DNA of 64,000 nucleotides, taken from contig JAFAEX010000136.1 in the NCBI GenBank assembly GCA_023423795.1, positions 451 through 64,450 of the forward strand, read 5' to 3'. The stretch's first letter is position 1. Every line of letters starts with the position of its first letter. Both the position numbers and the translations under genes were made by a program. This DNA comes from Chloroflexota bacterium. GTDB lineage: Bacteria > Chloroflexota > Chloroflexia > Thermomicrobiales > UBA6265. The notes under the pieces were generated by a model, which saw only the letters and a list, made by a program, of their open reading frames with translations, had not been told where the DNA came from and searched no databases. Shown here one piece after another: positions 1 through 64,000 of this stretch.

Positions 1-1
1 G

Positions 2-1468
2 CTCACCACAAAACCGGCGCCGTCGGCCGCCGCGGCCGCGGCGCAAGCCGGGGCGCTGCTGCCGCTGCCGGACATCGGTCGCCTGTCGTACTACGACCAC
101 GTCGCGCCCGATGCCGACGAGCTGCGCCAGAAGGCGAAGCGGATCGAGGAGACGCTGGCCAGCTTCCGGGTCGAGGCCCGGGTGCGCGAGGTCAACCCCG
201 GACCGACCGTCACCCAGTTCGCGCTGGAGCCGGGGGTCGGCATCAAGGTCCGGCGCATCACGGAGCTGCAGAACGACCTCGCGCTGGCGCTAGCCGCCCG
301 GTCGCTCCGGATCGAGGCCCCGGTGCCCGGGGCAGCCCGGGTCGGGCTGGAGATCCCGAACGACCACGTCACCACCGTCGGCCTGCGCGAAACGCTGGAG
401 TCACCGGTCTTCACCCGCGGCAAAGCCAAATTGCCGATCCCGCTCGGGCAGGACGTCAACGGCCGCTACGTCGTCGGCGACCTGACGAAGATGCCCCACC
501 TGCTGATCGCCGGGGCAACCGGCGCCGGGAAGAGCGTCTGCCTCAACTGCATCATCTCGACGTTCCTGCTGACGAGGACGCCGGACGACCTGAAGCTGAT
601 CATGATCGACCCCAAGATGGTCGAGTTGACCGGCTACAACGGCGTGCCCCACCTGCTGGCCCCGGTCGTCACCGAGATGGACAAGGTCGTCGGCACGCTG
701 CGGCAAACGCTGCGCGAGATGGAGCGGCGCTACGCCCTGTTCGCCCAGCTCGGGGTGCGCAACCTCGACGGCTACCGCGAAAAGGTCGCGGACGAACCCG
801 GCGCGGAGCGCATCCCGTACCTCGTCGTCATCATCGACGAGTTGGCCGACCTGATGATGACCGCGCCGGACGACGTCGAGGGGCTGCTGGTGCGGTTGTG
901 CCAGATGGCGCGCGCCACCGGCATCCACCTGATCATCGCTACCCAGCGGCCGTCGGTGGACGTCGTCACCGGGCTGATCAAGGCCAACGTGCCGAGCCGG
1001 ATCGCCTTCGCCGTCTCGTCGCTGGCCGACAGCCGGGTGGTGCTGGACATGCCGGGCGCGGAGCGGTTGCTGGGCCGCGGCGACATGCTCTATCTGCCGG
1101 CCGACGCCGCCAAGCCGACGCGGGTGCAGGGCGCGTTCCTCGCCGACGCCGACGCCCAGTACATCGTCGAGCACTGGCATTCGGTCTCGCCGGTGCCGCA
1201 GTACGTGCAGGAGTGGCTGGAGCCGCCGGCGTCCGGCACGACGATGGTGGCGGGGGAGGGCGCCGAGGAAGGCGACGACCCCCTCTTCGACGACGCGCTG
1301 GCCCTCGTCCGCTCCCAGCGGACGGCCTCGGCCTCGATGCTCCAGCGGCGGTTGCGCGTCGGCTACAACCGCGCCGCCCGCCTGATCGAGCGGATGGAGG
1401 ACGAGGGCTACATCGGCCCTGCCGACGGTGTGCGCGGCCGCCCGGTGCTCTTCCGCGACGACGATTGA
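2..1468 (+). CDS. ftsK: DNA translocase FtsK/SpoIIIE, motor and gamma domains (5' end outside window)
   Basis: The frame is open from nt 2 with no stop. Walker A LLIAGATGAGKS, Walker B VVIIDELADLMM, IIATQRPSVDV, and a winged-helix tail ASASMLQRRLRVGYNRAARLIERME. Confidence 0.93.
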   Translation, partial: LTTKPAPSAAAAAAQAGALLPLPDIGRLSYYDHVAPDADELRQKAKRIEETLASFRVEARVREVNPGPTVTQFALEPGVGIKVRRITELQNDLALALAARSLRIEAPVPGAARVGLEIPNDHVTTVGLRETLESPVFTRGKAKLPIPLGQDVNGRYVVGDLTKMPHLLIAGATGAGKSVCLNCIISTFLLTRTPDDLKLIMIDPKMVELTGYNGVPHLLAPVVTEMDKVVGTLRQTLREMERRYALFAQLGVRNLDGYREKVADEPGAERIPYLVVIIDELADLMMTAPDDVEGLLVRLCQMARATGIHLIIATQRPSVDVVTGLIKANVPSRIAFAVSSLADSRVVLDMPGAERLLGRGDMLYLPADAAKPTRVQGAFLADADAQYIVEHWHSVSPVPQYVQEWLEPPASGTTMVAGEGAEEGDDPLFDDALALVRSQRTASASMLQRRLRVGYNRAARLIERMEDEGYIGPADGVRGRPVLFRDDD

Positions 1469-1517
1469 CGGGCGCGGCGGGGCGCGAAAGTACTCCGTGG
1501 TCCCGTTTTCGGTTTGC

Positions 1518-2516
1518 CTACGGTGCTTCCGCGGAAAGCGAGTGCTCGTAGTCCTCCATGCGGTCGCGCAGCCGGGCAACCAGCCCGTTCATCCAGTCGG
1601 GATGGCCCGCATCCTCGTCGAGGTCGAGCGCCCGCACTATCGAGCCGTAGGTCAGCAGGTTCGCCCACCGCACGAAATGGGACAATGGGCCGGTTGCGTC
1701 GTACGCGCCGGCTGGGCCGGTGGCGGCGCACCCGTCCAGGAACGCGCCGACGATGGGATCTTCCGCGCCCGTGCCGGCGGCGAACCGGTCGCGGAGGGCG
1801 AATGCAGCGTCGGCCAGCCGCCAGCCGCGGGCGCACGCGTCGAAGTCGAATAGTTGGACGGACGAGCCCTGCCAAACCAGGTTGTCGGGTTCGAAATCGC
1901 CATGGATCAAGCCGAACGAACCCGGTTCCTCGGGGAGCGCGCCAAGTAGCGCGGCGACCCCGTCCAGTTCGGCCCGCACCGCATCCGGCCGGTCGTGCAG
2001 GAGCGGTCGCAACCGCTCCAGTTGGTCCCGCCAGGTGGGCCATTGCGCGGCGAGGTCGGGCGGGCAGGCGTCCAGCGCGGCGTGCAGCCGCCCCATCGCC
2101 TCGCCCCATGCCCGCGCCCGCGGCTGGTCGAATCCGTCGAGGTCGAGGACGGTTCCGTTTAGGATGGGGAGGGCCAACGCGTGGAACGTGCCGAGACTGG
2201 TGGTGATGGTCTCGACGGCGCGGCCTTGCAGCGAGGGAAGCGGACTCGGAGTCGGCACGCCCCGATTGGCTAGCCAGGTCATCAGGGCCGCTTCGGCTGC
2301 CAACTCGCCTACGCCGCGCTCGGCGTCGTCGGCGAACCGGAGGACGTACTCGGCGTCGCCGTGGGAAAAGGCGTAGATGACGTTGGCGCTCGACCGGACG
2401 AACCCGAGTGACCCGGCGTCGTGCGGCCAGGCCGACACGATGCGTTCCGCGATCGGGCTGCTGCCGGCGTCGTCGATGGTGCGATCCACGCGAAGCATGG
2501 TGCTCAGGCGCATCAT
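1518..2516 (-). CDS. Phosphotransferase (APH/homoserine-kinase-like) family protein
   Basis: Kinase catalytic motif LIHGDFEPDNLVW. I placed the start at the tandem ATG-ATG (MMRLSTM) preceded by GGGGAG. The longer 395-aa ORF N-terminus looks like non-coding translation. Confidence 0.7.
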   Translation of the reverse strand: MMRLSTMLRVDRTIDDAGSSPIAERIVSAWPHDAGSLGFVRSSANVIYAFSHGDAEYVLRFADDAERGVGELAAEAALMTWLANRGVPTPSPLPSLQGRAVETITTSLGTFHALALPILNGTVLDLDGFDQPRARAWGEAMGRLHAALDACPPDLAAQWPTWRDQLERLRPLLHDRPDAVRAELDGVAALLGALPEEPGSFGLIHGDFEPDNLVWQGSSVQLFDFDACARGWRLADAAFALRDRFAAGTGAEDPIVGAFLDGCAATGPAGAYDATGPLSHFVRWANLLTYGSIVRALDLDEDAGHPDWMNGLVARLRDRMEDYEHSLSAEAP

Positions 2517-2720
2517 CGGCAGCGCTCCCCGGATCGGCGAACCGGCGAACGAGCCGTTCGCCCGCCGAATGCTGCCATGGAAACGACCTGCCCGCGGAGG
2601 CCGGAGATGGATTGGCAAAAAAACCATCGCCCGGCGGACGCCGAATGCGCGACGCCCGGCTCGTAACGGCCGGAACATAGTCTCAACCGCCGCGAACGAG
2701 ACCACTCTCGCGCGGCAGGG

Positions 2721-3032
2721 TTATTCCGCGCCGGCGCCGGACAACGCGCGGGCCTGCCGCTGCCGCCCGAAACAGGCCGAGCAGTAGACCGGGTTGCCGT
2801 TGCGCGGTACGAACGGGACGGACGTCGTCGCACCGCACTCGGCGCAGACGACCTCGGTCTGCGCCCGGTCCTGGATGCCGAGGCGGGCCTTGCGCTGGGC
2901 GCGGCAACCGGGACAGCGGACGGGCAGGTTGACCAGCCCTTTCTCGTGGAAGAAGCGTTGTTCCCCGGCGGTCCAGGTGAAGGGGTGGGAACAGTCCCGG
3001 CACGTCAACGTGCGATCGACGAACTCCTCCAT
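2721..3032 (-). CDS. Zinc-ribbon domain protein (four CxxC pairs)
   Basis: 103-aa ORF with CRDC...CPGC and CAEC...CSAC motifs and high GC3. Confidence 0.7.
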   Translation of the reverse strand: MEEFVDRTLTCRDCSHPFTWTAGEQRFFHEKGLVNLPVRCPGCRAQRKARLGIQDRAQTEVVCAECGATTSVPFVPRNGNPVYCSACFGRQRQARALSGAGAE

Positions 3033-3260
3033 CCGAGTTCCTCGTCCCGCGAACGGAGCCGGACATGGCGGTATCCGCGGCGCACGTCGCCGCGGCGGGG
3101 TGGTGTCCCCGACATTGTCCGATCACGTTGCGTACCGGCAGGGTAATGCTGCTAGCGGCATAGCGCAATAGTTCGGCAGCGGCACCGCCGGTTTTCGCAT
3201 GGAGAAGCGGATTTCCATCGCCCGGGACGGCGGTTTTCGCTCGGTGAAGAGCCCCTGACA

Positions 3261-3269
3261 TGGTAGAAT
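3261..3269 (+). promoter_or_regulatory. Extended -10 element (TGgTAGAAT) upstream of recR
   Basis: TGGTAGAAT lies 58 nt upstream of the recR ATG. The -35 is weak. Confidence 0.4.
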
Positions 3270-3326
3270 TGGTCATTCGCCAGGGTCCCGGCCGCGCGCC
3301 CGGACCCCGCCCCGGAGCCTTCCAGC

Positions 3327-3944
3327 ATGACCGCATCCCCCCCCGGGTCGGGCGCCACCGCGCAGCCGGTGGCGCGCCTGATCGACGAGTTCGCCAAACT
3401 GCCCGGGATCGGTCCCAAGACCGCCTCCCGCCTCGCCTACTTCCTGTTGCGCGCTTCCCGCGAGGACGCCACCGGGCTGGCCGAAGCCATCCTCGAAGTC
3501 AAGGAGCGCATCCGGCTCTGCTCGGTCTGCTTCAACACGACCGAATCGGACCCCTGCGCGATCTGCGCCGACCCCCGCCGCGACAAGGCGATCTGCGTGG
3601 TCGAGGAACCGCTCGACGTCGTCGCGCTGGAGCGCACCGGCCAGTTCAAGGGCCGCTACCACGTGCTCCACGGCGCGCTGTCGCCGGTGGAGGGCATCGG
3701 GCCGGACAAGCTGAAGGTGCAGGAGCTGCTGGCGCGGGTCCGCACCGAGGACCCGGACGAGGTGATCGTCGCCACCAACCTCGATCTGCCGGGGGAGGCG
3801 ACCGCGACCTACCTTCACCGGCTGCTGGTGCCGATGGGCGTCAACGTCACCCGCCCGGCCTCCGGGCTGCCGGTTGGCGGCGACCTGGAGTACGCCGACG
3901 AAGCGACGCTGGGGCGGGCGCTGGCCGGGCGGCGGGCGATCTGA
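3327..3944 (+). CDS. recR: Recombination protein RecR
   Basis: HhH motif KLPGIGPKTASRLAYFLL, Cys4 finger CSVCFNTTESDPCAIC, and Toprim ICVVEEPLDVVALERTGQFKGRYHVLHG. Confidence 0.95.
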   Translation: MTASPPGSGATAQPVARLIDEFAKLPGIGPKTASRLAYFLLRASREDATGLAEAILEVKERIRLCSVCFNTTESDPCAICADPRRDKAICVVEEPLDVVALERTGQFKGRYHVLHGALSPVEGIGPDKLKVQELLARVRTEDPDEVIVATNLDLPGEATATYLHRLLVPMGVNVTRPASGLPVGGDLEYADEATLGRALAGRRAI

Positions 3945-3990
3945 CCCTGTACGGACACAACGATTCGACAACAGTACCGAGACCATTCCG

Positions 3991-3999
3991 TGATACACT
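3991..3999 (+). promoter_or_regulatory. Extended -10 element (TGaTACACT) 8 nt upstream of ATG 4008
   Basis: TGATACACT is followed by ccacccga and then ATG, which implies a leaderless or near-leaderless mRNA. Confidence 0.4.
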
Positions 4000-4007
4000 C
4001 CACCCGA

Positions 4008-5150
4008 ATGATTGAGCACGGCGGTCGCTTCGACGAGTTGAACGCACCGACCCGAGTTGCCTCGCAGCGGCGAGACACCGCCGATTCCCCGCGCAACCCG
4101 GCTCCCGCGGTCTTCCCCCTGCCGAACGGCGGCACGCGGCCGGATTCCCTGCCGGTCACCGTCCGGTACATCCGGTTGGGCGACGTTCCCCGCTTGCGCC
4201 GCCTCGATCCGTTGCACATCCTCGACCGGCCGGAATCGACCGTGCAGGGCTGGCGTCCGCTGCGCGGAGCGCTCGCCTCGGCGACCCCCGGCGGGCGCGA
4301 TCGCCGCCCCGCCTTCGTGGTCGAGGCCGGCGATCGCCTGGTCGGCTATGCCCGGTTCCAGACCACCGCGCCGGACGGACGCTGGACCCTCGTCGCGCTC
4401 GGCGCGGCGATGGGCGTTTACGACGCCGAGCCGGTCTGGGAAGCGCTGCTTTCGACCGCCGTGCGGCAGGCGGGGCTGCGCGGCGTCCGCTCCCTGTTCG
4501 CCCGCATCCCGTGGGGCGTCGGCGCGTCGCCGCTGATGTCCCGCCTCGGCTGGCAGCCCTACGCCACCGAAACCCTGTTCCTGGCCCACGACGTGCGCGG
4601 CGCGTGGCGGGACGCGATGCGCCCACGGCCGATGAAGGTGAGCGACACCTGGTCCGTCCACCAACTCTACGCGGCGGCCGTGCCGACCGCCGTCCAGCAG
4701 GCGGAAGCGTTCACCAGCCGCCGCTGGGAAAGCGCGGCCCGCGGCGCGAAGGGCCGTTCGGCCGGGCTCCTGTTCGAGGACGGCCCGCATCTGGTCGGTT
4801 TCGCCCGCGTCACGACCGGGCCGGGTGGGCGGGCGCTGGACGTGCTCGTCCACCCGGAACGGCGCGAGGTGGCGGGACGTATGCTCGACGGCGCGCTGGC
4901 GGCCCTCGCGCCCGGCGGCGGGCGGATCTGGGCGACGCTTCGCGGCTATCAGGACGAACTTGCCAGCCCGTTGCAGGACCGGGGATTCCAGCCGGTCTTC
5001 GAGCAGGAACTGTTCGTGCGTTACACCACGGCACGGGTGCGGCAGCCCGCCCCCGAGCCCGCTCCCTTCGCGCTGGACGTGCGCGAACGGGCGGCCCGGC
5101 AGGTGCCGTCGTTCCTGGCCGGCGCGCCGGACGACCGGACCGCGCCATGA
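4008..5150 (+). CDS. Hypothetical protein, possibly a tandem GNAT-like acetyltransferase fold
   Basis: Long high-GC3 ORF with two repeated halves (…LVGYARF… and …LVGFARV…) resembling GNAT beta4-alpha3 segments. Its stop overlaps the next start (ATGA). Function uncertain. Confidence 0.5.
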
Positions 5151-7078
5151 GCGAAGGAGGGCCCACTGACGGGCAGGAACCCGACCGCGCTCCCGCCGGA
5201 ACGTTTCCGGGGGAGGGGCGGATCGCGAGACATTTCGGGGAGGACCGACGGTTGAGCAGCATGCCGCAGGAACGACCTCCAGTCTACGACCGGCGAGACT
5301 ACGAACTGGAGATCACCGACAACCTGGAGGATTTGCTGGCAGTACTCCCCCCGCACGTACTCCAGGGCATCGCCGACCTTTCCGCCGCGGGCGAAACCGG
5401 CCTGGTCGAGATCGTCCTCGATCTCGGCCGGCTGCCGGAGGCGCGCCTGCAGGACGGCGAGGTCATGCTTTCCGACCGCGAAATCACGCGGGAGGACCTC
5501 GCCTGGGTCGCCGACCGCATCGGCGCATTCGGCGACGACAACCGCGCTGGCATCGAGCGCACGCTGCACCGCATCTCGGCCATCCGCAACCGGTCCGGCG
5601 AAATCGTCGGGCTCACCTGCCGGATCGGCCGCGCGGTGTACGGCACCATCGCCATCCTGCGGGACCTGATCGAGTCGGGCGAGAGCGTGCTCCTGCTCGG
5701 CCGGCCGGGCGTGGGCAAGACGACGATGCTGCGCGAAACGGCCCGCGTGCTGGCCGACGAACTGCGCAAGCGGGTGATCGTCGTCGATACCTCCAACGAG
5801 ATCGCGGGCGACGGGGACATCCCGCACCCGGCGATCGGCCGCGCCCGGCGGATGCAGGTGCCGACGCCGACCGCCCAGCACGGGGTGATGATCGAGGCGG
5901 TCGAGAACCACATGCCGGAGGTCGTCGTCATCGACGAGATCGGCACCGAACTGGAAGCCCTCGCCGCGCGCACCATCGCCGAGCGTGGCGTCCAGCTCAT
6001 CGGCACCGCCCACGGCAACAGCCTCGAAAACCTGATGATGAACCCGACGCTGTCGGACCTCATCGGCGGCATCCAGTCGGTCACGCTCTCCGACGAGGAA
6101 GCGCGGCGGCGGGGCACCCAGAAGTCGATCCTCGAGCGCAAGGCGCCGCCGACCTTCGGAGTGATGGTCGAATTGATCAGCCGCGACGAGGTCGCCGTCC
6201 ACACCGACGTCGCCGCGACGGTGGATGCGATCCTGCGCGGGCAAACCCCGCGCACCGAGGTCCGCCACCGCAACGCCGACGGGCAGATCGCCATCTCGGC
6301 GCTCAACCCGCGGCTCGATCCACGGCCGGGCAACGGCGGTCCGCGCCGGGACGAACCCCGGCGCGGCGTGGTGGACATCGCCTCGCGGCAGGCGGCGCGC
6401 GCCGCCGGGCGGCCGGAGCCCATCCGGTCCGAACCGCTCCCGTCGCCCCAGGCGGAGCCGGACGAGCGCTTCATCGCGGATTTTCCTGAACCGGCGCCCG
6501 GCTTGCCGCGCGGCCGGGGCACCGAGGGCAAGCCGCTTCGGGTGTACCCCTTCGGCGTCAGCCGGAACCGCCTCGAAGAAGCCATCGGGCAACTCGGCGT
6601 GCCGGCGACCGTCGTCCGCGACGGGCGCGACGCCGACCTGGTGATGACGCTCAAGAACTACTACCGGCGCAAGCCGCAGCCGATCCGCGAGGCGGAAGTG
6701 CGGGGAACGCCGGTCTACGTCCTGCGCGCCAACACCGGCGTCCAGATGGAGAACGTGCTGACGGGGCTCTTCCCGCGGGCGGCGCAACGCGCCGGCGTCG
6801 GGGCACGCGGCGCGGTCGCCGAAGTCGTGGAAAGCGACGAGGACCGCGAAGCGCGGCGGGCCCGGCGCGGCGACGACGCGGTGCTGGCGGCCCTTTCGGA
6901 AGCGGAAGACGCCATCGGCAGCGTGCTCGGCGGCGGCCCGGCGATCGCGCTTGCCCCGCAGGACCCGCACATCCGGCGGCTCCAGCACGAACTGGCCGAG
7001 CGGTACAACGTCGCCTCGCGCAGCCGGGGCCGGGAGCCGCACCGCCGGGTCGAGTTGTACCGGGACGGGGTGCGCTAG
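5147..7078 (+). CDS. AAA ATPase with C-terminal R3H domain (SpoIIIAA/Ycf45-like)
   Basis: P-loop [16 protein letters not shown], Walker [10 protein letters not shown], and a C-terminal R3H-like [29 protein letters not shown]. The start is either the ATGA overlap at 5147 or ATG 5261. Confidence 0.8.
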
Positions 7079-7083
7079 GAGGC

Positions 7084-7758
7084 ATGACCGGCGCATTCAT
7101 CGTCCTCGAAGGTCCGGAGGGAGCGGGCAAGAGCACCGTGGCCCGCTCCCTCGTCGCCCGCCTGCGCGAGCAGGGCCGGGAGGTCGTCGCGACGCGCGAA
7201 CCGGGCGGAACCGAGATCGGCGAGCGCATCCGCGGCCTGATCCTGGCCACGGATGCGCATGCTATGCTCCCCGCGACCGAGGCGCTTCTGTACGCGGCGG
7301 CGCGCGCGCAGCACGTCGGCGAACTCATTCGCCCGGCGCTGGAGCGCGGCGCGGTCGTGGTGTGCGACCGCTTCGTCGATTCGTCGCTGGCCTACCAGGC
7401 GGGCGGGCGAGGACTGCCGCTGGCAGAGGTGCAGGCGATCCAGCGGTTAGCGCTCGACGGGCTCGAGCCGGATGTGCGCATCCTGCTCGACCTGCCGGTC
7501 GGGGAGGGGCTCGCCCGGCGGTTCGGTTCCGACGAAGCACCGAACCGGCTCGACCTGGCCGACGTACCCTTTCACGAACGGGTGCGCGCGGCCTACCATG
7601 ACCTCGTCCGGGCCAGCCCCGGGGCGTGGGTCGCGATCGACGCCCGGCAGTCTCCGTCGGCGGTCGCCGAAGCGGCCTGGCAGGCGGTGGAACGCGCACT
7701 CGCGGCGCCACGCGGCCGTGTGCCGATCGAGCGGGAGCAGGACGGACACCCCGGATGA
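7084..7758 (+). CDS. tmk: Thymidylate kinase
   Basis: FIVLEGPEGAGKST P-loop, TREPGGT and DRFVDSSLAYQ. Confidence 0.95.
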   Translation: MTGAFIVLEGPEGAGKSTVARSLVARLREQGREVVATREPGGTEIGERIRGLILATDAHAMLPATEALLYAAARAQHVGELIRPALERGAVVVCDRFVDSSLAYQAGGRGLPLAEVQAIQRLALDGLEPDVRILLDLPVGEGLARRFGSDEAPNRLDLADVPFHERVRAAYHDLVRASPGAWVAIDARQSPSAVAEAAWQAVERALAAPRGRVPIEREQDGHPG

Positions 7759-8087
7759 AACTCGTCATCGCCGTAATCCAGGAGCGCGATGCTGACGCCC
7801 TCGGCCGCGCGCTGCAGGAGCGGGGCTTCTTCTTCACCCAGATCGACAGCTCCGGCGGGTTCCTCCGCGAGAGCAACGTCACCCTGATGATCGGCGTCCA
7901 GTCCGATGTGGTGCCCGATGTCCTGCGGGTGCTGCGCGATTTCAGCCACGCGCGGGTCCGCTACGTCAACCCGTTGATGCCCATCGTCGAACCGGCCGAG
8001 TTCCACGTCGCGTCGCCGGTCGAGGTCGCCATCGGCGGCGCGACCGTGTTCGTCCTGGCGGTCGAGCGCTACGAGCGGATCGCCTGA
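7755..8087 (+). CDS. darA: PII-like cyclic-di-AMP receptor DarA (YaaQ/DUF970)
   Basis: MKLVIAVIQERDADALGRALQERGFFFTQIDSSGGFLR is typical of YaaQ. It has an ATGA overlap with tmk, matching the Bacillus tmk-yaaQ synteny. Confidence 0.8.
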   Translation: MKLVIAVIQERDADALGRALQERGFFFTQIDSSGGFLRESNVTLMIGVQSDVVPDVLRVLRDFSHARVRYVNPLMPIVEPAEFHVASPVEVAIGGATVFVLAVERYERIA

Positions 8088-8137
8088 TGCCGCGGACGGG
8101 AACCGCGCGCCGGGTCGCGGCAGGAGGGCGGTAGTCG

Positions 8138-9052
8138 ATGTTCGAGTTGGCCGCGCGAGCGGCGCAGGTGTTGGCCGCCATTGGCGGCGCCTACCTGATC
8201 GCGCTGTGGTTCGTCCTCATCGTCTGGACCTACCGCGACATCGAGTCGCGCTCCAGCAACGTCTTCACCCAGATCTTCTCGACGCTGCTGGTGGTGCTGT
8301 TCTTCATCCCCGGCGTGCTGCTGTACCTGCTGCTGAGGCCGAAGCAGACGCTCGACGAGGCATTCCAGCGCTCGCTTGAAGAGGAGTACCTGCTCCAGGA
8401 CTTGGAAGACCTCCGGCTCTGCCCCGGCTGTCACCGGGCGGTCGAAGCCGATTACGTGCTCTGCCCTCAGTGCCAGACCCAATTGCGCGAACCCTGTGGC
8501 GGCTGCGGACGGTTGGTTGACGTGAAGTGGCCGGTCTGCCCGTACTGCGCGCTGCCGCAAAAGGAGCGCGGCGACACCGCGCCGAAGGTTGCGCCGCCGC
8601 CCGCCCGGTTCATCGCCCCAACGGTCCGCAAGCGGCGGGAACGGCCGGAGCAGGTCGCTGCCGAGAGCGCCACCGCGCCGCTTCCGGTCGGTGCGACCAC
8701 GGCCGCCGCGCCCGCGCCTGCGGATGGGGCGGCTCAACCCGCCGTGCGCGCGTTCGATCGCTTCCGCCCGGCCCAGCCGTCGCCGGTCGCGCCCGCGGGC
8801 AACGACCGCGACCGGTTCGCCGCGCGCAGCAGCGTGGGCGACGAATTGCTGCGCTCGCTGGAGCAGCGGGAATCCGCGCCGCCGATCGGCCCGTTGGCGG
8901 CCGCGCCGACCGCGTCCCCGGCCTCCGCGCCGCCGGTTCCGGCTGCCGCTGGCCAGCCAGCTCCCGCCCGCCCTGCGGCCAACGCGGCCGGACCGGTCTC
9001 CGCGCCAACGTCGGCGGTATCGCCGACCGGTCCGGGTAGCCCGCTCGGGTAA
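8138..9052 (+). CDS. Membrane protein with a PLDc_N-type N-terminal domain, a double zinc ribbon and an Ala/Pro-rich tail
   Basis: Two TM helices with WTYRDIESR…FIPGVLLYLLLRP, then CPGC…CPQC…CGGC…CPYC, then a low-complexity A/P tail. Confidence 0.7.
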   Translation: MFELAARAAQVLAAIGGAYLIALWFVLIVWTYRDIESRSSNVFTQIFSTLLVVLFFIPGVLLYLLLRPKQTLDEAFQRSLEEEYLLQDLEDLRLCPGCHRAVEADYVLCPQCQTQLREPCGGCGRLVDVKWPVCPYCALPQKERGDTAPKVAPPPARFIAPTVRKRRERPEQVAAESATAPLPVGATTAAAPAPADGAAQPAVRAFDRFRPAQPSPVAPAGNDRDRFAARSSVGDELLRSLEQRESAPPIGPLAAAPTASPASAPPVPAAAGQPAPARPAANAAGPVSAPTSAVSPTGPGSPLG

Positions 9053-9110
9053 CCGCGGCGAGGGTTGCATTGCGGCCGGTCCCGGCGCTACACTTGGTGC
9101 CGGTCAATGA

Positions 9111-9185
9111 TCCCCGATAGCTCAACGGTAGAGCGCCCGGCTGTTAACCGGTAGGTTCTAGGTTCGAATCCTAGTCGGGGAGCCA
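9111..9185 (+). tRNA. tRNA-Asn (GTT), CCA encoded
   Basis: Cloverleaf: acceptor TCCCCGA/TCGGGGA, D arm GCTC/GAGC, anticodon loop CTGTTAA, T arm CTAGG-TTCGAAT-CCTAG, then GCCA. Confidence 0.93.
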
Positions 9186-9191
9186 GCATGA

Positions 9192-9226
9192 AACGCGGCG
9201 GGCGGCAACGCCCGCCGCGTTCGTTT
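9192..9226 (+). terminator. Intrinsic terminator after tRNA-Asn
   Basis: 12-bp perfect stem ACGCGGCGGGCG / CGCCCGCCGCGT with a GCAA loop, followed by TCGTTTGTG. Confidence 0.75.
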
Positions 9227-9349
9227 GTGCCCAGTCCTGCTGCGCCGCGGTCCGGTGGGCCGATCGTGCCGTCCAGGCCGGGTTCGGCCTGTCCCGTGCC
9301 CTGTGCGGGCTCACTCCTCCGGCAGGAGATCCGGGTTGAACACGACCTC

Positions 9350-9733
9350 TCAGAGGTGCCCGTCCGGGTCCTGGAAGTAACCGGCGTAGCCGCCCCAGAA
9401 CGTCGGCTGGGCTGCCTTGACGAGCGTCGCCCCGGCGGCGATTGCCCGCCGCATCACGTCATCGACTTCGCTGGAGCTGCGCACGTTGTGCCCCAGCGTG
9501 AATTCGGTGGCGCTGCGGACGCCCTCGGCGATGCCGGTGTCGTGGGCGATGTTCGCGCGTGAAAAGAGCGCCAGCCGGAGGCCGGGCTGCAGGTCGAATA
9601 ACGCTACCGCCCCGTGCTCGAACTCGCGTCCGACGCCGCCGTCGGTGTTCAGTTCAAGGCCGTCCCGGTAGAACGCCACGGCGGCGTCGAGGTCATCTAC
9701 TCCGAGCGTGAGGAGGCTGAGCCGGGGGTGCAT
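9350..9733 (-). CDS. VOC/glyoxalase family protein, ending at an in-frame TGA that replaces the conserved Trp (see findings)
   Basis: LSLLTLGVDDLDAAVAFYRDGL… GYFQDPDGHL, then TGA. The same frame continues EVVFNPDLLPEE to TGA at 9311-9313. Confidence 0.8.
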   Translation of the reverse strand: MHPRLSLLTLGVDDLDAAVAFYRDGLELNTDGGVGREFEHGAVALFDLQPGLRLALFSRANIAHDTGIAEGVRSATEFTLGHNVRSSSEVDDVMRRAIAAGATLVKAAQPTFWGGYAGYFQDPDGHL

Positions 9734-9884
9734 GGTAGGGGCATCTCCAGGCGACAGGAGCGAACGACGGAAGCGGGCACGGGCGCTTTCGGCGCTCGCG
9801 GCCTGTCCGCGCCCCAGGCCCTCGCTGCGTGGCGCCGGTGCATCCCGAAGCCACCAATCGTTCGCGGTGGACCCGGCAATCGAT

Positions 9885-10310
9885 TCAGATCGTGTAAATC
9901 GGTTCGTGCGTCTGGTTCGCCGCCCGTTCGAGCAGCACCGCGAAGGTGATCTCGCTCAGGTAGCGCTCACCCTGCTCCTGGAGCCCGTGCCAGACGTCGT
10001 GGACGACGTCCCCGACCTCACCGGGATCGTGGTGGGGATGGGCGCGCCGGTCCGGCCCGTCGAGGACCGACAGCACGTCCCAGACGCTGACCTGCTCCGG
10101 CGTCGGCACGAGTTCGTGCCCGCCCGCCGGCCCACGGGTGCTGCGGACGAGGCCGGCGCGTCCCAGCGCGCCCAGCACCTGGTGCAGGTAGGCCTCCGGG
10201 ATGCCCTGGCGGGCGGCGATGTCGCGGCTCTGGACGGGACCCTGGCCGTAGCGCTGGGCCAGGTCAAACAGCGCCCGAACCCCGTAGTCCGCCCGACTTG
10301 ACACGCGCAT
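9885..10310 (-). CDS. Rrf2 family transcriptional regulator
   Basis: MRVSSRADYGVRALFDLA… IAARQGIPEAYLHQVLGALGRAGLVRSTRGPAGG. Confidence 0.9.
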   Translation of the reverse strand: MRVSSRADYGVRALFDLAQRYGQGPVQSRDIAARQGIPEAYLHQVLGALGRAGLVRSTRGPAGGHELVPTPEQVSVWDVLSVLDGPDRRAHPHHDPGEVGDVVHDVWHGLQEQGERYLSEITFAVLLERAANQTHEPIYTI

Positions 10311-11142
10311 TCAGCACCTCGTTCTGGCTGCCGGCACGGTAGCCCTCGAGGTCGAGGGCGACGTACTGGTATCCGGCAGTCTTGACGGCGGCGACCACCT
10401 CGTCGGCGCGCTCCAGCGCCGCGCCGCGGTCGTTGGGAGCGAATTCGAGGCGGGCGAGGTCGTCGTGGTGGCGCACCCGGAACCCGCGGAACCCAAGCCG
10501 CCGCAGTGCCGACTCCGCCGTCGCCACCTTGCGCAACTTCTCCACCGTGATCGGGTCGCCGTAGGCGAACCGGGAGGAGAGGCAGGCGACGGCCGGCTTG
10601 TCCCACGTCCGCAGGCCGAGCGCGGCCGACAGTTCGCGGATCTCGTCCTTGGTCAGCCCGACCTCGGCGAGGGGAGAGCGGACCTGCAGGTTTCGGGCGG
10701 CGCGGATACCGGGACGGAAATCGCCGAGGTCGTCGGCGTTCGTTCCGTCCACCACCACGGCGAGCCCGCGTTCCTGCGCCACCGCGCCGAGGCGGCCGTA
10801 GAGTTCGGTCTTGCAGAAGAAGCAGCGCTGGTGGGTGTTGTCGGCGTAGCGCGGGTCGGTCAGCTCCATCGTCTGCACGACGATGTGCTCGGACCCGATC
10901 TCGGCGGCCACCTCGCGCGCTTCGTCCATCTCTTCCGGAGCGTACGTCTGGGAGAGGCCGGATGCCGCGACGGCGCGTTCGCCGAGCGCGTCGTGGGCGG
11001 CCTTGAGCAGCAAGGAGCTATCGACGCCCCCGGAGAACGACACCAGCACCGACTCCATCTCGCGAAGGAGAGCCAACAGCGCGTCGTACTTGCGGGCGGC
11101 GTCGAGGGAAACGTTCGGGAGCGTCTCGGAGACGGTCGGCAT
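10264..11142 (-). CDS. larE: PP-loop ATP-utilising enzyme, LarE-type sulfur transferase family
   Basis: PP-loop LVSFSGGVDSSLLL and a C-terminal …RVRHHDDLARLE motif. Its 3' end overlaps the Rrf2 start by 47 nt. Confidence 0.8.
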   Translation of the reverse strand: MPTVSETLPNVSLDAARKYDALLALLREMESVLVSFSGGVDSSLLLKAAHDALGERAVAASGLSQTYAPEEMDEAREVAAEIGSEHIVVQTMELTDPRYADNTHQRCFFCKTELYGRLGAVAQERGLAVVVDGTNADDLGDFRPGIRAARNLQVRSPLAEVGLTKDEIRELSAALGLRTWDKPAVACLSSRFAYGDPITVEKLRKVATAESALRRLGFRGFRVRHHDDLARLEFAPNDRGAALERADEVVAAVKTAGYQYVALDLEGYRAGSQNEVLNARVKSGGLRGSGAV

Positions 11143-11275
11143 TGCGGGTCACCTCACCCGGCGATGCTAGCAGCGGCATCGTGGGGCGGCAAGGCGCGGC
11201 AGCCCGCAGGGCAGGCTGGCTGGTATTCTCGTCCTTACGGACGCGACAACGAGAGACGAGGAGGACGGTGGGAGG

Positions 11276-11692
11276 ATGCCGGTGAAATGCCAACGCTGCG
11301 GGGCTGAGAACCCGGCTACCGCCCGCTTTTGCATGTCATGCGGCAACGGCCTGCCCGTCGGGGACGACGTGCCGGGCGCGCCCGCCGAAACCGCCGCCCC
11401 GGCGGTCAACGTACAACCGGCATCGCCGCCCGAATCGGCAGCGGCGCCACCGCCCGCGCCGGCGCCGCTGCCGGCCCAGTTTTCGCGGCGGCCCACCGAC
11501 CCGAACGAACTGCCGCCGACCCACCCGGAGTGGAAGATGTCGCCGGCGGGGGACTTGCCCGATCCGCCGAAACGCCGGATATGGCTCTGGGTGCTGGGCG
11601 GCATCGGCGCGGTGATCCTGCTGTGCGTGGTGATGACGATCCTCTCGAGCCTCGCGATCGGGCCGGGGCTCGACGCGCCGGCCGGTCCGTAG
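11276..11692 (+). CDS. Zinc-ribbon protein with a C-terminal TM anchor
   Basis: N-terminal CQRCGAENPATARFCMSCG, a Pro/Ala linker, and TM helix IWLWVLGGIGAVILLCVVMTILSSLAI. Confidence 0.65.
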   Translation: MPVKCQRCGAENPATARFCMSCGNGLPVGDDVPGAPAETAAPAVNVQPASPPESAAAPPPAPAPLPAQFSRRPTDPNELPPTHPEWKMSPAGDLPDPPKRRIWLWVLGGIGAVILLCVVMTILSSLAIGPGLDAPAGP

Positions 11693-11797
11693 CCGGTCCG
11701 GCCACCGACGACTGGGCGCGGCGCGGGGATTGCGGTCACGGTCGGGCGCACATAGGATGCGCCGGACGGGCGTCACGTGCGTGAGGAGGAGACCGGA

Positions 11798-13561
11798 ATG
11801 GGAATCCCGCGACGTCGATTCACGGCATCGGCGCTGGCGCTCGGGGCGGCATCCGTGTTGCCGCTGCCGGCGATGCGCACCGCGCTCGCGCAGGACGCCA
11901 CGCCCGAATCGGGCGCGACGCCGATGGCGAGCGGTTCGTTTCCCCCGCTGACGTCGATCAGCCGGCAGGAGTTCGCCGACGCGCTGTTCGCCGCCTTCCC
12001 GATGAGCGAACCCGCCGTCGAGGGCGGGCAGATCATCTGGGGCAACGTCTCCGACATCTCGACCACGAACCCGATGCTGGGCGCGGACGACCCGACCAAC
12101 CCGTTCCTCAGCCTCGTTTTCGAATCGCTGCTCACGTCCAGTCCAATCGACGGGCAGCCGGTGCCGGGCCTCGCCGAATCGTGGGAACGCGCCGAGGACG
12201 GCGTCACCTACACCTTCCGTCTCCACCCGGACGCGACGTTCCACGACGGAACGCCCGTCACCGCCGAGGACGTGATCTTCAGCCTCGAAGCCCAGTTGAA
12301 CCCCGATACCGGTAGCCAGTACACGTCCACGGTGGATGCCGCCGTCGAGTCCTACCGGCTCATCGACGACCACACGATCGAGATCGTCTCCGAAGGGCCG
12401 CGCGCCAACTTCCTCTTCGACCTCATCGTGCCGGTGCTGCCGAAGCACGTCTGGGAGGGCGTGCCGGCGAGCGAGTGGGCGTCCGACCCCGGCAGCACCG
12501 GACAGGACCCCTCGCGCGTGATCGGCTCCGGCCCGTTCAGGTTCGTCGAGTGGGTGCAGGGCGACCACGTCACGCTCGAACGCAACCCGGACTACTGGGA
12601 CACGGTCGCCGGCCGCGTTCCCACCGTCGATCAGTTCATCATGCAGGTCTTCCCGGACGAGACGACGCTGGTGCAGGCGCTGCGCACCGGCCAGATCGAC
12701 TGGATCGACGATGCGCCGCCGGCCGAGGTCGAAGGTCTCCAGGCGACCGAGGGCGTCCGGGTCACGATCTTCCCGACGTTCGACTTCGGGTTCTATTTCA
12801 TGAACATGGACCCGGAGAAGACGCCGCTCTTCCAGGACAAGCCGGTGCGCGAGGCGCTGTTCCGCGCCCTCGACCGGCAAGCCATCATCGACAACATCCT
12901 GCTCGGCCTTGGCGAGGTGGCCGTTGGCACCCAGTCGCTCCTGTCGGCCGCCTACGCGCCGGACCGCATCCAGAACGCCTACGAGTTCGACCTCGACGCG
13001 GCGCGCGCCCTGCTCGACGAGGCGGGTTGGAGCGACGTGGACGGCGACGGCATCCGCGAAAAGGATGGCACGCCGCTCCGGTTCGAGATGACCTACACGG
13101 AGGGCGTCAACACCTACGAGCAACTCGTGCCCTACATGCAGCAGCAGTGGCGGGAGATCGGTGTGGACATGCAGCCGAACCCGGTCCCGTTCCCGACGCT
13201 GCTGGATCTGGTGATCACCACCCACGACTTCGACATGGCCCTCCTCGGCTTCAACTGGGTGGCTGACCCGGACCAGAAAGCCATGTTCGCCTGCGATCAG
13301 TACGAGAGCGGGTTCAACGCCGGCCGCTACTGCAACCCGGCCTTCGACGAACTCTCTTACGCGGCCGACAAGGAACTCGATCCCGAGCGGCGGGTCGAAA
13401 TGCTGATCGAAGCGTCGCAGATCGTCTGGGACGACCTCCCGATCGGCATCCTCAACTTCGGCATGGACGCCGCCGTCAACACGACGCGCATGCAGAACTT
13501 CCACCCGAACGACTACACCTACCAGGTCTGGTCGATGCCGTGGGTCTGGCTGGAGCAGTAG
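11798..13561 (+). CDS. ABC transporter substrate-binding protein, family 5 (peptide/nickel, DppA/OppA-like), Tat signal
   Basis: ATG preceded by GAGGAGGAG. Twin-arginine signal MGIPRRRFTASALALGAA. Typical family-5 length and motifs (FHDGTPVTAEDV). Confidence 0.88.
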   Translation: MGIPRRRFTASALALGAASVLPLPAMRTALAQDATPESGATPMASGSFPPLTSISRQEFADALFAAFPMSEPAVEGGQIIWGNVSDISTTNPMLGADDPTNPFLSLVFESLLTSSPIDGQPVPGLAESWERAEDGVTYTFRLHPDATFHDGTPVTAEDVIFSLEAQLNPDTGSQYTSTVDAAVESYRLIDDHTIEIVSEGPRANFLFDLIVPVLPKHVWEGVPASEWASDPGSTGQDPSRVIGSGPFRFVEWVQGDHVTLERNPDYWDTVAGRVPTVDQFIMQVFPDETTLVQALRTGQIDWIDDAPPAEVEGLQATEGVRVTIFPTFDFGFYFMNMDPEKTPLFQDKPVREALFRALDRQAIIDNILLGLGEVAVGTQSLLSAAYAPDRIQNAYEFDLDAARALLDEAGWSDVDGDGIREKDGTPLRFEMTYTEGVNTYEQLVPYMQQQWREIGVDMQPNPVPFPTLLDLVITTHDFDMALLGFNWVADPDQKAMFACDQYESGFNAGRYCNPAFDELSYAADKELDPERRVEMLIEASQIVWDDLPIGILNFGMDAAVNTTRMQNFHPNDYTYQVWSMPWVWLEQ

Positions 13562-13641
13562 CGCCGGCCATTCGGGGCGGCGGGGATTGGCTCCCCGCCG
13601 CCCGCACCCCGGCGCGACGCTGCGCCGGGCGAGGATGACCC

Positions 13642-14610
13642 ATGGCCAGTTTCATCGCCCGGCGGCTCCTCCAGATGATCCCCTTGCTGCTGGGCATCAC
13701 CTTCCTCACGTTCGCGATCGTGAACCTTGTGCCGGGTAGCCCGGTGGACGAGTTCGCCTTCAATCCGCGCGGCAAGCCCGCCGACATCGAGCGGATCAAG
13801 GAAAACCTCGGGCTGGACCGGCCGTGGCCGGAGCGCTACGTCAACTGGCTCGGCGACGCGGTGCGCGGGGATCTCGGTTTGTCGCTGATCAACTTCACGC
13901 CGGTGACCGACCGCATCCTGAACGTGTTGCCGAACACGCTGCTCCTCACGACGTCGTCGCTTGTGCTGGCGCTGGCGGTCGCGATCCCGATCGGGATGCT
14001 TGCGGCGTTGCGGCGCAACACGTTCTTCGACCACGCGGTCAACATCCTGTCCACCGTCGTCTTTGCGATCCCGACCTTCTGGCTGGGTCTGATGCTCATC
14101 CTCATCTTCGCCGTGCAGTTCAGCGAATGGGGCCTGCCGGCGCTGCCGGTTGGCGGCACGCAGTCCATTCGCGGCCCGTCGGGCTTCCTCGACCGCCTGG
14201 AGCACCTGATCCTGCCGATGGTGTCGCTGGCCGCCGTGCAACTTGCATCGTGGACCCGCTACATCCGCTCGTCCGTGCTGGAGGTCAACCGGCTCGATTA
14301 CGTGCGAACCGCCGAATCCAAGGGGCTGTCGCAGCGCATGATCAACTACCGGCACGTCTTCCGCAACGCCCTGCTGCCGCTGGTGACGCTGGTGTCGCTT
14401 ACCCTGCCGGAACTCTTCGGCGGCGCGCTGCTGATCGAGACGATCTTCGCCTGGAACGGCATCGGCCGCCTCGCCTACGACGCCGCCCTGCAGAGCGACT
14501 ACACGCTCATCATGGGCACCGTCCTCATGTTCTCGGTCCTCACCCTGCTGGCGAACCTCGCCGCCGACGTGGCCTACGTGCTGCTCGACCCGCGCATCCG
14601 CTATGGGTGA
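13642..14610 (+). CDS. ABC transporter permease (DppB-like)
   Basis: N-terminus IARRLLQMIPLLLGITFLTFAIVNLVPG and EAA-type loop YVRTAESKGLSQRMINYRHVFRNA. Confidence 0.9.
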   Translation: MASFIARRLLQMIPLLLGITFLTFAIVNLVPGSPVDEFAFNPRGKPADIERIKENLGLDRPWPERYVNWLGDAVRGDLGLSLINFTPVTDRILNVLPNTLLLTTSSLVLALAVAIPIGMLAALRRNTFFDHAVNILSTVVFAIPTFWLGLMLILIFAVQFSEWGLPALPVGGTQSIRGPSGFLDRLEHLILPMVSLAAVQLASWTRYIRSSVLEVNRLDYVRTAESKGLSQRMINYRHVFRNALLPLVTLVSLTLPELFGGALLIETIFAWNGIGRLAYDAALQSDYTLIMGTVLMFSVLTLLANLAADVAYVLLDPRIRYG

Positions 14611-15565
14611 GCGCGTCGCGGCGGCTGCCCCGCCGGCCGTTCGTTCCCGCTCGCTCGGCGAGGGTGGCGACCCTGCACCGTACCCGCCGTCGCTGGCCGC
14701 CGCGAAGCCGGTGCTGGGCTACTACGCCCGCGCCTGGCGGCGGTTCCGGCGGGACCGGGTGGCCATGATCGGCCTGCTGATGACCGGGCTGATCGTCCTG
14801 TTCGTCCTTTCCGCCGACTTCATCTCGCGCGTGACCGGCTTCTCCTACTGGCAGGGCCAGTTAGGCGAGCAATTCCTGCCGCCGTTCACCGAGGGCCACT
14901 TGCTGGGAACCGACACCAACGGCCGCGACGTGCTGGTGCGCCTGGCCTACGGCGGTCGGGTTTCCCTGCTGGTGGGTGTCGTGTCCGCCATCGCGACGCT
15001 GGTCATCGGCGGCGGCATCGGCGCATTGGCGGGTTACTTCGGCGGCTGGATCGACGCCGTGCTGATGCGGCTGGTGGACGTCCTGCTGTCTCTGCCCGGG
15101 CTGCCGCTGCTGCTGCTGATCGCGGTGCTTTACAAGCCCGGCGTGGTGGGGCTGGCGCTGATCCTGGCGTTGATCGGCTGGCCACCGGTGGCGCGGCTGG
15201 TGCGCGGCGAGGTGCTGGGCCGCCGCCATGCCGACTATGTAGAGGCCGCCAGGCTGATCGGCGCGGACAGCGGACGTATCATCTCCCGGCACATCCTGCC
15301 GAACGTCGCGCCGCTGATGATCGTCTGGCTCTCGCTGGCGATCCCGTCGCTGATCCTGACCGAAGCGACCCTGAGTTTCCTCGGGTTCGGTGTGCGGGTT
15401 CCCATGCCGTCGTGGGGCAACATGCTGGACGGGGCGACCAAGTATTTCGCCCGCTCGTGGACGAACGTCTTCATTCCCGGTTTCGCCATCTGGCTAACCG
15501 TGCTGGCGATCAACCTCATCGGCAACGGCCTGCGCGATGCGTTCGATCCGCGCTTGAACGATTGA
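14603..15565 (+). CDS. ABC transporter permease (DppC-like)
   Basis: HLLGTDTNGRDVLVRLAYGGR and YVEAARLIGADSGRIISRHILPN. 8-nt overlap with the upstream permease gene. No ATPase genes follow. Confidence 0.9.
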   Translation: MGERVAAAAPPAVRSRSLGEGGDPAPYPPSLAAAKPVLGYYARAWRRFRRDRVAMIGLLMTGLIVLFVLSADFISRVTGFSYWQGQLGEQFLPPFTEGHLLGTDTNGRDVLVRLAYGGRVSLLVGVVSAIATLVIGGGIGALAGYFGGWIDAVLMRLVDVLLSLPGLPLLLLIAVLYKPGVVGLALILALIGWPPVARLVRGEVLGRRHADYVEAARLIGADSGRIISRHILPNVAPLMIVWLSLAIPSLILTEATLSFLGFGVRVPMPSWGNMLDGATKYFARSWTNVFIPGFAIWLTVLAINLIGNGLRDAFDPRLND

Positions 15566-15626
15566 TCGAAGTCGTTCGGGATCGCGCCGACGTGACAGGG
15601 AGGGACCGCTGCCTGCCGCCCTTGGG

Positions 15627-15676
15627 GAAAACGAAACGGCGGGCGGGAACGACGTCCCGCCCGCCGTTTCGTTTTC
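15627..15676. terminator. Bidirectional intrinsic terminator between dppC-like and pnp (convergent)
   Basis: 22-bp perfect stem GAAAACGAAACGGCGGGCGGGA / TCCCGCCCGCCGTTTCGTTTTC. A/T runs on both flanks. Confidence 0.8.
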
Positions 15677-15687
15677 AGACCTGACCG

Positions 15688-18138
15688 CTACTCGTCGCCG
15701 TCCCCAAACGACGGCCGGCGCCGGCTGTCGCCGGGGCGGTTCTGCATCCCGCCGCCGTCCTGCGGCGCCGGGCGAGGGCCACGGTCGCCTTCGCGGCGGG
15801 GACCACGGTCGTCGTCGCGGCGCGGGCCACGATCCCCGTCGGGGCGGGGACCGCGGTTACCCTCGGGGCGCGGGCCGCGATCGCCGTCAGGGCGCGGACC
15901 ACGATCGCCGCCGGGGCCGCCCGGACGCGGACCGCGATCACCTCCAGGGCCGCCGGGGCCGCCGGGGCGCGGGCCGCGGCCGGCGTTGGGCTCCGGCAAC
16001 TGGCCGGTGAGGGCCGCCCGCCGGGACAGGCTGACCTTTCCGTTCGGCGCAACGTCGATCACCATCACGGTGACCTCGTCGCCGACGTTGACCACGTCCT
16101 CGACCCGGTTGACCCGGATCGCCGGGTCTTCCGAGAGTTCGGAGATGTGGACGAGGCCGTCCTTGCCGGGCATCAGTTCGACGAACGCGCCGAACGGCAT
16201 CACGCTGACGACGCGGCCGGTGTAGATCTCGCCGCGCTCGATCTTGTACTCCTGCGTCATCCCGAGGATGCGCGCCACCGCCGCTTCGGCCCCGGCCGAT
16301 TCAACGGAGGCGATCGAGACGGTGCCGTCGTCGTCGATGTCGATCTTGGTGCCGGTCTCTTCCTGGAGGGCGCGGATGTTCTTGCCGCCCGGCCCGATGA
16401 TCAGCCCGATCTTCTCCGGGTTGACCTTGACCCGAAGCACGCGCGGTGCGAAGCGCGACAGTTCGGCGCGCGGCTCCGCCAGCGCTTGCAGCATCCGATC
16501 GAGGATGTAGAGCCGGCCGACGCGGGCCTGCTCCAGCGCCTGGCGCATGATCTCTTTGGTGATCCCCTTGACCTTGATGTCCATCTGGATGGCGGTGACG
16601 CCCTCGCGGGTGCCCGCCACCTTGAAGTCCATGTCGCCGAGCGCGTCCTCCATCCCCTGGATGTCGGTGAGGACGGTGTAGCGGCCCGATTCCGGGTCGG
16701 TTACCAGTCCCATCGCGACGCCGGCGACCGGTGCTTCGATGGGTACCCCGGCATCCATCAGCGCCAGCGTCGAGCCGCAGACCGAGGCCATGCTGGTGGA
16801 GCCGTTGGAGGAGACGACCTCCGAGACGAGGCGCAGGGTGTAGGGGAAGGCGTCCTCGTCCGGGACCACCGCCAGCAGGGCGCGCTCGGCGAGTGCACCG
16901 TGGCCGATGTCGCGCCGGCCCGGGCCGCGCATCCGCCGCACTTCGCCGACCGAGAAGGGCGGGAAGTTGTAGTGGTGGATGTAGCGCTTGCTGTCTTCCG
17001 GCGAGATGGAATCGAGCCGCTGCTCCTCGGCGGTCGAGCCGAGGGTGACGACGTTCAACACCTGGGTTTGGCCGCGGGTGAAGATGGCCGAACCGTGGGC
17101 GCGGGGCAGGACGCCGACCTCGCACCAGATCGGGCGGATCTCGTCCGGGCGGCGGCCGTCGGGACGGGTGCCGTCGCGCAGGATGCCGCCGCGGACTTCC
17201 TCCTTGAGCAGCGCCTCGAACGCCCCGGCGATCTCCTTCGAGGAGAAGACCGGCGTGGACTCGGCGTCGCCGGGGGAGGCGAGTTGCTCCAGCAGGTCAT
17301 GCTTGAGCGCGTCGGTGCCTTCCAGCCGGATCACCTTGTCCGGATTGTTCACGGCATCGCGCAGGCGGTCACCGAGGGCAGCCCGAACCTCGGACATGAG
17401 GGCCTCGTTCGCCTTCGGCGGCTCGAACGGCCACTTCTCCTTGCCGACGAGATCCTGCAACTTCCGCTGCGCGGCGACGACCTCGCGGATCGCCTCGTGG
17501 CCGCGCTCGATGGCTTCCAGCAGGACGGCTTCGGTGACCTGGTTCGACTCGCCCTCGACCATCATGATCGCGTCGTCGGTGCCAGCGATCACCATGTCGA
17601 GTTCGGAGGAGACGAGGTCGGAGTTGGTCGGGTTGACGACGATCCGACCATCGACGTAGCCGATGCGGACGGCGCCGATCGGGCCTTCCCACGGGATCGG
17701 GGACAGGGTCAGCGCGGCCGACGCCCCGATGATGGACAGGATGTCCGGGTTGTTCTCCTGGTCGGCCGAGAGGACCGTGGAGATGATCTGGACCTCGGCC
17801 TTGTAGCCCTTCGGGAACAACGGCCGGATCGGGCGGTCGGTCAGGCGGGCGGCGAGGATCGCGGCCTCGGTCGGGCGACCTTCGCGCTTGATGAAGCCGC
17901 CCGGGATCTTGCCGGCGGCGTACATCCGCTCTTCGTAATCGACCGTGAGCGGAAAGAACGGAACGTCCTCCCGCGCTTCGCGCTCGCCGACCACGGTGGA
18001 GAGCACGATCGAGTCGCCGTAGCTGACGGTGACGGCGCCCATCGCGAGGCCGGCGATGCGGCCGGTTTCGAGGGACAGCGTTCGGCCGGCGAGTTCGATC
18101 TCGACGGTCTGGATATTTTCGCGGTAGTTGGTGTCCAA
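15688..18138 (-). CDS. pnp: Polynucleotide phosphorylase with a C-terminal Arg/Gly/Pro/Asp repeat tail
   Basis: Two RNase PH domains, KH (IGLIIGPGGKNIRALQEETG) and S1 (GRVVSVMPFGAFVEL). Probable TTG start at 18138, 8 nt after GGAGG (LDTNYRENIQTVEIELAGRTLSLETG); the upstream part of the ORF is not PNPase-like. Confidence 0.92.
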   Translation of the reverse strand: MDTNYRENIQTVEIELAGRTLSLETGRIAGLAMGAVTVSYGDSIVLSTVVGEREAREDVPFFPLTVDYEERMYAAGKIPGGFIKREGRPTEAAILAARLTDRPIRPLFPKGYKAEVQIISTVLSADQENNPDILSIIGASAALTLSPIPWEGPIGAVRIGYVDGRIVVNPTNSDLVSSELDMVIAGTDDAIMMVEGESNQVTEAVLLEAIERGHEAIREVVAAQRKLQDLVGKEKWPFEPPKANEALMSEVRAALGDRLRDAVNNPDKVIRLEGTDALKHDLLEQLASPGDAESTPVFSSKEIAGAFEALLKEEVRGGILRDGTRPDGRRPDEIRPIWCEVGVLPRAHGSAIFTRGQTQVLNVVTLGSTAEEQRLDSISPEDSKRYIHHYNFPPFSVGEVRRMRGPGRRDIGHGALAERALLAVVPDEDAFPYTLRLVSEVVSSNGSTSMASVCGSTLALMDAGVPIEAPVAGVAMGLVTDPESGRYTVLTDIQGMEDALGDMDFKVAGTREGVTAIQMDIKVKGITKEIMRQALEQARVGRLYILDRMLQALAEPRAELSRFAPRVLRVKVNPEKIGLIIGPGGKNIRALQEETGTKIDIDDDGTVSIASVESAGAEAAVARILGMTQEYKIERGEIYTGRVVSVMPFGAFVELMPGKDGLVHISELSEDPAIRVNRVEDVVNVGDEVTVMVIDVAPNGKVSLSRRAALTGQLPEPNAGRGPRPGGPGGPGGDRGPRPGGPGGDRGPRPDGDRGPRPEGNRGPRPDGDRGPRRDDDRGPRREGDRGPRPAPQDGGGMQNRPGDSRRRPSFGDGDE

Positions 18139-18364
18139 GAGGTCATCCTCCGGTCGCGCGGCGAGAGGCCGCGGCTGCCGCCGGGTCGTTCCGGCGGGGC
18201 GGAGGCGGGGTCCCCCGGCAACATCTCCGTGATGAGGGACTGGAGCGCGGCGGCGCGGTCGCCCCGCCGCGCTCCAATACCCCACCCGGTCGGCCGGGCC
18301 CGCCCGAGGAATCGTTGTGTCAGGCGCTCCTTTCCGCGAGGCCGGCGGTCCGGCGACACAACGA

Positions 18365-18395
18365 CGCGGCCCGGGGACGCAATCCCCGGGCCGCG
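18365..18395 (-). terminator. Hairpin (attenuator/terminator) downstream of rpsO in the pnp leader
   Basis: 12-bp GC stem (CGCGGCCCGGGG / CCCCGGGCCGCG) followed on the minus strand by UCGUUGUGU. Confidence 0.45.
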
Positions 18396-18477
18396 CGCGT
18401 TGGAGACGACGGAATTCCGGCGAAGGCCGGGCGGGAGGAAACGCGTTGGTCGCCGTCCTGCGCCAGCAATGCCGCGA

Positions 18478-18747
18478 CTACCGGCGAAGCCCGAGCCGCT
18501 GGATGACCGCGCGGTAGCGCTCGACGTCCTTCTTGCTCAGGTAGGCGAGAAGGCGCCGGCGCTGGCCGACCATCTGCAGCAGCCCGCGCCGCGAGTGGTG
18601 GTCGTGCTTGTTGTGCCGGAGGTGGTCGGTCAACTGCAGGATGCGCTCGGTCAGGAGCGCGATCTGCACCTCGGGCGAACCGGTGTCCGTGTCGTGGGTG
18701 CGGAAACCGTTGATGATCTCCGTCTTCTGGGCTGCCTGCAACGCCAT
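18478..18747 (-). CDS. rpsO: 30S ribosomal protein S15
   Basis: [57 protein letters not shown]…, 89 aa. Confidence 0.96.
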
Positions 18748-18824
18748 GTTGGCGGTGTCCCCCTGTGCATCAGTCGATGGCGAACGAAAACCCTGCTTAG
18801 GTCCACAGCCAAATGGACCGACCG

Positions 18825-18833
18825 AGTATAGCA
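18825..18833 (-). promoter_or_regulatory. Extended -10 (TGCTATACT) for rpsO
   Basis: The minus strand reads TGCTATACT about 75 nt upstream of the rpsO ATG. The leader contains the hairpin GGTCCA…TGGACC. Confidence 0.5.
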
Positions 18834-18891
18834 TCGGGCCACCCGCCCGGCAATCCGCGGGTACACTCGCCGCGATTGGAGAGGAGGCACG

Positions 18892-19755
18892 ATGCTCGGG
18901 GTGATCGGCGGCAGCGGCGTCTACGCGCTGGCGGAGTTGGCGGCGGGCGAATCGGTCGAGATCGAGACGCCGTTCGGCGCGCCCAGCGGGCCGCTGCGGA
19001 TCGGGCGCATTGGCGAAACCGATGTCGCCTTCGTGCCCCGGCACGGACCGGGCCACCGTTTTTCGCCGAGCGACCTGCCGTATCGCGCCAACATCTACGC
19101 GCTCAAGGCGATCGGCGTCACCCACCTGCTCAGCATCAGCGCCGTGGGCAGCCTGCAGGAATCGCTGCCGCCGCGCACCCGCGTCGTGCCGGACCAGATC
19201 ATCGACCGCACGCTGGCGCGCCCGCGCTCGTTCTTCGAGGACGGCGTCGTCGCCCACGTCGGCATGGCCGATCCGTATTGCCCGCTGCTGCGGCCGGCGG
19301 TCTCCCGGGCCGGGGCGGCGAACGAAACGCCGGTGCACGTCGGCGGCACGTATGTCTGCATCGAGGGGCCGCAGTTCTCGACGCGCGCCGAATCGAACCT
19401 TTTCCGGTCGTGGGGCGCGAGCGTGATCGGGATGACCGCCATGCCCGAGGCGCGCCTCGCCCGCGAAGCCGAACTCTGCTACGCCACGCTCGCCCTCGTC
19501 ACCGACTACGACGTGTGGCACGAGGACGAGGATGACGTCTCGGTCGAACTGGTTCTGGGCCACCTGCGGGCCAATTCCGAGGCCGCCGCGGGCATCGTGC
19601 GCGCCCTCGCCGAAGGCGGCCTGCCCGAGCGCCGCTGCGGCTGCGCCGCCGCGCTCGACGGCGCGGTGATGACCGACCCGGCGCTGATCGACGACGCGCG
19701 GCGGGAACGCCTCGGCGTGATCGGCCGGCGCGTGCTGCCGCCGACCGGCGGCTGA
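18892..19755 (+). CDS. mtnP: S-methyl-5'-thioadenosine phosphorylase
   Basis: [11 protein letters not shown]…[42 protein letters not shown]… [15 protein letters not shown]. Preceded by TACACT and the SD GGAGAGGAGG. Confidence 0.92.
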
Positions 19756-19765
19756 GCCGGATCGC

Positions 19766-21040
19766 GTGCGTTGGCGACTCCGCCCGCTGGAACTCGGGCT
19801 GCTGCTTTTCCCGGCGGTCTACGCGGCGGGCGCGGCGGCGATCCTCGGCGCAGAGTGGCCGTGGTGGGCCGTCGTTCCCGGCGCGGCGCTGGCCGCGAGC
19901 GTCGCGCTCGGCGTTGGGTTGGGGAGGGGCGACCGCGTGGTGCTGCCGATCGCGGCGATGCTGGCCGCGATCGGCACGGTAACCGTTGCCCGCCTGGAGC
20001 CGGCGCTGCTCGCCGACCCGATGGTGCCCGGCGCGCTGCTGCCCCGGCACCTCGTGTCGGTCGCCACCGGTTTCGCCGTGCTTGCGGGCGTGGCGGTGCT
20101 TGTCCGTCCCGATTGGATCAGGCGCTACACCTACACCTGGATGGCGCTGGCCGTCGCGCTCCTGCTCGCCGCGCTCGTCTTCGGGGAAGAGATCCGCGGG
20201 GCGCGGCTGTGGCTGCGGATCGGGCCGGTGCAGGTGCAGCCGTCGGAGATCATGCGGCTGGCGCTCGTCGTCTGGCTCGCCGGTTACCTCGACCGGCGGC
20301 GGGAACTCGTCGGCGCGGCGGCGGGAGTCGGGACGGCCGCCGCGCTGCCGTACCTGGCGCCCATCGGCGTGGTCGGGGCCGCGTCGGTGGCGGTCCTCGT
20401 GCTGCAGAACGACCTCGGGACCGCCCTGCTGCTGTTCGGGGTGGCGCTGGCCATGCTTTACGCCGCGACCGGGCGCGGGACCTACGTCGCGCTCGGGGCG
20501 GGAACGTTCGCCGTCGCGGCCTGGGTTGCCGGGTCCGCGGTTGGGCGACTCGCGATCCGCGCGCAGAACTGGTTCGACCCGTGGCGCGATCCGCTTGCCA
20601 GCGGCTACCAGCAAGTTCAGTCGGAGTACGCGCTGGCTGCGGGCGGGCTCTTCGGCGTCGGGCTGGGAAGGGGAATGCCGCAGGCAATCCCCGACGTGCA
20701 GACCGACTTCGTGCTGGCCGCCATCGGGGAGGAGCAGGGGTTCGTCGGCGTCGCCGTCGTGCTGGCGCTGCTCTTCCTGCTCGTGTGGCGCGCGGTCATC
20801 GTCGCGATGCGCGCGCCGGACGGGTTCGGCCGGCTGCTCGCGGTCGGGCTCGGCGCGGCCTTCGGCGTGCAGGCGCTGCTGATCGCCGGCGGCGTGCTGC
20901 GGCTGCTGCCGCTCACCGGGCTGACCGTGCCCTTCGTTTCCTACGGCGGCAGCGCGATGGTGACGAACATGGCGGCGGCCGGTCTCCTGCTGGCGGTTTC
21001 GCGGACATCCACTGGACGGACATCCGCGCGATCCCCGTAG
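19766..21040 (+). CDS. SEDS family peptidoglycan polymerase (FtsW/RodA/SpoVE)
   Basis: Polytopic membrane protein with [45 protein letters not shown] and [17 protein letters not shown]. Confidence 0.9.
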
Positions 21041-21120
21041 CGGATCGAACGCCGGCTTTGCCCGGTCAGGGTTGCTCCCGTACACTGCCGGAAGCCGGAT
21101 TCCGCGCGGGAGGTGCCGCC

Positions 21121-21873
21121 ATGGTCGAAAGCCCCAGCATCGCCGGGCGGACCGCGGCCCAAGGCCCCGGCGGTGGTTCGGACGAACCACGGCCCACGGT
21201 CGATATCCGCGTCGTCCTGTTCACCGTCGCCGAGGGCCGCCTGCTGGTCGCCCTGCGCCCGCGCGCGGACGGCGGCGCAGAGGTCCCGCGCGGTTTGCCG
21301 GGACCGGAGGCCGGGCTGGACGGCGAAGCCCACCGCATCGTCCTCGAAGGCGCGGGGCACGCCGATGGCCAGCCGTACCTCGAACAGCTCTACACGCTGA
21401 GCGTCGAAGGTAGCCCCGGGTGGACCATCATCGTGTCCTACCTCGGGCTGGCCGCGGGCGGGGCTGATGCCGAGGCCGGCTCCGGCCGCTGGTTCCCCGT
21501 CGATGATTTGCCGGCCCTCGATGGCGCCGACCGCATGGTGCTCGACTACGCCCTGGTTCGTCTGCGCGCCAAGATCGGCTACACCACCATCGCCTTCCAC
21601 CTGTTGCCGCCGACGTTCACCCTGCGCGAGTTGCAGGACACCTACGAAGCGATCCTCGGCCACGAACTCGACAAGCGGAACTTCCGGCGACGGGTCACCG
21701 CCGCCGGGTTCCTGGAAGCGACCGGCGAGAAGCGGCGCGACGGGAGCCACCGCCCGGCCGTCGTCTACCGGTTCCGGGCCGACCACGATCCCACGACCTA
21801 CCTGACGCCGACGTGGACCCACAATGGCGGCGGCGCGACCGGAGCGCGAGCAGCCGCAGCGGAGAACCCATGA
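21121..21873 (+). CDS. nrtR: NrtR-type regulator (degenerate Nudix domain plus C-terminal winged helix)
   Basis: Nudix-fold N-terminus with a degenerate Nudix box. C-terminus LVRLRAKIGYTTIAFHLLPPTFTLRELQDTYEAILGHELDKRNFRRRV is typical of the NrtR winged-helix domain. SD GGGAGG. ATGA overlap with nadK. Confidence 0.75.
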   Translation: MVESPSIAGRTAAQGPGGGSDEPRPTVDIRVVLFTVAEGRLLVALRPRADGGAEVPRGLPGPEAGLDGEAHRIVLEGAGHADGQPYLEQLYTLSVEGSPGWTIIVSYLGLAAGGADAEAGSGRWFPVDDLPALDGADRMVLDYALVRLRAKIGYTTIAFHLLPPTFTLRELQDTYEAILGHELDKRNFRRRVTAAGFLEATGEKRRDGSHRPAVVYRFRADHDPTTYLTPTWTHNGGGATGARAAAAENP

Positions 21874-22838
21874 GCATCGCCGAGGACACCTCGACCGGGT
21901 TGCGGGGCGCGCCGCGCGTGCGCCGGCACGCCGGCAACAACCCGCCCGTGCGACGAATCGGGCTGGTCGCCGCGCGCAGCAAGCAGGAGGCCCGCGACCT
22001 CGGCGTGGAACTCACCACCTGGGTCGAGCGGCAAGGGCTGGAGGTCGTGCAGGAAGACGACCTCGCGGCGGGCGGCGCGACCGGGGTGGATGCAGTGGTC
22101 GTCCTCGGCGGCGACGGCCTGATGATGCGGGCGGCCAACGTTTACCCCGACATCCCGCTGCTGGGCATCAATTTCGGCAACGTCGGGTTCCTCGCGCTGG
22201 TCGAGCAGCGTGATTGGCAGCGCGCCCTCGGTTCGCTGTTCGACGGTTCCTACACGGTCGAGGACGGGGCCACCATCGAGGCCTCGCTGGCGCGCAACGG
22301 CGAGACGCTGGACCAGGGCTGGGCGATCAACGACATCGTCGTGCGCGGCGGCGCCCGGATGATCGACCTCGAGCTCTACATCGACGGCCGCTACGTGAAT
22401 ACATATCCCGGCGACGGCATGATCGTCTCGACGCCCCACGGTTCGACCGCCTACTGCATGGCCGCCGGCGGCCCGATCCTCACCGCCGGGGTGTACGGCT
22501 TCGCGATCGTCCCGATCTCCTGCCATTCGCCGATCCGCACGCCGCTGGTCGTGTCGGAAGACGACGTGATCGAACTGCTGCTCGCCAACGACCGCGACGC
22601 CCAACTGGTCATGGACGGCCGCGAGACGATGGCCCTCGGGCAGGGGGATGTCGTCCGCATCTGCCGCGGCAAGCACCTGTTCCGGCTGGTGACCTTCGGC
22701 ACCACCAACTTCTACGAGGCGTTCCGCACCAAGTTCAATTTCCAGATCCGGCCGAACGCGGTGCCGTCGATGCCGCAGGGCCGCGACGGCCGTCGCACCA
22801 CCATGGATGACGCTGACGACGCGACGGCGGACGCCTGA
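21870..22838 (+). CDS. nadK: NAD kinase
   Basis: GGDGLMM motif, NFGNVGFL, and STPHGSTAYCMAAGGPIL. Confidence 0.92.
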   Translation: MSIAEDTSTGLRGAPRVRRHAGNNPPVRRIGLVAARSKQEARDLGVELTTWVERQGLEVVQEDDLAAGGATGVDAVVVLGGDGLMMRAANVYPDIPLLGINFGNVGFLALVEQRDWQRALGSLFDGSYTVEDGATIEASLARNGETLDQGWAINDIVVRGGARMIDLELYIDGRYVNTYPGDGMIVSTPHGSTAYCMAAGGPILTAGVYGFAIVPISCHSPIRTPLVVSEDDVIELLLANDRDAQLVMDGRETMALGQGDVVRICRGKHLFRLVTFGTTNFYEAFRTKFNFQIRPNAVPSMPQGRDGRRTTMDDADDATADA

Positions 22839-22841
22839 GCC

Positions 22842-23495
22842 GTGTCGCGACAGCAACCACCACGCAACCGGGCAACCGGCTCCCGCCCCAAGGCGCCAAA
22901 AATGCCCCAGCGTCATACCGTCATTGCCGCGATCATTGCCGGGCTCGTCACCTGCTCGATGGTCGCCGGATTGGTCGGCACCGTCTGGTTCGATCAGGCG
23001 CCACCGGCCCCGACCGCGCCGCTCTCTCCGGCCGAGGAGGGGACCGGATCGTTCCAGGCCGCGATGCGGACCGCCATCGCGGAGGACCCGAACGACGCCG
23101 TGGCGCTGGTTTCGCTGGCGAACCTGCTGGCGCTGGAAGGCAATTTCCCGGAAGCGATCGCCCTGTACGAGCGAGCGCTGGCGATCGACCCGGATAACGC
23201 CGCCACCCGGCGGTCGTTCGCGCTCGCGCTGGCCCAGTCTGGCAACCTCGCCGACGCCGAACTCCAGTACCTCCGGGTGCTCGAAGCGAACCCGAACGAC
23301 GCCGAGGCCCTCGTGTTCCTCGGTCAGGTCTACGAACGCTGGAGCCCGCCCCGGCTCGCGGACGCCGCGACCGCCTACGCCCGCGCCGTGAACGCCGAAC
23401 CGGGATCGATTTCCGCCGACGAGGCGGCCAAGGCGCTGGCGCGGCTCCCGGCCGACGTGCTCGCCGCGACCCCGGCGGCGACGCCGGAACCGTGA
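22842..23495 (+). CDS. TPR-repeat protein with an N-terminal TM anchor
   Basis: TM helix VIAAIIAGLVTCSMVAGLVGTVWF, then TPR-like repeats (ALVSLANLLALEGNFPEAIALYERALAIDPDN…). Confidence 0.75.
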   Translation: MSRQQPPRNRATGSRPKAPKMPQRHTVIAAIIAGLVTCSMVAGLVGTVWFDQAPPAPTAPLSPAEEGTGSFQAAMRTAIAEDPNDAVALVSLANLLALEGNFPEAIALYERALAIDPDNAATRRSFALALAQSGNLADAELQYLRVLEANPNDAEALVFLGQVYERWSPPRLADAATAYARAVNAEPGSISADEAAKALARLPADVLAATPAATPEP

Positions 23496-23504
23496 GCGGG
23501 GCCG

Positions 23505-23717
23505 ATGATGGCGCACCCGAAGGAGACCACCGTGTCGACTGACCAACCGGAAACACCGGCTTCGCAGACGATCGACGAGACCCTTTTGCGCATCCTGGTT
23601 TGCCCGGTCGATCGCGGCCAGTTGCGGGCTGAGGCAACCGAGCTGGTTTGCGCTACCTGCGGTCGCCGCTACCCGGTCGAGGACGGCATCCCGAACATGC
23701 TGGTAGATCCGGCGTGA
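23505..23717 (+). CDS. Trm112/YcaR-family small zinc-ribbon protein
   Basis: [14 protein letters not shown]…[22 protein letters not shown]. Confidence 0.8.
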
Positions 23718-23720
23718 CGC

Positions 23721-23734
23721 CGAACGTTTGTTCG
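23721..23734 (+). promoter_or_regulatory. LexA (Cheo-type) box CGAACGTTTGTTCG in the ruvB promoter
   Basis: Perfect CGAAC-N4-GTTCG palindrome overlapping the -35/spacer region of the ruvB promoter. Confidence 0.6.
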
Positions 23735-23742
23735 GAGGCCGC

Positions 23743-23751
23743 TGCTATACT
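23743..23751 (+). promoter_or_regulatory. Extended -10 (TGCTATACT) for ruvB, 6 nt before the ATG
   Basis: TGCTATACT-tcaccc-ATG, which implies a leaderless transcript. Confidence 0.5.
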
Positions 23752-23757
23752 TCACCC

Positions 23758-24813
23758 ATGAACGAACGGGCGGCAGCCGAAGAACGCATGGTTGGGCCGG
23801 CGGCGAAACCGGAAGACGTGCCGCTGGAGCGCAGCCTGCGCCCGCGCCGCCTCGCAGAGTACATCGGGCAGGACCGCGTCAAGAACAGCCTTTCCATCTT
23901 CATCGAAGCGGCCAAGGGGCGCGAGGAACCGCTCGATCACGTGCTGCTCTACGGCCCGCCGGGGCTTGGAAAGACCACACTGGCCGCGATCATCGCCGCC
24001 GAGATGGGCGTCAACCTGCGCATCACCTCCGGCCCGGCCATCGAGCGGCAGGGCGACCTCGTCTCGATCCTGACCAACCTCAAGGCCGGCGACGTCCTCT
24101 TCATCGACGAAATCCACCGGCTCAACCGGGTGGTCGAGGAAGTCCTCTACTCGGCGATGGAGGACTTCGCGGTCGATATCGTGCTCGGCAAGGGACCGGC
24201 CGCGCGCACGATGCGGATCAATTTGCCGCGCTTCACGATGGTCGGCGCGACGACCCGGCTGGCGCTGCTCACTGGCCCGTTGCGCGACCGGTTCGGCTCC
24301 GTGCTGCGGCTCGATTTCTACGACCAGGACGCGATGGAGGAGATCGTCACCCGCTCGGCCGGCGTCCTCGGCGTGCCGATCTCGCCCGAGGGCGCGCAGG
24401 CCGTGGCGGCCCGGTCTCGGGGCACGCCGCGCGTGGCCAACCGCCTGCTGAAGCGCGTGCGCGACTACGCCGAAGTGCGCGGCGCCGGGGCGATAACCCC
24501 GGACCTGGCCGGCGAAGCGTTGTCCATGCTCGATGTCGATCCGCTCGGGCTGGACGACGTGGACCGGCGCATCCTGCGGGCGATCGTCGAGAAATTCGGC
24601 GGCGGCCCGGTCGGCATCGACACGCTGGCGGCGGCAATCAGCGAGGAAACCGATACGATCATGGACGTGTACGAGCCGTACCTGATCCAGCTCGGGTTCA
24701 TCCAGCGGACGCCTCGGGGCCGCATCGCCACCCGCGGCGCGTACGAGCACCTCGGGCTACCCGTCCCGGCAGCGGTGGCGAGCACCCAGCCGACGCTCTT
24801 CGGGAAGCCCTGA
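23758..24813 (+). CDS. ruvB: Holliday junction branch migration helicase RuvB
   Basis: [36 protein letters not shown], and [15 protein letters not shown]. Confidence 0.96.
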
Positions 24814-24814
24814 C

Positions 24815-25906
24815 GTGGGGCAGGGGAACCCCGACGGGCGCGACTGGCTGGTATCCGACTTCGACTACGACCTGCCGCCGGACCGCATCGCGCAGGAGCC
24901 GCTGGCCGACCGCAGCGCCTCCCGCCTGATGATCGTGCGCGCCGGTGCGCGCGAGTTCCCGGAAACGACCGTCGGCGAAATCGGCGCGTGGCTGCGGCCC
25001 GGAGACCTGATGGTCGCCAACGACAGCCGCGTCATCCCGGCCCGGTTGTTCGCCCGTCGCGCCGGCACCGGCGGCCGGATCGAACTCCTGCTGCTGCGGC
25101 GGCGCGACGACGGAGCGTGGCTGGTGCTCGCCCGTCCGGCTCGCAAACTGCGCCCCGGCGCACTGCTCGACCTGCCGCCCCGCGAGGGCTCGAACGCGCC
25201 CGTCGCCACCATCGAGGTGATCGAGGTCGGCGCGGATGGCCACGTCGTCGTTGCCTTCACCGGCCCTGCCGATCCGGATCTCGCCGAGTACGGGATCACC
25301 CCGCTGCCGCCCTACATCACCGTGCCGCTCGATGACCCGGACCGGTACCAGACGGTCTACGCCCGGAACGCGGGTTCGGCCGCTGCGCCGACTGCGGGCC
25401 TGCACTTCACCCCGGACCTGATCGCCTCGCTGTGCCGCGCCGGGATCGGCTGGGCCGAGGTGACGCTCCACGTCGGCCTCGACACCTTCCGGCCGGTCAC
25501 GGTGGAGCGGGTGAGCGACCACGCGATCCACCGCGAGTGGTGCGAGGTTCCGGACGCCACGGCGGCCGCCATAGCGGCGACGAAACGCGCCGGTGGCCGC
25601 GTCCTTGCGGTCGGAACCACGGCGGCGCGGACGCTGGAAACCCTGGGCCGGCGCTGGAACCCCGACGCGCCCGCCGGGCTGGTGGCCGACACCGACATCT
25701 TCATCACGCCGGGGTATACGTGGCGGATCGTCGATGGTCTGCTCACCAATTTCCACCTGCCGCGCTCGACGCTGCTGATGATGGTCAGCGCGCTGGCCGG
25801 GGTGGAGACGATCCGGCTCGCCTATGCAGCGGCCGTCGCTCGCGGGTATCGTTTCTTTTCGTTCGGTGACGCGATGCTGATCCTGCCGGGAGACGACACG
25901 ACGTGA
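24815..25906 (+). CDS. queA: S-adenosylmethionine:tRNA ribosyltransferase-isomerase
   Basis: FDYDLPPDRIAQEP, PTAGLHFTP, and RFFSFGDAMLI. GTG start. Confidence 0.93.
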   Translation: MGQGNPDGRDWLVSDFDYDLPPDRIAQEPLADRSASRLMIVRAGAREFPETTVGEIGAWLRPGDLMVANDSRVIPARLFARRAGTGGRIELLLLRRRDDGAWLVLARPARKLRPGALLDLPPREGSNAPVATIEVIEVGADGHVVVAFTGPADPDLAEYGITPLPPYITVPLDDPDRYQTVYARNAGSAAAPTAGLHFTPDLIASLCRAGIGWAEVTLHVGLDTFRPVTVERVSDHAIHREWCEVPDATAAAIAATKRAGGRVLAVGTTAARTLETLGRRWNPDAPAGLVADTDIFITPGYTWRIVDGLLTNFHLPRSTLLMMVSALAGVETIRLAYAAAVARGYRFFSFGDAMLILPGDDTT

Positions 25907-26754
25907 CGCACACGAGGACACCGGGCGAACCCCGCGCTGGCCGCGCCCGGTTCGGGATGATGGCGAGCGGGCTGCTGTTGACGCTCGCGCTGGCCGGATG
26001 CGGCGGCGCACAGCCGGCCGCGCAAGCGCCGGAGGCCGAACCGACGATTGCGGCAACGGTCGGCGACACCGGCGCGACCGCCATCGCGTCGCCGCCCGCC
26101 GAACCGCCGCCGGCCGAACCCGCGGCGGCCGACTCACTTGGGGCTACGCCGGAGGCGGCGCTCGCCGCCTGCTGGCCCGATGGCGCGCAGGGCGCCACCG
26201 CGACCACCAACGACGGAGAAGGAGGAGACATGGCGCAGCAGTTTTCCGCCCCGCCGGAGATGAAGATCGACCCGGCCAAGACCTACACCGCCACCCTGAC
26301 CACCAACAAGGGCGACATCGAGGTCGAGTTCTTCCCCGGCGAGGCGCCGAAGACGGTCAACAACTTCGTCTGCCTCGCCGAGAAGGGCTACTACGACGGC
26401 ACGCCCTTCCACCGCATCGTCTCCGGCTTCGTCATCCAGGGCGGCGACCCGACGGGGACCGGCATGGGCGGCCCCGGCTACAAGTTCGAGGACGAGCCGG
26501 TTTCGCGCCGCTACACCAAGGGCATCCTGGCGATGGCCAACGCCGGGCCGAACACCAACGGCTCGCAGTTCTTCATCGTCACCGGGGCCGACGTCGGGCT
26601 GCCGCCGAACTACACCATCTTCGGGCAGGTGACCGGCGGCATGGACGTGGTGGACGCGCTGGCCAGCACCCCGACCCGGACCGGCCGCTCGGGCGAGAAG
26701 TCCGAGCCGACCGAAGCGGTCACGCTGGAGAAGGTCACGGTCAACGCGAGCTAG
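25903..26754 (+). CDS. Cyclophilin-type peptidyl-prolyl isomerase, lipoprotein
   Basis: Lipobox LTLALAGCGG, catalytic FHRIVSGFVIQGGDP, and NGSQFFIV. The start is the GTGA overlap at 25903 or ATG 25957. Confidence 0.9.
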   Translation: MTHTRTPGEPRAGRARFGMMASGLLLTLALAGCGGAQPAAQAPEAEPTIAATVGDTGATAIASPPAEPPPAEPAAADSLGATPEAALAACWPDGAQGATATTNDGEGGDMAQQFSAPPEMKIDPAKTYTATLTTNKGDIEVEFFPGEAPKTVNNFVCLAEKGYYDGTPFHRIVSGFVIQGGDPTGTGMGGPGYKFEDEPVSRRYTKGILAMANAGPNTNGSQFFIVTGADVGLPPNYTIFGQVTGGMDVVDALASTPTRTGRSGEKSEPTEAVTLEKVTVNAS

Positions 26755-26788
26755 TCGCAGCCGTTTCGATCCAAACAGAGCAGACGCG

Positions 26789-26823
26789 GGAAGCGGGAAG
26801 GCCAATTCGGCCTTCCCGCTTCC
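26789..26823. terminator. Bidirectional terminator between the PPIase gene and the 68-aa ORF (convergent)
   Basis: 15-bp stem GGAAGCGGGAAGGCC / GGCCTTCCCGCTTCC with a 5-nt loop. T-rich on the plus flank (ATTGTTGGGTTTTCC). Confidence 0.75.
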
Positions 26824-26846
26824 GCATTGTTGGGTTTTCCCGAAAC

Positions 26847-27053
26847 CTACGCGGCGAGGTCTTGCCGCTCGTCGCACAGGGTTTCGTATTCGCGCAGGAG
26901 GTCGATCCAGAACGCTTCCCAGCGCTCCACGTCCTCCCCGGCCAGCGCCGCGGCGTCGATCCGCTGCCAGCCGTCCTCGAGCCGCCGGGCGAGCACGTCG
27001 CGCCGGTCCTCGATCCGGGCCACCCGCGTGGCCAGGTCGCCGAACTCGTCCAT
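26847..27053 (-). CDS. Small acidic helical protein, unknown function (second gene of the SOS-box module)
   Basis: 68-aa ORF with high GC3 and SD GGAGGA 5 nt before the ATG. It lies 48 nt downstream of the 214-aa gene. Confidence 0.65.
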   Translation of the reverse strand: MDEFGDLATRVARIEDRRDVLARRLEDGWQRIDAAALAGEDVERWEAFWIDLLREYETLCDERQDLAA

Positions 27054-27101
27054 CGTCGTCCTCCACCGCGGCCCGCTTCGGCCGCGCGTTCGATCGCGCC
27101 G

Positions 27102-27746
27102 CTAGGACGCCAGTTCCGCGCCCTGCCGCCGCGCCTGCAGCCGCTCGATCAGCGCCGAGGCGTCGCGGCGGGTGATCTCCTCCAGCCGCACGCCGAAGAG
27201 GTGCTTGACCTCGTCGTCGATGTCGCTGGGGGAGAGGCCAGCCTCGCGGGCGATCGCCTGCACGAAGCGGATCTGGCGCTGGGTCGCCGGCTGGTTGAGC
27301 TGCGCCGCCGGCGCGGGCCGCTCGTGCTCGTCGATGTGGGTCACCGGGGCGAGCCGCCGGCCGCGGGTGGCGTTGAAGTCGATCGGGGCATCGACCACCT
27401 GTGGGCGGCGCGCCCCGGCGCCGAAGTCGAAGTCCGGGCAGAACTGGGTGCCGAACCCGAGCGCGGCCAGCGCGCGGCCGATCGCCTTGGTTTCGGCCTT
27501 CTCGATGTAGTCGCGGAAATCGTCCGGCCCTTCGCTGCCCCACCCGGTGGCGGAGCCGCCGCCGGGGACGGTCACGGTGGCGCGGAACACGGCCAGCGAC
27601 CCGTCGTGGCTGACCATCTCGGTCTCGATCGACGCGTCGGGGTGGGTCTCGCGCAGCCAGACCAGCCGCCACTTGACCTCGAGATAATCCGCCCCGCCCA
27701 CTTTGGTGAGGTAGCGGCTGGGCTCGAATGCTGCGTTGGCGGCCAT
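27102..27746 (-). CDS. Putative Rad52/Sak-like single-strand annealing domain protein with a C-terminal helical domain
   Basis: High-GC3 ORF with SD AGGAG. N-terminal domain YLEVKWRLVWLRETHPDASIETEMV…GWGSEG…DYIEKAETKAIGRALAALGFG, whose final helix resembles the …KRA..FGLG helix of Rad52/Sak/DdrA. The functional call comes from motif memory only. Confidence 0.4.
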   Translation of the reverse strand: MAANAAFEPSRYLTKVGGADYLEVKWRLVWLRETHPDASIETEMVSHDGSLAVFRATVTVPGGGSATGWGSEGPDDFRDYIEKAETKAIGRALAALGFGTQFCPDFDFGAGARRPQVVDAPIDFNATRGRRLAPVTHIDEHERPAPAAQLNQPATQRQIRFVQAIAREAGLSPSDIDDEVKHLFGVRLEEITRRDASALIERLQARRQGAELAS

Positions 27747-27761
27747 CGGACACTCCTGTTC

Positions 27762-27775
27762 AGAACGCTTGTTCT
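27762..27775. promoter_or_regulatory. LexA-type operator AGAACGCTTGTTCT (perfect GAAC-N4-GTTC) at about +1 of the minus-strand promoter
   Basis: The palindrome lies between the -10 (27784-27789) and the SD (27755-27759) of the 214-aa gene. Confidence 0.55.
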
Positions 27776-27783
27776 AGGATTGG

Positions 27784-27812
27784 ATTGTACCCGTTTAGAA
27801 CAAATGTGTCAA
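27784..27812 (-). promoter_or_regulatory. Near-consensus sigma-70-type promoter TTGACA-17 nt-TACAAT
   Basis: The minus strand reads TTGACA (27812-27807), the 17-nt spacer catttgttctaaacggg, then TACAAT (27789-27784). The spacer holds a GTTC half-site. Confidence 0.7.
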
Positions 27813-27883
27813 CAAGTCCACGGACCCCGGCAGTCGTGCGCGCAGCCGGCGAGGGGCGGGCACCGGGCCGGGCGAAACGGCCG

Positions 27884-27892
27884 TGCTATACT
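27884..27892 (+). promoter_or_regulatory. Extended -10 (TGCTATACT) upstream of dnaN
   Basis: TGCTATACT lies 43 nt upstream of the proposed GTG start. Confidence 0.45.
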
Positions 27893-27934
27893 GCGGCCAT
27901 CGGTGTACGGACACTATTGCGGGGGTTGGTGCCG

Positions 27935-29089
27935 GTGGACGTCGCGTGCACGCAGGAGCAGTTGCAGCGGGCCCTCGCGCTGGTGGCGCGGGCCGTGGCG
28001 ACGAAGACGTCGCTGCCGGTCCTGACCAACGTGCTGGTCGGCTCCGACGGCGAGCGGTTGCGGGTCGCCGCGACCAACCTCGAGATCGGGATCACCACCT
28101 GGATCGAGGCCGACGTTCGGGAATCCGGGCAGGTCTCGGTCGATGCCCGGCTCCTCGCCGACTTCGTCAACACGCTGCCCGCCGGCTCCGTCCGTCTGCG
28201 CTCCGAGCCGGGCAAGTACTCGCTGCAGGTGCAGTCGGGCGAGGGGAAGCACGCCACCAAAGCCGCCGTCAACGGCATCGACCCGGACGACTTTCCCGTC
28301 CTCGGCTCCGAAGCCGGCGGCGCGTTCGAGGCGGTCGTCGATCCGCAGGTCCTGCGCGAGATGATCACGCAGGTCGAGTTCGCCGCCGCGTCCGATGAGA
28401 GTCGCCCGGTGTTGGCCGGAGTGCTGGCCCGGTTCGAAGGCGATTCACTCACGCTGGCCTCCGCCGACGGGTTCCGGCTCGCGGTCCGCACCGGCCGGCT
28501 TGCCGAACCCGTGTCCGAGAAACTCGACGCCATCGTGCCGGCGCGCGGCATGCGCGAACTCGGCCGCATCCTCGGCGACCGGACCGATCCGGTGCGGCTG
28601 ACGATCACCCCGAACCGTTCGCAGTTGATGGTGCGGGTCGAGGACGCCGAGTTCCTGTCGCGCCTGATCGAAGGCACGTTCCCCGATTACCGGGCGATCG
28701 TCCCGCGCGAGTTCGGCACCACCGTCACCCTCGGCCGCGATGCGCTGCTGACCGCCGTGCGGCGCGCCTCGTTCTTCGCCCGCGACAACAACGACGTCGT
28801 GCGGCTGGTCGTCTCCGAGGGCGAGGGCGACGGCGAGATGGGTGCGGTCGAGGTCTCGGCGACCGCCGCCGAGCGGGGCAGCAGCCAGAGCTTCGTGGAC
28901 GCTAGCGTGCGCGGGCCGGAAACGCAGATCGCCTTCAACGCCCGCTACCTCGCCGACGTGCTGGGGGTGCTGCGCAACGGCAGCGTGATGCTCGGCATGA
29001 ACGGGTCGAACCAGGCCGGGGTCGTGCGCGCGGCGGACGCCGACGATTACGATCACGTCATCATGCCGATGGTCATCGGCGCGGCCTGA
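27935..29089 (+). CDS. dnaN: DNA polymerase III beta sliding clamp
   Basis: QEQLQRALALVARAVATKTSLPVLTNVLV…LRVAATNLEIGI… The start is GTG 27935 or TTG 27926; the longer ORF N-terminus is not clamp-like. Confidence 0.92.
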   Translation: MDVACTQEQLQRALALVARAVATKTSLPVLTNVLVGSDGERLRVAATNLEIGITTWIEADVRESGQVSVDARLLADFVNTLPAGSVRLRSEPGKYSLQVQSGEGKHATKAAVNGIDPDDFPVLGSEAGGAFEAVVDPQVLREMITQVEFAAASDESRPVLAGVLARFEGDSLTLASADGFRLAVRTGRLAEPVSEKLDAIVPARGMRELGRILGDRTDPVRLTITPNRSQLMVRVEDAEFLSRLIEGTFPDYRAIVPREFGTTVTLGRDALLTAVRRASFFARDNNDVVRLVVSEGEGDGEMGAVEVSATAAERGSSQSFVDASVRGPETQIAFNARYLADVLGVLRNGSVMLGMNGSNQAGVVRAADADDYDHVIMPMVIGAA

Positions 29090-29121
29090 CCGCCCGCAAC
29101 GAGGAGATCGCGCGGCCCCGC

Positions 29122-30324
29122 ATGCACCTCGCCCGCCTCGAACTCGAAGAGTTCCGCTCCTACGGCACGCTGGATCTCTCGCTGCCGCCCGCTGGCTTGC
29201 GGCTGCGCGGCGACAACGCGTCCGGCAAGTCCAGCCTGCTGGAAGCGATCGTCATGCTCGCCACCACGCGCTCGCCGCGGTCGACCGCCGAACGGGAGGT
29301 CATCCGCTGGGGCAGCGGCGAGGATCTCGGCGTCGCGCCCTTCGCCCGCATCCGCGGCGAGGTCGTCCGCAAGGACGGCCCGAAAATCGTCGAGATTGCG
29401 CTCCAGGGCGACCCGGCCCGGAACGGCATCGCGCGCAAGCTGGTGCGGCTCAACGGCCGCCCGGCCCGCGCCTCCGACGTGGTCGGCCAGTTGAAGGCGG
29501 TGCTCTTCTCGCCGGAAGACGTGGCACTCATTTCTGGCAGCCCGTCGGGCCGCCGCCGCTACCTCGACCTGACGGTCTCGCAGACGAGCGGCGCCTACCT
29601 TCGGTCGCTGGCGCGTTACCAGCGGGTGCTGGAGCAGCGCAACAGCCTCCTCAAATCCCTCCAGCGCGAACGGGTCCGCCCGGATTCGCCGCACGTTTCC
29701 GGGCAGCTCGCGTTCTGGGACGAGGAACTGACGGCGCTCGGTTCGACCGTCGTCGCGTTCCGAATCCGGGCGCTCGATCGCCTTGGCGCGCTGGCCGCCG
29801 AAGAGTTCCGCCTGCTCACCGACGATCCTGGGTTCGCGGTCGGGTACGCGGCTTCGATCCCCGGCATCGACGACATCCCCGTCCTCGACGGCGAGGACGG
29901 TTTCGAGCGCATCCGCACCGCCGTCCATCGGTCCTTCGTCTCGGCGCTCGCCGACCGCCGGGCCGACGAGGTCCGGCGCGGGGTCAGCCTCGTCGGCCCG
30001 CATCGCGACGATTTTACGGCCACGGCGGCAGGTATCGATCTGGGCACGTTCGGCTCACGAGGTCAGCAGCGGCTGGCCGTCATCGCCCTGAAACTGGCCG
30101 AAACCGCCTACATGACCGAGGTCGCCGGCGAACCCCCGTTGCTCCTGCTCGACGACGTCCTGTCCGAACTCGATGCCGGCCACCGAGCCTTGCTGGAGCG
30201 CTCCGCGGGCAGCATCGACGCCCAGGTCATCGTTACCGGCACCCACGCCGAAGACTGGTCCGGCAGCTCGCTCGCGGACCTTCCCGCGGCGACCGTTCGC
30301 TTCGGCGCGTTGACGCTGGATTGA
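29122..30324 (+). CDS. recF: DNA replication and repair protein RecF
   Basis: LELEEFRSY, GDNASGKSSLLEA, GPHRDDF, SRGQQRLAVIALKLAE, and LLLLDDVLSELD. Confidence 0.95.
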   Translation: MHLARLELEEFRSYGTLDLSLPPAGLRLRGDNASGKSSLLEAIVMLATTRSPRSTAEREVIRWGSGEDLGVAPFARIRGEVVRKDGPKIVEIALQGDPARNGIARKLVRLNGRPARASDVVGQLKAVLFSPEDVALISGSPSGRRRYLDLTVSQTSGAYLRSLARYQRVLEQRNSLLKSLQRERVRPDSPHVSGQLAFWDEELTALGSTVVAFRIRALDRLGALAAEEFRLLTDDPGFAVGYAASIPGIDDIPVLDGEDGFERIRTAVHRSFVSALADRRADEVRRGVSLVGPHRDDFTATAAGIDLGTFGSRGQQRLAVIALKLAETAYMTEVAGEPPLLLLDDVLSELDAGHRALLERSAGSIDAQVIVTGTHAEDWSGSSLADLPAATVRFGALTLD

Positions 30325-30549
30325 CGCCGCCGAATCGCCCGGGTTCGGCAAGCTTCGCTCGCCGACGCCGATCCGCTCCGACCCGGACCTCGCGTGGTTG
30401 CCATCGCGTCCACCGAATCCCCACGTCTTGCGCATTCGCGGATGCCGGCGCTTGTGGGCCTCTCCACCGTGAGGCCGTCAGTCGCTGATCGTTGGCTGGT
30501 GACGAACGCCGTCCGAACCGAGTCGTCGTCGCACCAGGTTTGTTCGGTG

Positions 30550-30622
30550 TTTCTTCGGCGTTTATTCGCCATTTCTTCGGTGCCGGTTTTCCCATAACCA
30601 TGCGGAGATCGGGTTTCTTCGG
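30550..30622. repeat. Three direct copies of TTTCTTCGG spaced 22 and 42 nt apart in a locally AT-enriched non-coding patch
   Basis: Copies at 30550-30558, 30572-30580 and 30614-30622. Confidence 0.8.
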
Positions 30623-31049
30623 CATCCCTCCCACACACGGCGTCCCAAGAGGGGCCATCGCCGCCATCCAAAGCGAGTCCCGTTCGGCAAGCGCCGGGTC
30701 CCGGACGGTCGGCCGTTGCGGAGGCCCCTGTGCCCTGCCGGAGTCACCCCCGTTCTCGTCGAGGGCCGCCACAGGTTCCGGGCTCCGTCAAAAATGGGCA
30801 ACACGGGCGGGGTCCCGGGCAACGAGCGCACCGGCGCCCGGTGGTCCGCACACGCCGATCGCGCCGCCGTCGTGGTGATCCCGCATCTTCCCCGATCGCA
30901 TCGACGCGCGGGTTTTCAACGGGATGCCGGTTGGTTGATGGCGATGCCCCTCTCACGCGCCGCATGTCCTCGGTCGCGAGCGCATGACCACCGCGATCCG
31001 GCATGCAGCCGGTGCGGGCCGGGGCGGCGATCGACCGGTTTCGCGCTGG

Positions 31050-32162
31050 TCACGGGATATCCGGCATGGCCGAGAGTTCGAACAGGTCGATGCTGGCCAT
31101 GAACAGGACCGATTCCCCGTCGGCCGTCCACGCCGGGGCGCGGTCGTCGAGCGGCGTGTCGGCGATGACCCAGCGCTCGCCCGACTGCACGTCCAGCCCG
31201 TGGATCGCTCCGTTGGCCGAGAACGCGATCCGCGAGCCGTCCGGCGACCACGCGGCGTCCAGCGGAACCAGATCCGAATCCGCCGTTAGGTTCACCACGG
31301 CGCGCGTCCCGACGTCGAGCACGCAGAGATCCGGCCCTTCGTTGCCGTGGAGCACCACCAGCAAGCGGCTGCCGTCGGGCGACCACAGCGGCCCGTACCC
31401 GGTCAGGAGCGGGCTCAGGCTGCGCTGCCGGTTTCCGTCCGCGTCAACGACGAAGATGCCACCCGGCGCGCCGCCGATCTCTGGCGCGACCGAGAACGCG
31501 ACGCGGTCGCCAGCCGGAGACCACGCCGGACGCACGGCGTCGCCGATGGCCTTCCTCTGCCCGGTCGGGTTCTCGCCGTCGATGGCCGCGCCGCTCGACC
31601 GAATCGTCGAAAGTTGCTGCCGCTGGCTGCCGTCCGGGGCGATCCGGAAGACCTCGTCGCCGCCGCCGTCCCAAGCGAGGAACGCGAACGCCGAACCGTC
31701 AGGCGCCCAGCTCGGCTGGTTGCGCAGCGCGATGGCAACGAATCCCTCGTCGCTCCCGGGCGCGATCAGCGGAAACGTGTCGCGCGCGTCGCTGGCCGTA
31801 TCGGCGACTACGATCTCCCGCGTCGTGCGGTCGATCCAGGTCAGCAGCGACCCATCCGGCGACCAGGCCGGAACCGCCGCCGAGGCAGTTTCCGCGATCC
31901 GGACCGGGTCCGATTCGCCGCTCACCGAGCCGGTCCAGACGCCGCCGTCGGAGGACCACGCCAGTGATGTGCCGTTCGCGGCGGGAACCGGCCGGGCGGG
32001 ATCGGGAGCCACCAGCCGAGGTTCGCCGCCGGCCGTCACGGCGTAGATGCCGGGCTGAAATGCCGACGCCCGGAACGCGCAGCCTCCGAGCGCCGGAACG
32101 ATGGCGGCCCCGGCGACCAGCGACAGCGCAACACGGCGGTTGAAGCGGGGGGATCTCCACAT
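31050..32162 (-). CDS. TolB-like WD40/PD40 beta-propeller lipoprotein
   Basis: Signal and lipobox MWRSPRFNRRVALSLVAGAAIVPALGGC. Repeated …P(A)WSPDGS… PD40 motifs, at least six. Confidence 0.85.
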   Translation of the reverse strand: MWRSPRFNRRVALSLVAGAAIVPALGGCAFRASAFQPGIYAVTAGGEPRLVAPDPARPVPAANGTSLAWSSDGGVWTGSVSGESDPVRIAETASAAVPAWSPDGSLLTWIDRTTREIVVADTASDARDTFPLIAPGSDEGFVAIALRNQPSWAPDGSAFAFLAWDGGGDEVFRIAPDGSQRQQLSTIRSSGAAIDGENPTGQRKAIGDAVRPAWSPAGDRVAFSVAPEIGGAPGGIFVVDADGNRQRSLSPLLTGYGPLWSPDGSRLLVVLHGNEGPDLCVLDVGTRAVVNLTADSDLVPLDAAWSPDGSRIAFSANGAIHGLDVQSGERWVIADTPLDDRAPAWTADGESVLFMASIDLFELSAMPDIP

Positions 32163-32379
32163 TGGGCCATTGTACGCGGGGCGACGACGCAGACCCGTGT
32201 GTCGGGCGTGCGCGGCACTCGGACGCGGCGGGTCGGCACGCAATCGACCGTTGGATTGAACGACGGGGTTCGGCCGGGAAGGGGCGGGTCTGCGGTTTCC
32301 GGACCGCGGCAGCATCCGTCCGCGCGGCTGATGCGATGCCCGCGACCGGGGTCAGGCACGAACTGGCCGGGTAGGCCGG

Positions 32380-32700
32380 TCACTCGACCGTCAGGACACG
32401 GCTCGTTTCCCAGTCGAGCGCAATCGCGGCGGTGCACAGGAGCCCTCGATCGTCCTCGTACCATGCGACGGCCATGACGATGGCGCGGTCGTCGGGCACA
32501 CGCACGTGCCCGACGAGTTCGTCGGCCATCAGGACGCGGCCCTCGATGCGAGCACCGGGTCGCAGCGCCGCGAGCCGGGTCGCGAGTTCCCGGCCGGCAT
32601 CGAGGACGCGCGGCCGATACCGGTGCATGAGCGCGCCGGCCTGCTCGTCGGCGAGGACGCAGCCGACCGGGAGATACGGTTCGACGCGGCGATCGGTCAC
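32380..32700 (-). CDS. Hypothetical protein (106 aa)
   Basis: GC3 is high only in the 3' third of the 215-aa ORF. GTG 32700 lies 8 nt after GGAG. No recognisable motif. Confidence 0.45.
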   Translation of the reverse strand: MTDRRVEPYLPVGCVLADEQAGALMHRYRPRVLDAGRELATRLAALRPGARIEGRVLMADELVGHVRVPDDRAIVMAVAWYEDDRGLLCTAAIALDWETSRVLTVE

Positions 32701-33246
32701 GGTGCGCACTCCACGGTGTCGCGGCACGGATAACACGCGTGATCGGGGCGCGAAGACCGGACGCGTCGGCGGGCAACCACCCCCTAGACGGTCCGTCGGG
32801 CCATGGCAACGGGCAAGCGAACGCCGATTACCGATGCCGGACGAACGGGGATTTCGTCTAGCGGACGGGCGGTACACCGTCGGCGGAAACCCGAGAGCTA
32901 TGGACAATGGATACGTTCCACCACGCGCTCGACTCGACACTTGATTCGAGGGCGAATGATGGATCGGTGAGGAGATTCCGGCAAGGGCTTGCGGGAAGAC
33001 CACCCGGCATCGGCCGACTGCCATCACGAACCCCGGAAACCGACATATCCCTGTGCGGCGGGTGCACCGGCCAACCTAGCGGCACGAGGCCGTGGGCGGT
33101 GATAGCAGGCGAACGATGACGTCGAAGTCCCGCTGGCACGGTGTCGGAGTACCGGCATCGCTCGAAGTGGGACGATGGAACGAGAACGGCCGGAGCTCGA
33201 AAGCTCCGGCGCGTCACGAACTGCGCATGGAACGCAGCATTTCGCA

Positions 33247-33320
33247 TGGCTGGGGTGCAGGGATTCGAACCCCAACTACCTGATCCAGAGTCAGGCGTCC
33301 TACCGTTAGACGACACCCCA
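33247..33320 (-). tRNA. tRNA-Gln (CTG), CCA encoded
   Basis: The minus strand reads TGGGGTG-TC-GTCT…, with anticodon loop CTCTGGA, T loop TTCGAAT, acceptor CACCCCA, then GCCA. Confidence 0.92.
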
Positions 33321-33385
33321 ATGCGCCGAGCAGTGTACCACGCGGCGCCGCAGGCTTCCACGCCGCGTGCGTCGCGGGGCCGAAC

Positions 33386-34285
33386 CTACCCGGCGGTTTC
33401 CGCTCCGGCGTCGCCCTCGCCGCCGTCGATCTCCACTCCGAGCGACGCGAACGCGGCCGCCACCGTGTTCCGCGCCAGCACCATCGTCGTCACCGGACCG
33501 GTGCCGCCGGGGACCGGCGTCAGGGCGGAAGCACGTTCGGTGACGGACTCAGCATCGACGTCGCCGACGAGCCGGTCGCCGACGACGTTGATCCCGAAGT
33601 CGAGCACGACGGCCCCCGGGTTCACCATCTCGCCGCGCACCAGCCCAGGTGCGCCGGCGGCGACCGCCACGATGTCGGCGCAGGCGAGCAGGCCGGGCAG
33701 GTCGGCCGTGAAGCGGTGGCAGAGCGTCACCGTCGCGTTCCGGGCGGTCAGCAGCGTCGCCATCGGTTTGCCGACGACGTTGCTGCGGCCGATCACGACC
33801 GCCCGTTTCCCTTCGATGGACAACCCGTAATGGTCGAGCAGTTCGATCCCACCCTGGGGCGTGCTCGGCCGCAACGCCGGCAGGCCGAGGTGGAGCCGCC
33901 CGGCGTTGGTCGGCGTGATGCCGTCGACGTCCTTCATAGGCGACAGGTGCTCGATCGCCAATTCGACCGGAACCTGCGGCGGCAGCGGCATCAGCAGCAG
34001 CACGCCGTGGACGGCGGGGTCCTGGTTGAGCGCGTCCAGCGTCGCCACGAAGCTGGCAGGAGAGGCATCCGTCGGCAGGTCGATCGCCCGGTGTGCCACG
34101 CCCGCGCCAGAGACCGAGCGCACGATGGAGCCGCGGTACGCGAGCGCGGCCTCGTCGCGCCCGGCGAGGACCGTCGCCAGCGTCGGCTCGACACCCGCCT
34201 GGGCGGCGAGGAGCGCGGCGGCGGCCGCCGTTTCCTCGCGGATTCGCCTGGCGACCGGAGCGCCGCGAAGCAGCTGGGCCGTCAT
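33386..34285 (-). CDS. folD: Bifunctional methylenetetrahydrofolate dehydrogenase/cyclohydrolase
   Basis: …LATVLAGRDEAALAYRGS…, DVDGITPTNAGRL, VVIGRSNVVGKPMATLL, and PVPGGTGPVTTMVL. Confidence 0.95.
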   Translation of the reverse strand: MTAQLLRGAPVARRIREETAAAAALLAAQAGVEPTLATVLAGRDEAALAYRGSIVRSVSGAGVAHRAIDLPTDASPASFVATLDALNQDPAVHGVLLLMPLPPQVPVELAIEHLSPMKDVDGITPTNAGRLHLGLPALRPSTPQGGIELLDHYGLSIEGKRAVVIGRSNVVGKPMATLLTARNATVTLCHRFTADLPGLLACADIVAVAAGAPGLVRGEMVNPGAVVLDFGINVVGDRLVGDVDAESVTERASALTPVPGGTGPVTTMVLARNTVAAAFASLGVEIDGGEGDAGAETAG

Positions 34286-34399
34286 CCCGATGGTTCCTCC
34301 GGACGGCGCAAGCGGGGCGGTACGCCGCCAACACGGCCTCTGGCCGAACCCGATAGCGCCCTGCTGTCGTTATTCCTCGACGCCGATCCGAACGCCCGG

Positions 34400-34408
34400 A
34401 GTATAGCA
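34400..34408 (-). promoter_or_regulatory. Extended -10 (TGCTATACT) for folD
   Basis: The minus strand reads TGCTATACT about 115 nt upstream of the folD ATG. Confidence 0.5.
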
Positions 34409-34598
34409 GCGGCCTCCAGGAGGGCCGAAACGGCCTTCTCGACGGATGCCGGGCACGCCTGCGTCTGCGATTGCCGACGGTATCGCCACCGCGGCGCCAG
34501 CTAACGACACCGAAACGCCTGCGCCGCTGTCGCCATTTCGAATGGCGCCAGCCCAATGGCGCAAAAGGCCGGTCAATTGCCATCGCGGGATCGTCTTC

Positions 34599-34615
34599 GT
34601 GGATAGTGTGGATAG
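34599..34615 (+). repeat. Tandem direct repeat GTGGATAG-t-GTGGATAG (DnaA-box-like, 7/9 and 8/9 to TGTGGATAA)
   Basis: Read directly. It abuts the -35 of the XRE-gene promoter. Confidence 0.8.
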
Positions 34616-34619
34616 GGTC

Positions 34620-34648
34620 TTGACCGGCGGGCAATGCGGTGGTACCTT
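34620..34648 (+). promoter_or_regulatory. Promoter TTGACC-17 nt-TACCTT (with TGg extension) for the XRE-family gene
   Basis: TTGACC (34620-34625), a 17-nt spacer, then TGgTACCTT (34643-34648). Confidence 0.5.
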
Positions 34649-34734
34649 CTAGGCAACGGGTCGCCCGCACGTTGACTCGTCGAACCAAACCGCCGGGTGG
34701 CGCCCGTCACCCCCGGGAGCGGAGACAGCCAGCG

Positions 34735-35151
34735 ATGGGTATGCGCAACGTCGAATTCGGGGTTCAGTTGAAGGCCCAGCGCGAGGCCCGCCGGGTCTCG
34801 CAAAGCAAGCTGGCCGAGCGGGCCGACTTCGACCACTCGTACGTGAGCCGGCTGGAAAGCGGCGCCCGGATGCCCACCCGCGACGCGGTCGAGCGGTTGG
34901 CCGGCGCCCTTCTTCTTTCCCAGCCGGAAGAGGACGCGCTGCTGGCGGCGGCCGGATTCCTCCCGCGCGACGTCACTAGCCTGCTGTCGGACGAGCCGGC
35001 CCTCGGCGAGGTGCTCGACCTGCTCCAGGACGACGCCGTTCCCGCCGAGTACCGCGACAACATGCGGCAGGTGCTGCGGCTGCTGGCCGAGCAGGCGCGG
35101 CTGGCGATCCGCACCGCGCCGGGCGCCGGCTACACCGGCGTCGCCGCCTGA
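34735..35151 (+). CDS. XRE-family helix-turn-helix transcriptional regulator
   Basis: LKAQREARRVSQSKLAERADFDHSYVSRLESGARMPTRDAVERLAGAL is a canonical HTH_XRE. ATG after GGAGCGGAG. Confidence 0.85.
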   Translation: MGMRNVEFGVQLKAQREARRVSQSKLAERADFDHSYVSRLESGARMPTRDAVERLAGALLLSQPEEDALLAAAGFLPRDVTSLLSDEPALGEVLDLLQDDAVPAEYRDNMRQVLRLLAEQARLAIRTAPGAGYTGVAA

Positions 35152-35181
35152 ACCGCTGGCTGCGGTTCGCCCCGCGTTCCG

Positions 35182-35218
35182 GAAACGACCCGTGGCCAAC
35201 CGGCCGACGGGTCGTTTC
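35182..35218 (+). terminator. Intrinsic terminator after the XRE gene
   Basis: 12-bp stem GAAACGACCCGT / ACGGGTCGTTTC followed by GTTC. Confidence 0.6.
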
Positions 35219-35405
35219 GTTCACCGAGCCCGGCGTCGGGCGTCCGTCGGTAATTGGTAATGGATGCTGACGGTTAGCGACTATGAACCCGATGCCGGGT
35301 TTGGCCGATCGGGCGGCGCCGTCGCCGGGCCGCTAGAATGCCGTACGTACACCGGCTCGCCGTTTCCCGCCTGGCAGCCTCAACAGTGGCCACGAGGAGC
35401 GTACC

Positions 35406-38400
35406 GTGTCCGAGTTCGCCCACCTTCACCTGCACACCGAGTACTCCCTGCTCGACGGCATGGGGCGGACCGCCGAATACGTCGCCCGCGCCAAGGAGAG
35501 CGGCATCCACCACCTCGCGGTCACCGACCACGGGGTGATGTACGCCGCGATGGAGTGGCACAAGGCCCTGTCCAAAGCCGGGCTGCACCCCATCATCGGC
35601 ATCGAGGCCTACCTCGCCGAGGGCAGCGCCCGCGCCCGCGAGCGCAAGAGCTACCACCTGCTGCTGCTGGCCGAGAACGAGACCGGCTACCGCAACCTGC
35701 TTCGGTTGTCGTCCCGCGCGATGCTGGAGGGCTACTACTACCGACCCCGGATCGACCTCGACATGCTCGCCGAGCACCACGAGGGCATCGTCGCCACCTC
35801 GGCCTGCCTCGGCGGCCCGGTCGCCAACAACTTCCTGCACGGCCGGCCGGAGCTTGCGCGCGACTACGCCGGCAAGCTCGCCGAGATCTTCGGCCGGGAC
35901 CGCTTCTTCATCGAAGTCCAGGACCACGGCATCCGCGAGCAGATCGAGACCAACCGCGAACTCATCCCGCTGGCGCGCTCGCTCGACCTGCCGCTGGTCG
36001 CCACCAACGACGTCCATTACTGCAACCAGGCCGACGCTGCCGCGCAGGAACTGCTGGTCTGCGTGCAGACCAACACCACGCTCGCCGACCCCAAGCGGCT
36101 CAAGAGCGAATCGGACCAGCTCTACCTGAAGAGCCCGCAGGAGATGGAGCGCGTCTTCGGCCACCTCCCGGAAGCCCTCTCGAACACCATCCGCATCGCC
36201 GAGATGTGCAACCTCGACCTCGGGTTCAAGGGCTACCACCTGCCCGATTTCCCGGTGCCGTCCGGATTCACCCACGAGGGCTACCTCGAGCACCTGTGCC
36301 GCGAGGGCGTGCGCCGCAAGTACGGCCACGACGACGGCGCGGTCGGCGAACGGCTCGCCTACGAACTCGGCGTCATCAATTCGATGGGGTTCACGAACTA
36401 CTTCCTCGTCGTCTGGGACTTCGTCCGCTTTGCCAAGGAGAACGGCATCCTCGTCGGCCCCGGACGCGGCTCGGCGGCGGGCAGCATCGTCACCTACGCG
36501 CTCGACATCACCGCGCTCGACCCGCTCAAGTACGACCTGATCTTCGAGCGCTTCCTCAACCCGTCGCGCATCTCGATGCCGGACATCGACATCGACTTCG
36601 CCGACGACCGCCGCGCCGAGGTCATCGAATACGTCGTCAACAAGTACGGCGACGACCGCGTCGCCCAGATCGTCACCTTCGGGACGCTCGCGGCGAAGGC
36701 CGCCGTGCGCGACGTCGGGCGCGCGATGGGCCGCACGTTCGCCGAAACCGACAAGGTCGCCAAGCTGATCCCGGTCGGCCCAGGCATCACGATCGAATCG
36801 GCGATGACCAAGGTCCCCGAGCTGAAGGCGCTCTACGACGGCGACGCCGACGTGCGGGAATTGATCGACTCGGCCAGGAAGGTCGAGGGCATCTCTCGCC
36901 ACGCGAGCACCCACGCCGCCGGCGTCGTCATCTCCCGCGACCCGCTCGTGCACCACGTCCCGGTGCAGCGGGCGGGCGGCAAGAGCGAGGGCGAACTGAC
37001 GACCCAGTTTCCGATGGGGGAACTGGAAGCCCTCGGCCTGCTGAAGATGGACTTTCTCGGGCTGAAGACGCTGACGGTGCTGGGCAAGGCGGTGGACCTG
37101 CTGCGGGCCGACGGGCACGACATATCCCTCGAAACGATCCCGCTGGACGACCCAAAGTCCTACGAACTGCTCTGCCGTGGCGAGACGGTCGGCGTGTTCC
37201 AGCTGGAAGGCGGCATGACCACCCGGATGACGGTGGACGTCGCGCCGAACTGCTTCGAGGACCTGATCGCGCTGATGGCCCTGATCCGGCCCGGGCCGAT
37301 GGAGATGGCGCCGGACTACATCGCCCGCAAGCACGGCCGCACCGAGATCGTCTACATGCACCCGGAAATGGAGCCGATCCTCGCCGAGACGTACGGCGTG
37401 GCGCTCTACCAGGAGCAGGTGATCCGCATTGCCAACGTGCTGGCCGGTTTTTCGATGGCCGAGGGCGACGGGCTGCGCAAGGCGATGGGCAAGAAGCTGC
37501 CCGAGGAAATGGCGAAGTACCGCGACCGCTTCGTCAGTGGCGCGGTCGAGCACGGCCTGCCGAAGGGGCTCGCGGGCGACATCTTCGACACCATCGAGCG
37601 GTTCGCCGGCTACGGCTTCAACAAGGCCCACAGCGCCGCTTACGCCGTGATCGCGGCGCAGACGGCCTACCTCAAGGCGAACCACCCGGTCGAGTTCATG
37701 GCGGCGCTGCTCTCCTCGGAAATCGGGAACACCGACAAGCTGGTGTCGAACGCGGCCGAATGCCGGCGTGTCGGCATCCCGCTCATGCCGCCGTGCGTCA
37801 ACAGCAGCGGCGTCGAGTTCACCGTGGAACGGGTCGAGGACGGCAGGATGGGCGTGCGCTGGGGCCTCGGCGCGGTCAAGAACGCGGGTGAAGGGGCCGT
37901 CCGCGCCATCCTTGCCGCGCGCTCGGAGCGGCCGGGCGGCGCGTTCCGGTCGCTCGACGAATTCTGCGGGGAAATCGACTGGCAGGTGGTGAACCGGCGC
38001 GTCGCCGAATCGCTGGCCAAGTGCGGCGCGCTCGACTGCTTCGGCGCGCGCGGCTCCGTCATCGCCGGTCTGGAAACGGCGATCGCCGCCGGCCAGAAAC
38101 GGCAGAAGGCGTCGGCGCGCGGCCAGATGGGGCTGTTCGCGATGGGCGCCGAAAGCGAGGTCAGCGCGCCGACGCCGCTGCCGCCGGCCACCGTCGCCGA
38201 CAAGCAGTTGCTGGCGTGGGAAAAGGAGTTGGTCGGCTTCTACATGAGCGCCCACCCGCTGCAGGAAATCCTGGCCAGCGCGCCGCAGCGCGGACTCGCC
38301 AGCATCGTGGATCTCGCCGAACGTCCGGCGGGGCAGATCGTCCGCACGATCGCGATGGTAACGTCGGTGCGGCGGATCACGACCCGCACCAATCGCTCGA

Positions 38401-38870
38401 TGGCCGTTGCCGAGATCGAGGACCTCACCGGCACGATCGAACTGGTCGCCTTCCCGGACCTTTTCGAGCGGATGGGGGAGGCGCTGCAACCGGACGCGAT
38501 CCTCGAAATTTCGGCCAAGGTGGACCGGCGAAACGAGCAGGTGCAACTCGTCTGCGAATCGCTCACGGCCGAGCTGTCGCTGCCGGCTCCGGAACTTCCC
38601 GTGCGCACGGTCCACCTCGCGCTGAACCCGGGCGAGGATCGCTGGCAGGATATGGAACTGATGAACGGGATCGACTCCGTCCTCCGCGAGTTCGAAGGCG
38701 ACGACGTGCTCGTGCTGCACGTCCCGCACCGGGGTGGGCGCCGGGTCCGGCTGCGGTCGCGCTCGCGGCGGGTGCACTGGTGCCCGGAACTGGCCAGCGC
38801 GCTCGGCCAGCAACCCGGCGTGGCCAAGGCGTTCGTGGAGGAGCCGGCGCCGGTTCGCCTCGCGTCCTGA
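35406..38870 (+). CDS. dnaE: DNA polymerase III alpha subunit
   Basis: PHP domain HLHLHTEYSLLDG, catalytic GPGRGSAAGS, MPDIDIDF, and an OB-fold C-terminus. 1154 aa. GTG start after GAGGAG. Confidence 0.97.
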   Translation: MSEFAHLHLHTEYSLLDGMGRTAEYVARAKESGIHHLAVTDHGVMYAAMEWHKALSKAGLHPIIGIEAYLAEGSARARERKSYHLLLLAENETGYRNLLRLSSRAMLEGYYYRPRIDLDMLAEHHEGIVATSACLGGPVANNFLHGRPELARDYAGKLAEIFGRDRFFIEVQDHGIREQIETNRELIPLARSLDLPLVATNDVHYCNQADAAAQELLVCVQTNTTLADPKRLKSESDQLYLKSPQEMERVFGHLPEALSNTIRIAEMCNLDLGFKGYHLPDFPVPSGFTHEGYLEHLCREGVRRKYGHDDGAVGERLAYELGVINSMGFTNYFLVVWDFVRFAKENGILVGPGRGSAAGSIVTYALDITALDPLKYDLIFERFLNPSRISMPDIDIDFADDRRAEVIEYVVNKYGDDRVAQIVTFGTLAAKAAVRDVGRAMGRTFAETDKVAKLIPVGPGITIESAMTKVPELKALYDGDADVRELIDSARKVEGISRHASTHAAGVVISRDPLVHHVPVQRAGGKSEGELTTQFPMGELEALGLLKMDFLGLKTLTVLGKAVDLLRADGHDISLETIPLDDPKSYELLCRGETVGVFQLEGGMTTRMTVDVAPNCFEDLIALMALIRPGPMEMAPDYIARKHGRTEIVYMHPEMEPILAETYGVALYQEQVIRIANVLAGFSMAEGDGLRKAMGKKLPEEMAKYRDRFVSGAVEHGLPKGLAGDIFDTIERFAGYGFNKAHSAAYAVIAAQTAYLKANHPVEFMAALLSSEIGNTDKLVSNAAECRRVGIPLMPPCVNSSGVEFTVERVEDGRMGVRWGLGAVKNAGEGAVRAILAARSERPGGAFRSLDEFCGEIDWQVVNRRVAESLAKCGALDCFGARGSVIAGLETAIAAGQKRQKASARGQMGLFAMGAESEVSAPTPLPPATVADKQLLAWEKELVGFYMSAHPLQEILASAPQRGLASIVDLAERPAGQIVRTIAMVTSVRRITTRTNRSMAVAEIEDLTGTIELVAFPDLFERMGEALQPDAILEISAKVDRRNEQVQLVCESLTAELSLPAPELPVRTVHLALNPGEDRWQDMELMNGIDSVLREFEGDDVLVLHVPHRGGRRVRLRSRSRRVHWCPELASALGQQPGVAKAFVEEPAPVRLAS

Positions 38871-39285
38871 TTCGCCATTCCACCAGCGAAGCCGAGCCAT
38901 TTGGGATGGAGCGCGGTTCGCACCGAACCATCGGCGTGCGCGGAGCACACCAGTCATGGACAACATATCCCCGAGGCAACGCGTTGCATGATGGCCCGAA
39001 CGCGGTGTGCGGTGCGCGGCCTCGCTGGCCCAGTGATTCCGAAGCCGGCTGATTGCCTCCGGTACCGTCCGCCTATGACGCCGCGCGTTCGCAGGGGCGG
39101 GAGTGGGGTCTCGCTCCGCGTGCGTTCACGCCCAGGAAGATACGAGGCACCGTTGCGCCGGTAGCCGCGTGAATCGGGCAATGCGCGCTCGGCGATACGC
39201 GTCTCCGGGACCGGTTGCACACCGGACCCTCGTCCGGCCGGCCGCACCGGCGCAGCGCTCGACGTTGGCCGACTCGCCGCCGGTG

Positions 39286-40938
39286 TCAGGATCGGTTGCG
39301 CAGCCACCCCAGCAGGCCGTCGAGTTCCCAGGTGTTGACGATCCGGTCCGGTGTCGCCCACGCCTGCCGCGCGACGGCGACGCCGTACCCGATGTTGTCG
39401 AACCCGTCCGGGTGGTGCGCGTCGCAATCGATGACGAGCAGGCAGCCGGCCGCCAGCGCCGCCGCCGCGTGCTCCCGCTTCAGGTCGAGCCGGGCCGGAT
39501 CGGCGTTGATCTCCAGTGCCACGCGGGTCTCGGCCGCGATGGCAAACGCGCGGTCCCAATCGAAGTCGCCCGGCGGACGCCGCTCGATCAACCGTCCCGA
39601 CGGGTGGGCGACGATATCGACGTTGGGGTTGCGCAGCACCCCTTCGAGCCGCTCCATGAGCTGCGCCCGCGGCTGCCGCAGACCGACGTGGAGGGACGAG
39701 ACGACGACATCGAGTTGGGCGAGCACGTCGTCCGGGAAGTCGAGGCAGCCGTCGCGGGCAACTTCGACCTCCGAACCGGCGAGCAGGCGCACCGGGCCCT
39801 GGTATGCGTCGAGTTCTTCCCGCTGCGCCCGCAGCCGGGCCGCGTCGAGACCGCCCGCGACGCCGAGGCTGTGGCTGTGGTCGGTGATGCCGAGGTAGGC
39901 GTAGCCCCGCTGCGCGGCGGCGTCGGCCATGTCGGCGATGCTGGCCGCGCCGTCGCTCCAAGTCGAGTGGCAGTGCAACTCGCCCCGGATGTCGGCCACG
40001 GTGACCAGCCGGGGAATCTCCCGCACTCGGTCGAACTCTTCGCCGCCGAGACGAAGTTCGGGCGGAATCCACGGCAAGCCGTTCGCCGCGTACACGGCTT
40101 CTTCGTCCGGAGCGTCCGCCGGGATGGAGGCCAGCCGTTCGACGTGCGACGCCGGGCCGGTTGCACGAAGGAGCACCGCGCCGAAACGTGACGGCTCAGC
40201 CGCGTAGATGTCGGCTTCGATGCCGCTCTGGAGCCGCACCCGCAGCGCGCCGGGCCACCGGTCGAGCACCTCGCCCACGATCGGCAGCCCGGCAACGGCG
40301 GCCAGCGCGGATTCCGGGTCGGATGCCTCCACGACGACATCGAGATCGCCGGCGGTTTCGGTGAAGCGGCGCACGCTGCCCGCGATTTCCACCCGGCCCG
40401 GCAGGGCGGAGCGGATTGCCGAGAGCAGCGTGCGCGCATGGGGAAGCGCGTCCCCGATCGGCATCCGGCCTGAACGCCCCTGGATCGTTTCGAGCCCCGC
40501 CAGCACCGTTGCTTCGATTCGCGCGCCGAACCCCGGGGCGGTGCGAAGCGTTCCCGCCACCGCCGCCGCTTCGAGATCGGCGAGGTCCGCGATCCCGAGT
40601 TCGCGGTAGAACTTGGTGACGGTCTTCGCGCCGACGCCCGGCAACTCGAGGATCTCCAGCAGGGTGGGCGGTAGCGCCGCCGAGAGATCCTCCCACGCCG
40701 CGAACGTTCCGGTGGCCAGGACCTCCGCGATGATGCCGGCGATGCCTTCTCCCACACCGGGAATGCCGCGCAGCCCGCCGTCGGCGGCAATGCTGGCCAC
40801 CGGCCGGTCGAGATGGCGGATGGAATCGGCGGCGCGGTGGTACGCCCGCACCCGGAACGGGCTTTCCCCGGCGAGGTTCTGGAGCGCGCCGTACTCGTCG
40901 AGCAGCGACGCGAGGTCGGCGTTCGTCAGCGGCGCCAT
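39286..40938 (-). CDS. polX: Family X DNA polymerase with a C-terminal PHP phosphoesterase domain
   Basis: HhH motifs (LELPGVGAKTVTKFY), GSVRRFTETAGDLDVVV, and PHP GELHCHSTWSDG…LGITDHS. Start at MAPLTNADLA. Confidence 0.9.
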   Translation of the reverse strand: MAPLTNADLASLLDEYGALQNLAGESPFRVRAYHRAADSIRHLDRPVASIAADGGLRGIPGVGEGIAGIIAEVLATGTFAAWEDLSAALPPTLLEILELPGVGAKTVTKFYRELGIADLADLEAAAVAGTLRTAPGFGARIEATVLAGLETIQGRSGRMPIGDALPHARTLLSAIRSALPGRVEIAGSVRRFTETAGDLDVVVEASDPESALAAVAGLPIVGEVLDRWPGALRVRLQSGIEADIYAAEPSRFGAVLLRATGPASHVERLASIPADAPDEEAVYAANGLPWIPPELRLGGEEFDRVREIPRLVTVADIRGELHCHSTWSDGAASIADMADAAAQRGYAYLGITDHSHSLGVAGGLDAARLRAQREELDAYQGPVRLLAGSEVEVARDGCLDFPDDVLAQLDVVVSSLHVGLRQPRAQLMERLEGVLRNPNVDIVAHPSGRLIERRPPGDFDWDRAFAIAAETRVALEINADPARLDLKREHAAAALAAGCLLVIDCDAHHPDGFDNIGYGVAVARQAWATPDRIVNTWELDGLLGWLRNRS

Positions 40939-40975
40939 GGTCGGTTTCCCCTTCGAGCGGCGGCTTCGGCCGGAC

Positions 40976-42229
40976 TCAGATGGCCGCTGCCGTCGCGCGG
41001 GTCGCCCGCCGCAACCGGCGCAGGATCGCCCGCGGGTCGTCGGCGAGGATGTAGACGACATCTTCCGGCCGCAGCATCCGCAGCACCGCAGACAGGGCGG
41101 TCGATTCGGTGGCGGCTCGGATGACGACCGGCGGCACGTCGTGCGCCGCGATCCCCTGCCGCAGCAGGTCCGCCCGCTCCGGTGAGGCCGATTCGTCGTG
41201 GATGACGATCAGGTTCGCCCCGCGTGCCAGCAACCGCCCCGTCTCGGCAAGATCCGCGTCCGGGATGCCGTCCAGGCGGCCGATCATCCGGATGTGCCGC
41301 TGCCCCGGCAAGTGTCCGACCGCGCGCATCGGGGCGCGCAGGAAATAGGGCGGAGTCGGCAGATCGACGACCAGCAGCGCGCCGCTGCGCTCGATGACGT
41401 TGAACGATCCCGGCACCTCGGCCGGGTCGGGCGCGTGGGAGGTCAGGACCCCGGCGACGGTTTCGGCCGGGATGCCGACGGATAGGCCCATCGCCGCCGC
41501 GATGAGCACGTTCGTGGTCGCGAACGAGATCGCGCCGCCGCGGTTGACCCGCACGTCGGCCGCCGGGACGAGGTCGATCGCGCATTCGGGATCGCCGACC
41601 CGGATGGTGTCGTCCTCGATCCAGGCCGCGATGCCGCCGCGATTGCGGTGCTGGCGCAGGAGCGGGGTATCGCGGCTGACGCCGACGAGGACCTGCCGGG
41701 GAAGGTGTTCCGCTTCGCCGCCGGCGACCGCCCAGTCGTCGCCGTTGAGGACGAAAATCGCATCCGGATGGGCGGCGTCGCGGATCGTCCGCAGCGCCTT
41801 CACCGCCCGCAGGGTGTCGTCGCGCAGCAGGCAAGCCTCGCTGTTGGCGCAGAGGTTGGTCACCGCCACCAGCGGGTATGCCCCACGCGGCAGGCCGACC
41901 GCGTGCACGGTATCCCAGTCGAGTTCCTGCACGGCGATGTCGAGCGCACCGGAGGCGAGCATCCCCAGCGCCCTGGTCCAGGGCACGAGTTCGCCGCGCT
42001 GGCGTCGGTTGCCGATCGACACCCCGTTGTCCGTCCAGCGCGCGGTCCGCAGCCCGTTCGCCACCAGCATCGCGTGGAACAGGTCGATGGTGGTGGACTT
42101 GCCGCGTGAACCGGCGACCGCGACGACCGGCAACGCCCCGCGAGAGGACGCCGCTTCTCGCCACGCCGCGAACGATTCCGGCAACACGATCGGTTCGGAT
42201 GGGGGAGCAACGGGAGCAACAGCGCTCAT
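40976..42229 (-). CDS. Mur-ligase-family protein, stand-alone, resembling the cyanophycin-synthetase M/C domains
   Basis: P-loop VAVAGSRGKSTT, AVQELDW, VAVTNLCANSE and VLNGDDW, in the order typical of Mur ligases. Start at MSAVAPV. Confidence 0.65.
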   Translation of the reverse strand: MSAVAPVAPPSEPIVLPESFAAWREAASSRGALPVVAVAGSRGKSTTIDLFHAMLVANGLRTARWTDNGVSIGNRRQRGELVPWTRALGMLASGALDIAVQELDWDTVHAVGLPRGAYPLVAVTNLCANSEACLLRDDTLRAVKALRTIRDAAHPDAIFVLNGDDWAVAGGEAEHLPRQVLVGVSRDTPLLRQHRNRGGIAAWIEDDTIRVGDPECAIDLVPAADVRVNRGGAISFATTNVLIAAAMGLSVGIPAETVAGVLTSHAPDPAEVPGSFNVIERSGALLVVDLPTPPYFLRAPMRAVGHLPGQRHIRMIGRLDGIPDADLAETGRLLARGANLIVIHDESASPERADLLRQGIAAHDVPPVVIRAATESTALSAVLRMLRPEDVVYILADDPRAILRRLRRATRATAAAI

Positions 42230-42518
42230 GGATCGATCCGACTCGCGCCTCGGATGCGGATGGACGGCGGCAGCACGGCGGGCAGGACGGCGCGGTACAC
42301 CTGCCCGCGGGCAAGGGCGGTTCGTCGTTCGACCGGCGCGGGGAACGGAAGTGCGGGCTCGGATACGCTCCGGTTCCGACCATCGTAGCCGAACCGGCGG
42401 CGTCCGGCAGGCAACGGCGCCCGAACAACGCGGCAGATTGGGCGGATGCGCGGGCGGCAACGGCTACCCGGAAACCGGCATCGTTGCCGAATGCTCGCCT
42501 CGTTCCCACGGCGACGGA

Positions 42519-43343
42519 TCACGACGCACCCGTGCCGTCGCCCGGGTCTACCCGGAGCCGGTCGCCGAATGCCTGGATCGCGTTGGCGGTCGTGAGGGTC
42601 GCGAATTCGGCCGGTTCCAGGCCCCAGATTCCGCACAACCTCCGCCCGATGACCGGAACGTTCGCGGGTTCGTTGCGTCGCCCTCGCGCGCCCGCCGGGA
42701 CGAGGTAGGGCGCGTCCGTTTCGACCAGGAGGCGGTTGGGCGGGATCGTCGCCAGCACCGCCCGCAGCGAGGCCGACGACGATCGCGTCGCCAGCCCGCC
42801 GACGCCGACGAAGCACCCTGCATCGCGGGCGAACGCTGCGTAGCGCGGGCCTCCGTCGAACGAATGCAGGATGAGCGTCGGCAACGCCGGCTCGGATTCC
42901 AGCAGGTCGAGCAACTCCGATTCCGCCGCGCGTTGGTGGATCACGACCGGCAATCCGGCCGCTCGCGCCAGCCCGAGTTGCTCCCGGAACGCCGTGTACT
43001 GGACCTCCGCCGGCGGATTCCGCGCGTGGAAGTAGTCCAGCCCGATCTCGCCGATGGCGATCGGCGCCGCGCGTTCGAGAAGATCGGCCAGGGCGGCAAG
43101 CGAACCCGCGCCGAACTCGTCGGCGTGCCCGGGGTGGATGCCGAGGGTGTAGCGGACCGCGGGAAACCGCTCCGCCAGTGCGAGCGTCGTCGTCCACCGC
43201 TCGGGCCGGTAGCCGATGTTGACGATCGCCGCGATGCCGGCGCTCGCGGCGCGGGCTACGACGTCGCCGACGTCCCCGGCGAAGGCTTCGTCGTCGAGGT
43301 GGGCGTGGCTGTCGATCCAGGTCGGATTCCGTTGCGTCGTCAC
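42519..43343 (-). CDS. tatD: TatD-family metal-dependent hydrolase/DNase
   Basis: WIDSHAHLDD, IGEIGLDY, VVIHQRAA, LHSF and VETDAPYL. GTGA overlap with the glmS stop. Confidence 0.92.
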   Translation of the reverse strand: MTTQRNPTWIDSHAHLDDEAFAGDVGDVVARAASAGIAAIVNIGYRPERWTTTLALAERFPAVRYTLGIHPGHADEFGAGSLAALADLLERAAPIAIGEIGLDYFHARNPPAEVQYTAFREQLGLARAAGLPVVIHQRAAESELLDLLESEPALPTLILHSFDGGPRYAAFARDAGCFVGVGGLATRSSSASLRAVLATIPPNRLLVETDAPYLVPAGARGRRNEPANVPVIGRRLCGIWGLEPAEFATLTTANAIQAFGDRLRVDPGDGTGAS

Positions 43344-45106
43344 TTGACGGTCACGCTCTTGGCAAGGTTGCGCGGCCGGTCCGGGTCGTTGCCGCGCGCC
43401 AGCGCCGCGTGGTAGCCGATGAGTTGGGCCGGCAGCGCGCCGACGATGGGGAAGGCGTGCCCGAGGTCCGGCGTCGGGATGTGCACGTCGAAGACCGGGT
43501 CCGGCGCCGGCCCGATGCCGACGATGAAGCCGCCCCGGCTCTTCATCTCCATCGCGCCGGACAGCGCGTCGGCCCGGCTGCCGTCGTTCGGGGCATACAC
43601 GAGGCAGGGCGTGCCCGGTTCAACGAGGGCGATGACGCCGTGCTTGAGTTCGCCGCCGGCGAAACCCTCGGCGTGGATGTAGGAGACTTCCTTGATCTTG
43701 AGCGCCGCTTCCAGCGCGCTCGGGTAGGCGGTGCCGCGCCCGACGACGAACAGGTGCTCGGCGCGGTGGATCCGGCGGGCGACATCCCGCACGAGCGCGG
43801 TGGCATCCTCGGCCAGCATCTCCCGCAGCCCGGTTGCCGCGGCGTCCAGAACGGCCGCCCCGTCGCCGTAGCGCCCGGCCAGCGCGTGGGCGAGCAGGAG
43901 CAGCGCGCCGACCTTGGCGGTGTAACTCTTGGTCGCGAGCACGCACTGTTCGGGACCGGCCCCGAGGTGAATGCGGGCATCGACCATCCGGTCCAGCGTC
44001 GAGTACTCGACGTTGACGATGGCCGCCAGCCGCGCGCCCCGGGCGCGGGCGGCGAGCATCCCTTCGATCACGTCCACGGTTTCGCCGCTCTGGGAAAGGG
44101 CGACGACGAGCGTATCGGGGCCGATGAGGTCGGTTTCGCCGGCGAACTCGGAGCCGACGACGACCTGCACCGGCACGCGGGCGATCCGGGCCAGCAGGTG
44201 GCGGCCGGTGAGCGCCGCGTTCGCCGCCGTGCCGCAGCCGACGAGCACGATCGAGCGGGCCGCGGCCATCTCCGAGGCCAGCGCCTCGACCTGCGGCCGG
44301 GCGCGCCGGGAAAGCCGTTCGAGGACATCCGGCTGCTCGGCCATTTCCTTGGCCATGAAGTGGGGGTAGCCGCCGAGACCGGCATCGCTGCCGGCGCCGG
44401 CGAGCGGAACCCAATCCGGGGCCAGGGTGTTCAGCGACCAGCGGTCGAGCAGCGCCAGCCCGTCGCGGGTCATGCGCACGATTTGGCCGTCCTCGACGTA
44501 GTGGACCCGGTCCAGGTGCGGCCGCAGCGCCAGCGCGTCGGAGGCGATAAAGGCGCCACCGTCGCGGATCCCGGCGACGAGCGGCGAGACGTGCTTCGTG
44601 GCGGCCAGTTCGTTCGTCCGGGCGTCCATCGCGACGACGGCGTTCAGGCCGGCGAGCCGGGCGAAGACGGTGGCAAGCGCCGACCCGAGGTCGCGGCCGG
44701 CGGCGAATTCGTCTTCCAGCAGGTGGGCGATGACTTCGCTGTCGGTCTCGGAGCGGAAGCGGTGACCGCGCGCGACCAGTTCGGCGCGCAGGGCGTCGTG
44801 GTTCTCGACGATGCCGTTGTGGATGACGGCGAGGCTGCCGGTGCAGTCGAGGTGTGGGTGGGCGTTGGGTTCGGTGACGCCGCCGTGGGTTGCCCAGCGG
44901 GTGTGGCCAAAGCCGATCTCGGCCGGGGCGAACGAGTCTGCGACCCCGGCAATGCGGCCGGTGCGCTTGGCAACGTCGATGCGGCCGCCCGCGCCGAGCG
45001 CGACGCCCCACGAGTCGTAGCCGCGGTATTCGAGCGTTTGCAGGCCGCGCAGGAGATAGCCGCCAACGTCGGCCCGCTGGCCGACGTAGCCGAAAACGCC
45101 GCACAT
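43340..45106 (-). CDS. glmS: Glutamine--fructose-6-phosphate aminotransferase
   Basis: N-terminal MCGVFGYVG, HTRWATHG, two SIS domains, and the C-terminus …PRNLAKSVTVK. ATG 45106 after GAGGGA. Confidence 0.96.
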   Translation of the reverse strand: MCGVFGYVGQRADVGGYLLRGLQTLEYRGYDSWGVALGAGGRIDVAKRTGRIAGVADSFAPAEIGFGHTRWATHGGVTEPNAHPHLDCTGSLAVIHNGIVENHDALRAELVARGHRFRSETDSEVIAHLLEDEFAAGRDLGSALATVFARLAGLNAVVAMDARTNELAATKHVSPLVAGIRDGGAFIASDALALRPHLDRVHYVEDGQIVRMTRDGLALLDRWSLNTLAPDWVPLAGAGSDAGLGGYPHFMAKEMAEQPDVLERLSRRARPQVEALASEMAAARSIVLVGCGTAANAALTGRHLLARIARVPVQVVVGSEFAGETDLIGPDTLVVALSQSGETVDVIEGMLAARARGARLAAIVNVEYSTLDRMVDARIHLGAGPEQCVLATKSYTAKVGALLLLAHALAGRYGDGAAVLDAAATGLREMLAEDATALVRDVARRIHRAEHLFVVGRGTAYPSALEAALKIKEVSYIHAEGFAGGELKHGVIALVEPGTPCLVYAPNDGSRADALSGAMEMKSRGGFIVGIGPAPDPVFDVHIPTPDLGHAFPIVGALPAQLIGYHAALARGNDPDRPRNLAKSVTVK

Positions 45107-45279
45107 GGTGAGGTCCCTCGACCCGGCCGTGGCGACCGGGCGCAGCGCGCCGATTCTCGACGGGCGTGGCAGAGCCACACCGCGCAACCGGCGCGACGAA
45201 CGTTGCCTGGGTTGGCCGTGCGGCGAATCGGATGGGGCAGGGGATGCTGGACGGTTGCGCGATACCGCGCGAAGCACGC

Positions 45280-45416
45280 GGGCCGGGGATTGTCGGCGGG
45301 TCGCCCCGCCGGTTTGGTCCGACCCTTTCGACCGTGCGAGCCGGGAAGCCACCCGCCGAATGGTTCGATCGGCTTCCGCCTCGTCAACTCGCCCCTCCGA
45401 GCGAGTCCTGGCGCTG
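45280..45416 (-). ncRNA. glmS ribozyme: glmS ribozyme (GlcN6P-dependent self-cleaving riboswitch); 3' boundary approximate
   Basis: The minus strand reads A|GCGCCAGGACUCGCUCGGAGGGGCGAGUUGACGAGGCGGAAGCCGAUCGAACCAUUCGGCGGGUGGCUUCCCGGCUCGCACGGUCGAAAGG…CAAACCGGCGGGGCGACCCGCCGACAAUCCCC. It matches the conserved AGCGCC cleavage site, the GUUGACGAGG core, and the AUCGAA…UCGGCGG.UG.CUUCCCGGC and P4 CAAACC segments. Confidence 0.88.
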
Positions 45417-45459
45417 GAACGATCCGTACCCCGTGTGGCCGTACGCCTTGGCCGCCCCG

Positions 45460-45488
45460 AGTATAGGCCCCGGGCACGGCGATCACAA
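45460..45488 (-). promoter_or_regulatory. Promoter TTGTGA-17 nt-TATACT for the glmS ribozyme and glmS
   Basis: On the minus strand: TTGTGA (45488-45483), a 17-nt spacer, then TATACT (45465-45460), about 40 nt upstream of the cleavage site. Confidence 0.55.
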
Positions 45489-45546
45489 TCGCCCTGTCTA
45501 TACTCCCAGCGCAACGCGGGCAGCCGAGATTCGGGCGAGGGTGGGC

Positions 45547-46848
45547 ATGATCGGGCGGTACACGCGGCCGGCGATGGGCGACATCTGGAGCGACGAGGGG
45601 AGGATCGCCCGCTGGTTGCGGGTCGAAATCGCCGTCTGCGAAGCGTGGGCCGAACGCGGCCGTGTTCCGGCGGAAGCGCTCCCAGTCCTTCGGGTCGCCA
45701 CCTGCGACCTCGACCGCATGCGCGAGATTGAGCGCGAGGTCGATCACGACATGATCGCCTTCGTGCGCGCCACCAGCGAATCGGTCGGCGAGTACGCGCG
45801 GTTCCTCCACCTCGGGCTGACCAGCTCGGACGTCATCGACACCGCGCTCGGGATGCAGATGCGCGACGCCGGCGCGCTGCTGGACGAAGGGCTGGCCGGG
45901 TTGCTGGACGCCGTGCGCGGGCAAGCGGTCGCCCACAAGCACACGCCGACGATGGGCCGCACCCACGGCGTCCACGCCGAACCGACGACCTTCGGGCTGA
46001 AACTCGCCGTCTGGTGGGACGAGGTGCGGCGGCAGCGGCGGCGGCTCGACCTCGCCCGCGAGGATGCCGCCGTCGGCAAGCTGTCGGGCGCGGTCGGAAC
46101 CCACGCCCACGTGCCGCCCGATCTCGAAGAGGAGGTGTGCGCCCGGCTCGGTCTCGCCGTCGCGCCGGCATCGACCCAGATCGTGCAGCGGGACCGGCAC
46201 GCGTTCTTCGTCTCGGTGATCGCCGGCATCGGGGCCACGCTGGAGAAAATGGCGACCGAAGTCCGCCATCTGCAACGGACCGAGGTCCGCGAGGCGGAGG
46301 AGCCGTTCGACCCAGGCAACATGGGCTCCTCGGCCATGCCTCACAAGCGCAACCCGCACGCGTCGGAGCGGGTGAGCGGGCTGGCGCGGCTGCTGCGCGG
46401 CTACGCGGTGACGGCGACCGAGAACGTCGCGCTCTGGCACGAACGGGACATCAGCCATTCGAGCGCGGAGCGGGTGCTGCTGCCCGACGCCTGCCTCGTG
46501 CTCGATTTCATGCTGGCCGAGATGACCGACATCATCGGCCGGCTCGTGGTCTACCCGGAGCGCATGCAGGCGAACATCGACCTGACCGGCGGCGCGATCT
46601 TCTCGCAGCCGGTGCTGCTGGCGCTGGTCGATGCCGGGATGGACCGCTACGAGGCGTACCGCCTGGTGCAGGGCCATGCGCTGCGGAGCTGGGACGGCGG
46701 CCCGGCGCTGCTGGATGCCCTGAAAGCCGAGCCGCGGGTGGTGGACGTGCTGGGGGAGGAACGGCTCGCCGCGCTGTTCGACCCGGCGCCGCAGCTCGTC
46801 CACGTCGATGCGATATTCCAGCGGTTGGGCATCGAATCCGTCGAGTAG
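45547..46848 (+). CDS. purB: Adenylosuccinate lyase
   Basis: MIGRYTRPAMGDIWSDE, HLGLTSSDVIDTA, and the signature SSAMPHKRNP. Confidence 0.95.
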   Translation: MIGRYTRPAMGDIWSDEGRIARWLRVEIAVCEAWAERGRVPAEALPVLRVATCDLDRMREIEREVDHDMIAFVRATSESVGEYARFLHLGLTSSDVIDTALGMQMRDAGALLDEGLAGLLDAVRGQAVAHKHTPTMGRTHGVHAEPTTFGLKLAVWWDEVRRQRRRLDLAREDAAVGKLSGAVGTHAHVPPDLEEEVCARLGLAVAPASTQIVQRDRHAFFVSVIAGIGATLEKMATEVRHLQRTEVREAEEPFDPGNMGSSAMPHKRNPHASERVSGLARLLRGYAVTATENVALWHERDISHSSAERVLLPDACLVLDFMLAEMTDIIGRLVVYPERMQANIDLTGGAIFSQPVLLALVDAGMDRYEAYRLVQGHALRSWDGGPALLDALKAEPRVVDVLGEERLAALFDPAPQLVHVDAIFQRLGIESVE

Positions 46849-46905
46849 CGCTACGCGACATATCCCCAGTTAGATCTCCACCCACGAGCCCCAAACCGCC
46901 GCCGA

Positions 46906-46934
46906 TTGACGCCGAACCGCCCGCTTTCTATGAT
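46906..46934 (+). promoter_or_regulatory. Promoter TTGACG-17 nt-TATGAT for the gcvT operon
   Basis: TTGACG (46906-46911), a 17-nt spacer, then TATGAT (46929-46934). This leaves a leader of about 30 nt containing GGAAAGGA. Confidence 0.6.
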
Positions 46935-46970
46935 CCAGCCGCTTTGCCCACGGGAAAGGACCGATCCGAG

Positions 46971-48110
46971 ATGAGCGACACCGTGCCCGATTCCGGGACG
47001 CTCCGGCAGACACCATTGGCCGACCGCCACGTCGCGCTCGGGGCGCGGATGATCCCGTTCGCCGGCTGGCTGATGCCCGTCCAGTACGCCGGCCAGATCG
47101 CCGAACACAAGGCCGTACGCTCGGCCGCCGGTCTGTTCGATCTCGGCCACATGGGGCAGGTCGAGGTCGAGGGGCCGGACGCGCTGCCGTTCCTGCAATG
47201 GGTCGCTTCGAGCGACATCGCCTCGATCGAACCGGGCGAGGCGATCTACGGCATGCTGCCCAACGAGCGCGGCGGCGTGATCGACGACATCCTCGTCTAC
47301 CGGCGACCGGACCGCGACGGCTACATGGTCGTCGTCAACGCGTCGAACCGGGACAAGGATGTTGCCCACTTCCACGCCCAGCGTGACGCCCACCCGGAGT
47401 GGGACGTGCGGGTGCAGGATGTTTCGGACGACACCGGCATGATCGCCATCCAGGGTCCGGCCGCCCCCGGGATCGTCGCGAAGTTGACCGATGACGACCT
47501 CGACGCGATCGGCCCGTTCCGCTGGGCGCAGGGAACGATCGCCGGCACGCCGATGATGGTCGCCCGCACCGGCTACACCGGCGAGGACGGTTTCGAGTTC
47601 TACACCGCGCTCGCGGATGCGCCGGCGCTCTGGGACGCGCTGCTGGCCGCCGGCGCCGACGCCGGCCTCATGCCGGTCGGCCTCGGCGCGCGGGACACCC
47701 TGCGGCTGGAAGCGCGGATGCCGCTCTACGGCAACGAAATCGGAGACGACATCTCGCCGCTCGAGGCCGGGCTCGGGTGGGCGGTCGCGCTCGACAAGGG
47801 GCCGTTCGTCGGCCGCGAGGCGATCGCCGCGCTGAAGGCGGCCGGCGCGCCGCGGCGCACCGTCGGGTTCCGGATGCTGGAGCGGGGCGGCGCGCCGAGG
47901 CACGGCTACCCGGTGCTGGTCGATGGCCGCCTGGTCGGGCAGGTGACGAGCGGCGCGCCGTCGCCTACGCTTGGCGAGAACATCGGTCTGGCGCTAATCG
48001 AGCGCGAAGCCGCCGGCGTCGGCAAACCGCTGGAGATCGAGATCCGCGGCAAGACGGTGCGGGCGGAACAGGTCAAACTTCCCTTCTACCGCCGGGGTGC
48101 GGCGGGGTAG
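46971..48110 (+). CDS. gcvT: Glycine cleavage system aminomethyltransferase T
   Basis: TPLADRHVALGARMIPFAGWLMPVQY, AVRSAAGLFDLGHMGQVEVEG, RTGYTGEDGFE, and ARDTLRLEA. Confidence 0.95.
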   Translation: MSDTVPDSGTLRQTPLADRHVALGARMIPFAGWLMPVQYAGQIAEHKAVRSAAGLFDLGHMGQVEVEGPDALPFLQWVASSDIASIEPGEAIYGMLPNERGGVIDDILVYRRPDRDGYMVVVNASNRDKDVAHFHAQRDAHPEWDVRVQDVSDDTGMIAIQGPAAPGIVAKLTDDDLDAIGPFRWAQGTIAGTPMMVARTGYTGEDGFEFYTALADAPALWDALLAAGADAGLMPVGLGARDTLRLEARMPLYGNEIGDDISPLEAGLGWAVALDKGPFVGREAIAALKAAGAPRRTVGFRMLERGGAPRHGYPVLVDGRLVGQVTSGAPSPTLGENIGLALIEREAAGVGKPLEIEIRGKTVRAEQVKLPFYRRGAAG

Positions 48111-48180
48111 GGCACGGCGGGAATCGAACCCGGCGGCAGCGCGGCGCGAGCCGCGCCGAATCGGAAGGACGAGGGCGGCG

Positions 48181-48570
48181 ATGGCTTCTCCGGCGGACCT
48201 CAAGTTCACCAGGACCCACGAGTGGGTGCGGCAGGATGGCGACGTGGTGACCATCGGCATCAGCCACCACGCGCAGGGCGAATTGGGCGACATCACCTAC
48301 CTCGAATTGCCCGAGGTCGGCGACGCCGTGACCTCGAACCAGCCGTTCGGCGTGGTCGAATCGGTCAAGGCCGCTTCGGACGTGTACGCGCCGGTCGATG
48401 GCGAGATCGTCGAACGCAACGAGGAGGCGATCGGCGCGCCGGACCTCGTCAACTCATCGCCCTACGACAAGGCGTGGCTGGTCAAGATCAAGCTCAGCGA
48501 TCCCTCGCAGCTCGACGGCCTGATGGCCGCGGCCGACTACGACGAGTATGCCGGGGCGGCGTCCCACTAG
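48181..48570 (+). CDS. gcvH: Glycine cleavage system H protein
   Basis: LKFTRTHEWV and the lipoyl-lysine motif VESVKAASDVYAPVDGEIV. Confidence 0.95.
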   Translation: MASPADLKFTRTHEWVRQDGDVVTIGISHHAQGELGDITYLELPEVGDAVTSNQPFGVVESVKAASDVYAPVDGEIVERNEEAIGAPDLVNSSPYDKAWLVKIKLSDPSQLDGLMAAADYDEYAGAASH

Positions 48571-48619
48571 GCCCATCATCCGCCCGGCCGGCGGTTCCCG
48601 GCGCAGCGACGAGGACACG

Positions 48620-49966
48620 ATGACCTTCAATCCACACACCGCCGAGGACCGCGCCCGGATGCTCGGGACCGTCGGCGTGCCGGCGATCGAGGACCTGTTC
48701 GAGGCGATCCCGGCCGACGTCCGCTTTCCCGAGTTGAACCTGCCGCCGGCGTTGACCGAGATGGAAGCCAGCGCGCAAATGCAGGCGCTCGCCGCCCGCA
48801 ACCTCGCGCCGGAACCGGGGAAGACCTTCCTCGGCGCGGGCAGTTACCAGCATTTCGTGCCGGCCACGGTCGGGCAGATCACCTCGCGGGGCGAGTTCTA
48901 CACCGCCTACACGCCCTACCAGCCCGAAGTGGCGCAGGGCACGCTGCAGGTCATCTACGAGTTCCAGACGATGGTCGCCGGCCTGCTCGGGATGGAGGTC
49001 GCCAACGCCTCGATCTACGACGGCGCGACCGCGCTCGCCGAAGGGGCGCTCGTCACCGTCTCCTCGACGCGCAACCGCCGGAAGATCGTCGTCGCCGGCA
49101 CCGTGCATCCGTCGTACCGGGAAGTCCTGCGAACCTACCTCGAAGGGCTGCCGATCGAACTGGTCGAACTGCCGATTCCGGCCGACGGCTTCGCGAGCGC
49201 GGTCGAGGACGTGCGCGCGGCGCTCGAAGGCGACGACCTCGCCTGCCTCGTCGTCCAGTACCCGAACTTCTTCGGCGGCATCGAGGACGTGGCGGCGCTG
49301 GCCGAGGCGGCGCACGAGGCGGGCGGCATGCTGGTGGTGAGCACCTACCCGGTGCCGCTCGGACTGCTGACGCCTCCGGGCGAACTCGGGGCCGACGTGG
49401 TCGCCGCGGAAGGGCAGGCGCTCGGCGTGGCGCAGTCCTACGGCGGGCCCTACGTCGGGCTGCTGGCGACCCGGCAGAAGTTCATCCGGCAACTGCCCGG
49501 CCGCCTCGCCGGCATGACGACCGACTCCGAGGGCAAGCGCGGGTTCGTGCTGACGCTGCAAACGCGGGAGCAGCACATCCGGCGCGAAAAGGCGACCAGC
49601 AACATCTGCACCAACCAGGGGTTGATGGCGACCGCCGCCACGGTCTACATGTCTACCCTCGGCCCGGAAGGGTTCCGGGAGGTGGCCAACCGCTGCTACC
49701 AGAACGCCCATTACCTTGCGGACCGGATCGCCGCGCTGCCCGGCTATCGGCTAGCGCTGGATACCCCGTTCTTCCACGAGTTCGTGGTGGAGTGCCCGCG
49801 CCCGGTCGCCGAAGTGAACGCGGCCGTGCTCGACGCCGGGATCGTTGGCGGCCTCGACCTCGGTCGGCTGGACCCGGCGCTCGACCGGCACATGCTGGTC
49901 TGCGCGACCGAGGTCCACGACCGCGCGGCGCTGGACCGGTTCGTGGAAGCGCTGCCGGCCGCCTGA
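48620..49966 (+). CDS. gcvPA: Glycine dehydrogenase (decarboxylating) subunit 1
   Basis: FNPHTAEDRARMLGTVGV, TAYTPYQPEVAQGTLQ, and REQHIRREKATSNICTNQ. No gcvPB follows. Confidence 0.93.
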   Translation: MTFNPHTAEDRARMLGTVGVPAIEDLFEAIPADVRFPELNLPPALTEMEASAQMQALAARNLAPEPGKTFLGAGSYQHFVPATVGQITSRGEFYTAYTPYQPEVAQGTLQVIYEFQTMVAGLLGMEVANASIYDGATALAEGALVTVSSTRNRRKIVVAGTVHPSYREVLRTYLEGLPIELVELPIPADGFASAVEDVRAALEGDDLACLVVQYPNFFGGIEDVAALAEAAHEAGGMLVVSTYPVPLGLLTPPGELGADVVAAEGQALGVAQSYGGPYVGLLATRQKFIRQLPGRLAGMTTDSEGKRGFVLTLQTREQHIRREKATSNICTNQGLMATAATVYMSTLGPEGFREVANRCYQNAHYLADRIAALPGYRLALDTPFFHEFVVECPRPVAEVNAAVLDAGIVGGLDLGRLDPALDRHMLVCATEVHDRAALDRFVEALPAA

Positions 49967-50143
49967 GGCCGCGCCGTCGCCGCCCGAGCGAAGCGTCGCC
50001 CCGGATAGGGTGCGCTATACTGCCGTTTCTTCCGGGCCGCCGATCCGGGGTTTTGGCGTGGAACCGCGCCTGCCCGGAGCAACCCGATCCATCCGCCCGG
50101 CGCAGCCGATTTCGGCCCGGCGCCACCGTCCACCGGAGCCAGC

Positions 50144-51481
50144 GTGGCCAAGCCTATCGTCGCCATCGTCGGTCGCCCCAACGTCGGCAAATCGACCCTC
50201 TTCAACCGGATGGTTGGCGAGCGCCGCGCCATCGTCGAGGACGAACCGGGCACGACCCGCGACCGCGTCTACGGCACGACGGACTGGGGCGGCATCGAGT
50301 TCACCATCATCGACACCGGCGGTCTCCAGGACGACAAGGAGATCGAGGGCGCGTCGCTGGCCGAAATCGCCCGCAACACGCGTAACCAGGCCCAGTCCGC
50401 CATCGAGGAGGCGGACGTCATCGTCTTCCTCGTGGATGCCAAGCACGGCCTGACCGCGGGCGACCACGAGGTCGCCGATCTGCTGCGCCGGGCCGACAAG
50501 CCGACCCTGCTGGTGGCGAACAAAGCCGAGAGCGCCCAGCGCCGTGACGGCATCTTCGAGTTCTACGAACTCGGACTCGGCGACCCGATCGCGATCTCTT
50601 CCTACCACGGCACCGGCACCGGCGACCTGCTCGACCGGGTGGTGGAAGCGCTGCCCGAAGCCGAGGAGGAAGAGGAGCACGACGGTCCGAACATCGCCAT
50701 CGTCGGTCGCCCGAACGTCGGCAAGAGCCGCCTGCTGAACGCCCTCATCGGGCAGGAGCGGTCGATCGTCAGCGACGTGCCGGGGACGACCCGCGACTCG
50801 ATCGACACCCAACTCGAGTGGGCCGGGCAGCCGATCACGCTGATCGACACCGCCGGCATCCGGCGGCGCGGGCGGATCGACCAGGGCATCGAGAAGTTCA
50901 GCGTCATCCGGTCCATGCGCGCCATCGACCGCAGCGACGTGGTGCTGCTGGTCATCGACGCCAACGAGGGGTTCACCGCCCAGGACCTGCACATCGCCGG
51001 CTACGTCGAGGAGCAGAAGAAGGGCATCGTCGTCGTCATCAACAAGTGGGACCTGATCGAAAAGGACGCCACGACGATGGACGAGTACCGCGCCAAGGCG
51101 CGGGAAGCGCTCGACTTCGTGCCCTACGCGCCGTTGGTCTTCGTCTCGGCCAAGTTCGGGCAGCGCGTCCACCAGGTGCTCGACACCGCGCTGATGGTCG
51201 TCGCCGAGCGGTCGCGGCGGATTCCGACATCGGCGCTGAACACCCTGCTGCGCGAGGCGGTGGCGGCGCACCCGCCGCCGAGCCGTCCCGGCCGCTGGCT
51301 CAAGTTCTACTACGCGACCCAGGCCGACGTTGCGCCGCCGACGTTCATCTTCTTCTGCAACGACCCGATGCACATCCACTTCTCGTACCGCCGCTACCTC
51401 GAGAACAAGATGCGCGATGCGTTCGGCTTCACCGGCACCCCCATCCGGATGAGTTTCCGCGGCCGCGAGGACGACCGGTAG
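50144..51481 (+). CDS. der: Ribosome-associated GTPase Der (EngA)
   Basis: Tandem G domains GRPNVGKSTLFN and GRPNVGKSRLLN, and a KH-like C-terminus. GTG start. Confidence 0.95.
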   Translation: MAKPIVAIVGRPNVGKSTLFNRMVGERRAIVEDEPGTTRDRVYGTTDWGGIEFTIIDTGGLQDDKEIEGASLAEIARNTRNQAQSAIEEADVIVFLVDAKHGLTAGDHEVADLLRRADKPTLLVANKAESAQRRDGIFEFYELGLGDPIAISSYHGTGTGDLLDRVVEALPEAEEEEEHDGPNIAIVGRPNVGKSRLLNALIGQERSIVSDVPGTTRDSIDTQLEWAGQPITLIDTAGIRRRGRIDQGIEKFSVIRSMRAIDRSDVVLLVIDANEGFTAQDLHIAGYVEEQKKGIVVVINKWDLIEKDATTMDEYRAKAREALDFVPYAPLVFVSAKFGQRVHQVLDTALMVVAERSRRIPTSALNTLLREAVAAHPPPSRPGRWLKFYYATQADVAPPTFIFFCNDPMHIHFSYRRYLENKMRDAFGFTGTPIRMSFRGREDDR

Positions 51482-51482
51482 C

Positions 51483-52106
51483 ATGGGCGCCGCCGGGATC
51501 GTCCTCGTCCTCGGCGCGTTCGGTTTGGGATCGATTCCTTGGGGCTACCTGTTCGGCCGCTGGATCGCCGGCATCGACCTGCGCGCGGTCGGTTCCGGCG
51601 GCACCGGCGCGACCAACGCCCTGCGCACAATGGGCCGCAAGGTCTCCCTGGCCGTCCTGCTGCTCGATGCCGCCAAGGGTGCGCTGCCGATCGTCGTCGG
51701 CCGGCAATTGGGGCTCGATGGGTGGTGGCTGGCTGCCGCCGCGATCGCGGCGGTCGCCGGCCACTGCTGGTCGCCGTGGATCGGATTCAAGGGCGGCAAG
51801 GGCGTCGCCACCGGCGCCGGGGCGGCCATCGCGCTCTGGCCGCCGGTCGCCGTGGTGCTGCCGGTGATGGTCGTCGTCATCGCCGCCACCCGCTTCGTGT
51901 CGCTCGGCTCGCTGCTGACCTGCGCGGCGGCGACCGCACTGACGGTCGCCCTCGCGGCCGGTGGGCGGCTCGGCTGGTCCGTCGCCGTGGCCGTCGCCGG
52001 GATCACGCTGATCGTCGTGGTCCAGCATCGCGCCAATATCCGCCGCTTGCTGGCGGGAACCGAGCGCCGCTTTGGCGAGAAAGTCCCGGTTCAGGCGCCG
52101 TCATAA
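51483..52106 (+). CDS. plsY: Glycerol-3-phosphate acyltransferase PlsY
   Basis: GSIPWGYLFGRW…DLRAVGSGGTGATNALR, FKGGKGVAT, and HRANIRRLLAGTE. Confidence 0.93.
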   Translation: MGAAGIVLVLGAFGLGSIPWGYLFGRWIAGIDLRAVGSGGTGATNALRTMGRKVSLAVLLLDAAKGALPIVVGRQLGLDGWWLAAAAIAAVAGHCWSPWIGFKGGKGVATGAGAAIALWPPVAVVLPVMVVVIAATRFVSLGSLLTCAAATALTVALAAGGRLGWSVAVAVAGITLIVVVQHRANIRRLLAGTERRFGEKVPVQAPS

Positions 52107-53077
52107 CCCCGCGGGTGGCGCTGCATCCAGTCCCAAGCTGACCCGACCATCTCGTCGATCGTCGAGTGCTTCGGCTCCCAGCCGAGGATTTCGCGTGCCC
52201 GCGACGAATCGGCCACCAGCGACGGGGGATCACCCGCCCGCCGGTCCTCGTAGCGGACCGCCAGCGGCCGCTCGGTGACGCGCTCGACCGATTCGACGAT
52301 CTGCCGCACCGAAACGCCGTCGCGCGTGCCGAGGTTCATCGCGCCCAGCGGTTCGTCCAGTCGGTCGAGCGCCCGCAGGTGGGCGTCCACCAGGTCCACG
52401 ACGTGCACGTAGTCGCGCACCGCCGTGCCGTCCGGGGTGGGGTAGTCGGTGCCGTAGACGCCGAAGGCATCGCGCAGCCCGAGCGCGACCTGTAGCGCGA
52501 CCGGGATGACGTGGGTTTCCGGATCGTGGTCCTCGCCGAGTTCTTCCGTTGCCCCGGCCACGTTGAAGTAGCGCAGCGCCGCCCAGCGCAACCCGTGGGC
52601 GGTTTCCGCTGCTTCCAGCATCTGCTCGACGATGAGTTTGGAGTGCCCGTAGGGGTTGATCGGCTGCTTGGTGATGTCCTCGCGGATGGGGATGTCCTCG
52701 GGCGGCGGCGCGCCGTAGACGGCCGCGGTCGAAGAGAGCACGATCCGGTCGGTCCCGTTGTCGAGCATTGCCCGCAGCAGGTTGATCGAGCCGCCGACGT
52801 TGACCGCGTAGTACAGGACCGGCTCCCGCACCGATTCCGGCACGAGGGTGGCCGCGGCGAAGTGCAGCACCGCGTCCGGATCCACCGCGCGCACGGCGTC
52901 GGCCACCAGGTGCGGCACGCGGATATCGACGTCGAAGAGCGGCACGTCTTTGGGGACAGCGGGGCGGTGGCCACGCCAGAGGTTGTCGAGGACCGCGACC
53001 TCGTCGCCGCGCGCGTGCAGCGCCGCTACCGCCACGCTGCCGATGTATCCCGCGCCGCCCGTGACCAGCACCCGCAT
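52091..53077 (-). CDS. galE: UDP-glucose 4-epimerase
   Basis: [14 protein letters not shown], the YGHSK catalytic motif ([10 protein letters not shown]), and RDYVHVVDL. Convergent 16-nt overlap with plsY. Confidence 0.92.
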
Positions 53078-53216
53078 CGTTGTCGGTCCTCCCCGCCGGG
53101 GAACGGTCCCGGCCGCCGTGGATGGTACACTCTGGCCGCCGTCATCACGCGCCGCCGGGCGAACCTCGCTGCGCCGGGCGCTCCCGGACCACACCGCACG
53201 CGGAGGAATGATCGCC

Positions 53217-54479
53217 ATGGGTGTCGCAACCGCGCCTGCCGCCACCGACAACGAAGTGTTCGACGCGATCCGACGCGAAGAGCGCCGCCAGCACGACGGC
53301 ATCGAACTCATCGCGTCCGAGAACTTCGTGTCGCCGGCCGTCCTCGCCGCCGTCGGCACCGTGCTGACCAACAAGTACGCCGAGGGCTACCCCGGCAAGC
53401 GGTACTACGGCGGTTGCCAGTACGTCGATGAGGTGGAAACCCTGGCGATCGAGCGGGCCAAGGCGCTATTCGGCGCCGGCCACGCCAACGTGCAGCCCCA
53501 CGCCGGCGCGAACGCCAACATGGCGGTTTTCCTGAGTTACCTGCAGCCGGGCGACCGCATCCTCGGCCTCAGCCTTGCCGAGGGAGGGCACCTGACCCAC
53601 GGCCACTCGGTCAACTTCTCCGGCCGCCTGTTCGAGCCGCATTTCTACGGCGTGGACCAGGAGACCGGGCTGCTCGACTACGACCACATCCTGACGCGGG
53701 CGAAGGAGGTGCGGCCGAAGGCGATCATCGCCGGGGCGTCGGCCTACAGCCGGCACATGGACTTCGCCCGCTTCCGGCAGATCGCCGACGAGGTCGGGGC
53801 GTACCTGTTCGCCGACATCGCCCACCCGGCCGGCCTGATCGCCGCCGGGCTGCACCCGTCGCCGATCGGCCACGCCCACGTCACCACCACCACGACCCAC
53901 AAGACGCTGCGCGGCCCGCGCGGCGGCATGATCCTGTGCGGCGCCGAGGAAGCGAAGACCGTCGATCGGGGGATCTTCCCCGGCATGCAGGGCGGCCCGT
54001 TGATGCACGTCATCGCCGGCAAGGCGGTCGCGTTCGGCGAGGCGCTGCGGCCCGAGTTCAAGGACTACGCAGCGCAGGTGATCGCCAACGCGAAGGCGAT
54101 GGCCGAGGAACTGCAATCGGCGGGCATCGCCATCGTCTCCGGCGACACCGACAACCACCTGATGCTGGCCGACGTCAACTCCATCGGGCTTTCCGGCAAG
54201 GAAGCCGAGAGACTGCTCGACGACGTGGGCATGACCTGCAACAAGAACACGATTCCCGGCGACACCCGGCCGCCGGCGCACGCCTCCGGCATCCGGCTCG
54301 GCAGCCCGGCGATCACCACCCGCGGCTTCGGCGAGGCGGAGTGCCGCCAGGTCGCCCGCTGGATCGCCGAGGTCCTGCAAGCGCCGGAGGATGGCGCACT
54401 GCACGCCCGTATCGCCGACGACGTGCGGCACCTGACGTCCCGGTTCCCGCTACCGGGCGTCGAGTTGCCGTCGGCGTAA
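53217..54479 (+). CDS. glyA: Serine hydroxymethyltransferase
   Basis: [29 protein letters not shown], and the PLP-lysine motif [17 protein letters not shown] 53217 lies 10 nt after GGAGG (alternative ATG 53208). Confidence 0.95.
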
Positions 54480-54507
54480 CCCTGACCGGTTTCGCCAACA
54501 TGCAGAG

Positions 54508-54535
54508 AGCCCCGCGCCCGAGGCGCGGGGCTTTC
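54508..54535. terminator. Bidirectional terminator between glyA and the small membrane-protein gene
   Basis: 10-bp stem AGCCCCGCGC / GCGCGGGGCT followed by TTTCGCG. Confidence 0.65.
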
Positions 54536-54558
54536 GCGTACTCGCTTGATGCGAGCCG

Positions 54559-54789
54559 CTACTGGAGCAGCAGCTCGAACCGGAGGCTGCCGCCGTCGTC
54601 GCGGCCGAAGCGGCGGGCGACGACCCCGGCGAGCGACCGCACCGGCCCGGTCAGCAGCAGCGCCGCGGCGACCCCGGCGAGACCGCCGGCCGCCGCGCCG
54701 AGCAGGAACGACGACACGTCGCGCTGCTCCGCCGGCGCGTCGTTTGCCGCCGGCAGCACGTTTGAAACGAAGGGTGCCTGATCCGTCAC
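54559..54789 (-). CDS. Small membrane protein (YtxH-like, one Gly/Ala-rich TM helix)
   Basis: 76-aa ORF with FLLGAAAGGLAGVAAALLLTGP. Moderate coding signal. Confidence 0.5.
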   Translation of the reverse strand: MTDQAPFVSNVLPAANDAPAEQRDVSSFLLGAAAGGLAGVAAALLLTGPVRSLAGVVARRFGRDDGGSLRFELLLQ

Positions 54790-54886
54790 GCCGGTCTCCT
54801 CCGACCGAATCGCGGCCCGCGCTCGAGGCGGACCACGTGCCGTAAGCTGGGCGGGGTTGGCCGTCGCGGGATCGTTGCCCGAGGCC

Positions 54887-55363
54887 TTACTGGATCGTCA
54901 GCAGGGTCTGGGCGTCGGCCCAGAGATCCTCCAGACGGTAGTACGCGCGCTGCTCCGCCGACAGCACGTGGACGATGACGTCGCCGAAGTCCAAGAGCGT
55001 CCAGCCGGAGAGGGGATTGCCCTCCGTGCGTTCCGGCCGCACGCCCTGATCGGCCATTCCCTCGGCGATGTCGCGGACGATGGCCCGCAACTGCCGCTCG
55101 TTGTCGCCGGAGCAGATGACGAAGAAATCGGCGAACGACGACCCGCGGTGGATGTCGAGCACGACCGTGTTGGACGCCGGGGAATCGCCGATAATGTCGG
55201 CGATCCGCAGCGCCAGTTCGCGCCCGGGCTGGGTTGCCGGGTCGGGTTCGGATAGCGCTTCCTCGTCGCCGACAGGGTCTGCACCGCCGGCGTCCTCGGG
55301 GAGGATGTCGTCCGCCTCGGGATCGCGTTCGCGGATCTGGTCGTCGCCAGTCGTGGTATCGAT
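54887..55363 (-). CDS. rsfS: Ribosome silencing factor RsfS (Iojap); 5' boundary unresolved, with no canonical start codon upstream of the conserved N-terminus
   Basis: VVLDIHRGSSFADFFVICSGDNERQLRAIVRDI…WTLLDFGDVIVHVLSAEQRAYYRLEDLW. Conserved residues (ELALRIADIIGDS) lie upstream of the first GTG (55162). An in-frame ATC at 55363 follows GAGGAG by 7 nt. There is also an in-frame CTG at 55216. Confidence 0.7.
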   Translation of the reverse strand: MDTTTGDDQIRERDPEADDILPEDAGGADPVGDEEALSEPDPATQPGRELALRIADIIGDSPASNTVVLDIHRGSSFADFFVICSGDNERQLRAIVRDIAEGMADQGVRPERTEGNPLSGWTLLDFGDVIVHVLSAEQRAYYRLEDLWADAQTLLTIQ

Positions 55364-55429
55364 GGTCGGTCTCCTCGGCGTGGCCGGAAGGTCTTGAACG
55401 ACGGTTCACCTGTCCGATCGGGCGCGGGG

Positions 55430-55501
55430 TGGGCCCGGCAGGGATCGAACCTGCGACCCTGGGGTTATGAGCCCCGTGCTCTACCACTGAGCTACAGGCC
55501 C
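55430..55501 (-). tRNA. tRNA-Met (CAT); elongator type or possibly Ile2, CCA not fully encoded
   Basis: The minus strand reads GGGCCTG-TA-GCTC-AGTGGTA-GAGC…, with anticodon loop CTCATAA and T arm GCAGG-TTCGATC-CCTGC. The G1-C72 pair argues against an initiator. Confidence 0.85.
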
Positions 55502-55572
55502 CGGGGCCCGCCGTTATTGTACGTGGTTGCCGCGCGATCTGGCGCATCCCGACCGAACGAAACGTCCCATCG

Positions 55573-56544
55573 TCAGCGCCGGCGGCGGCGGAGCAACTGG
55601 TCGGCGCCGACGGCGATCACGATCAGGACGCCCTGGACGATCTGCTGGTAGATGGTGTCGATGCCCAGCAGGTTGAACCCGTTGCCGATCATCGCCAGGA
55701 TCAGCACGCCGAGCACCGCCCGCCAGATCGCGCCTTCGCCGCCCATGATGCTGGTGCCGCCGACGACCGCGGCCGCGATCGCCGACAACTCCAGCCCGAT
55801 CCCGAGGTCCGGTTGGGCCGACGAGGTGCGCGACGCCGCCAGCACCCCGGCGATGCTCGCGCACGTCCCCGAAATGACGAATGCGGCGGCCCGGACCCGC
55901 TCGACCGGGATGCCCGACAGGCGAGCCGCCTCCGGGTTGCCGCCGACCGCGAAGAAGTACCGGCCGAGTGCCGTCTTCTCGAGCAGGAAACTCGTCAGCA
56001 GGATGATGGCGATGTAGACGAAGACGGTGTACTTCGCGCCGAGGAACGTGCCCCGGCCCAGTTCCGAAAACACGTCGTCGGTCACGGTGACGATCATGCC
56101 GCCGGTGACGAGGATGGCGATGCCTCGGAAGACGATGCTGGACGCCAGCGTGGCGATGAACGAGTTGATCCGCAAGGTGCCGACCAGCGCGGCGTTGACG
56201 AGACCCAGCAACGCCCCGCTCGCCATCCCGACGACGATGCCGACGAATGGGTTTCCGGTCGCGACCACGGTCTTGGCGGCGACGACGGCCGCCACGCCGA
56301 AGATCGCGCCGACGGAAAGGTCGAAGACCCCGGCGATGATGCCGATCGTCACCCCGCAGGCGACGATCCCGACCGGCGCCGACTGGTCGAGGATGTTGAG
56401 CAGGTTCCGCGTGGTCAGGAACTTGTCGCTCGCGAACGACAGCCCGACGAACAGCACTAGGAACGAGATTACGATGCCGTAGGAGCGGACGTCGATCCGC
56501 GCCAGCGGGTTCTCGCGGCGGGTGGCCGCCGTTTGCGCGCTCAT
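55573..56544 (-). CDS. Sugar ABC transporter permease (RbsC/branched monosaccharide type)
   Basis: About 10 TM segments. Typical motifs: TTRNLLNILDQSAPVGIVACG, GGNPEAARLSGIPV and GGTSIMGGEG. Confidence 0.9.
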   Translation of the reverse strand: MSAQTAATRRENPLARIDVRSYGIVISFLVLFVGLSFASDKFLTTRNLLNILDQSAPVGIVACGVTIGIIAGVFDLSVGAIFGVAAVVAAKTVVATGNPFVGIVVGMASGALLGLVNAALVGTLRINSFIATLASSIVFRGIAILVTGGMIVTVTDDVFSELGRGTFLGAKYTVFVYIAIILLTSFLLEKTALGRYFFAVGGNPEAARLSGIPVERVRAAAFVISGTCASIAGVLAASRTSSAQPDLGIGLELSAIAAAVVGGTSIMGGEGAIWRAVLGVLILAMIGNGFNLLGIDTIYQQIVQGVLIVIAVGADQLLRRRRR

Positions 56545-57956
56545 GCCGCCGTTTCCTCCCGCGCCGGCCGGACGGACTGGAACGCCGCCGCCATCACCCG
56601 GTCCTTGTCAGCTTCACCGCCGGCGAATTCGGCGACGATCCGTCCCGTTCGCAGCACCAGCACCCGGTGCGACAGCGCCAGCACTTCTTCGATCTCGGAC
56701 GAGATGAGCAGCACCGCCATGCCCTCCCCGGCGAGACGCTGCAGGAGGTCGTAGATCTGGCGCTTGGCCCCGACGTCCACCCCGCGCGTGGGCTCATCCG
56801 CGATGAGCACCCGCGGCTGGCGCATCAGCCATTTCGCGAACAGCACCTTCTGCTGGTTCCCACCGGAGAGGTTGATGACCGGCGTTTCGATCGAGGCCGT
56901 CCGCACGTCGAGGTCGGCGGCGAGGCGTTGCGCGGCGCTCCGTTCGCGGCGACCGTCGATCACCCAGCGCGGGGCGAACGAGCGCAGCGACGCCATCGAC
57001 TCGTTTTCCCGCACCGCCCGCGCGAGATGCAGGCCCTGTTCCTTGCGGCTTTCCGGCAGCATCGCGATCCCGGCTGCGATGGCGTCGCCCGGATGCCGCA
57101 ACCGGACCGCCTGCCCATCGACGCTCACCGTCCCGCCGTCGAGCCGGTCCGCGCCGAAGATCGCCCGCGCGATCTCGGTCCGCCCGGAGCCGACCAGTCC
57201 GGCCAGTCCGACGATCTCGCCCTCCCGAATCTCGAACGACACGCCGTCGATCGCGCCGCGCCGCCGCAATCCGTCGGCCCGGAGCACGACCGGCGACCCG
57301 TCGGCCAGCGGACGCCGTTCGGGGAACGCGGTGTCGAGCCGGCGGCCGATCATCGCCTGCACGAGGGAGGCTTCGGTTTCGTCCCTTGCCGGGCCGGAGC
57401 GGACGACCTTGCCGTCGCGCATCACCGTCACGTCGGACGAAACCGCGAGGACCTCGTCGAGGAAGTGGGAAACGAGCACGACCGCCGTCCCGCCGGCCGC
57501 AAGTTGCCGGATGATGCCGAGCAACCGCTGCGTTTCGTCGGCGGTCAGGCTGGCCGTCGGTTCGTCCATCAGGATTACGCGGGCGTCGCGGGCGATGGCG
57601 CGCAGGATCTCGACCTTCTGCTGGTCGGCCACCCGCAGGTCGCGCACCCGTGCGTCGCCATCCAGCCCGAACCCGGTGCGCTCGTTCAGCACCGCGAACC
57701 GCCGGCGCAGTTCCAGGCCGTCGAGCACACCCCAGCGCCGCGGCTCCGCACCGAGGAATACGTTCTCGGCGACGGTCCGCGCCGGCACCAGCGCCAGTTC
57801 CTGGGCGATGGTGGCGATCCCGGCGGCCAGCGCGGCGCGCGGCGAGCCGAAGCGGACGGGCTGGCCGTCGAGCAGCAATTCGCCGTCGTCTGGCTGGTAA
57901 ACGCCGCCGATGATCTTGGAGAGCGTCGATTTCCCGGCGCCGTTTTCGCCAACCAA
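56541..57956 (-). pseudogene. Sugar ABC transporter ATP-binding protein (duplicated ATPase, RbsA-like) lacking its N-terminal about 16 residues and any canonical start; possible pseudogene
   Basis: GENGAGKST, LSGGNQQKV and two Walker B motifs are intact. Homology continues upstream only to DGARDRVSIEIRPGAVHGLV (to about 58010). There is no ATG/GTG/TTG in frame between the upstream gene's stop (58173) and TTG 57956. Confidence 0.6.
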
Positions 57957-58011
57957 CCCGTGGACGGCACCGGGACGGATCTCGATCGAGACCCGGTCAC
58001 GCGCGCCATCC

Positions 58012-58104
58012 TCGTCGCCATCCCGAGCCTGTCGAGGGATCTCGTGCCCGAGTCGAGGAGTAAAGGAGCGACGAAATCCCTCGTCAGGCTCGGGATGGCG
58101 ACGA
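58012..58104. repeat. 93-nt palindromic element (20-bp perfect plus 8-bp stem, 35-nt loop)
   Basis: TCGTCGCCATCCCGAGCCTG (58012-58031) is the exact reverse complement of 58085-58104. The inner arms are CGAGGGAT / ATCCCTCG. Confidence 0.9.
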
Positions 58105-58172
58105 AGGAGCCGGATCGGCGCGCACGGATCAGCCGAGGCGTCGTGAATACCGCTTGCCGCCTGTCGGCCGCA

Positions 58173-59078
58173 TCAATCGCTCGACGGCAGGACCCCGGCC
58201 AGTTCTTCCATCAGCAATGCGACCGCGGCGAAATCGAGATTGGCCTTCCCGGTGGCGTTCGCGGCAAGCACCATGTCGTGGGCCAGCCCGGTTGCCGGCA
58301 TCGGCACGCCAACCTCGTTGGCCAGCGAGAGCGCGAGCCACAGGTCCTTCTGCATCAGGCGGAGCGTGAAAGCGGCCGGTTCGTAGACGCGATCTGACAC
58401 CGCCGCTGCCTTGGCCGTCACCACCGGCGCCGCCGCCGACGACGCCCCGAGCACCTCGAAGATCGCTTTCGGATCGAGCCCGGCCTTTTCGCCGAGCGCG
58501 ACCGCCTCGCCGAGTGCCTGGACGATCGCCGCCAGCAGCGCATTGGAGACGAGCTTCATCGTCGCACCGCTACCGCTCGACCCGAGGTGGTAGGCGACCC
58601 TGCCGATAGCGGCGAACACCGGCTGGCAGCGCTCGAACGCGTCCCGGTCCCCGCCGGCGAGGACGGCGAGCGTGCCCTCGGCGGCGGCCTTGACCGAGCC
58701 AGCCACCGGCGCGTCGAGAAACGCGATGCCGCGTTCGGCGGCGTCGGCGGCGAGCGCCCGCGACAGCGCCGGGGCAACGGTGCTGCAATCAACGAGGACC
58801 GTTCCGGGCGAGGCCCCGGCCAGCAACCCGTCCGGCCCGCGGTAGGTCGCCTCGACCGCCGCCGGCTCGGAGAGGCTCGTCAACACGATCCCGCACATGG
58901 CGGCTAGTGCGCGGGGGGAGTCCGCTGCGACGGCTCCGGCGGCGACGAGCGCGGCGGCCTTTCCCGGAGTCCGGTTCCAGACCACGACCGGGAACTCGGC
59001 GGCGAGCAGGCGCCCCGCCATCCCGCTCCCCATGCGGCCGAGCCCCGCTACACCGATCCGTTCGCTCGCCTCAGCCAT
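58173..59078 (-). CDS. NAD(P)-dependent oxidoreductase, 3-hydroxyisobutyrate/tartronate-semialdehyde reductase family
   Basis: Rossmann motif IGVAGLGRMGSGMAGRLL, DAPVAGSV, and GSSGSGATMKLVSN. Confidence 0.88.
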   Translation of the reverse strand: MAEASERIGVAGLGRMGSGMAGRLLAAEFPVVVWNRTPGKAAALVAAGAVAADSPRALAAMCGIVLTSLSEPAAVEATYRGPDGLLAGASPGTVLVDCSTVAPALSRALAADAAERGIAFLDAPVAGSVKAAAEGTLAVLAGGDRDAFERCQPVFAAIGRVAYHLGSSGSGATMKLVSNALLAAIVQALGEAVALGEKAGLDPKAIFEVLGASSAAAPVVTAKAAAVSDRVYEPAAFTLRLMQKDLWLALSLANEVGVPMPATGLAHDMVLAANATGKANLDFAAVALLMEELAGVLPSSD

Positions 59079-59096
59079 GCCCGCCTTGCCCTTCCG

Positions 59097-60113
59097 TCAG
59101 GCCCGGTAGCGATCCCGCACCCGGTCGATGATCACGGCCACGATCAGGATGACGCCGATGGCGATCTCCTGGACGTAAGACTCGATCCGGATCAGGTTCA
59201 TTCCGTTGGTCAGGATCGTGATGAAGATGGCGCCCAGCACCGCGCCCATGATCCGGCCTTCGCCGCCCCGCAGCGAGACGCCGCCGACGACCGCTGCCGT
59301 GATCGATTGCAGGGGGAACTCCATGCCGAGGTTCGGTTCGCCCGACGACACCCGCGCCGTCAGCAGGAACCCGGCGACCGCCGTCAGTACCGAGCAGATG
59401 ACGTAGACGGCCGTCAGGTAGAGCGGCACGGAGATGCCGGACAGGAACGCCGCCTTCGTGTTGCCGCCGATGGCATACACGTACCGCCCAAGCCGGGTCC
59501 AGTTCATCAGGAAGTACATCAGGATGATGGCGACGATCGTGACCCACACCGCGAACGGGATGCCGAGGATGCGCCCGGTGCCGATTTCCCGCGAGAACAA
59601 CGGCGGCAAACCGCTCACCGGGGAACCGCCGGTGTAGTAGAGGGCGAACCCTGCGCCAACCGACGCCATGCCGAGCGTCATGATGAACGGCGACACCTTG
59701 AACTTCGCTACCCCGATGCCGTTGATCAGCCCGAATACGAGGCCGACGACCAGCGCCGTCAGCAGCCCGACCAGCACGGCGGCCAGTTCCGAATCCGGGT
59801 TGGCCGCGTAGAAGTTCGCCATTTGACGGGCGCTTACCACGCTGGTGACGGCGATCACCGCGCCGACCGACAGGTCAAACCCGCCGCTGATCAGCACCAG
59901 CGCCTGCCCGAGCGTGATGATCGTCAGGAACGTCGCCTGCCGCGAGACGTTGACGATGTTCCCCGCGCCGTAGAACCGAGGTTCCTGCACCGCGAAGAAC
60001 ACGATCACCAGCACTAGCAGGAACGGCAGGATGCCGACGCTCGAAAGCACCCGCAACACCGGGTTGCCGGCCTGCCCGGCGTCGTTGGCGATCGCTCCCC
60101 GGTTCACCGCCAT
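59097..60113 (-). CDS. Sugar ABC transporter permease
   Basis: Polytopic protein. GGNTKAAFLSGISV and GGVSLRGGEG are paralogous to the 55573-56544 product. Confidence 0.9.
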   Translation of the reverse strand: MAVNRGAIANDAGQAGNPVLRVLSSVGILPFLLVLVIVFFAVQEPRFYGAGNIVNVSRQATFLTIITLGQALVLISGGFDLSVGAVIAVTSVVSARQMANFYAANPDSELAAVLVGLLTALVVGLVFGLINGIGVAKFKVSPFIMTLGMASVGAGFALYYTGGSPVSGLPPLFSREIGTGRILGIPFAVWVTIVAIILMYFLMNWTRLGRYVYAIGGNTKAAFLSGISVPLYLTAVYVICSVLTAVAGFLLTARVSSGEPNLGMEFPLQSITAAVVGGVSLRGGEGRIMGAVLGAIFITILTNGMNLIRIESYVQEIAIGVILIVAVIIDRVRDRYRA

Positions 60114-60167
60114 TTCGGCTCCTTTGCGTTCCCGTAACCGTTCGGGTGGCGATCCATCAATCGCGGC

Positions 60168-61745
60168 CTATGCCGTCGCCCGCGCGGCCCCGACCGTCGC
60201 GTCATCCCGGTCGAAGAAATGCGACAGCACCGCTTCCTCGGTCAGGTTCGGTCCGGCCAGTTCGGCATGCACGCGCCCGCGGTGCATGACGTAGGCGCGG
60301 CTCGCGAGGTGCAGGATCTCGGGGAGGTCCGACGAGATCAACAGCACCGCCGCCCCGCGCTCGCACAATTCCTTCATGAAGGCGTAGATCTCCACCTTCG
60401 CGCCGACGTCCACCCCGGTGGTCGGCTCGGCGAAGATGAACACCCGGATGTCGCGCGCCAGCCCGCGCCCCAGCACGACTTTCTGCTGGTTGCCGCCAGA
60501 GAACGCGCTCACCCCGCGCTCGATGTTGAGCGGACGCAGGTTGAGCCGCTGTGCGATGTCGGAGACCGTGCTCCGTTCCCGCCCACGGTTCAGCACGCCA
60601 GCGCGATTGAACAGCGGCAGGTCCAGCGATGCGAGCGAGACGTTTTCCCGCACCGGGCGGGTCATCACCAGCCCTTCGTCGCGGCGGTCCGGCGGCACGT
60701 AGACGACGCCGCGCGAGAGCATCCCGCGCGGCGTCGGTTTGGCGATCCGCTCCCCGGCGACCTCCACCGTGCCGCTCGCGATCGCGTCCAGGCCGAAAAC
60801 TCCGCGCGCGACCTCGGACTTGCCGGAGCCGACCAGACCGGCGATGCCGACGATCTCGCCGGCCCGCACCTCGACCGAGACGTCGCGGACGCGGCCGTTC
60901 GCCAGCGTCAGGCCGCTCGTCCGCAGCAGGATCTCCCCCGGCTCCTGCCGGATCGTAGGGTAGAGGGCCTCGACGGTCCGCCCCGTCATCAGTTCGACCA
61001 GCCGGTTCTCCGAGACCTCGTCAACGCCGAGGGTCGCGACGTGCTGCCCGTCGCGCAGCACCGTGATGCGGTCGGCGATTCGGTGGATCTCCGGCATCCG
61101 GTGGGTGATGTAGATGATGCCCAGACCCTGCGCCTTCAGCCGCCCGATGAGCGCGAACAGCCGCTCCGTCTCGCTCTCGGTGAGCGACGCCGTGGGTTCG
61201 TCGAGGATCAGGATCGACGGGTTGCCCTGGATCGCCTTGGCGATCTCCACCATCTGCTGCTCGGCCCGCGACAGCCGGCCGACCTGCGCTCGCGGGTCGA
61301 GCGCGAACCCCAGCATCTCCAGCGTGGCCGCCGCGCCCTCACTGATTCCGCGCTTGTCGAGCACGCCGCCACGGGTGCGCTCGCGCCCGAGGTAGAGGTT
61401 GTCCTCCACCGACAGCGTCGGCACGAGGCTGAACTCCTGGAATACCGCGTTGATTCCCAGTTCGCGGGCGTGGTGCGGCGAGTGGAGGCGGATCGGCCTA
61501 CCCCGCAGCGCCATCGTGCCGTCGTCCGGCGGAAACGACCCGGCGATGACGTTGATGAGCGTGCTCTTGCCGGCCCCGTTCTCGCCGAACAGGACGTGCA
61601 CCTCGCCGGCGCGCAGGTCGAAATCGACGCCGTCCAGCGCCAGCACGCCCGGGAACCGCTTCCTGATGCCGGTCAGCCGCAGCACCTCGGGCGCGAGGGC
61701 TGCCGGCGCCGCGTTCGCCGCGTCCATGGAAAACCCGCCAGTCAC
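60168..61745 (-). CDS. Sugar ABC transporter ATP-binding protein (duplicated ATPase)
   Basis: Complete N-terminus LRLTGIRKRFPGVLALDGVDFDLRAGEVHVLFGENGAGKST, and FSGGNQQKV. The start is 61745 or ATG 61727. Confidence 0.92.
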   Translation of the reverse strand: MTGGFSMDAANAAPAALAPEVLRLTGIRKRFPGVLALDGVDFDLRAGEVHVLFGENGAGKSTLINVIAGSFPPDDGTMALRGRPIRLHSPHHARELGINAVFQEFSLVPTLSVEDNLYLGRERTRGGVLDKRGISEGAAATLEMLGFALDPRAQVGRLSRAEQQMVEIAKAIQGNPSILILDEPTASLTESETERLFALIGRLKAQGLGIIYITHRMPEIHRIADRITVLRDGQHVATLGVDEVSENRLVELMTGRTVEALYPTIRQEPGEILLRTSGLTLANGRVRDVSVEVRAGEIVGIAGLVGSGKSEVARGVFGLDAIASGTVEVAGERIAKPTPRGMLSRGVVYVPPDRRDEGLVMTRPVRENVSLASLDLPLFNRAGVLNRGRERSTVSDIAQRLNLRPLNIERGVSAFSGGNQQKVVLGRGLARDIRVFIFAEPTTGVDVGAKVEIYAFMKELCERGAAVLLISSDLPEILHLASRAYVMHRGRVHAELAGPNLTEEAVLSHFFDRDDATVGAARATA

Positions 61746-61817
61746 GGGCGGGAGCCGGGACCCTCCGGTCGCCGGCTCCCGTTCCGCACGATCGAACCGC
61801 GCCGAGTAAGCGCCGCG

Positions 61818-62960
61818 TTACTCGACGGTGAACTCGGGGTTGTAGTCGGTCGGGGCGAAGGTCGATTCCCATACGAACTCGGTCTCGAGGTTCTCCGGGG
61901 TCATCACCGTGATGACCGGCCCGACCCGGTTGCTCGGCTCCAGCGTCTCCCCTTCGAGCAGGCGGACCGCCTGGTCAACCGCCAAGCGCCCCTGGATGAC
62001 GGTGTGGTCGTTGGAAGAGGCGACGATGCCGCCGGCCGCGATGCCGTCGTACACGGGCGGGTTCTGGTGGAAGGCGAGCACCTTCACCGAATCTTCCAAC
62101 CCGGCCTCGCGCACCGCCTGCACCGCCGAGACGGACGCTTGGGCGTTGCCGACGATGAAGTCGATGTCGGGGTTGGCCTGCAGCTCGTCCTCGACCAGTT
62201 TGAGCTGGATGTCGCGGCCGGTGTCGCCCCACTTGGTGGCGACGACTTCGATGTTGGTGCCCTCGGTGGCGTCGAGGAAGCCCTTGTAGGCGGCGTCGGT
62301 CCAGCCCGCGCCCTGCGGCCCGGGGAAGAACGCCACCTGCACTGGCTCGTCGCCGGATACGAGGTTTTCCAGCATGTGGGTGCCGGCGGTATAACCCATA
62401 TCGTAGAAGGACACGAGGGCGTGCCCGGAGACCTCCGGCGAGTTCACGCCGTTGACGAAGTCGATGACCGGAATGCCGTTGCCGACGATCTCCTCGACCT
62501 TGGCGTTGACGCCGTCGGCCGAGATCGCGCCGAGGATGATCGCCTGCGCGCCCTGCGCCACGCAGTCGTCCATCTGGCTCAGTTGCTTGTCGAGTTCGGT
62601 GTAGCCGCCGGCCTCGAACAGCGTCATCGTCGCGCCGACGCGGCGGATCTCCTCGGCGATGCCGTAGTTGGCGCCGAGCCAGTACGGATCCTTCAGGTGC
62701 GGGAACGCCACGCAGATGTTCCACTGCTGCGTGACCGCATCCTTCGCGATCGGCTGGTACATAGTAGCCGGCTGGCGCTCGCCATCGACCACGTACTCGA
62801 CCGGCCAGGACCAGTTCTCGGCGGCGAGCGATTCGGCCGAACCGACGACGGCGGCCGGCGTCGCGTCCTGCGCGAGCACCGACCCGCCGACCGCGGAAAG
62901 ACCGAGCATCAGCGCAAGCGTCGCGCCGGAAACGACGAGGGCCCGCGAACGGTACGACAT
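61818..62960 (-). CDS. Sugar ABC transporter substrate-binding protein (RbsB/LsrB-like)
   Basis: Signal peptide MSYRSRALVVSGATLALMLGLSAVGGSVLA, and a periplasmic-binding fold (NICVAFPHLKDPYW…QAIILGAISADG). Confidence 0.88.
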   Translation of the reverse strand: MSYRSRALVVSGATLALMLGLSAVGGSVLAQDATPAAVVGSAESLAAENWSWPVEYVVDGERQPATMYQPIAKDAVTQQWNICVAFPHLKDPYWLGANYGIAEEIRRVGATMTLFEAGGYTELDKQLSQMDDCVAQGAQAIILGAISADGVNAKVEEIVGNGIPVIDFVNGVNSPEVSGHALVSFYDMGYTAGTHMLENLVSGDEPVQVAFFPGPQGAGWTDAAYKGFLDATEGTNIEVVATKWGDTGRDIQLKLVEDELQANPDIDFIVGNAQASVSAVQAVREAGLEDSVKVLAFHQNPPVYDGIAAGGIVASSNDHTVIQGRLAVDQAVRLLEGETLEPSNRVGPVITVMTPENLETEFVWESTFAPTDYNPEFTVE

Positions 62961-63031
62961 GGCGACCTCCACGCTGAGTCGCTCCCCGAACGCTGCCGGG
63001 GCGGTGGGCTTGTACGACGCAGCGATCATCC

Positions 63032-63043
63032 GGAAACGATTCC
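63032..63043. promoter_or_regulatory. Candidate LacI-family operator GGAAACGATTCC
   Basis: A 12-nt perfect palindrome of the xGnAAnCGnTTnCx type, 72 nt upstream of the SBP start in the divergent intergenic region. Confidence 0.3.
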
Positions 63044-63157
63044 GCGCTGTCAACCCCCGTTTTCGGCACTGGTCAGACCGCGGCAGTTGCGAATTACCGC
63101 AACCCTGTCAATAATCCCGGCGTCCGCGTCGTTCGCCCGCAGGAGAGGATGCCCTCC

Positions 63158-64000
63158 GTGACCGACCGCGCCAACAAGGCAATTCTCGCCGAAACCCCGC
63201 CCCGCGACGGGCGGCCGAAGGCGGTGTTCCGCTCCGCCGGCGACCGCTTCATGCTGGTCGAGTTCGGCGAAATGGCCCTCGACCTGACGCTCAACTTCCG
63301 GGTGCTCGGGCTCAACGATCGCCTCAAGGCCGACCGGCCCGAGGGTGTGGTCGAGACCATCCCCGCGCTGCGCTCGATCCTCGTCCACTACGACAGCACC
63401 CGGCTCGCCCCGGCGGATCTCATCGCCGCCATCGACCGCGAGTACGCCGCGCTGCCCCCGGTCGAGGACCTCGTGATTCCCAGCCGGGAGATCACGCTGC
63501 CGCTGGCCGTGGATGACCAGTGGACGCGCGCCGACATCGCGAAGTACGTCCAGTACATCCGCAAGGACGCGCCGAACATCATCAACGGCAACAACATCGA
63601 ATACGCCGCGCAGTACAACGGGCTGGAGAGCGCCGAGGCGTTTGTCGAAACGTTCATGGCCACCCCGTGGTGGAACGCCGCCAACGGCTTCTTTCCCGGG
63701 CTGCCGTTCATGTTCCCGCTCGACCCGCGCTACGCGGTCGTCATCCCCAAGTACAACCCGACCCGGCCGTTCACCCCGGAGGGCGCGGTCGGCATCGCCG
63801 GGCCGTGCCTCGCCATCTACCCGGTGCCGTCGCCCGGCGGCTACCAGTTGATCGGCCGCACGATCCCGATCTACGACGCCAAGCAGCGCAACCCGGCCTT
63901 CGCCGACAACCCGATCCTGATGAAACCCGGCGACCGCGTCACCTTCACGCGCTGCACCGACGACGACCTGGTGGCGCTGCGCGAGCAGGTCTACGACGGC
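63158..64000 (+). CDS. Allophanate hydrolase subunit 1 / 5-oxoprolinase subunit B (KipI/PxpB) family carboxyltransferase domain protein (3' end outside window)
   Basis: Not in the ORF track because it has no stop in the window. I translated it by hand: …AGDRFMLVEFGEMALDLTLNFRV…ETIPALRSILVHYD…GAVGIAGPCLAIYPVPSPGGYQLIGRT. GTG 63158 lies 9 nt after AGGAGAGG (alternative ATG 63149). Confidence 0.75.
   Translation, partial: MTDRANKAILAETPPRDGRPKAVFRSAGDRFMLVEFGEMALDLTLNFRVLGLNDRLKADRPEGVVETIPALRSILVHYDSTRLAPADLIAAIDREYAALPPVEDLVIPSREITLPLAVDDQWTRADIAKYVQYIRKDAPNIINGNNIEYAAQYNGLESAEAFVETFMATPWWNAANGFFPGLPFMFPLDPRYAVVIPKYNPTRPFTPEGAVGIAGPCLAIYPVPSPGGYQLIGRTIPIYDAKQRNPAFADNPILMKPGDRVTFTRCTDDDLVALREQVYDG

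Follow-up and report, generated by a model that had tools for sequence, protein, structure and literature searches.

A putative LexA-repressed operon of Thermomicrobiales encoding a protein with a predicted Rad52-like core and a small helical partner

We describe a locus that is probably a bicistronic operon under LexA-type (SOS) repression, chromosomal in Thermomicrobiales and of phage derivation, encoding a Rad52-like single-strand annealing protein (SSAP) together with a helical partner protein. The locus lies within a 64-kb window (the whole stretch of DNA analysed here) and is divergent from dnaN-recF. Because its near-consensus promoter is covered by an operator known from SOS genes, it looks like an undescribed damage-induced repair module. 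The features of the locus, and a related site elsewhere in the window, are as follows.

27784 to 27812, minus strand: sigma-70-type promoter, from a consensus scan and direct reading
27798 to 27809, no strand: degenerate second box ACAC-ATTT-GTTC (two mismatches), overlapping the -35 element and the spacer, from comparison with orthologues
27762 to 27775, no strand: main operator AGAAC-N4-GTTCT, AGAACGCTTGTTCT, a LexA/Cheo-type box, from reading, motif count and orthologues
27753 to 27757, minus strand: Shine-Dalgarno sequence AGGAG of the 214-aa gene, from direct reading
27102 to 27746, minus strand: coding sequence of the 214-aa protein (Pfam PF27148, Slr1353_N; Rad52-superfamily SSAP-like), from the Pfam label and predicted fold
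27059 to 27064, minus strand: Shine-Dalgarno sequence GGAGGA of the small gene, from direct reading
26847 to 27053, minus strand: coding sequence of the 68-aa acidic helical-hairpin protein, from the open reading frame and orthologues
26784 to 26827, no strand: terminator hairpin where the small gene and the PPIase gene converge, from folding energy
23721 to 23734, no strand: ruvB-promoter box CGAACGTTTGTTCG, at the -35 position, putatively of the same regulon and outside the module, from motif count and orthologues

The minus-strand promoter consists of TTGACA (27812-27807), a 17-nt spacer and TACAAT (27789-27784). It matches the consensus at 11 of 12 positions (0.1 expected), and a promoter scan detected no second sigma-70-like site between 26500 and 28200. 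Of 81 orthologous upstream regions, 75 contain the pattern TTGACN-16..18-TANNNT. Translation of the 214-aa protein starts at the ATG at 27746, and 48 nt separate its reading frame from that of the 68-aa protein. The promoter, both ribosome-binding sites, both genes and the terminator were all recovered where an initial annotation, made from the letters alone, had placed them. The terminator is a strong hairpin (-42.6 kcal/mol, z = -5.55) that a consensus terminator scan misses because it has no T-run. Also in line with that annotation, the GC content of the module (0.72–0.745, against 0.66–0.745 in the surroundings) is native, and its neighbours are housekeeping genes (recF, dnaN, PPIase, queA and ruvB) rather than phage genes. 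No 5'-3' exonuclease gene adjoins the 214-aa gene, which has dnaN, recF and the PPIase gene as neighbours and only the 68-aa gene on its transcript. A search for DnaA boxes found no cluster near the locus, and thus no evidence that the locus is oriC.

The main operator begins 9 nt past the -10 element and therefore spans about +2 to +15. It had been described as a perfect palindrome; the arms AGAAC/GTTCT do form an inverted repeat, but the 4 nt at the centre lack self-complementarity; AGAACGCTTGTTCT is therefore an inverted repeat of 5-nt arms only and not a perfect palindrome over 14 nt. The GTTC half-site that had been noticed in the promoter spacer is real (27798–27801) and belongs to the degenerate second box. 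Among orthologues, a second box in the -35 to -10 region is exact in 14 loci, and is found in 28 loci when one mismatch is allowed and in 39 when two are. Within the window, the GAAC-N4-GTTC core occurs five times against 0.94 expected, a count reached in none of 100 shuffles, and only two of the five copies are intergenic: the one at the module promoter and CGAACGTTTGTTCG ahead of ruvB. An exact box is present at the promoter in 75 of 80 orthologous Thermomicrobiales/Chloroflexota loci. Taking the remainder of the 610 kb of orthologous loci as background, we found that exact boxes number 87 in the 10,065 nt of upstream sequence and 34 in the remaining 600 kb, which corresponds to a 152-fold enrichment. 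The spacing is also kept: of 73 loci, 60 have the box starting 7–9 nt past the -10 element. In 74 phage-borne homologues the box is absent. Compared across these sequences, the box at the module promoter is a phylogenetic footprint. Regulation of dnaN by the same box was considered and rejected, the box being more than 100 nt away from the dnaN -10 element.

The motif also occurs at SOS genes. The exact box upstream of ruvB, which the initial annotation had singled out as a second site of this type, is kept in the orthologous loci of 22 of 27 genomes. One 20.6-kb segment of the same contig contains just one exact box, TAGAACATATGTTCTA, which lies about 75 nt upstream of a cassette of imuY-like, 94-aa and dnaE2 genes; the dnaE2 product of this source contig scored 970 bits, where NF004225 requires 939. 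The box precedes the same cassette in four of four further Thermomicrobiales loci (five of five genomes with the source contig), and it precedes dinB in one Sphaerobacter MAG (L163). LexA of Dehalococcoides reportedly binds the identical motif, which speaks against a regulator other than LexA. Since motif searches of the window and the 80 loci found neither lexA nor recA, the imuY-like/dnaE2 cassette served as our canonical marker of SOS control; in other bacteria, the imuY-type/dnaE2 mutagenesis cassette is under RecA/LexA control (PMC8072749). In B. subtilis and M. tuberculosis, LexA likewise recognises GAAC-N4-GTTC (PMC3323433). Given its presence at ruvB, the imuY-like/dnaE2 cassette and dinB, the motif therefore appears to be the SOS (LexA-type) operator of the clade, a proposal that had been made for this organism and that the footprint in 75 of 80 loci upholds as well.

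Motif identity and the canonical SOS target genes together support LexA as the putative repressor. The failure to find a lexA gene in the window or the 80 loci leaves room for the conserved inverted repeat to be the operator of a non-LexA regulator, but such a regulator would share the established Gram-positive LexA box (PMC3323433) and act at the promoters of ruvB, imuY-like/dnaE2 and dinB, which are classical SOS targets (PMC8072749); we regard this as very improbable. We found no literature on a Chloroflexi LexA regulon and no published description of a Thermomicrobiales SOS regulon. If LexA is the repressor, the present data define the operator of the Thermomicrobiales SOS response and some members of its regulon, namely ruvB, imuY-like/dnaE2, dinB and the Rad52-like operon. 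The module has in common with the Gram-positive/Cheo-type SOS regulon both the GAAC-N4-GTTC motif and an operator that overlaps the promoter, and we know of no described SOS regulon in which a Rad52-like SSAP and its small partner are core members across a whole order.

The 214-aa protein is predicted to comprise three regions.

27411 to 27746, minus strand: N-terminal domain, aa 1 to about 112, a Rad52-like core with the signature GWGSEG...EKAETKAIGRALAALGFG, from the AlphaFold model and Foldseek
27309 to 27443, minus strand: disordered linker, aa 102–146, with the motif VVDAPID, from pLDDT below 50 and the family alignment
27105 to 27308, minus strand: C-terminal three-helix domain, aa 147–214, GemA/DUF3072-like in relatives, from pLDDT 89–94

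In the AlphaFold model, the core is predicted with confidence and has the topology beta-beta-alpha-beta-beta-beta-alpha (E13-16, E19-22, H24-34, E39-47, E52-60, E64-72, H80-95), with pLDDT 85–91 for aa 31–70 and a whole-chain pTM of 0.43. The top Foldseek matches in the PDB are all SSAPs: 80α Sak (8qe9, 2.6e-4), Mgm101 (9yi9, 1.8e-3), RAD52 (2e-3 to 7e-3) and Gp77, with a probability of 1.0 for Sak 8qe9, Mgm101 9yi9 and RAD52. TM-scores against these PDB SSAPs are just 0.33–0.39 because of the two-domain build. Against BFVD, Foldseek gave 88 matches below 1e-3, including proteins annotated as Sak3, Erf and Rad52/59/22. The Rad52/Sak-like domain proposed from its motif was thus borne out by structural comparison. 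The helix proposed to resemble the C-terminal helix of Rad52-type annealing domains was compared with human RAD52 by hhalign. GWGSEG..EKA..T..RAL..G aligned with RAD52 G125-G159, with R91 over R153, and EKAETKAIGRALAALGFG lay opposite E140-G159, the DNA-binding K152/R153/R156 helix region. The proposed helix did align with the R153 helix, but the score was not significant (E = 0.055, low probability). Y21, R27, W30, R32, K83, R91, A92, G97 and G99 are invariant in 72 diverse family members. In its predicted fold and, tentatively, in its signature residues, the 214-aa protein has a Rad52-superfamily SSAP core.

Searches at the level of sequence gave a different outcome. No match to Pfam Rad52_Rad22 (PF04098) or another SSAP model was obtained for the 214-aa protein (E <= 1) or the 72 diverse members (E <= 0.01), neither single-sequence nor profile searches with the 214-aa protein retrieved an SSAP from among PDB sequences, and scanning the module's two proteins against Pfam, NCBIfam and PADLOC gave just one weak DUF4777 match. 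Human RAD52, Mgm101, 80α Sak, Sak3 and Erf have the same order of beta-hairpin, helix, three strands and long helix that is predicted for the 214-aa protein. The superfamily also appears to share with it G-x-G-SEG ... EKA..T..RAL..G and an invariant Arg at the RAD52 R153 position, as placed by the non-significant hhalign alignment. In contrast to these SSAPs, the 214-aa protein has no Rad52_Rad22/SSAP profile match and carries a different three-helix C-terminal domain, and its gene appears to be chromosomal, vertically inherited and controlled by a LexA box, whereas the SSAPs named above are phage-borne or eukaryotic.

Annealing proteins of the Rad52 type are viewed as tools of eukaryotes or phages. 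Bacterial hosts normally use RecA with RecFOR or RecBCD, DdrA being the one familiar damage-induced chromosomal exception; DdrA protects DNA ends, and strand annealing by DdrA is less clear. Compared by description, Deinococcus DdrA (DR0423), which is chromosomal, Rad52-like and damage-induced and has ruvB in the same regulon (PMC515370, PMC8072749), is the closest analogue of the module. DdrA is controlled by DdrO/IrrE via the radiation/desiccation response motif, whereas the 214-aa gene has a LexA-type box; DdrA belongs to Pfam Rad52_Rad22, which the 214-aa protein does not match; and, unlike the module, DdrA has neither a dedicated small partner nor dnaN synteny. The analogy could mean that, under the same regulation, the 214-aa protein is a DdrA-like factor that binds and protects ssDNA ends, or a specialised SSB, instead of an annealer. 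DdrA, the only well-known damage-induced chromosomal bacterial Rad52 homologue, is described as ssDNA-binding (PMC515370, PMC8072749), the operon has no exonuclease gene, and one GenBank record labels the P23-45 homologue 'ssDNA binding protein'. We found no experiment behind that label, however, and the top structural matches Sak, Mgm101 and RAD52 are annealing proteins, so that we consider such a factor unlikely.

The separate C-terminal helical domain that had been recognised from the sequence is seen in the AlphaFold model as three helices past the disordered linker. Linker residues V118, D119, P121 and D123 are conserved, and the protein ends in ELAS. Among 72 family members, the C-terminal domains of 11 matched phage Mu GemA (PF06252; 6 members, best E 9e-7) or DUF3072 (PF11272; 5 members, best E 3e-6), whereas the protein of the window itself gave no significant match to either. 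The motif shared by relatives is ATxRQxxxI...GL...L(S/T)RRDAS.LIxxLQ. Little is established about what GemA-type domains do; in Redβ, the C-terminal domain serves partner binding. The VVDAPID linker and the three-helix domain may similarly recruit partner proteins.

A survey of co-occurrence bore out the view that the small gene is dedicated to the SSAP gene: it lies immediately 3' of it in 70 of 80 loci. The small proteins have the core motif RLEDGYxRIxxAxxxGxDVxxWExFWxxLLxEYE and a median pI of 4.65, and 52 of 69 orthologues end in -AA. For the 68-aa protein, a structure prediction based on a 4-sequence alignment gave two helices (3–37 and 43–67, pLDDT 92.8), for which Foldseek returned generic hairpins only, e.g. 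the seryl-tRNA synthetase arm and designed proteins. A sequence database search yielded 4 close matches and no Pfam domain, and the protein has no Pfam, NCBIfam or PADLOC family. Among viral loci, a single copy of the small protein was detected by HMM search, in locus L104; there its gene is directly 3' of a primase-helicase gene, and an SSAP homologue belongs to the same module. Scanning viral contigs with a sequence pattern gave no homologue, and a scan with the L104 copy returned only L104. A reading of the module as a defence system was rejected, neither protein having matched PADLOC anti-phage defence models at E <= 0.1.

We infer that the 68-aa protein may act as a cofactor or regulator of the SSAP. 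It could also be an independent, short-lived SOS effector that shares the transcript and inhibits, for instance, division, replication or a nuclease, and we accord this a limited though appreciable chance. SOS regulons usually hold a small unstable checkpoint protein (SulA, YneA, SidA), and the ssrA-like -AA end, the acidic character and the lack of a detectable homologue of known function would suit such a role. An effector acting independently would, however, not be expected to lie directly 3' of the SSAP gene in every locus where both occur (70 of 80), or to accompany a homologue of the SSAP in the replication module of a phage, and the small protein has no membrane segment, unlike most Gram-positive-type small SOS division inhibitors. 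For a cofactor or regulator, too, the frequent -AA end points to fast degradation by proteases when the SOS response ends.

The gene order recF, dnaN, module, PPIase is found in about 60 loci and is order-wide in Thermomicrobiales, in agreement with the earlier description of the module as chromosomal and native. SSAP identity correlates with DnaN identity (Spearman 0.61), and orthologues of the 214-aa protein are 56–98% identical, with many invariant residues. Synteny and the SSAP/DnaN correlation support vertical inheritance of the module in Thermomicrobiales, as judged from sequence comparison. A minor correction to the initial annotation is that the gene clearly has phage relatives; they are found at 74 loci in IMG/VR and also in phages of Thermus and Lactobacillus. 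The P23-45 homologue adjoins genes for a helicase, a Holliday-junction resolvase and a primase, and the L104 homologue lies alongside replication protein O and a primase-helicase. Since both genes have relatives within phage replication and recombination modules, the module has the look of a phage function that was domesticated; order-wide synteny suggests that a phage recombination gene was domesticated. The abundance of the family in phages (the IMG/VR, Thermus and Lactobacillus relatives above) might instead mark the locus as a decaying prophage remnant without host function. This is hardly conceivable given the order-wide synteny, the 56–98% identity, the invariant residues, the native GC, the absence of adjoining phage genes and the acquisition of a host-type operator missing from phage copies; the conservation data effectively refute it.

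The same neighbourhoods bear on whether the module is a replication-restart or replisome accessory taken from a phage replication module, working with helicase/primase loading or with the clamp at damaged forks. Such a role would explain the fixed place beside dnaN, and it agrees with the order-wide dnaN-recF synteny, with homologues in phages and mobile elements that adjoin replication protein O, Toprim/AAA_25 primase-helicases, helicase and primase, and with the position of the sole phage copy of the small protein directly 3' of a primase-helicase gene. Phage replication modules commonly contain SSAP genes, however, and location alone therefore does not discriminate; moreover, no recognisable clamp-binding motif and no nearby DnaA-box cluster were found. 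We consider a replisome accessory distinctly improbable. Like the module, lambda Red Beta/Exo/Gam and RecET combine an SSAP with accessory proteins in a small operon, but lambda Red and RecET have an exonuclease, where the module has the 68-aa helical hairpin and a host SOS operator.

The following sequence of events would be consistent with these results. In the undamaged cell, the repressor would occupy the AGAAC-N4-GTTCT box over the transcription start and, in many relatives, also a second box within the -35/-10 spacer, and the boxes together would silence the near-consensus promoter. Upon DNA damage, RecA-stimulated self-cleavage of LexA would release the operon. By analogy with Rad52, Sak, Mgm101 and DdrA, the 214-aa protein may form oligomeric rings on ssDNA; at gaps and breaks, such rings may act on complementary or 3' single strands by annealing or protecting them. 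The co-transcribed 68-aa protein would serve as cofactor or regulator of the SSAP and be quickly degraded after SOS. In evolutionary terms, a phage function would have been domesticated and then put under host SOS control. More broadly, and with somewhat less than even confidence, we propose that Thermomicrobiales and some other Chloroflexota domesticated a phage annealase with a new 63–93-aa helical cofactor as a core LexA-induced annealing/end-protection pathway, a Rad52-type SOS branch alongside RecA/RecFOR that is gated by a short-lived small effector. If this is true, phage annealases were recruited into the host damage response more than once, and a new small protein family is linked to DNA repair. 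Thermostable annealases from Thermomicrobiales could also serve recombineering.

The initial annotation gave no family name for the 214-aa protein, yet a Pfam label does exist: the precomputed annotation PF27148 (Slr1353_N) is carried by this protein and by all 120 of the 120 homologues listed. A look-up of ten distant cluster representatives yielded no names. We found no functional literature on PF27148 or slr1353, and the label includes none of the SSAP fold, the SOS control and the partner seen for the 214-aa module. Named after an uncharacterised Synechocystis ORF, the family comprises 5590 clusters at 50% identity, and this large uncharacterised group of proteins would gain a testable function if the reading proposed here is correct.

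All of the features listed for the module in the initial annotation were found on the minus strand, where the two-gene operon is arranged as follows.

27812-27807, minus strand: TTGACA, the -35 element of a sigma-70-like promoter, followed by a 17-nt spacer
27789-27784, minus strand: TACAAT, the -10 element
27775-27762, minus strand: inverted repeat AGAAC-AAGC-GTTCT (the box)
27746-27102, minus strand: ORF of 214 aa (the single-strand annealing protein-like gene, SSAP), with AGGAG ahead of its ATG at 27746
27053-26847, minus strand: ORF of 68 aa, separated from the 214-aa ORF by a 48-nt gap containing GGAGGA
26827-26784: hairpin, folding energy -42.6 kcal/mol, z = -5.55

The promoter, which matches at 11 of 12 positions, is the sole sigma-70-like site in 26500-28200 (0.1 expected). 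Since the box begins nine nucleotides past the -10, it spans about +2 to +15. It had been described as a perfect 14-nt palindrome, but only its 5-nt arms are palindromic. The GTTC half-site noticed in the promoter spacer is present and forms part of a second, degenerate box that departs from the motif at two positions. As had been claimed, the GC content of the module is native; its neighbours are recF, dnaN, PPIase, queA and ruvB. The dnaN start as gene-called (27836, 417 aa) lies just 24 nt from the -35 of the SSAP promoter; dnaN homologues align only from about 27960, so this start is probably over-extended.

Only one other box, at ruvB, had initially been noticed. The ruvB box (CGAACGTTTGTTCG) is indeed the only other intergenic one, but the window holds five GAAC-N4-GTTC cores, against 0.94 expected. 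A scan with one genome per species gave 80 loci, nearly all from Thermomicrobiales (Sphaerobacter and Nitrolancea MAGs included), with a few from Dehalococcoidia or other Chloroflexota. At least one exact GAAC-N4-GTTC lay within 130 nt upstream of the 214-aa gene orthologue in 75 of the 80 loci, and 12 carried two boxes. Box density was 8.6 per kb in the upstream regions versus 0.057 per kb across the other 600 kb, a 152-fold difference. A TTGACN-16..18-TANNNT promoter was found in 75/81 upstream regions of SSAP orthologues, and the box started 7-9 nt past the -10 in 60/73 SSAP-orthologue loci. A second box between -35 and -10 was exact in 14 loci and had at most one mismatch in 28. The box consensus is (T/C)AGAAC-A-N-A-(T/C)-GTTCTA. 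As a control, none of 74 phage-borne homologues (IMG/VR) had an upstream box.

This conserved putative operator is also present at SOS genes. Of 27 orthologous ruvB loci, 22 have an exact box at -35 and four more have a box with one mismatch. In the ruvB promoter of the window (23721-23760), which likewise has its box at -35, the -10 (TATACT, 23746-23751) ends just 6 nt ahead of the ATG (23758), with equal spacing in orthologous loci; this short distance suggests a leaderless ruvB mRNA. Reading the source contig 6.7 kb further left of the window end (L158) added a mutagenesis cassette.

L158 1-5409: imuY-like gene (IMS, 399 aa), 94-aa gene and dnaE2, divergent from ftsK

The cassette lies about 1.3-6.7 kb left of window position 1 on the same contig. 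Its imuY-like gene encodes a Y-family polymerase, and its dnaE2 scores 970 bits against a cut-off of 939 for NF004225, 'error-prone DNA polymerase'. A perfect palindrome, TAGAACATATGTTCTA, is located at L158 5394-5409, some 75 nt ahead of the first cassette gene, and is the sole exact box within a 20.6-kb stretch of the source contig. Four more Thermomicrobiales loci likewise have a single box in the imuY-like/dnaE2 cassette promoter. The imuA/imuY-imuB-dnaE2 cassette is under RecA/LexA control in other bacteria, and the arrangement in L158, where a small gene separates the two polymerase genes, matches that described for the imuY-imuB-C-dnaE2 cassette of Deinococcus (PMC8072749). The window also contains a replicative dnaE (35406-38870). 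The mutagenesis cassette is separated from the rest of the window by ftsK, recR and genes for an APH-like kinase and a small zinc-finger protein (L158 and window positions 1-3944); the recR-ftsK-imuY neighbourhood was found again in two other loci, L161 and L162.

In a Sphaerobacter sp. MAG (L163, 3051-4342), a dinB-like gene encoding a full Y-family polymerase (IMS plus IMS_C) is preceded, at a distance of about 100 nt, by an exact box, CGAACGAATGTTCT; this gene is probably a further member of the SOS regulon. Elsewhere than at SSAP, ruvB, cassette and dinB-type promoters, just 8 exact boxes occurred in 610 kb. Neither lexA nor recA was found in the window or the fetched loci. In Dehalococcoides, a member of the Chloroflexi, the LexA motif is reportedly GAAC-N4-GTTC. 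The same motif is that of LexA in B. subtilis and M. tuberculosis (PMC3323433). Because canonical SOS targets carry the box and the motif equals a known LexA motif, we strongly infer, on sequence grounds, that LexA controls the module.

The 214-aa protein matched nothing in the local Pfam copy, NCBIfam or PADLOC, and its PHROGs matches were to three families of unknown function. It carries the precomputed Pfam label PF27148 Slr1353_N, a name taken from an uncharacterised Synechocystis ORF; this is a large family, numbering 5590 clusters (50% identity) at E <= 1e-3 and 2931 at E <= 1e-10. AlphaFold predicted a confident N-terminal core (beta-beta-alpha-beta-beta-beta-alpha), a disordered linker (aa 102-146) and a confident C-terminal domain of three helices. 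The top Foldseek matches in the PDB were annealing proteins only: 80α Sak (E 2.6e-4), Mgm101 (E 1.8e-3; rmsd 4.5 Å, 106 columns), human RAD52 (E 2e-3 to 7e-3) and Gp77 (E 1.8e-2). BFVD returned 88 matches below 1e-3, one of them full-length at 4.6e-12, with annotations including Sak3, Erf, Rad52/59/22 and 'DNA single-strand annealing protein'. Using hhalign, a 72-member alignment placed GWGSEG...EKAE-TKAIGRALAALGFG on G125...E140-G159 of human RAD52 and the family-invariant R91 on RAD52 R153, at a non-significant E of 0.055. The family did not fall within the Pfam Rad52_Rad22 sequence profile. In predicted fold and in signature, the 214-aa protein is Rad52-like. GemA or DUF3072 matched the C-terminal domains of 11/72 relatives. 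Within the disordered, variable linker, VVDAPID (aa 117-123, window 27378-27398) is a short conserved motif, with LADSPI at the equivalent place in the homologue of phage P23-45; VVDAPID could mediate interactions as a linear motif.

The 68-aa partner is also conserved: by tblastn, it lies directly downstream of the SSAP gene in 70/80 loci. Its orthologues (63-93 aa, median pI 4.65) share the core motif RLEDGYxRIxxAxxxGxDVxxWExFWxxLLxEYE, and the predicted structure is an antiparallel two-helix hairpin (pLDDT 92.8). Foldseek-type structural comparison gave no informative relative, and no family label was found in Pfam, NCBIfam or a database search of homologues. Since it co-occurs with SSAP and has no family label, the partner is a new small-protein family tied to SSAP; it could act as a cofactor, a regulator or an independent SOS effector. 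The partner ends in an ssrA-like -AA (window 26847-26855) in 52/69 copies, and the 214-aa protein in a conserved (E/D)(L/I/M)AS (window 27105-27116). These C-terminal ends may be degrons or docking tails.

In the proposed mechanism, LexA would repress the strong module promoter by binding over the transcription start and, in many species, over the spacer too; damage would free the promoter through LexA cleavage. SSAP rings could then bind ssDNA and anneal or protect it, with the linker motif and C-terminal domain recruiting partners. The small protein would modulate SSAP, with turnover via its C-terminal -AA. The closest functional analogue of the SSAP is Deinococcus DdrA, a chromosomal, damage-induced Rad52 homologue whose regulon includes ruvB (PMC515370, PMC8072749). 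DdrA differs in being DdrO/IrrE-controlled, in belonging to another sequence family and in having no small partner. Absence of a nuclease also sets the module apart from lambda Red and RecET. The searchable literature yielded no account of LexA regulation of a Rad52-like gene, nor of the Thermomicrobiales SOS regulon. Comparative data solidly support the module as an SOS member not described before; the finding establishes no new principle, but it opens a large, uncharacterised family to testing.

By homology, phage ancestry goes alongside order-wide synteny of the module. A homologue with the same signature, 43-44% identical across the N-terminal domain, is present in Thermus phages P23-45, P74-26 and G20c; it adjoins helicase, Holliday-junction resolvase and primase genes and is annotated 'ssDNA binding protein' in one record. 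In Lactobacillus delbrueckii phages the homologue has both domains. On a high-GC viral contig (L104, IMG/VR UViG_3300047409_000390, 3986-7625), the SSAP homologue is followed by Phage_rep_O, a Toprim/AAA_25 primase-helicase and then a partner homologue (hmmsearch E 1.3e-17), the sole copy among 74 viral loci. The gene order recF, dnaN, module, PPIase is common to about 60 chromosomal loci, and SSAP identity correlates with DnaN identity (Spearman 0.61, 59 loci). This shared synteny and correlation point to vertical descent following a single recruitment. Among loci without the recF-dnaN-PPIase synteny, L077 and L078 are mobile-element-like and L074 and L075 lie in other chromosomal contexts. 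Chloroflexota MAG KLAP209 has two copies: one, of mobile-element look (L078 3027-6161), has no box and is followed by a Toprim/AAA_25 primase-helicase, and the other, of chromosomal type (L074 3965-4675), carries a GAACACGTGTTC box inside the promoter spacer.
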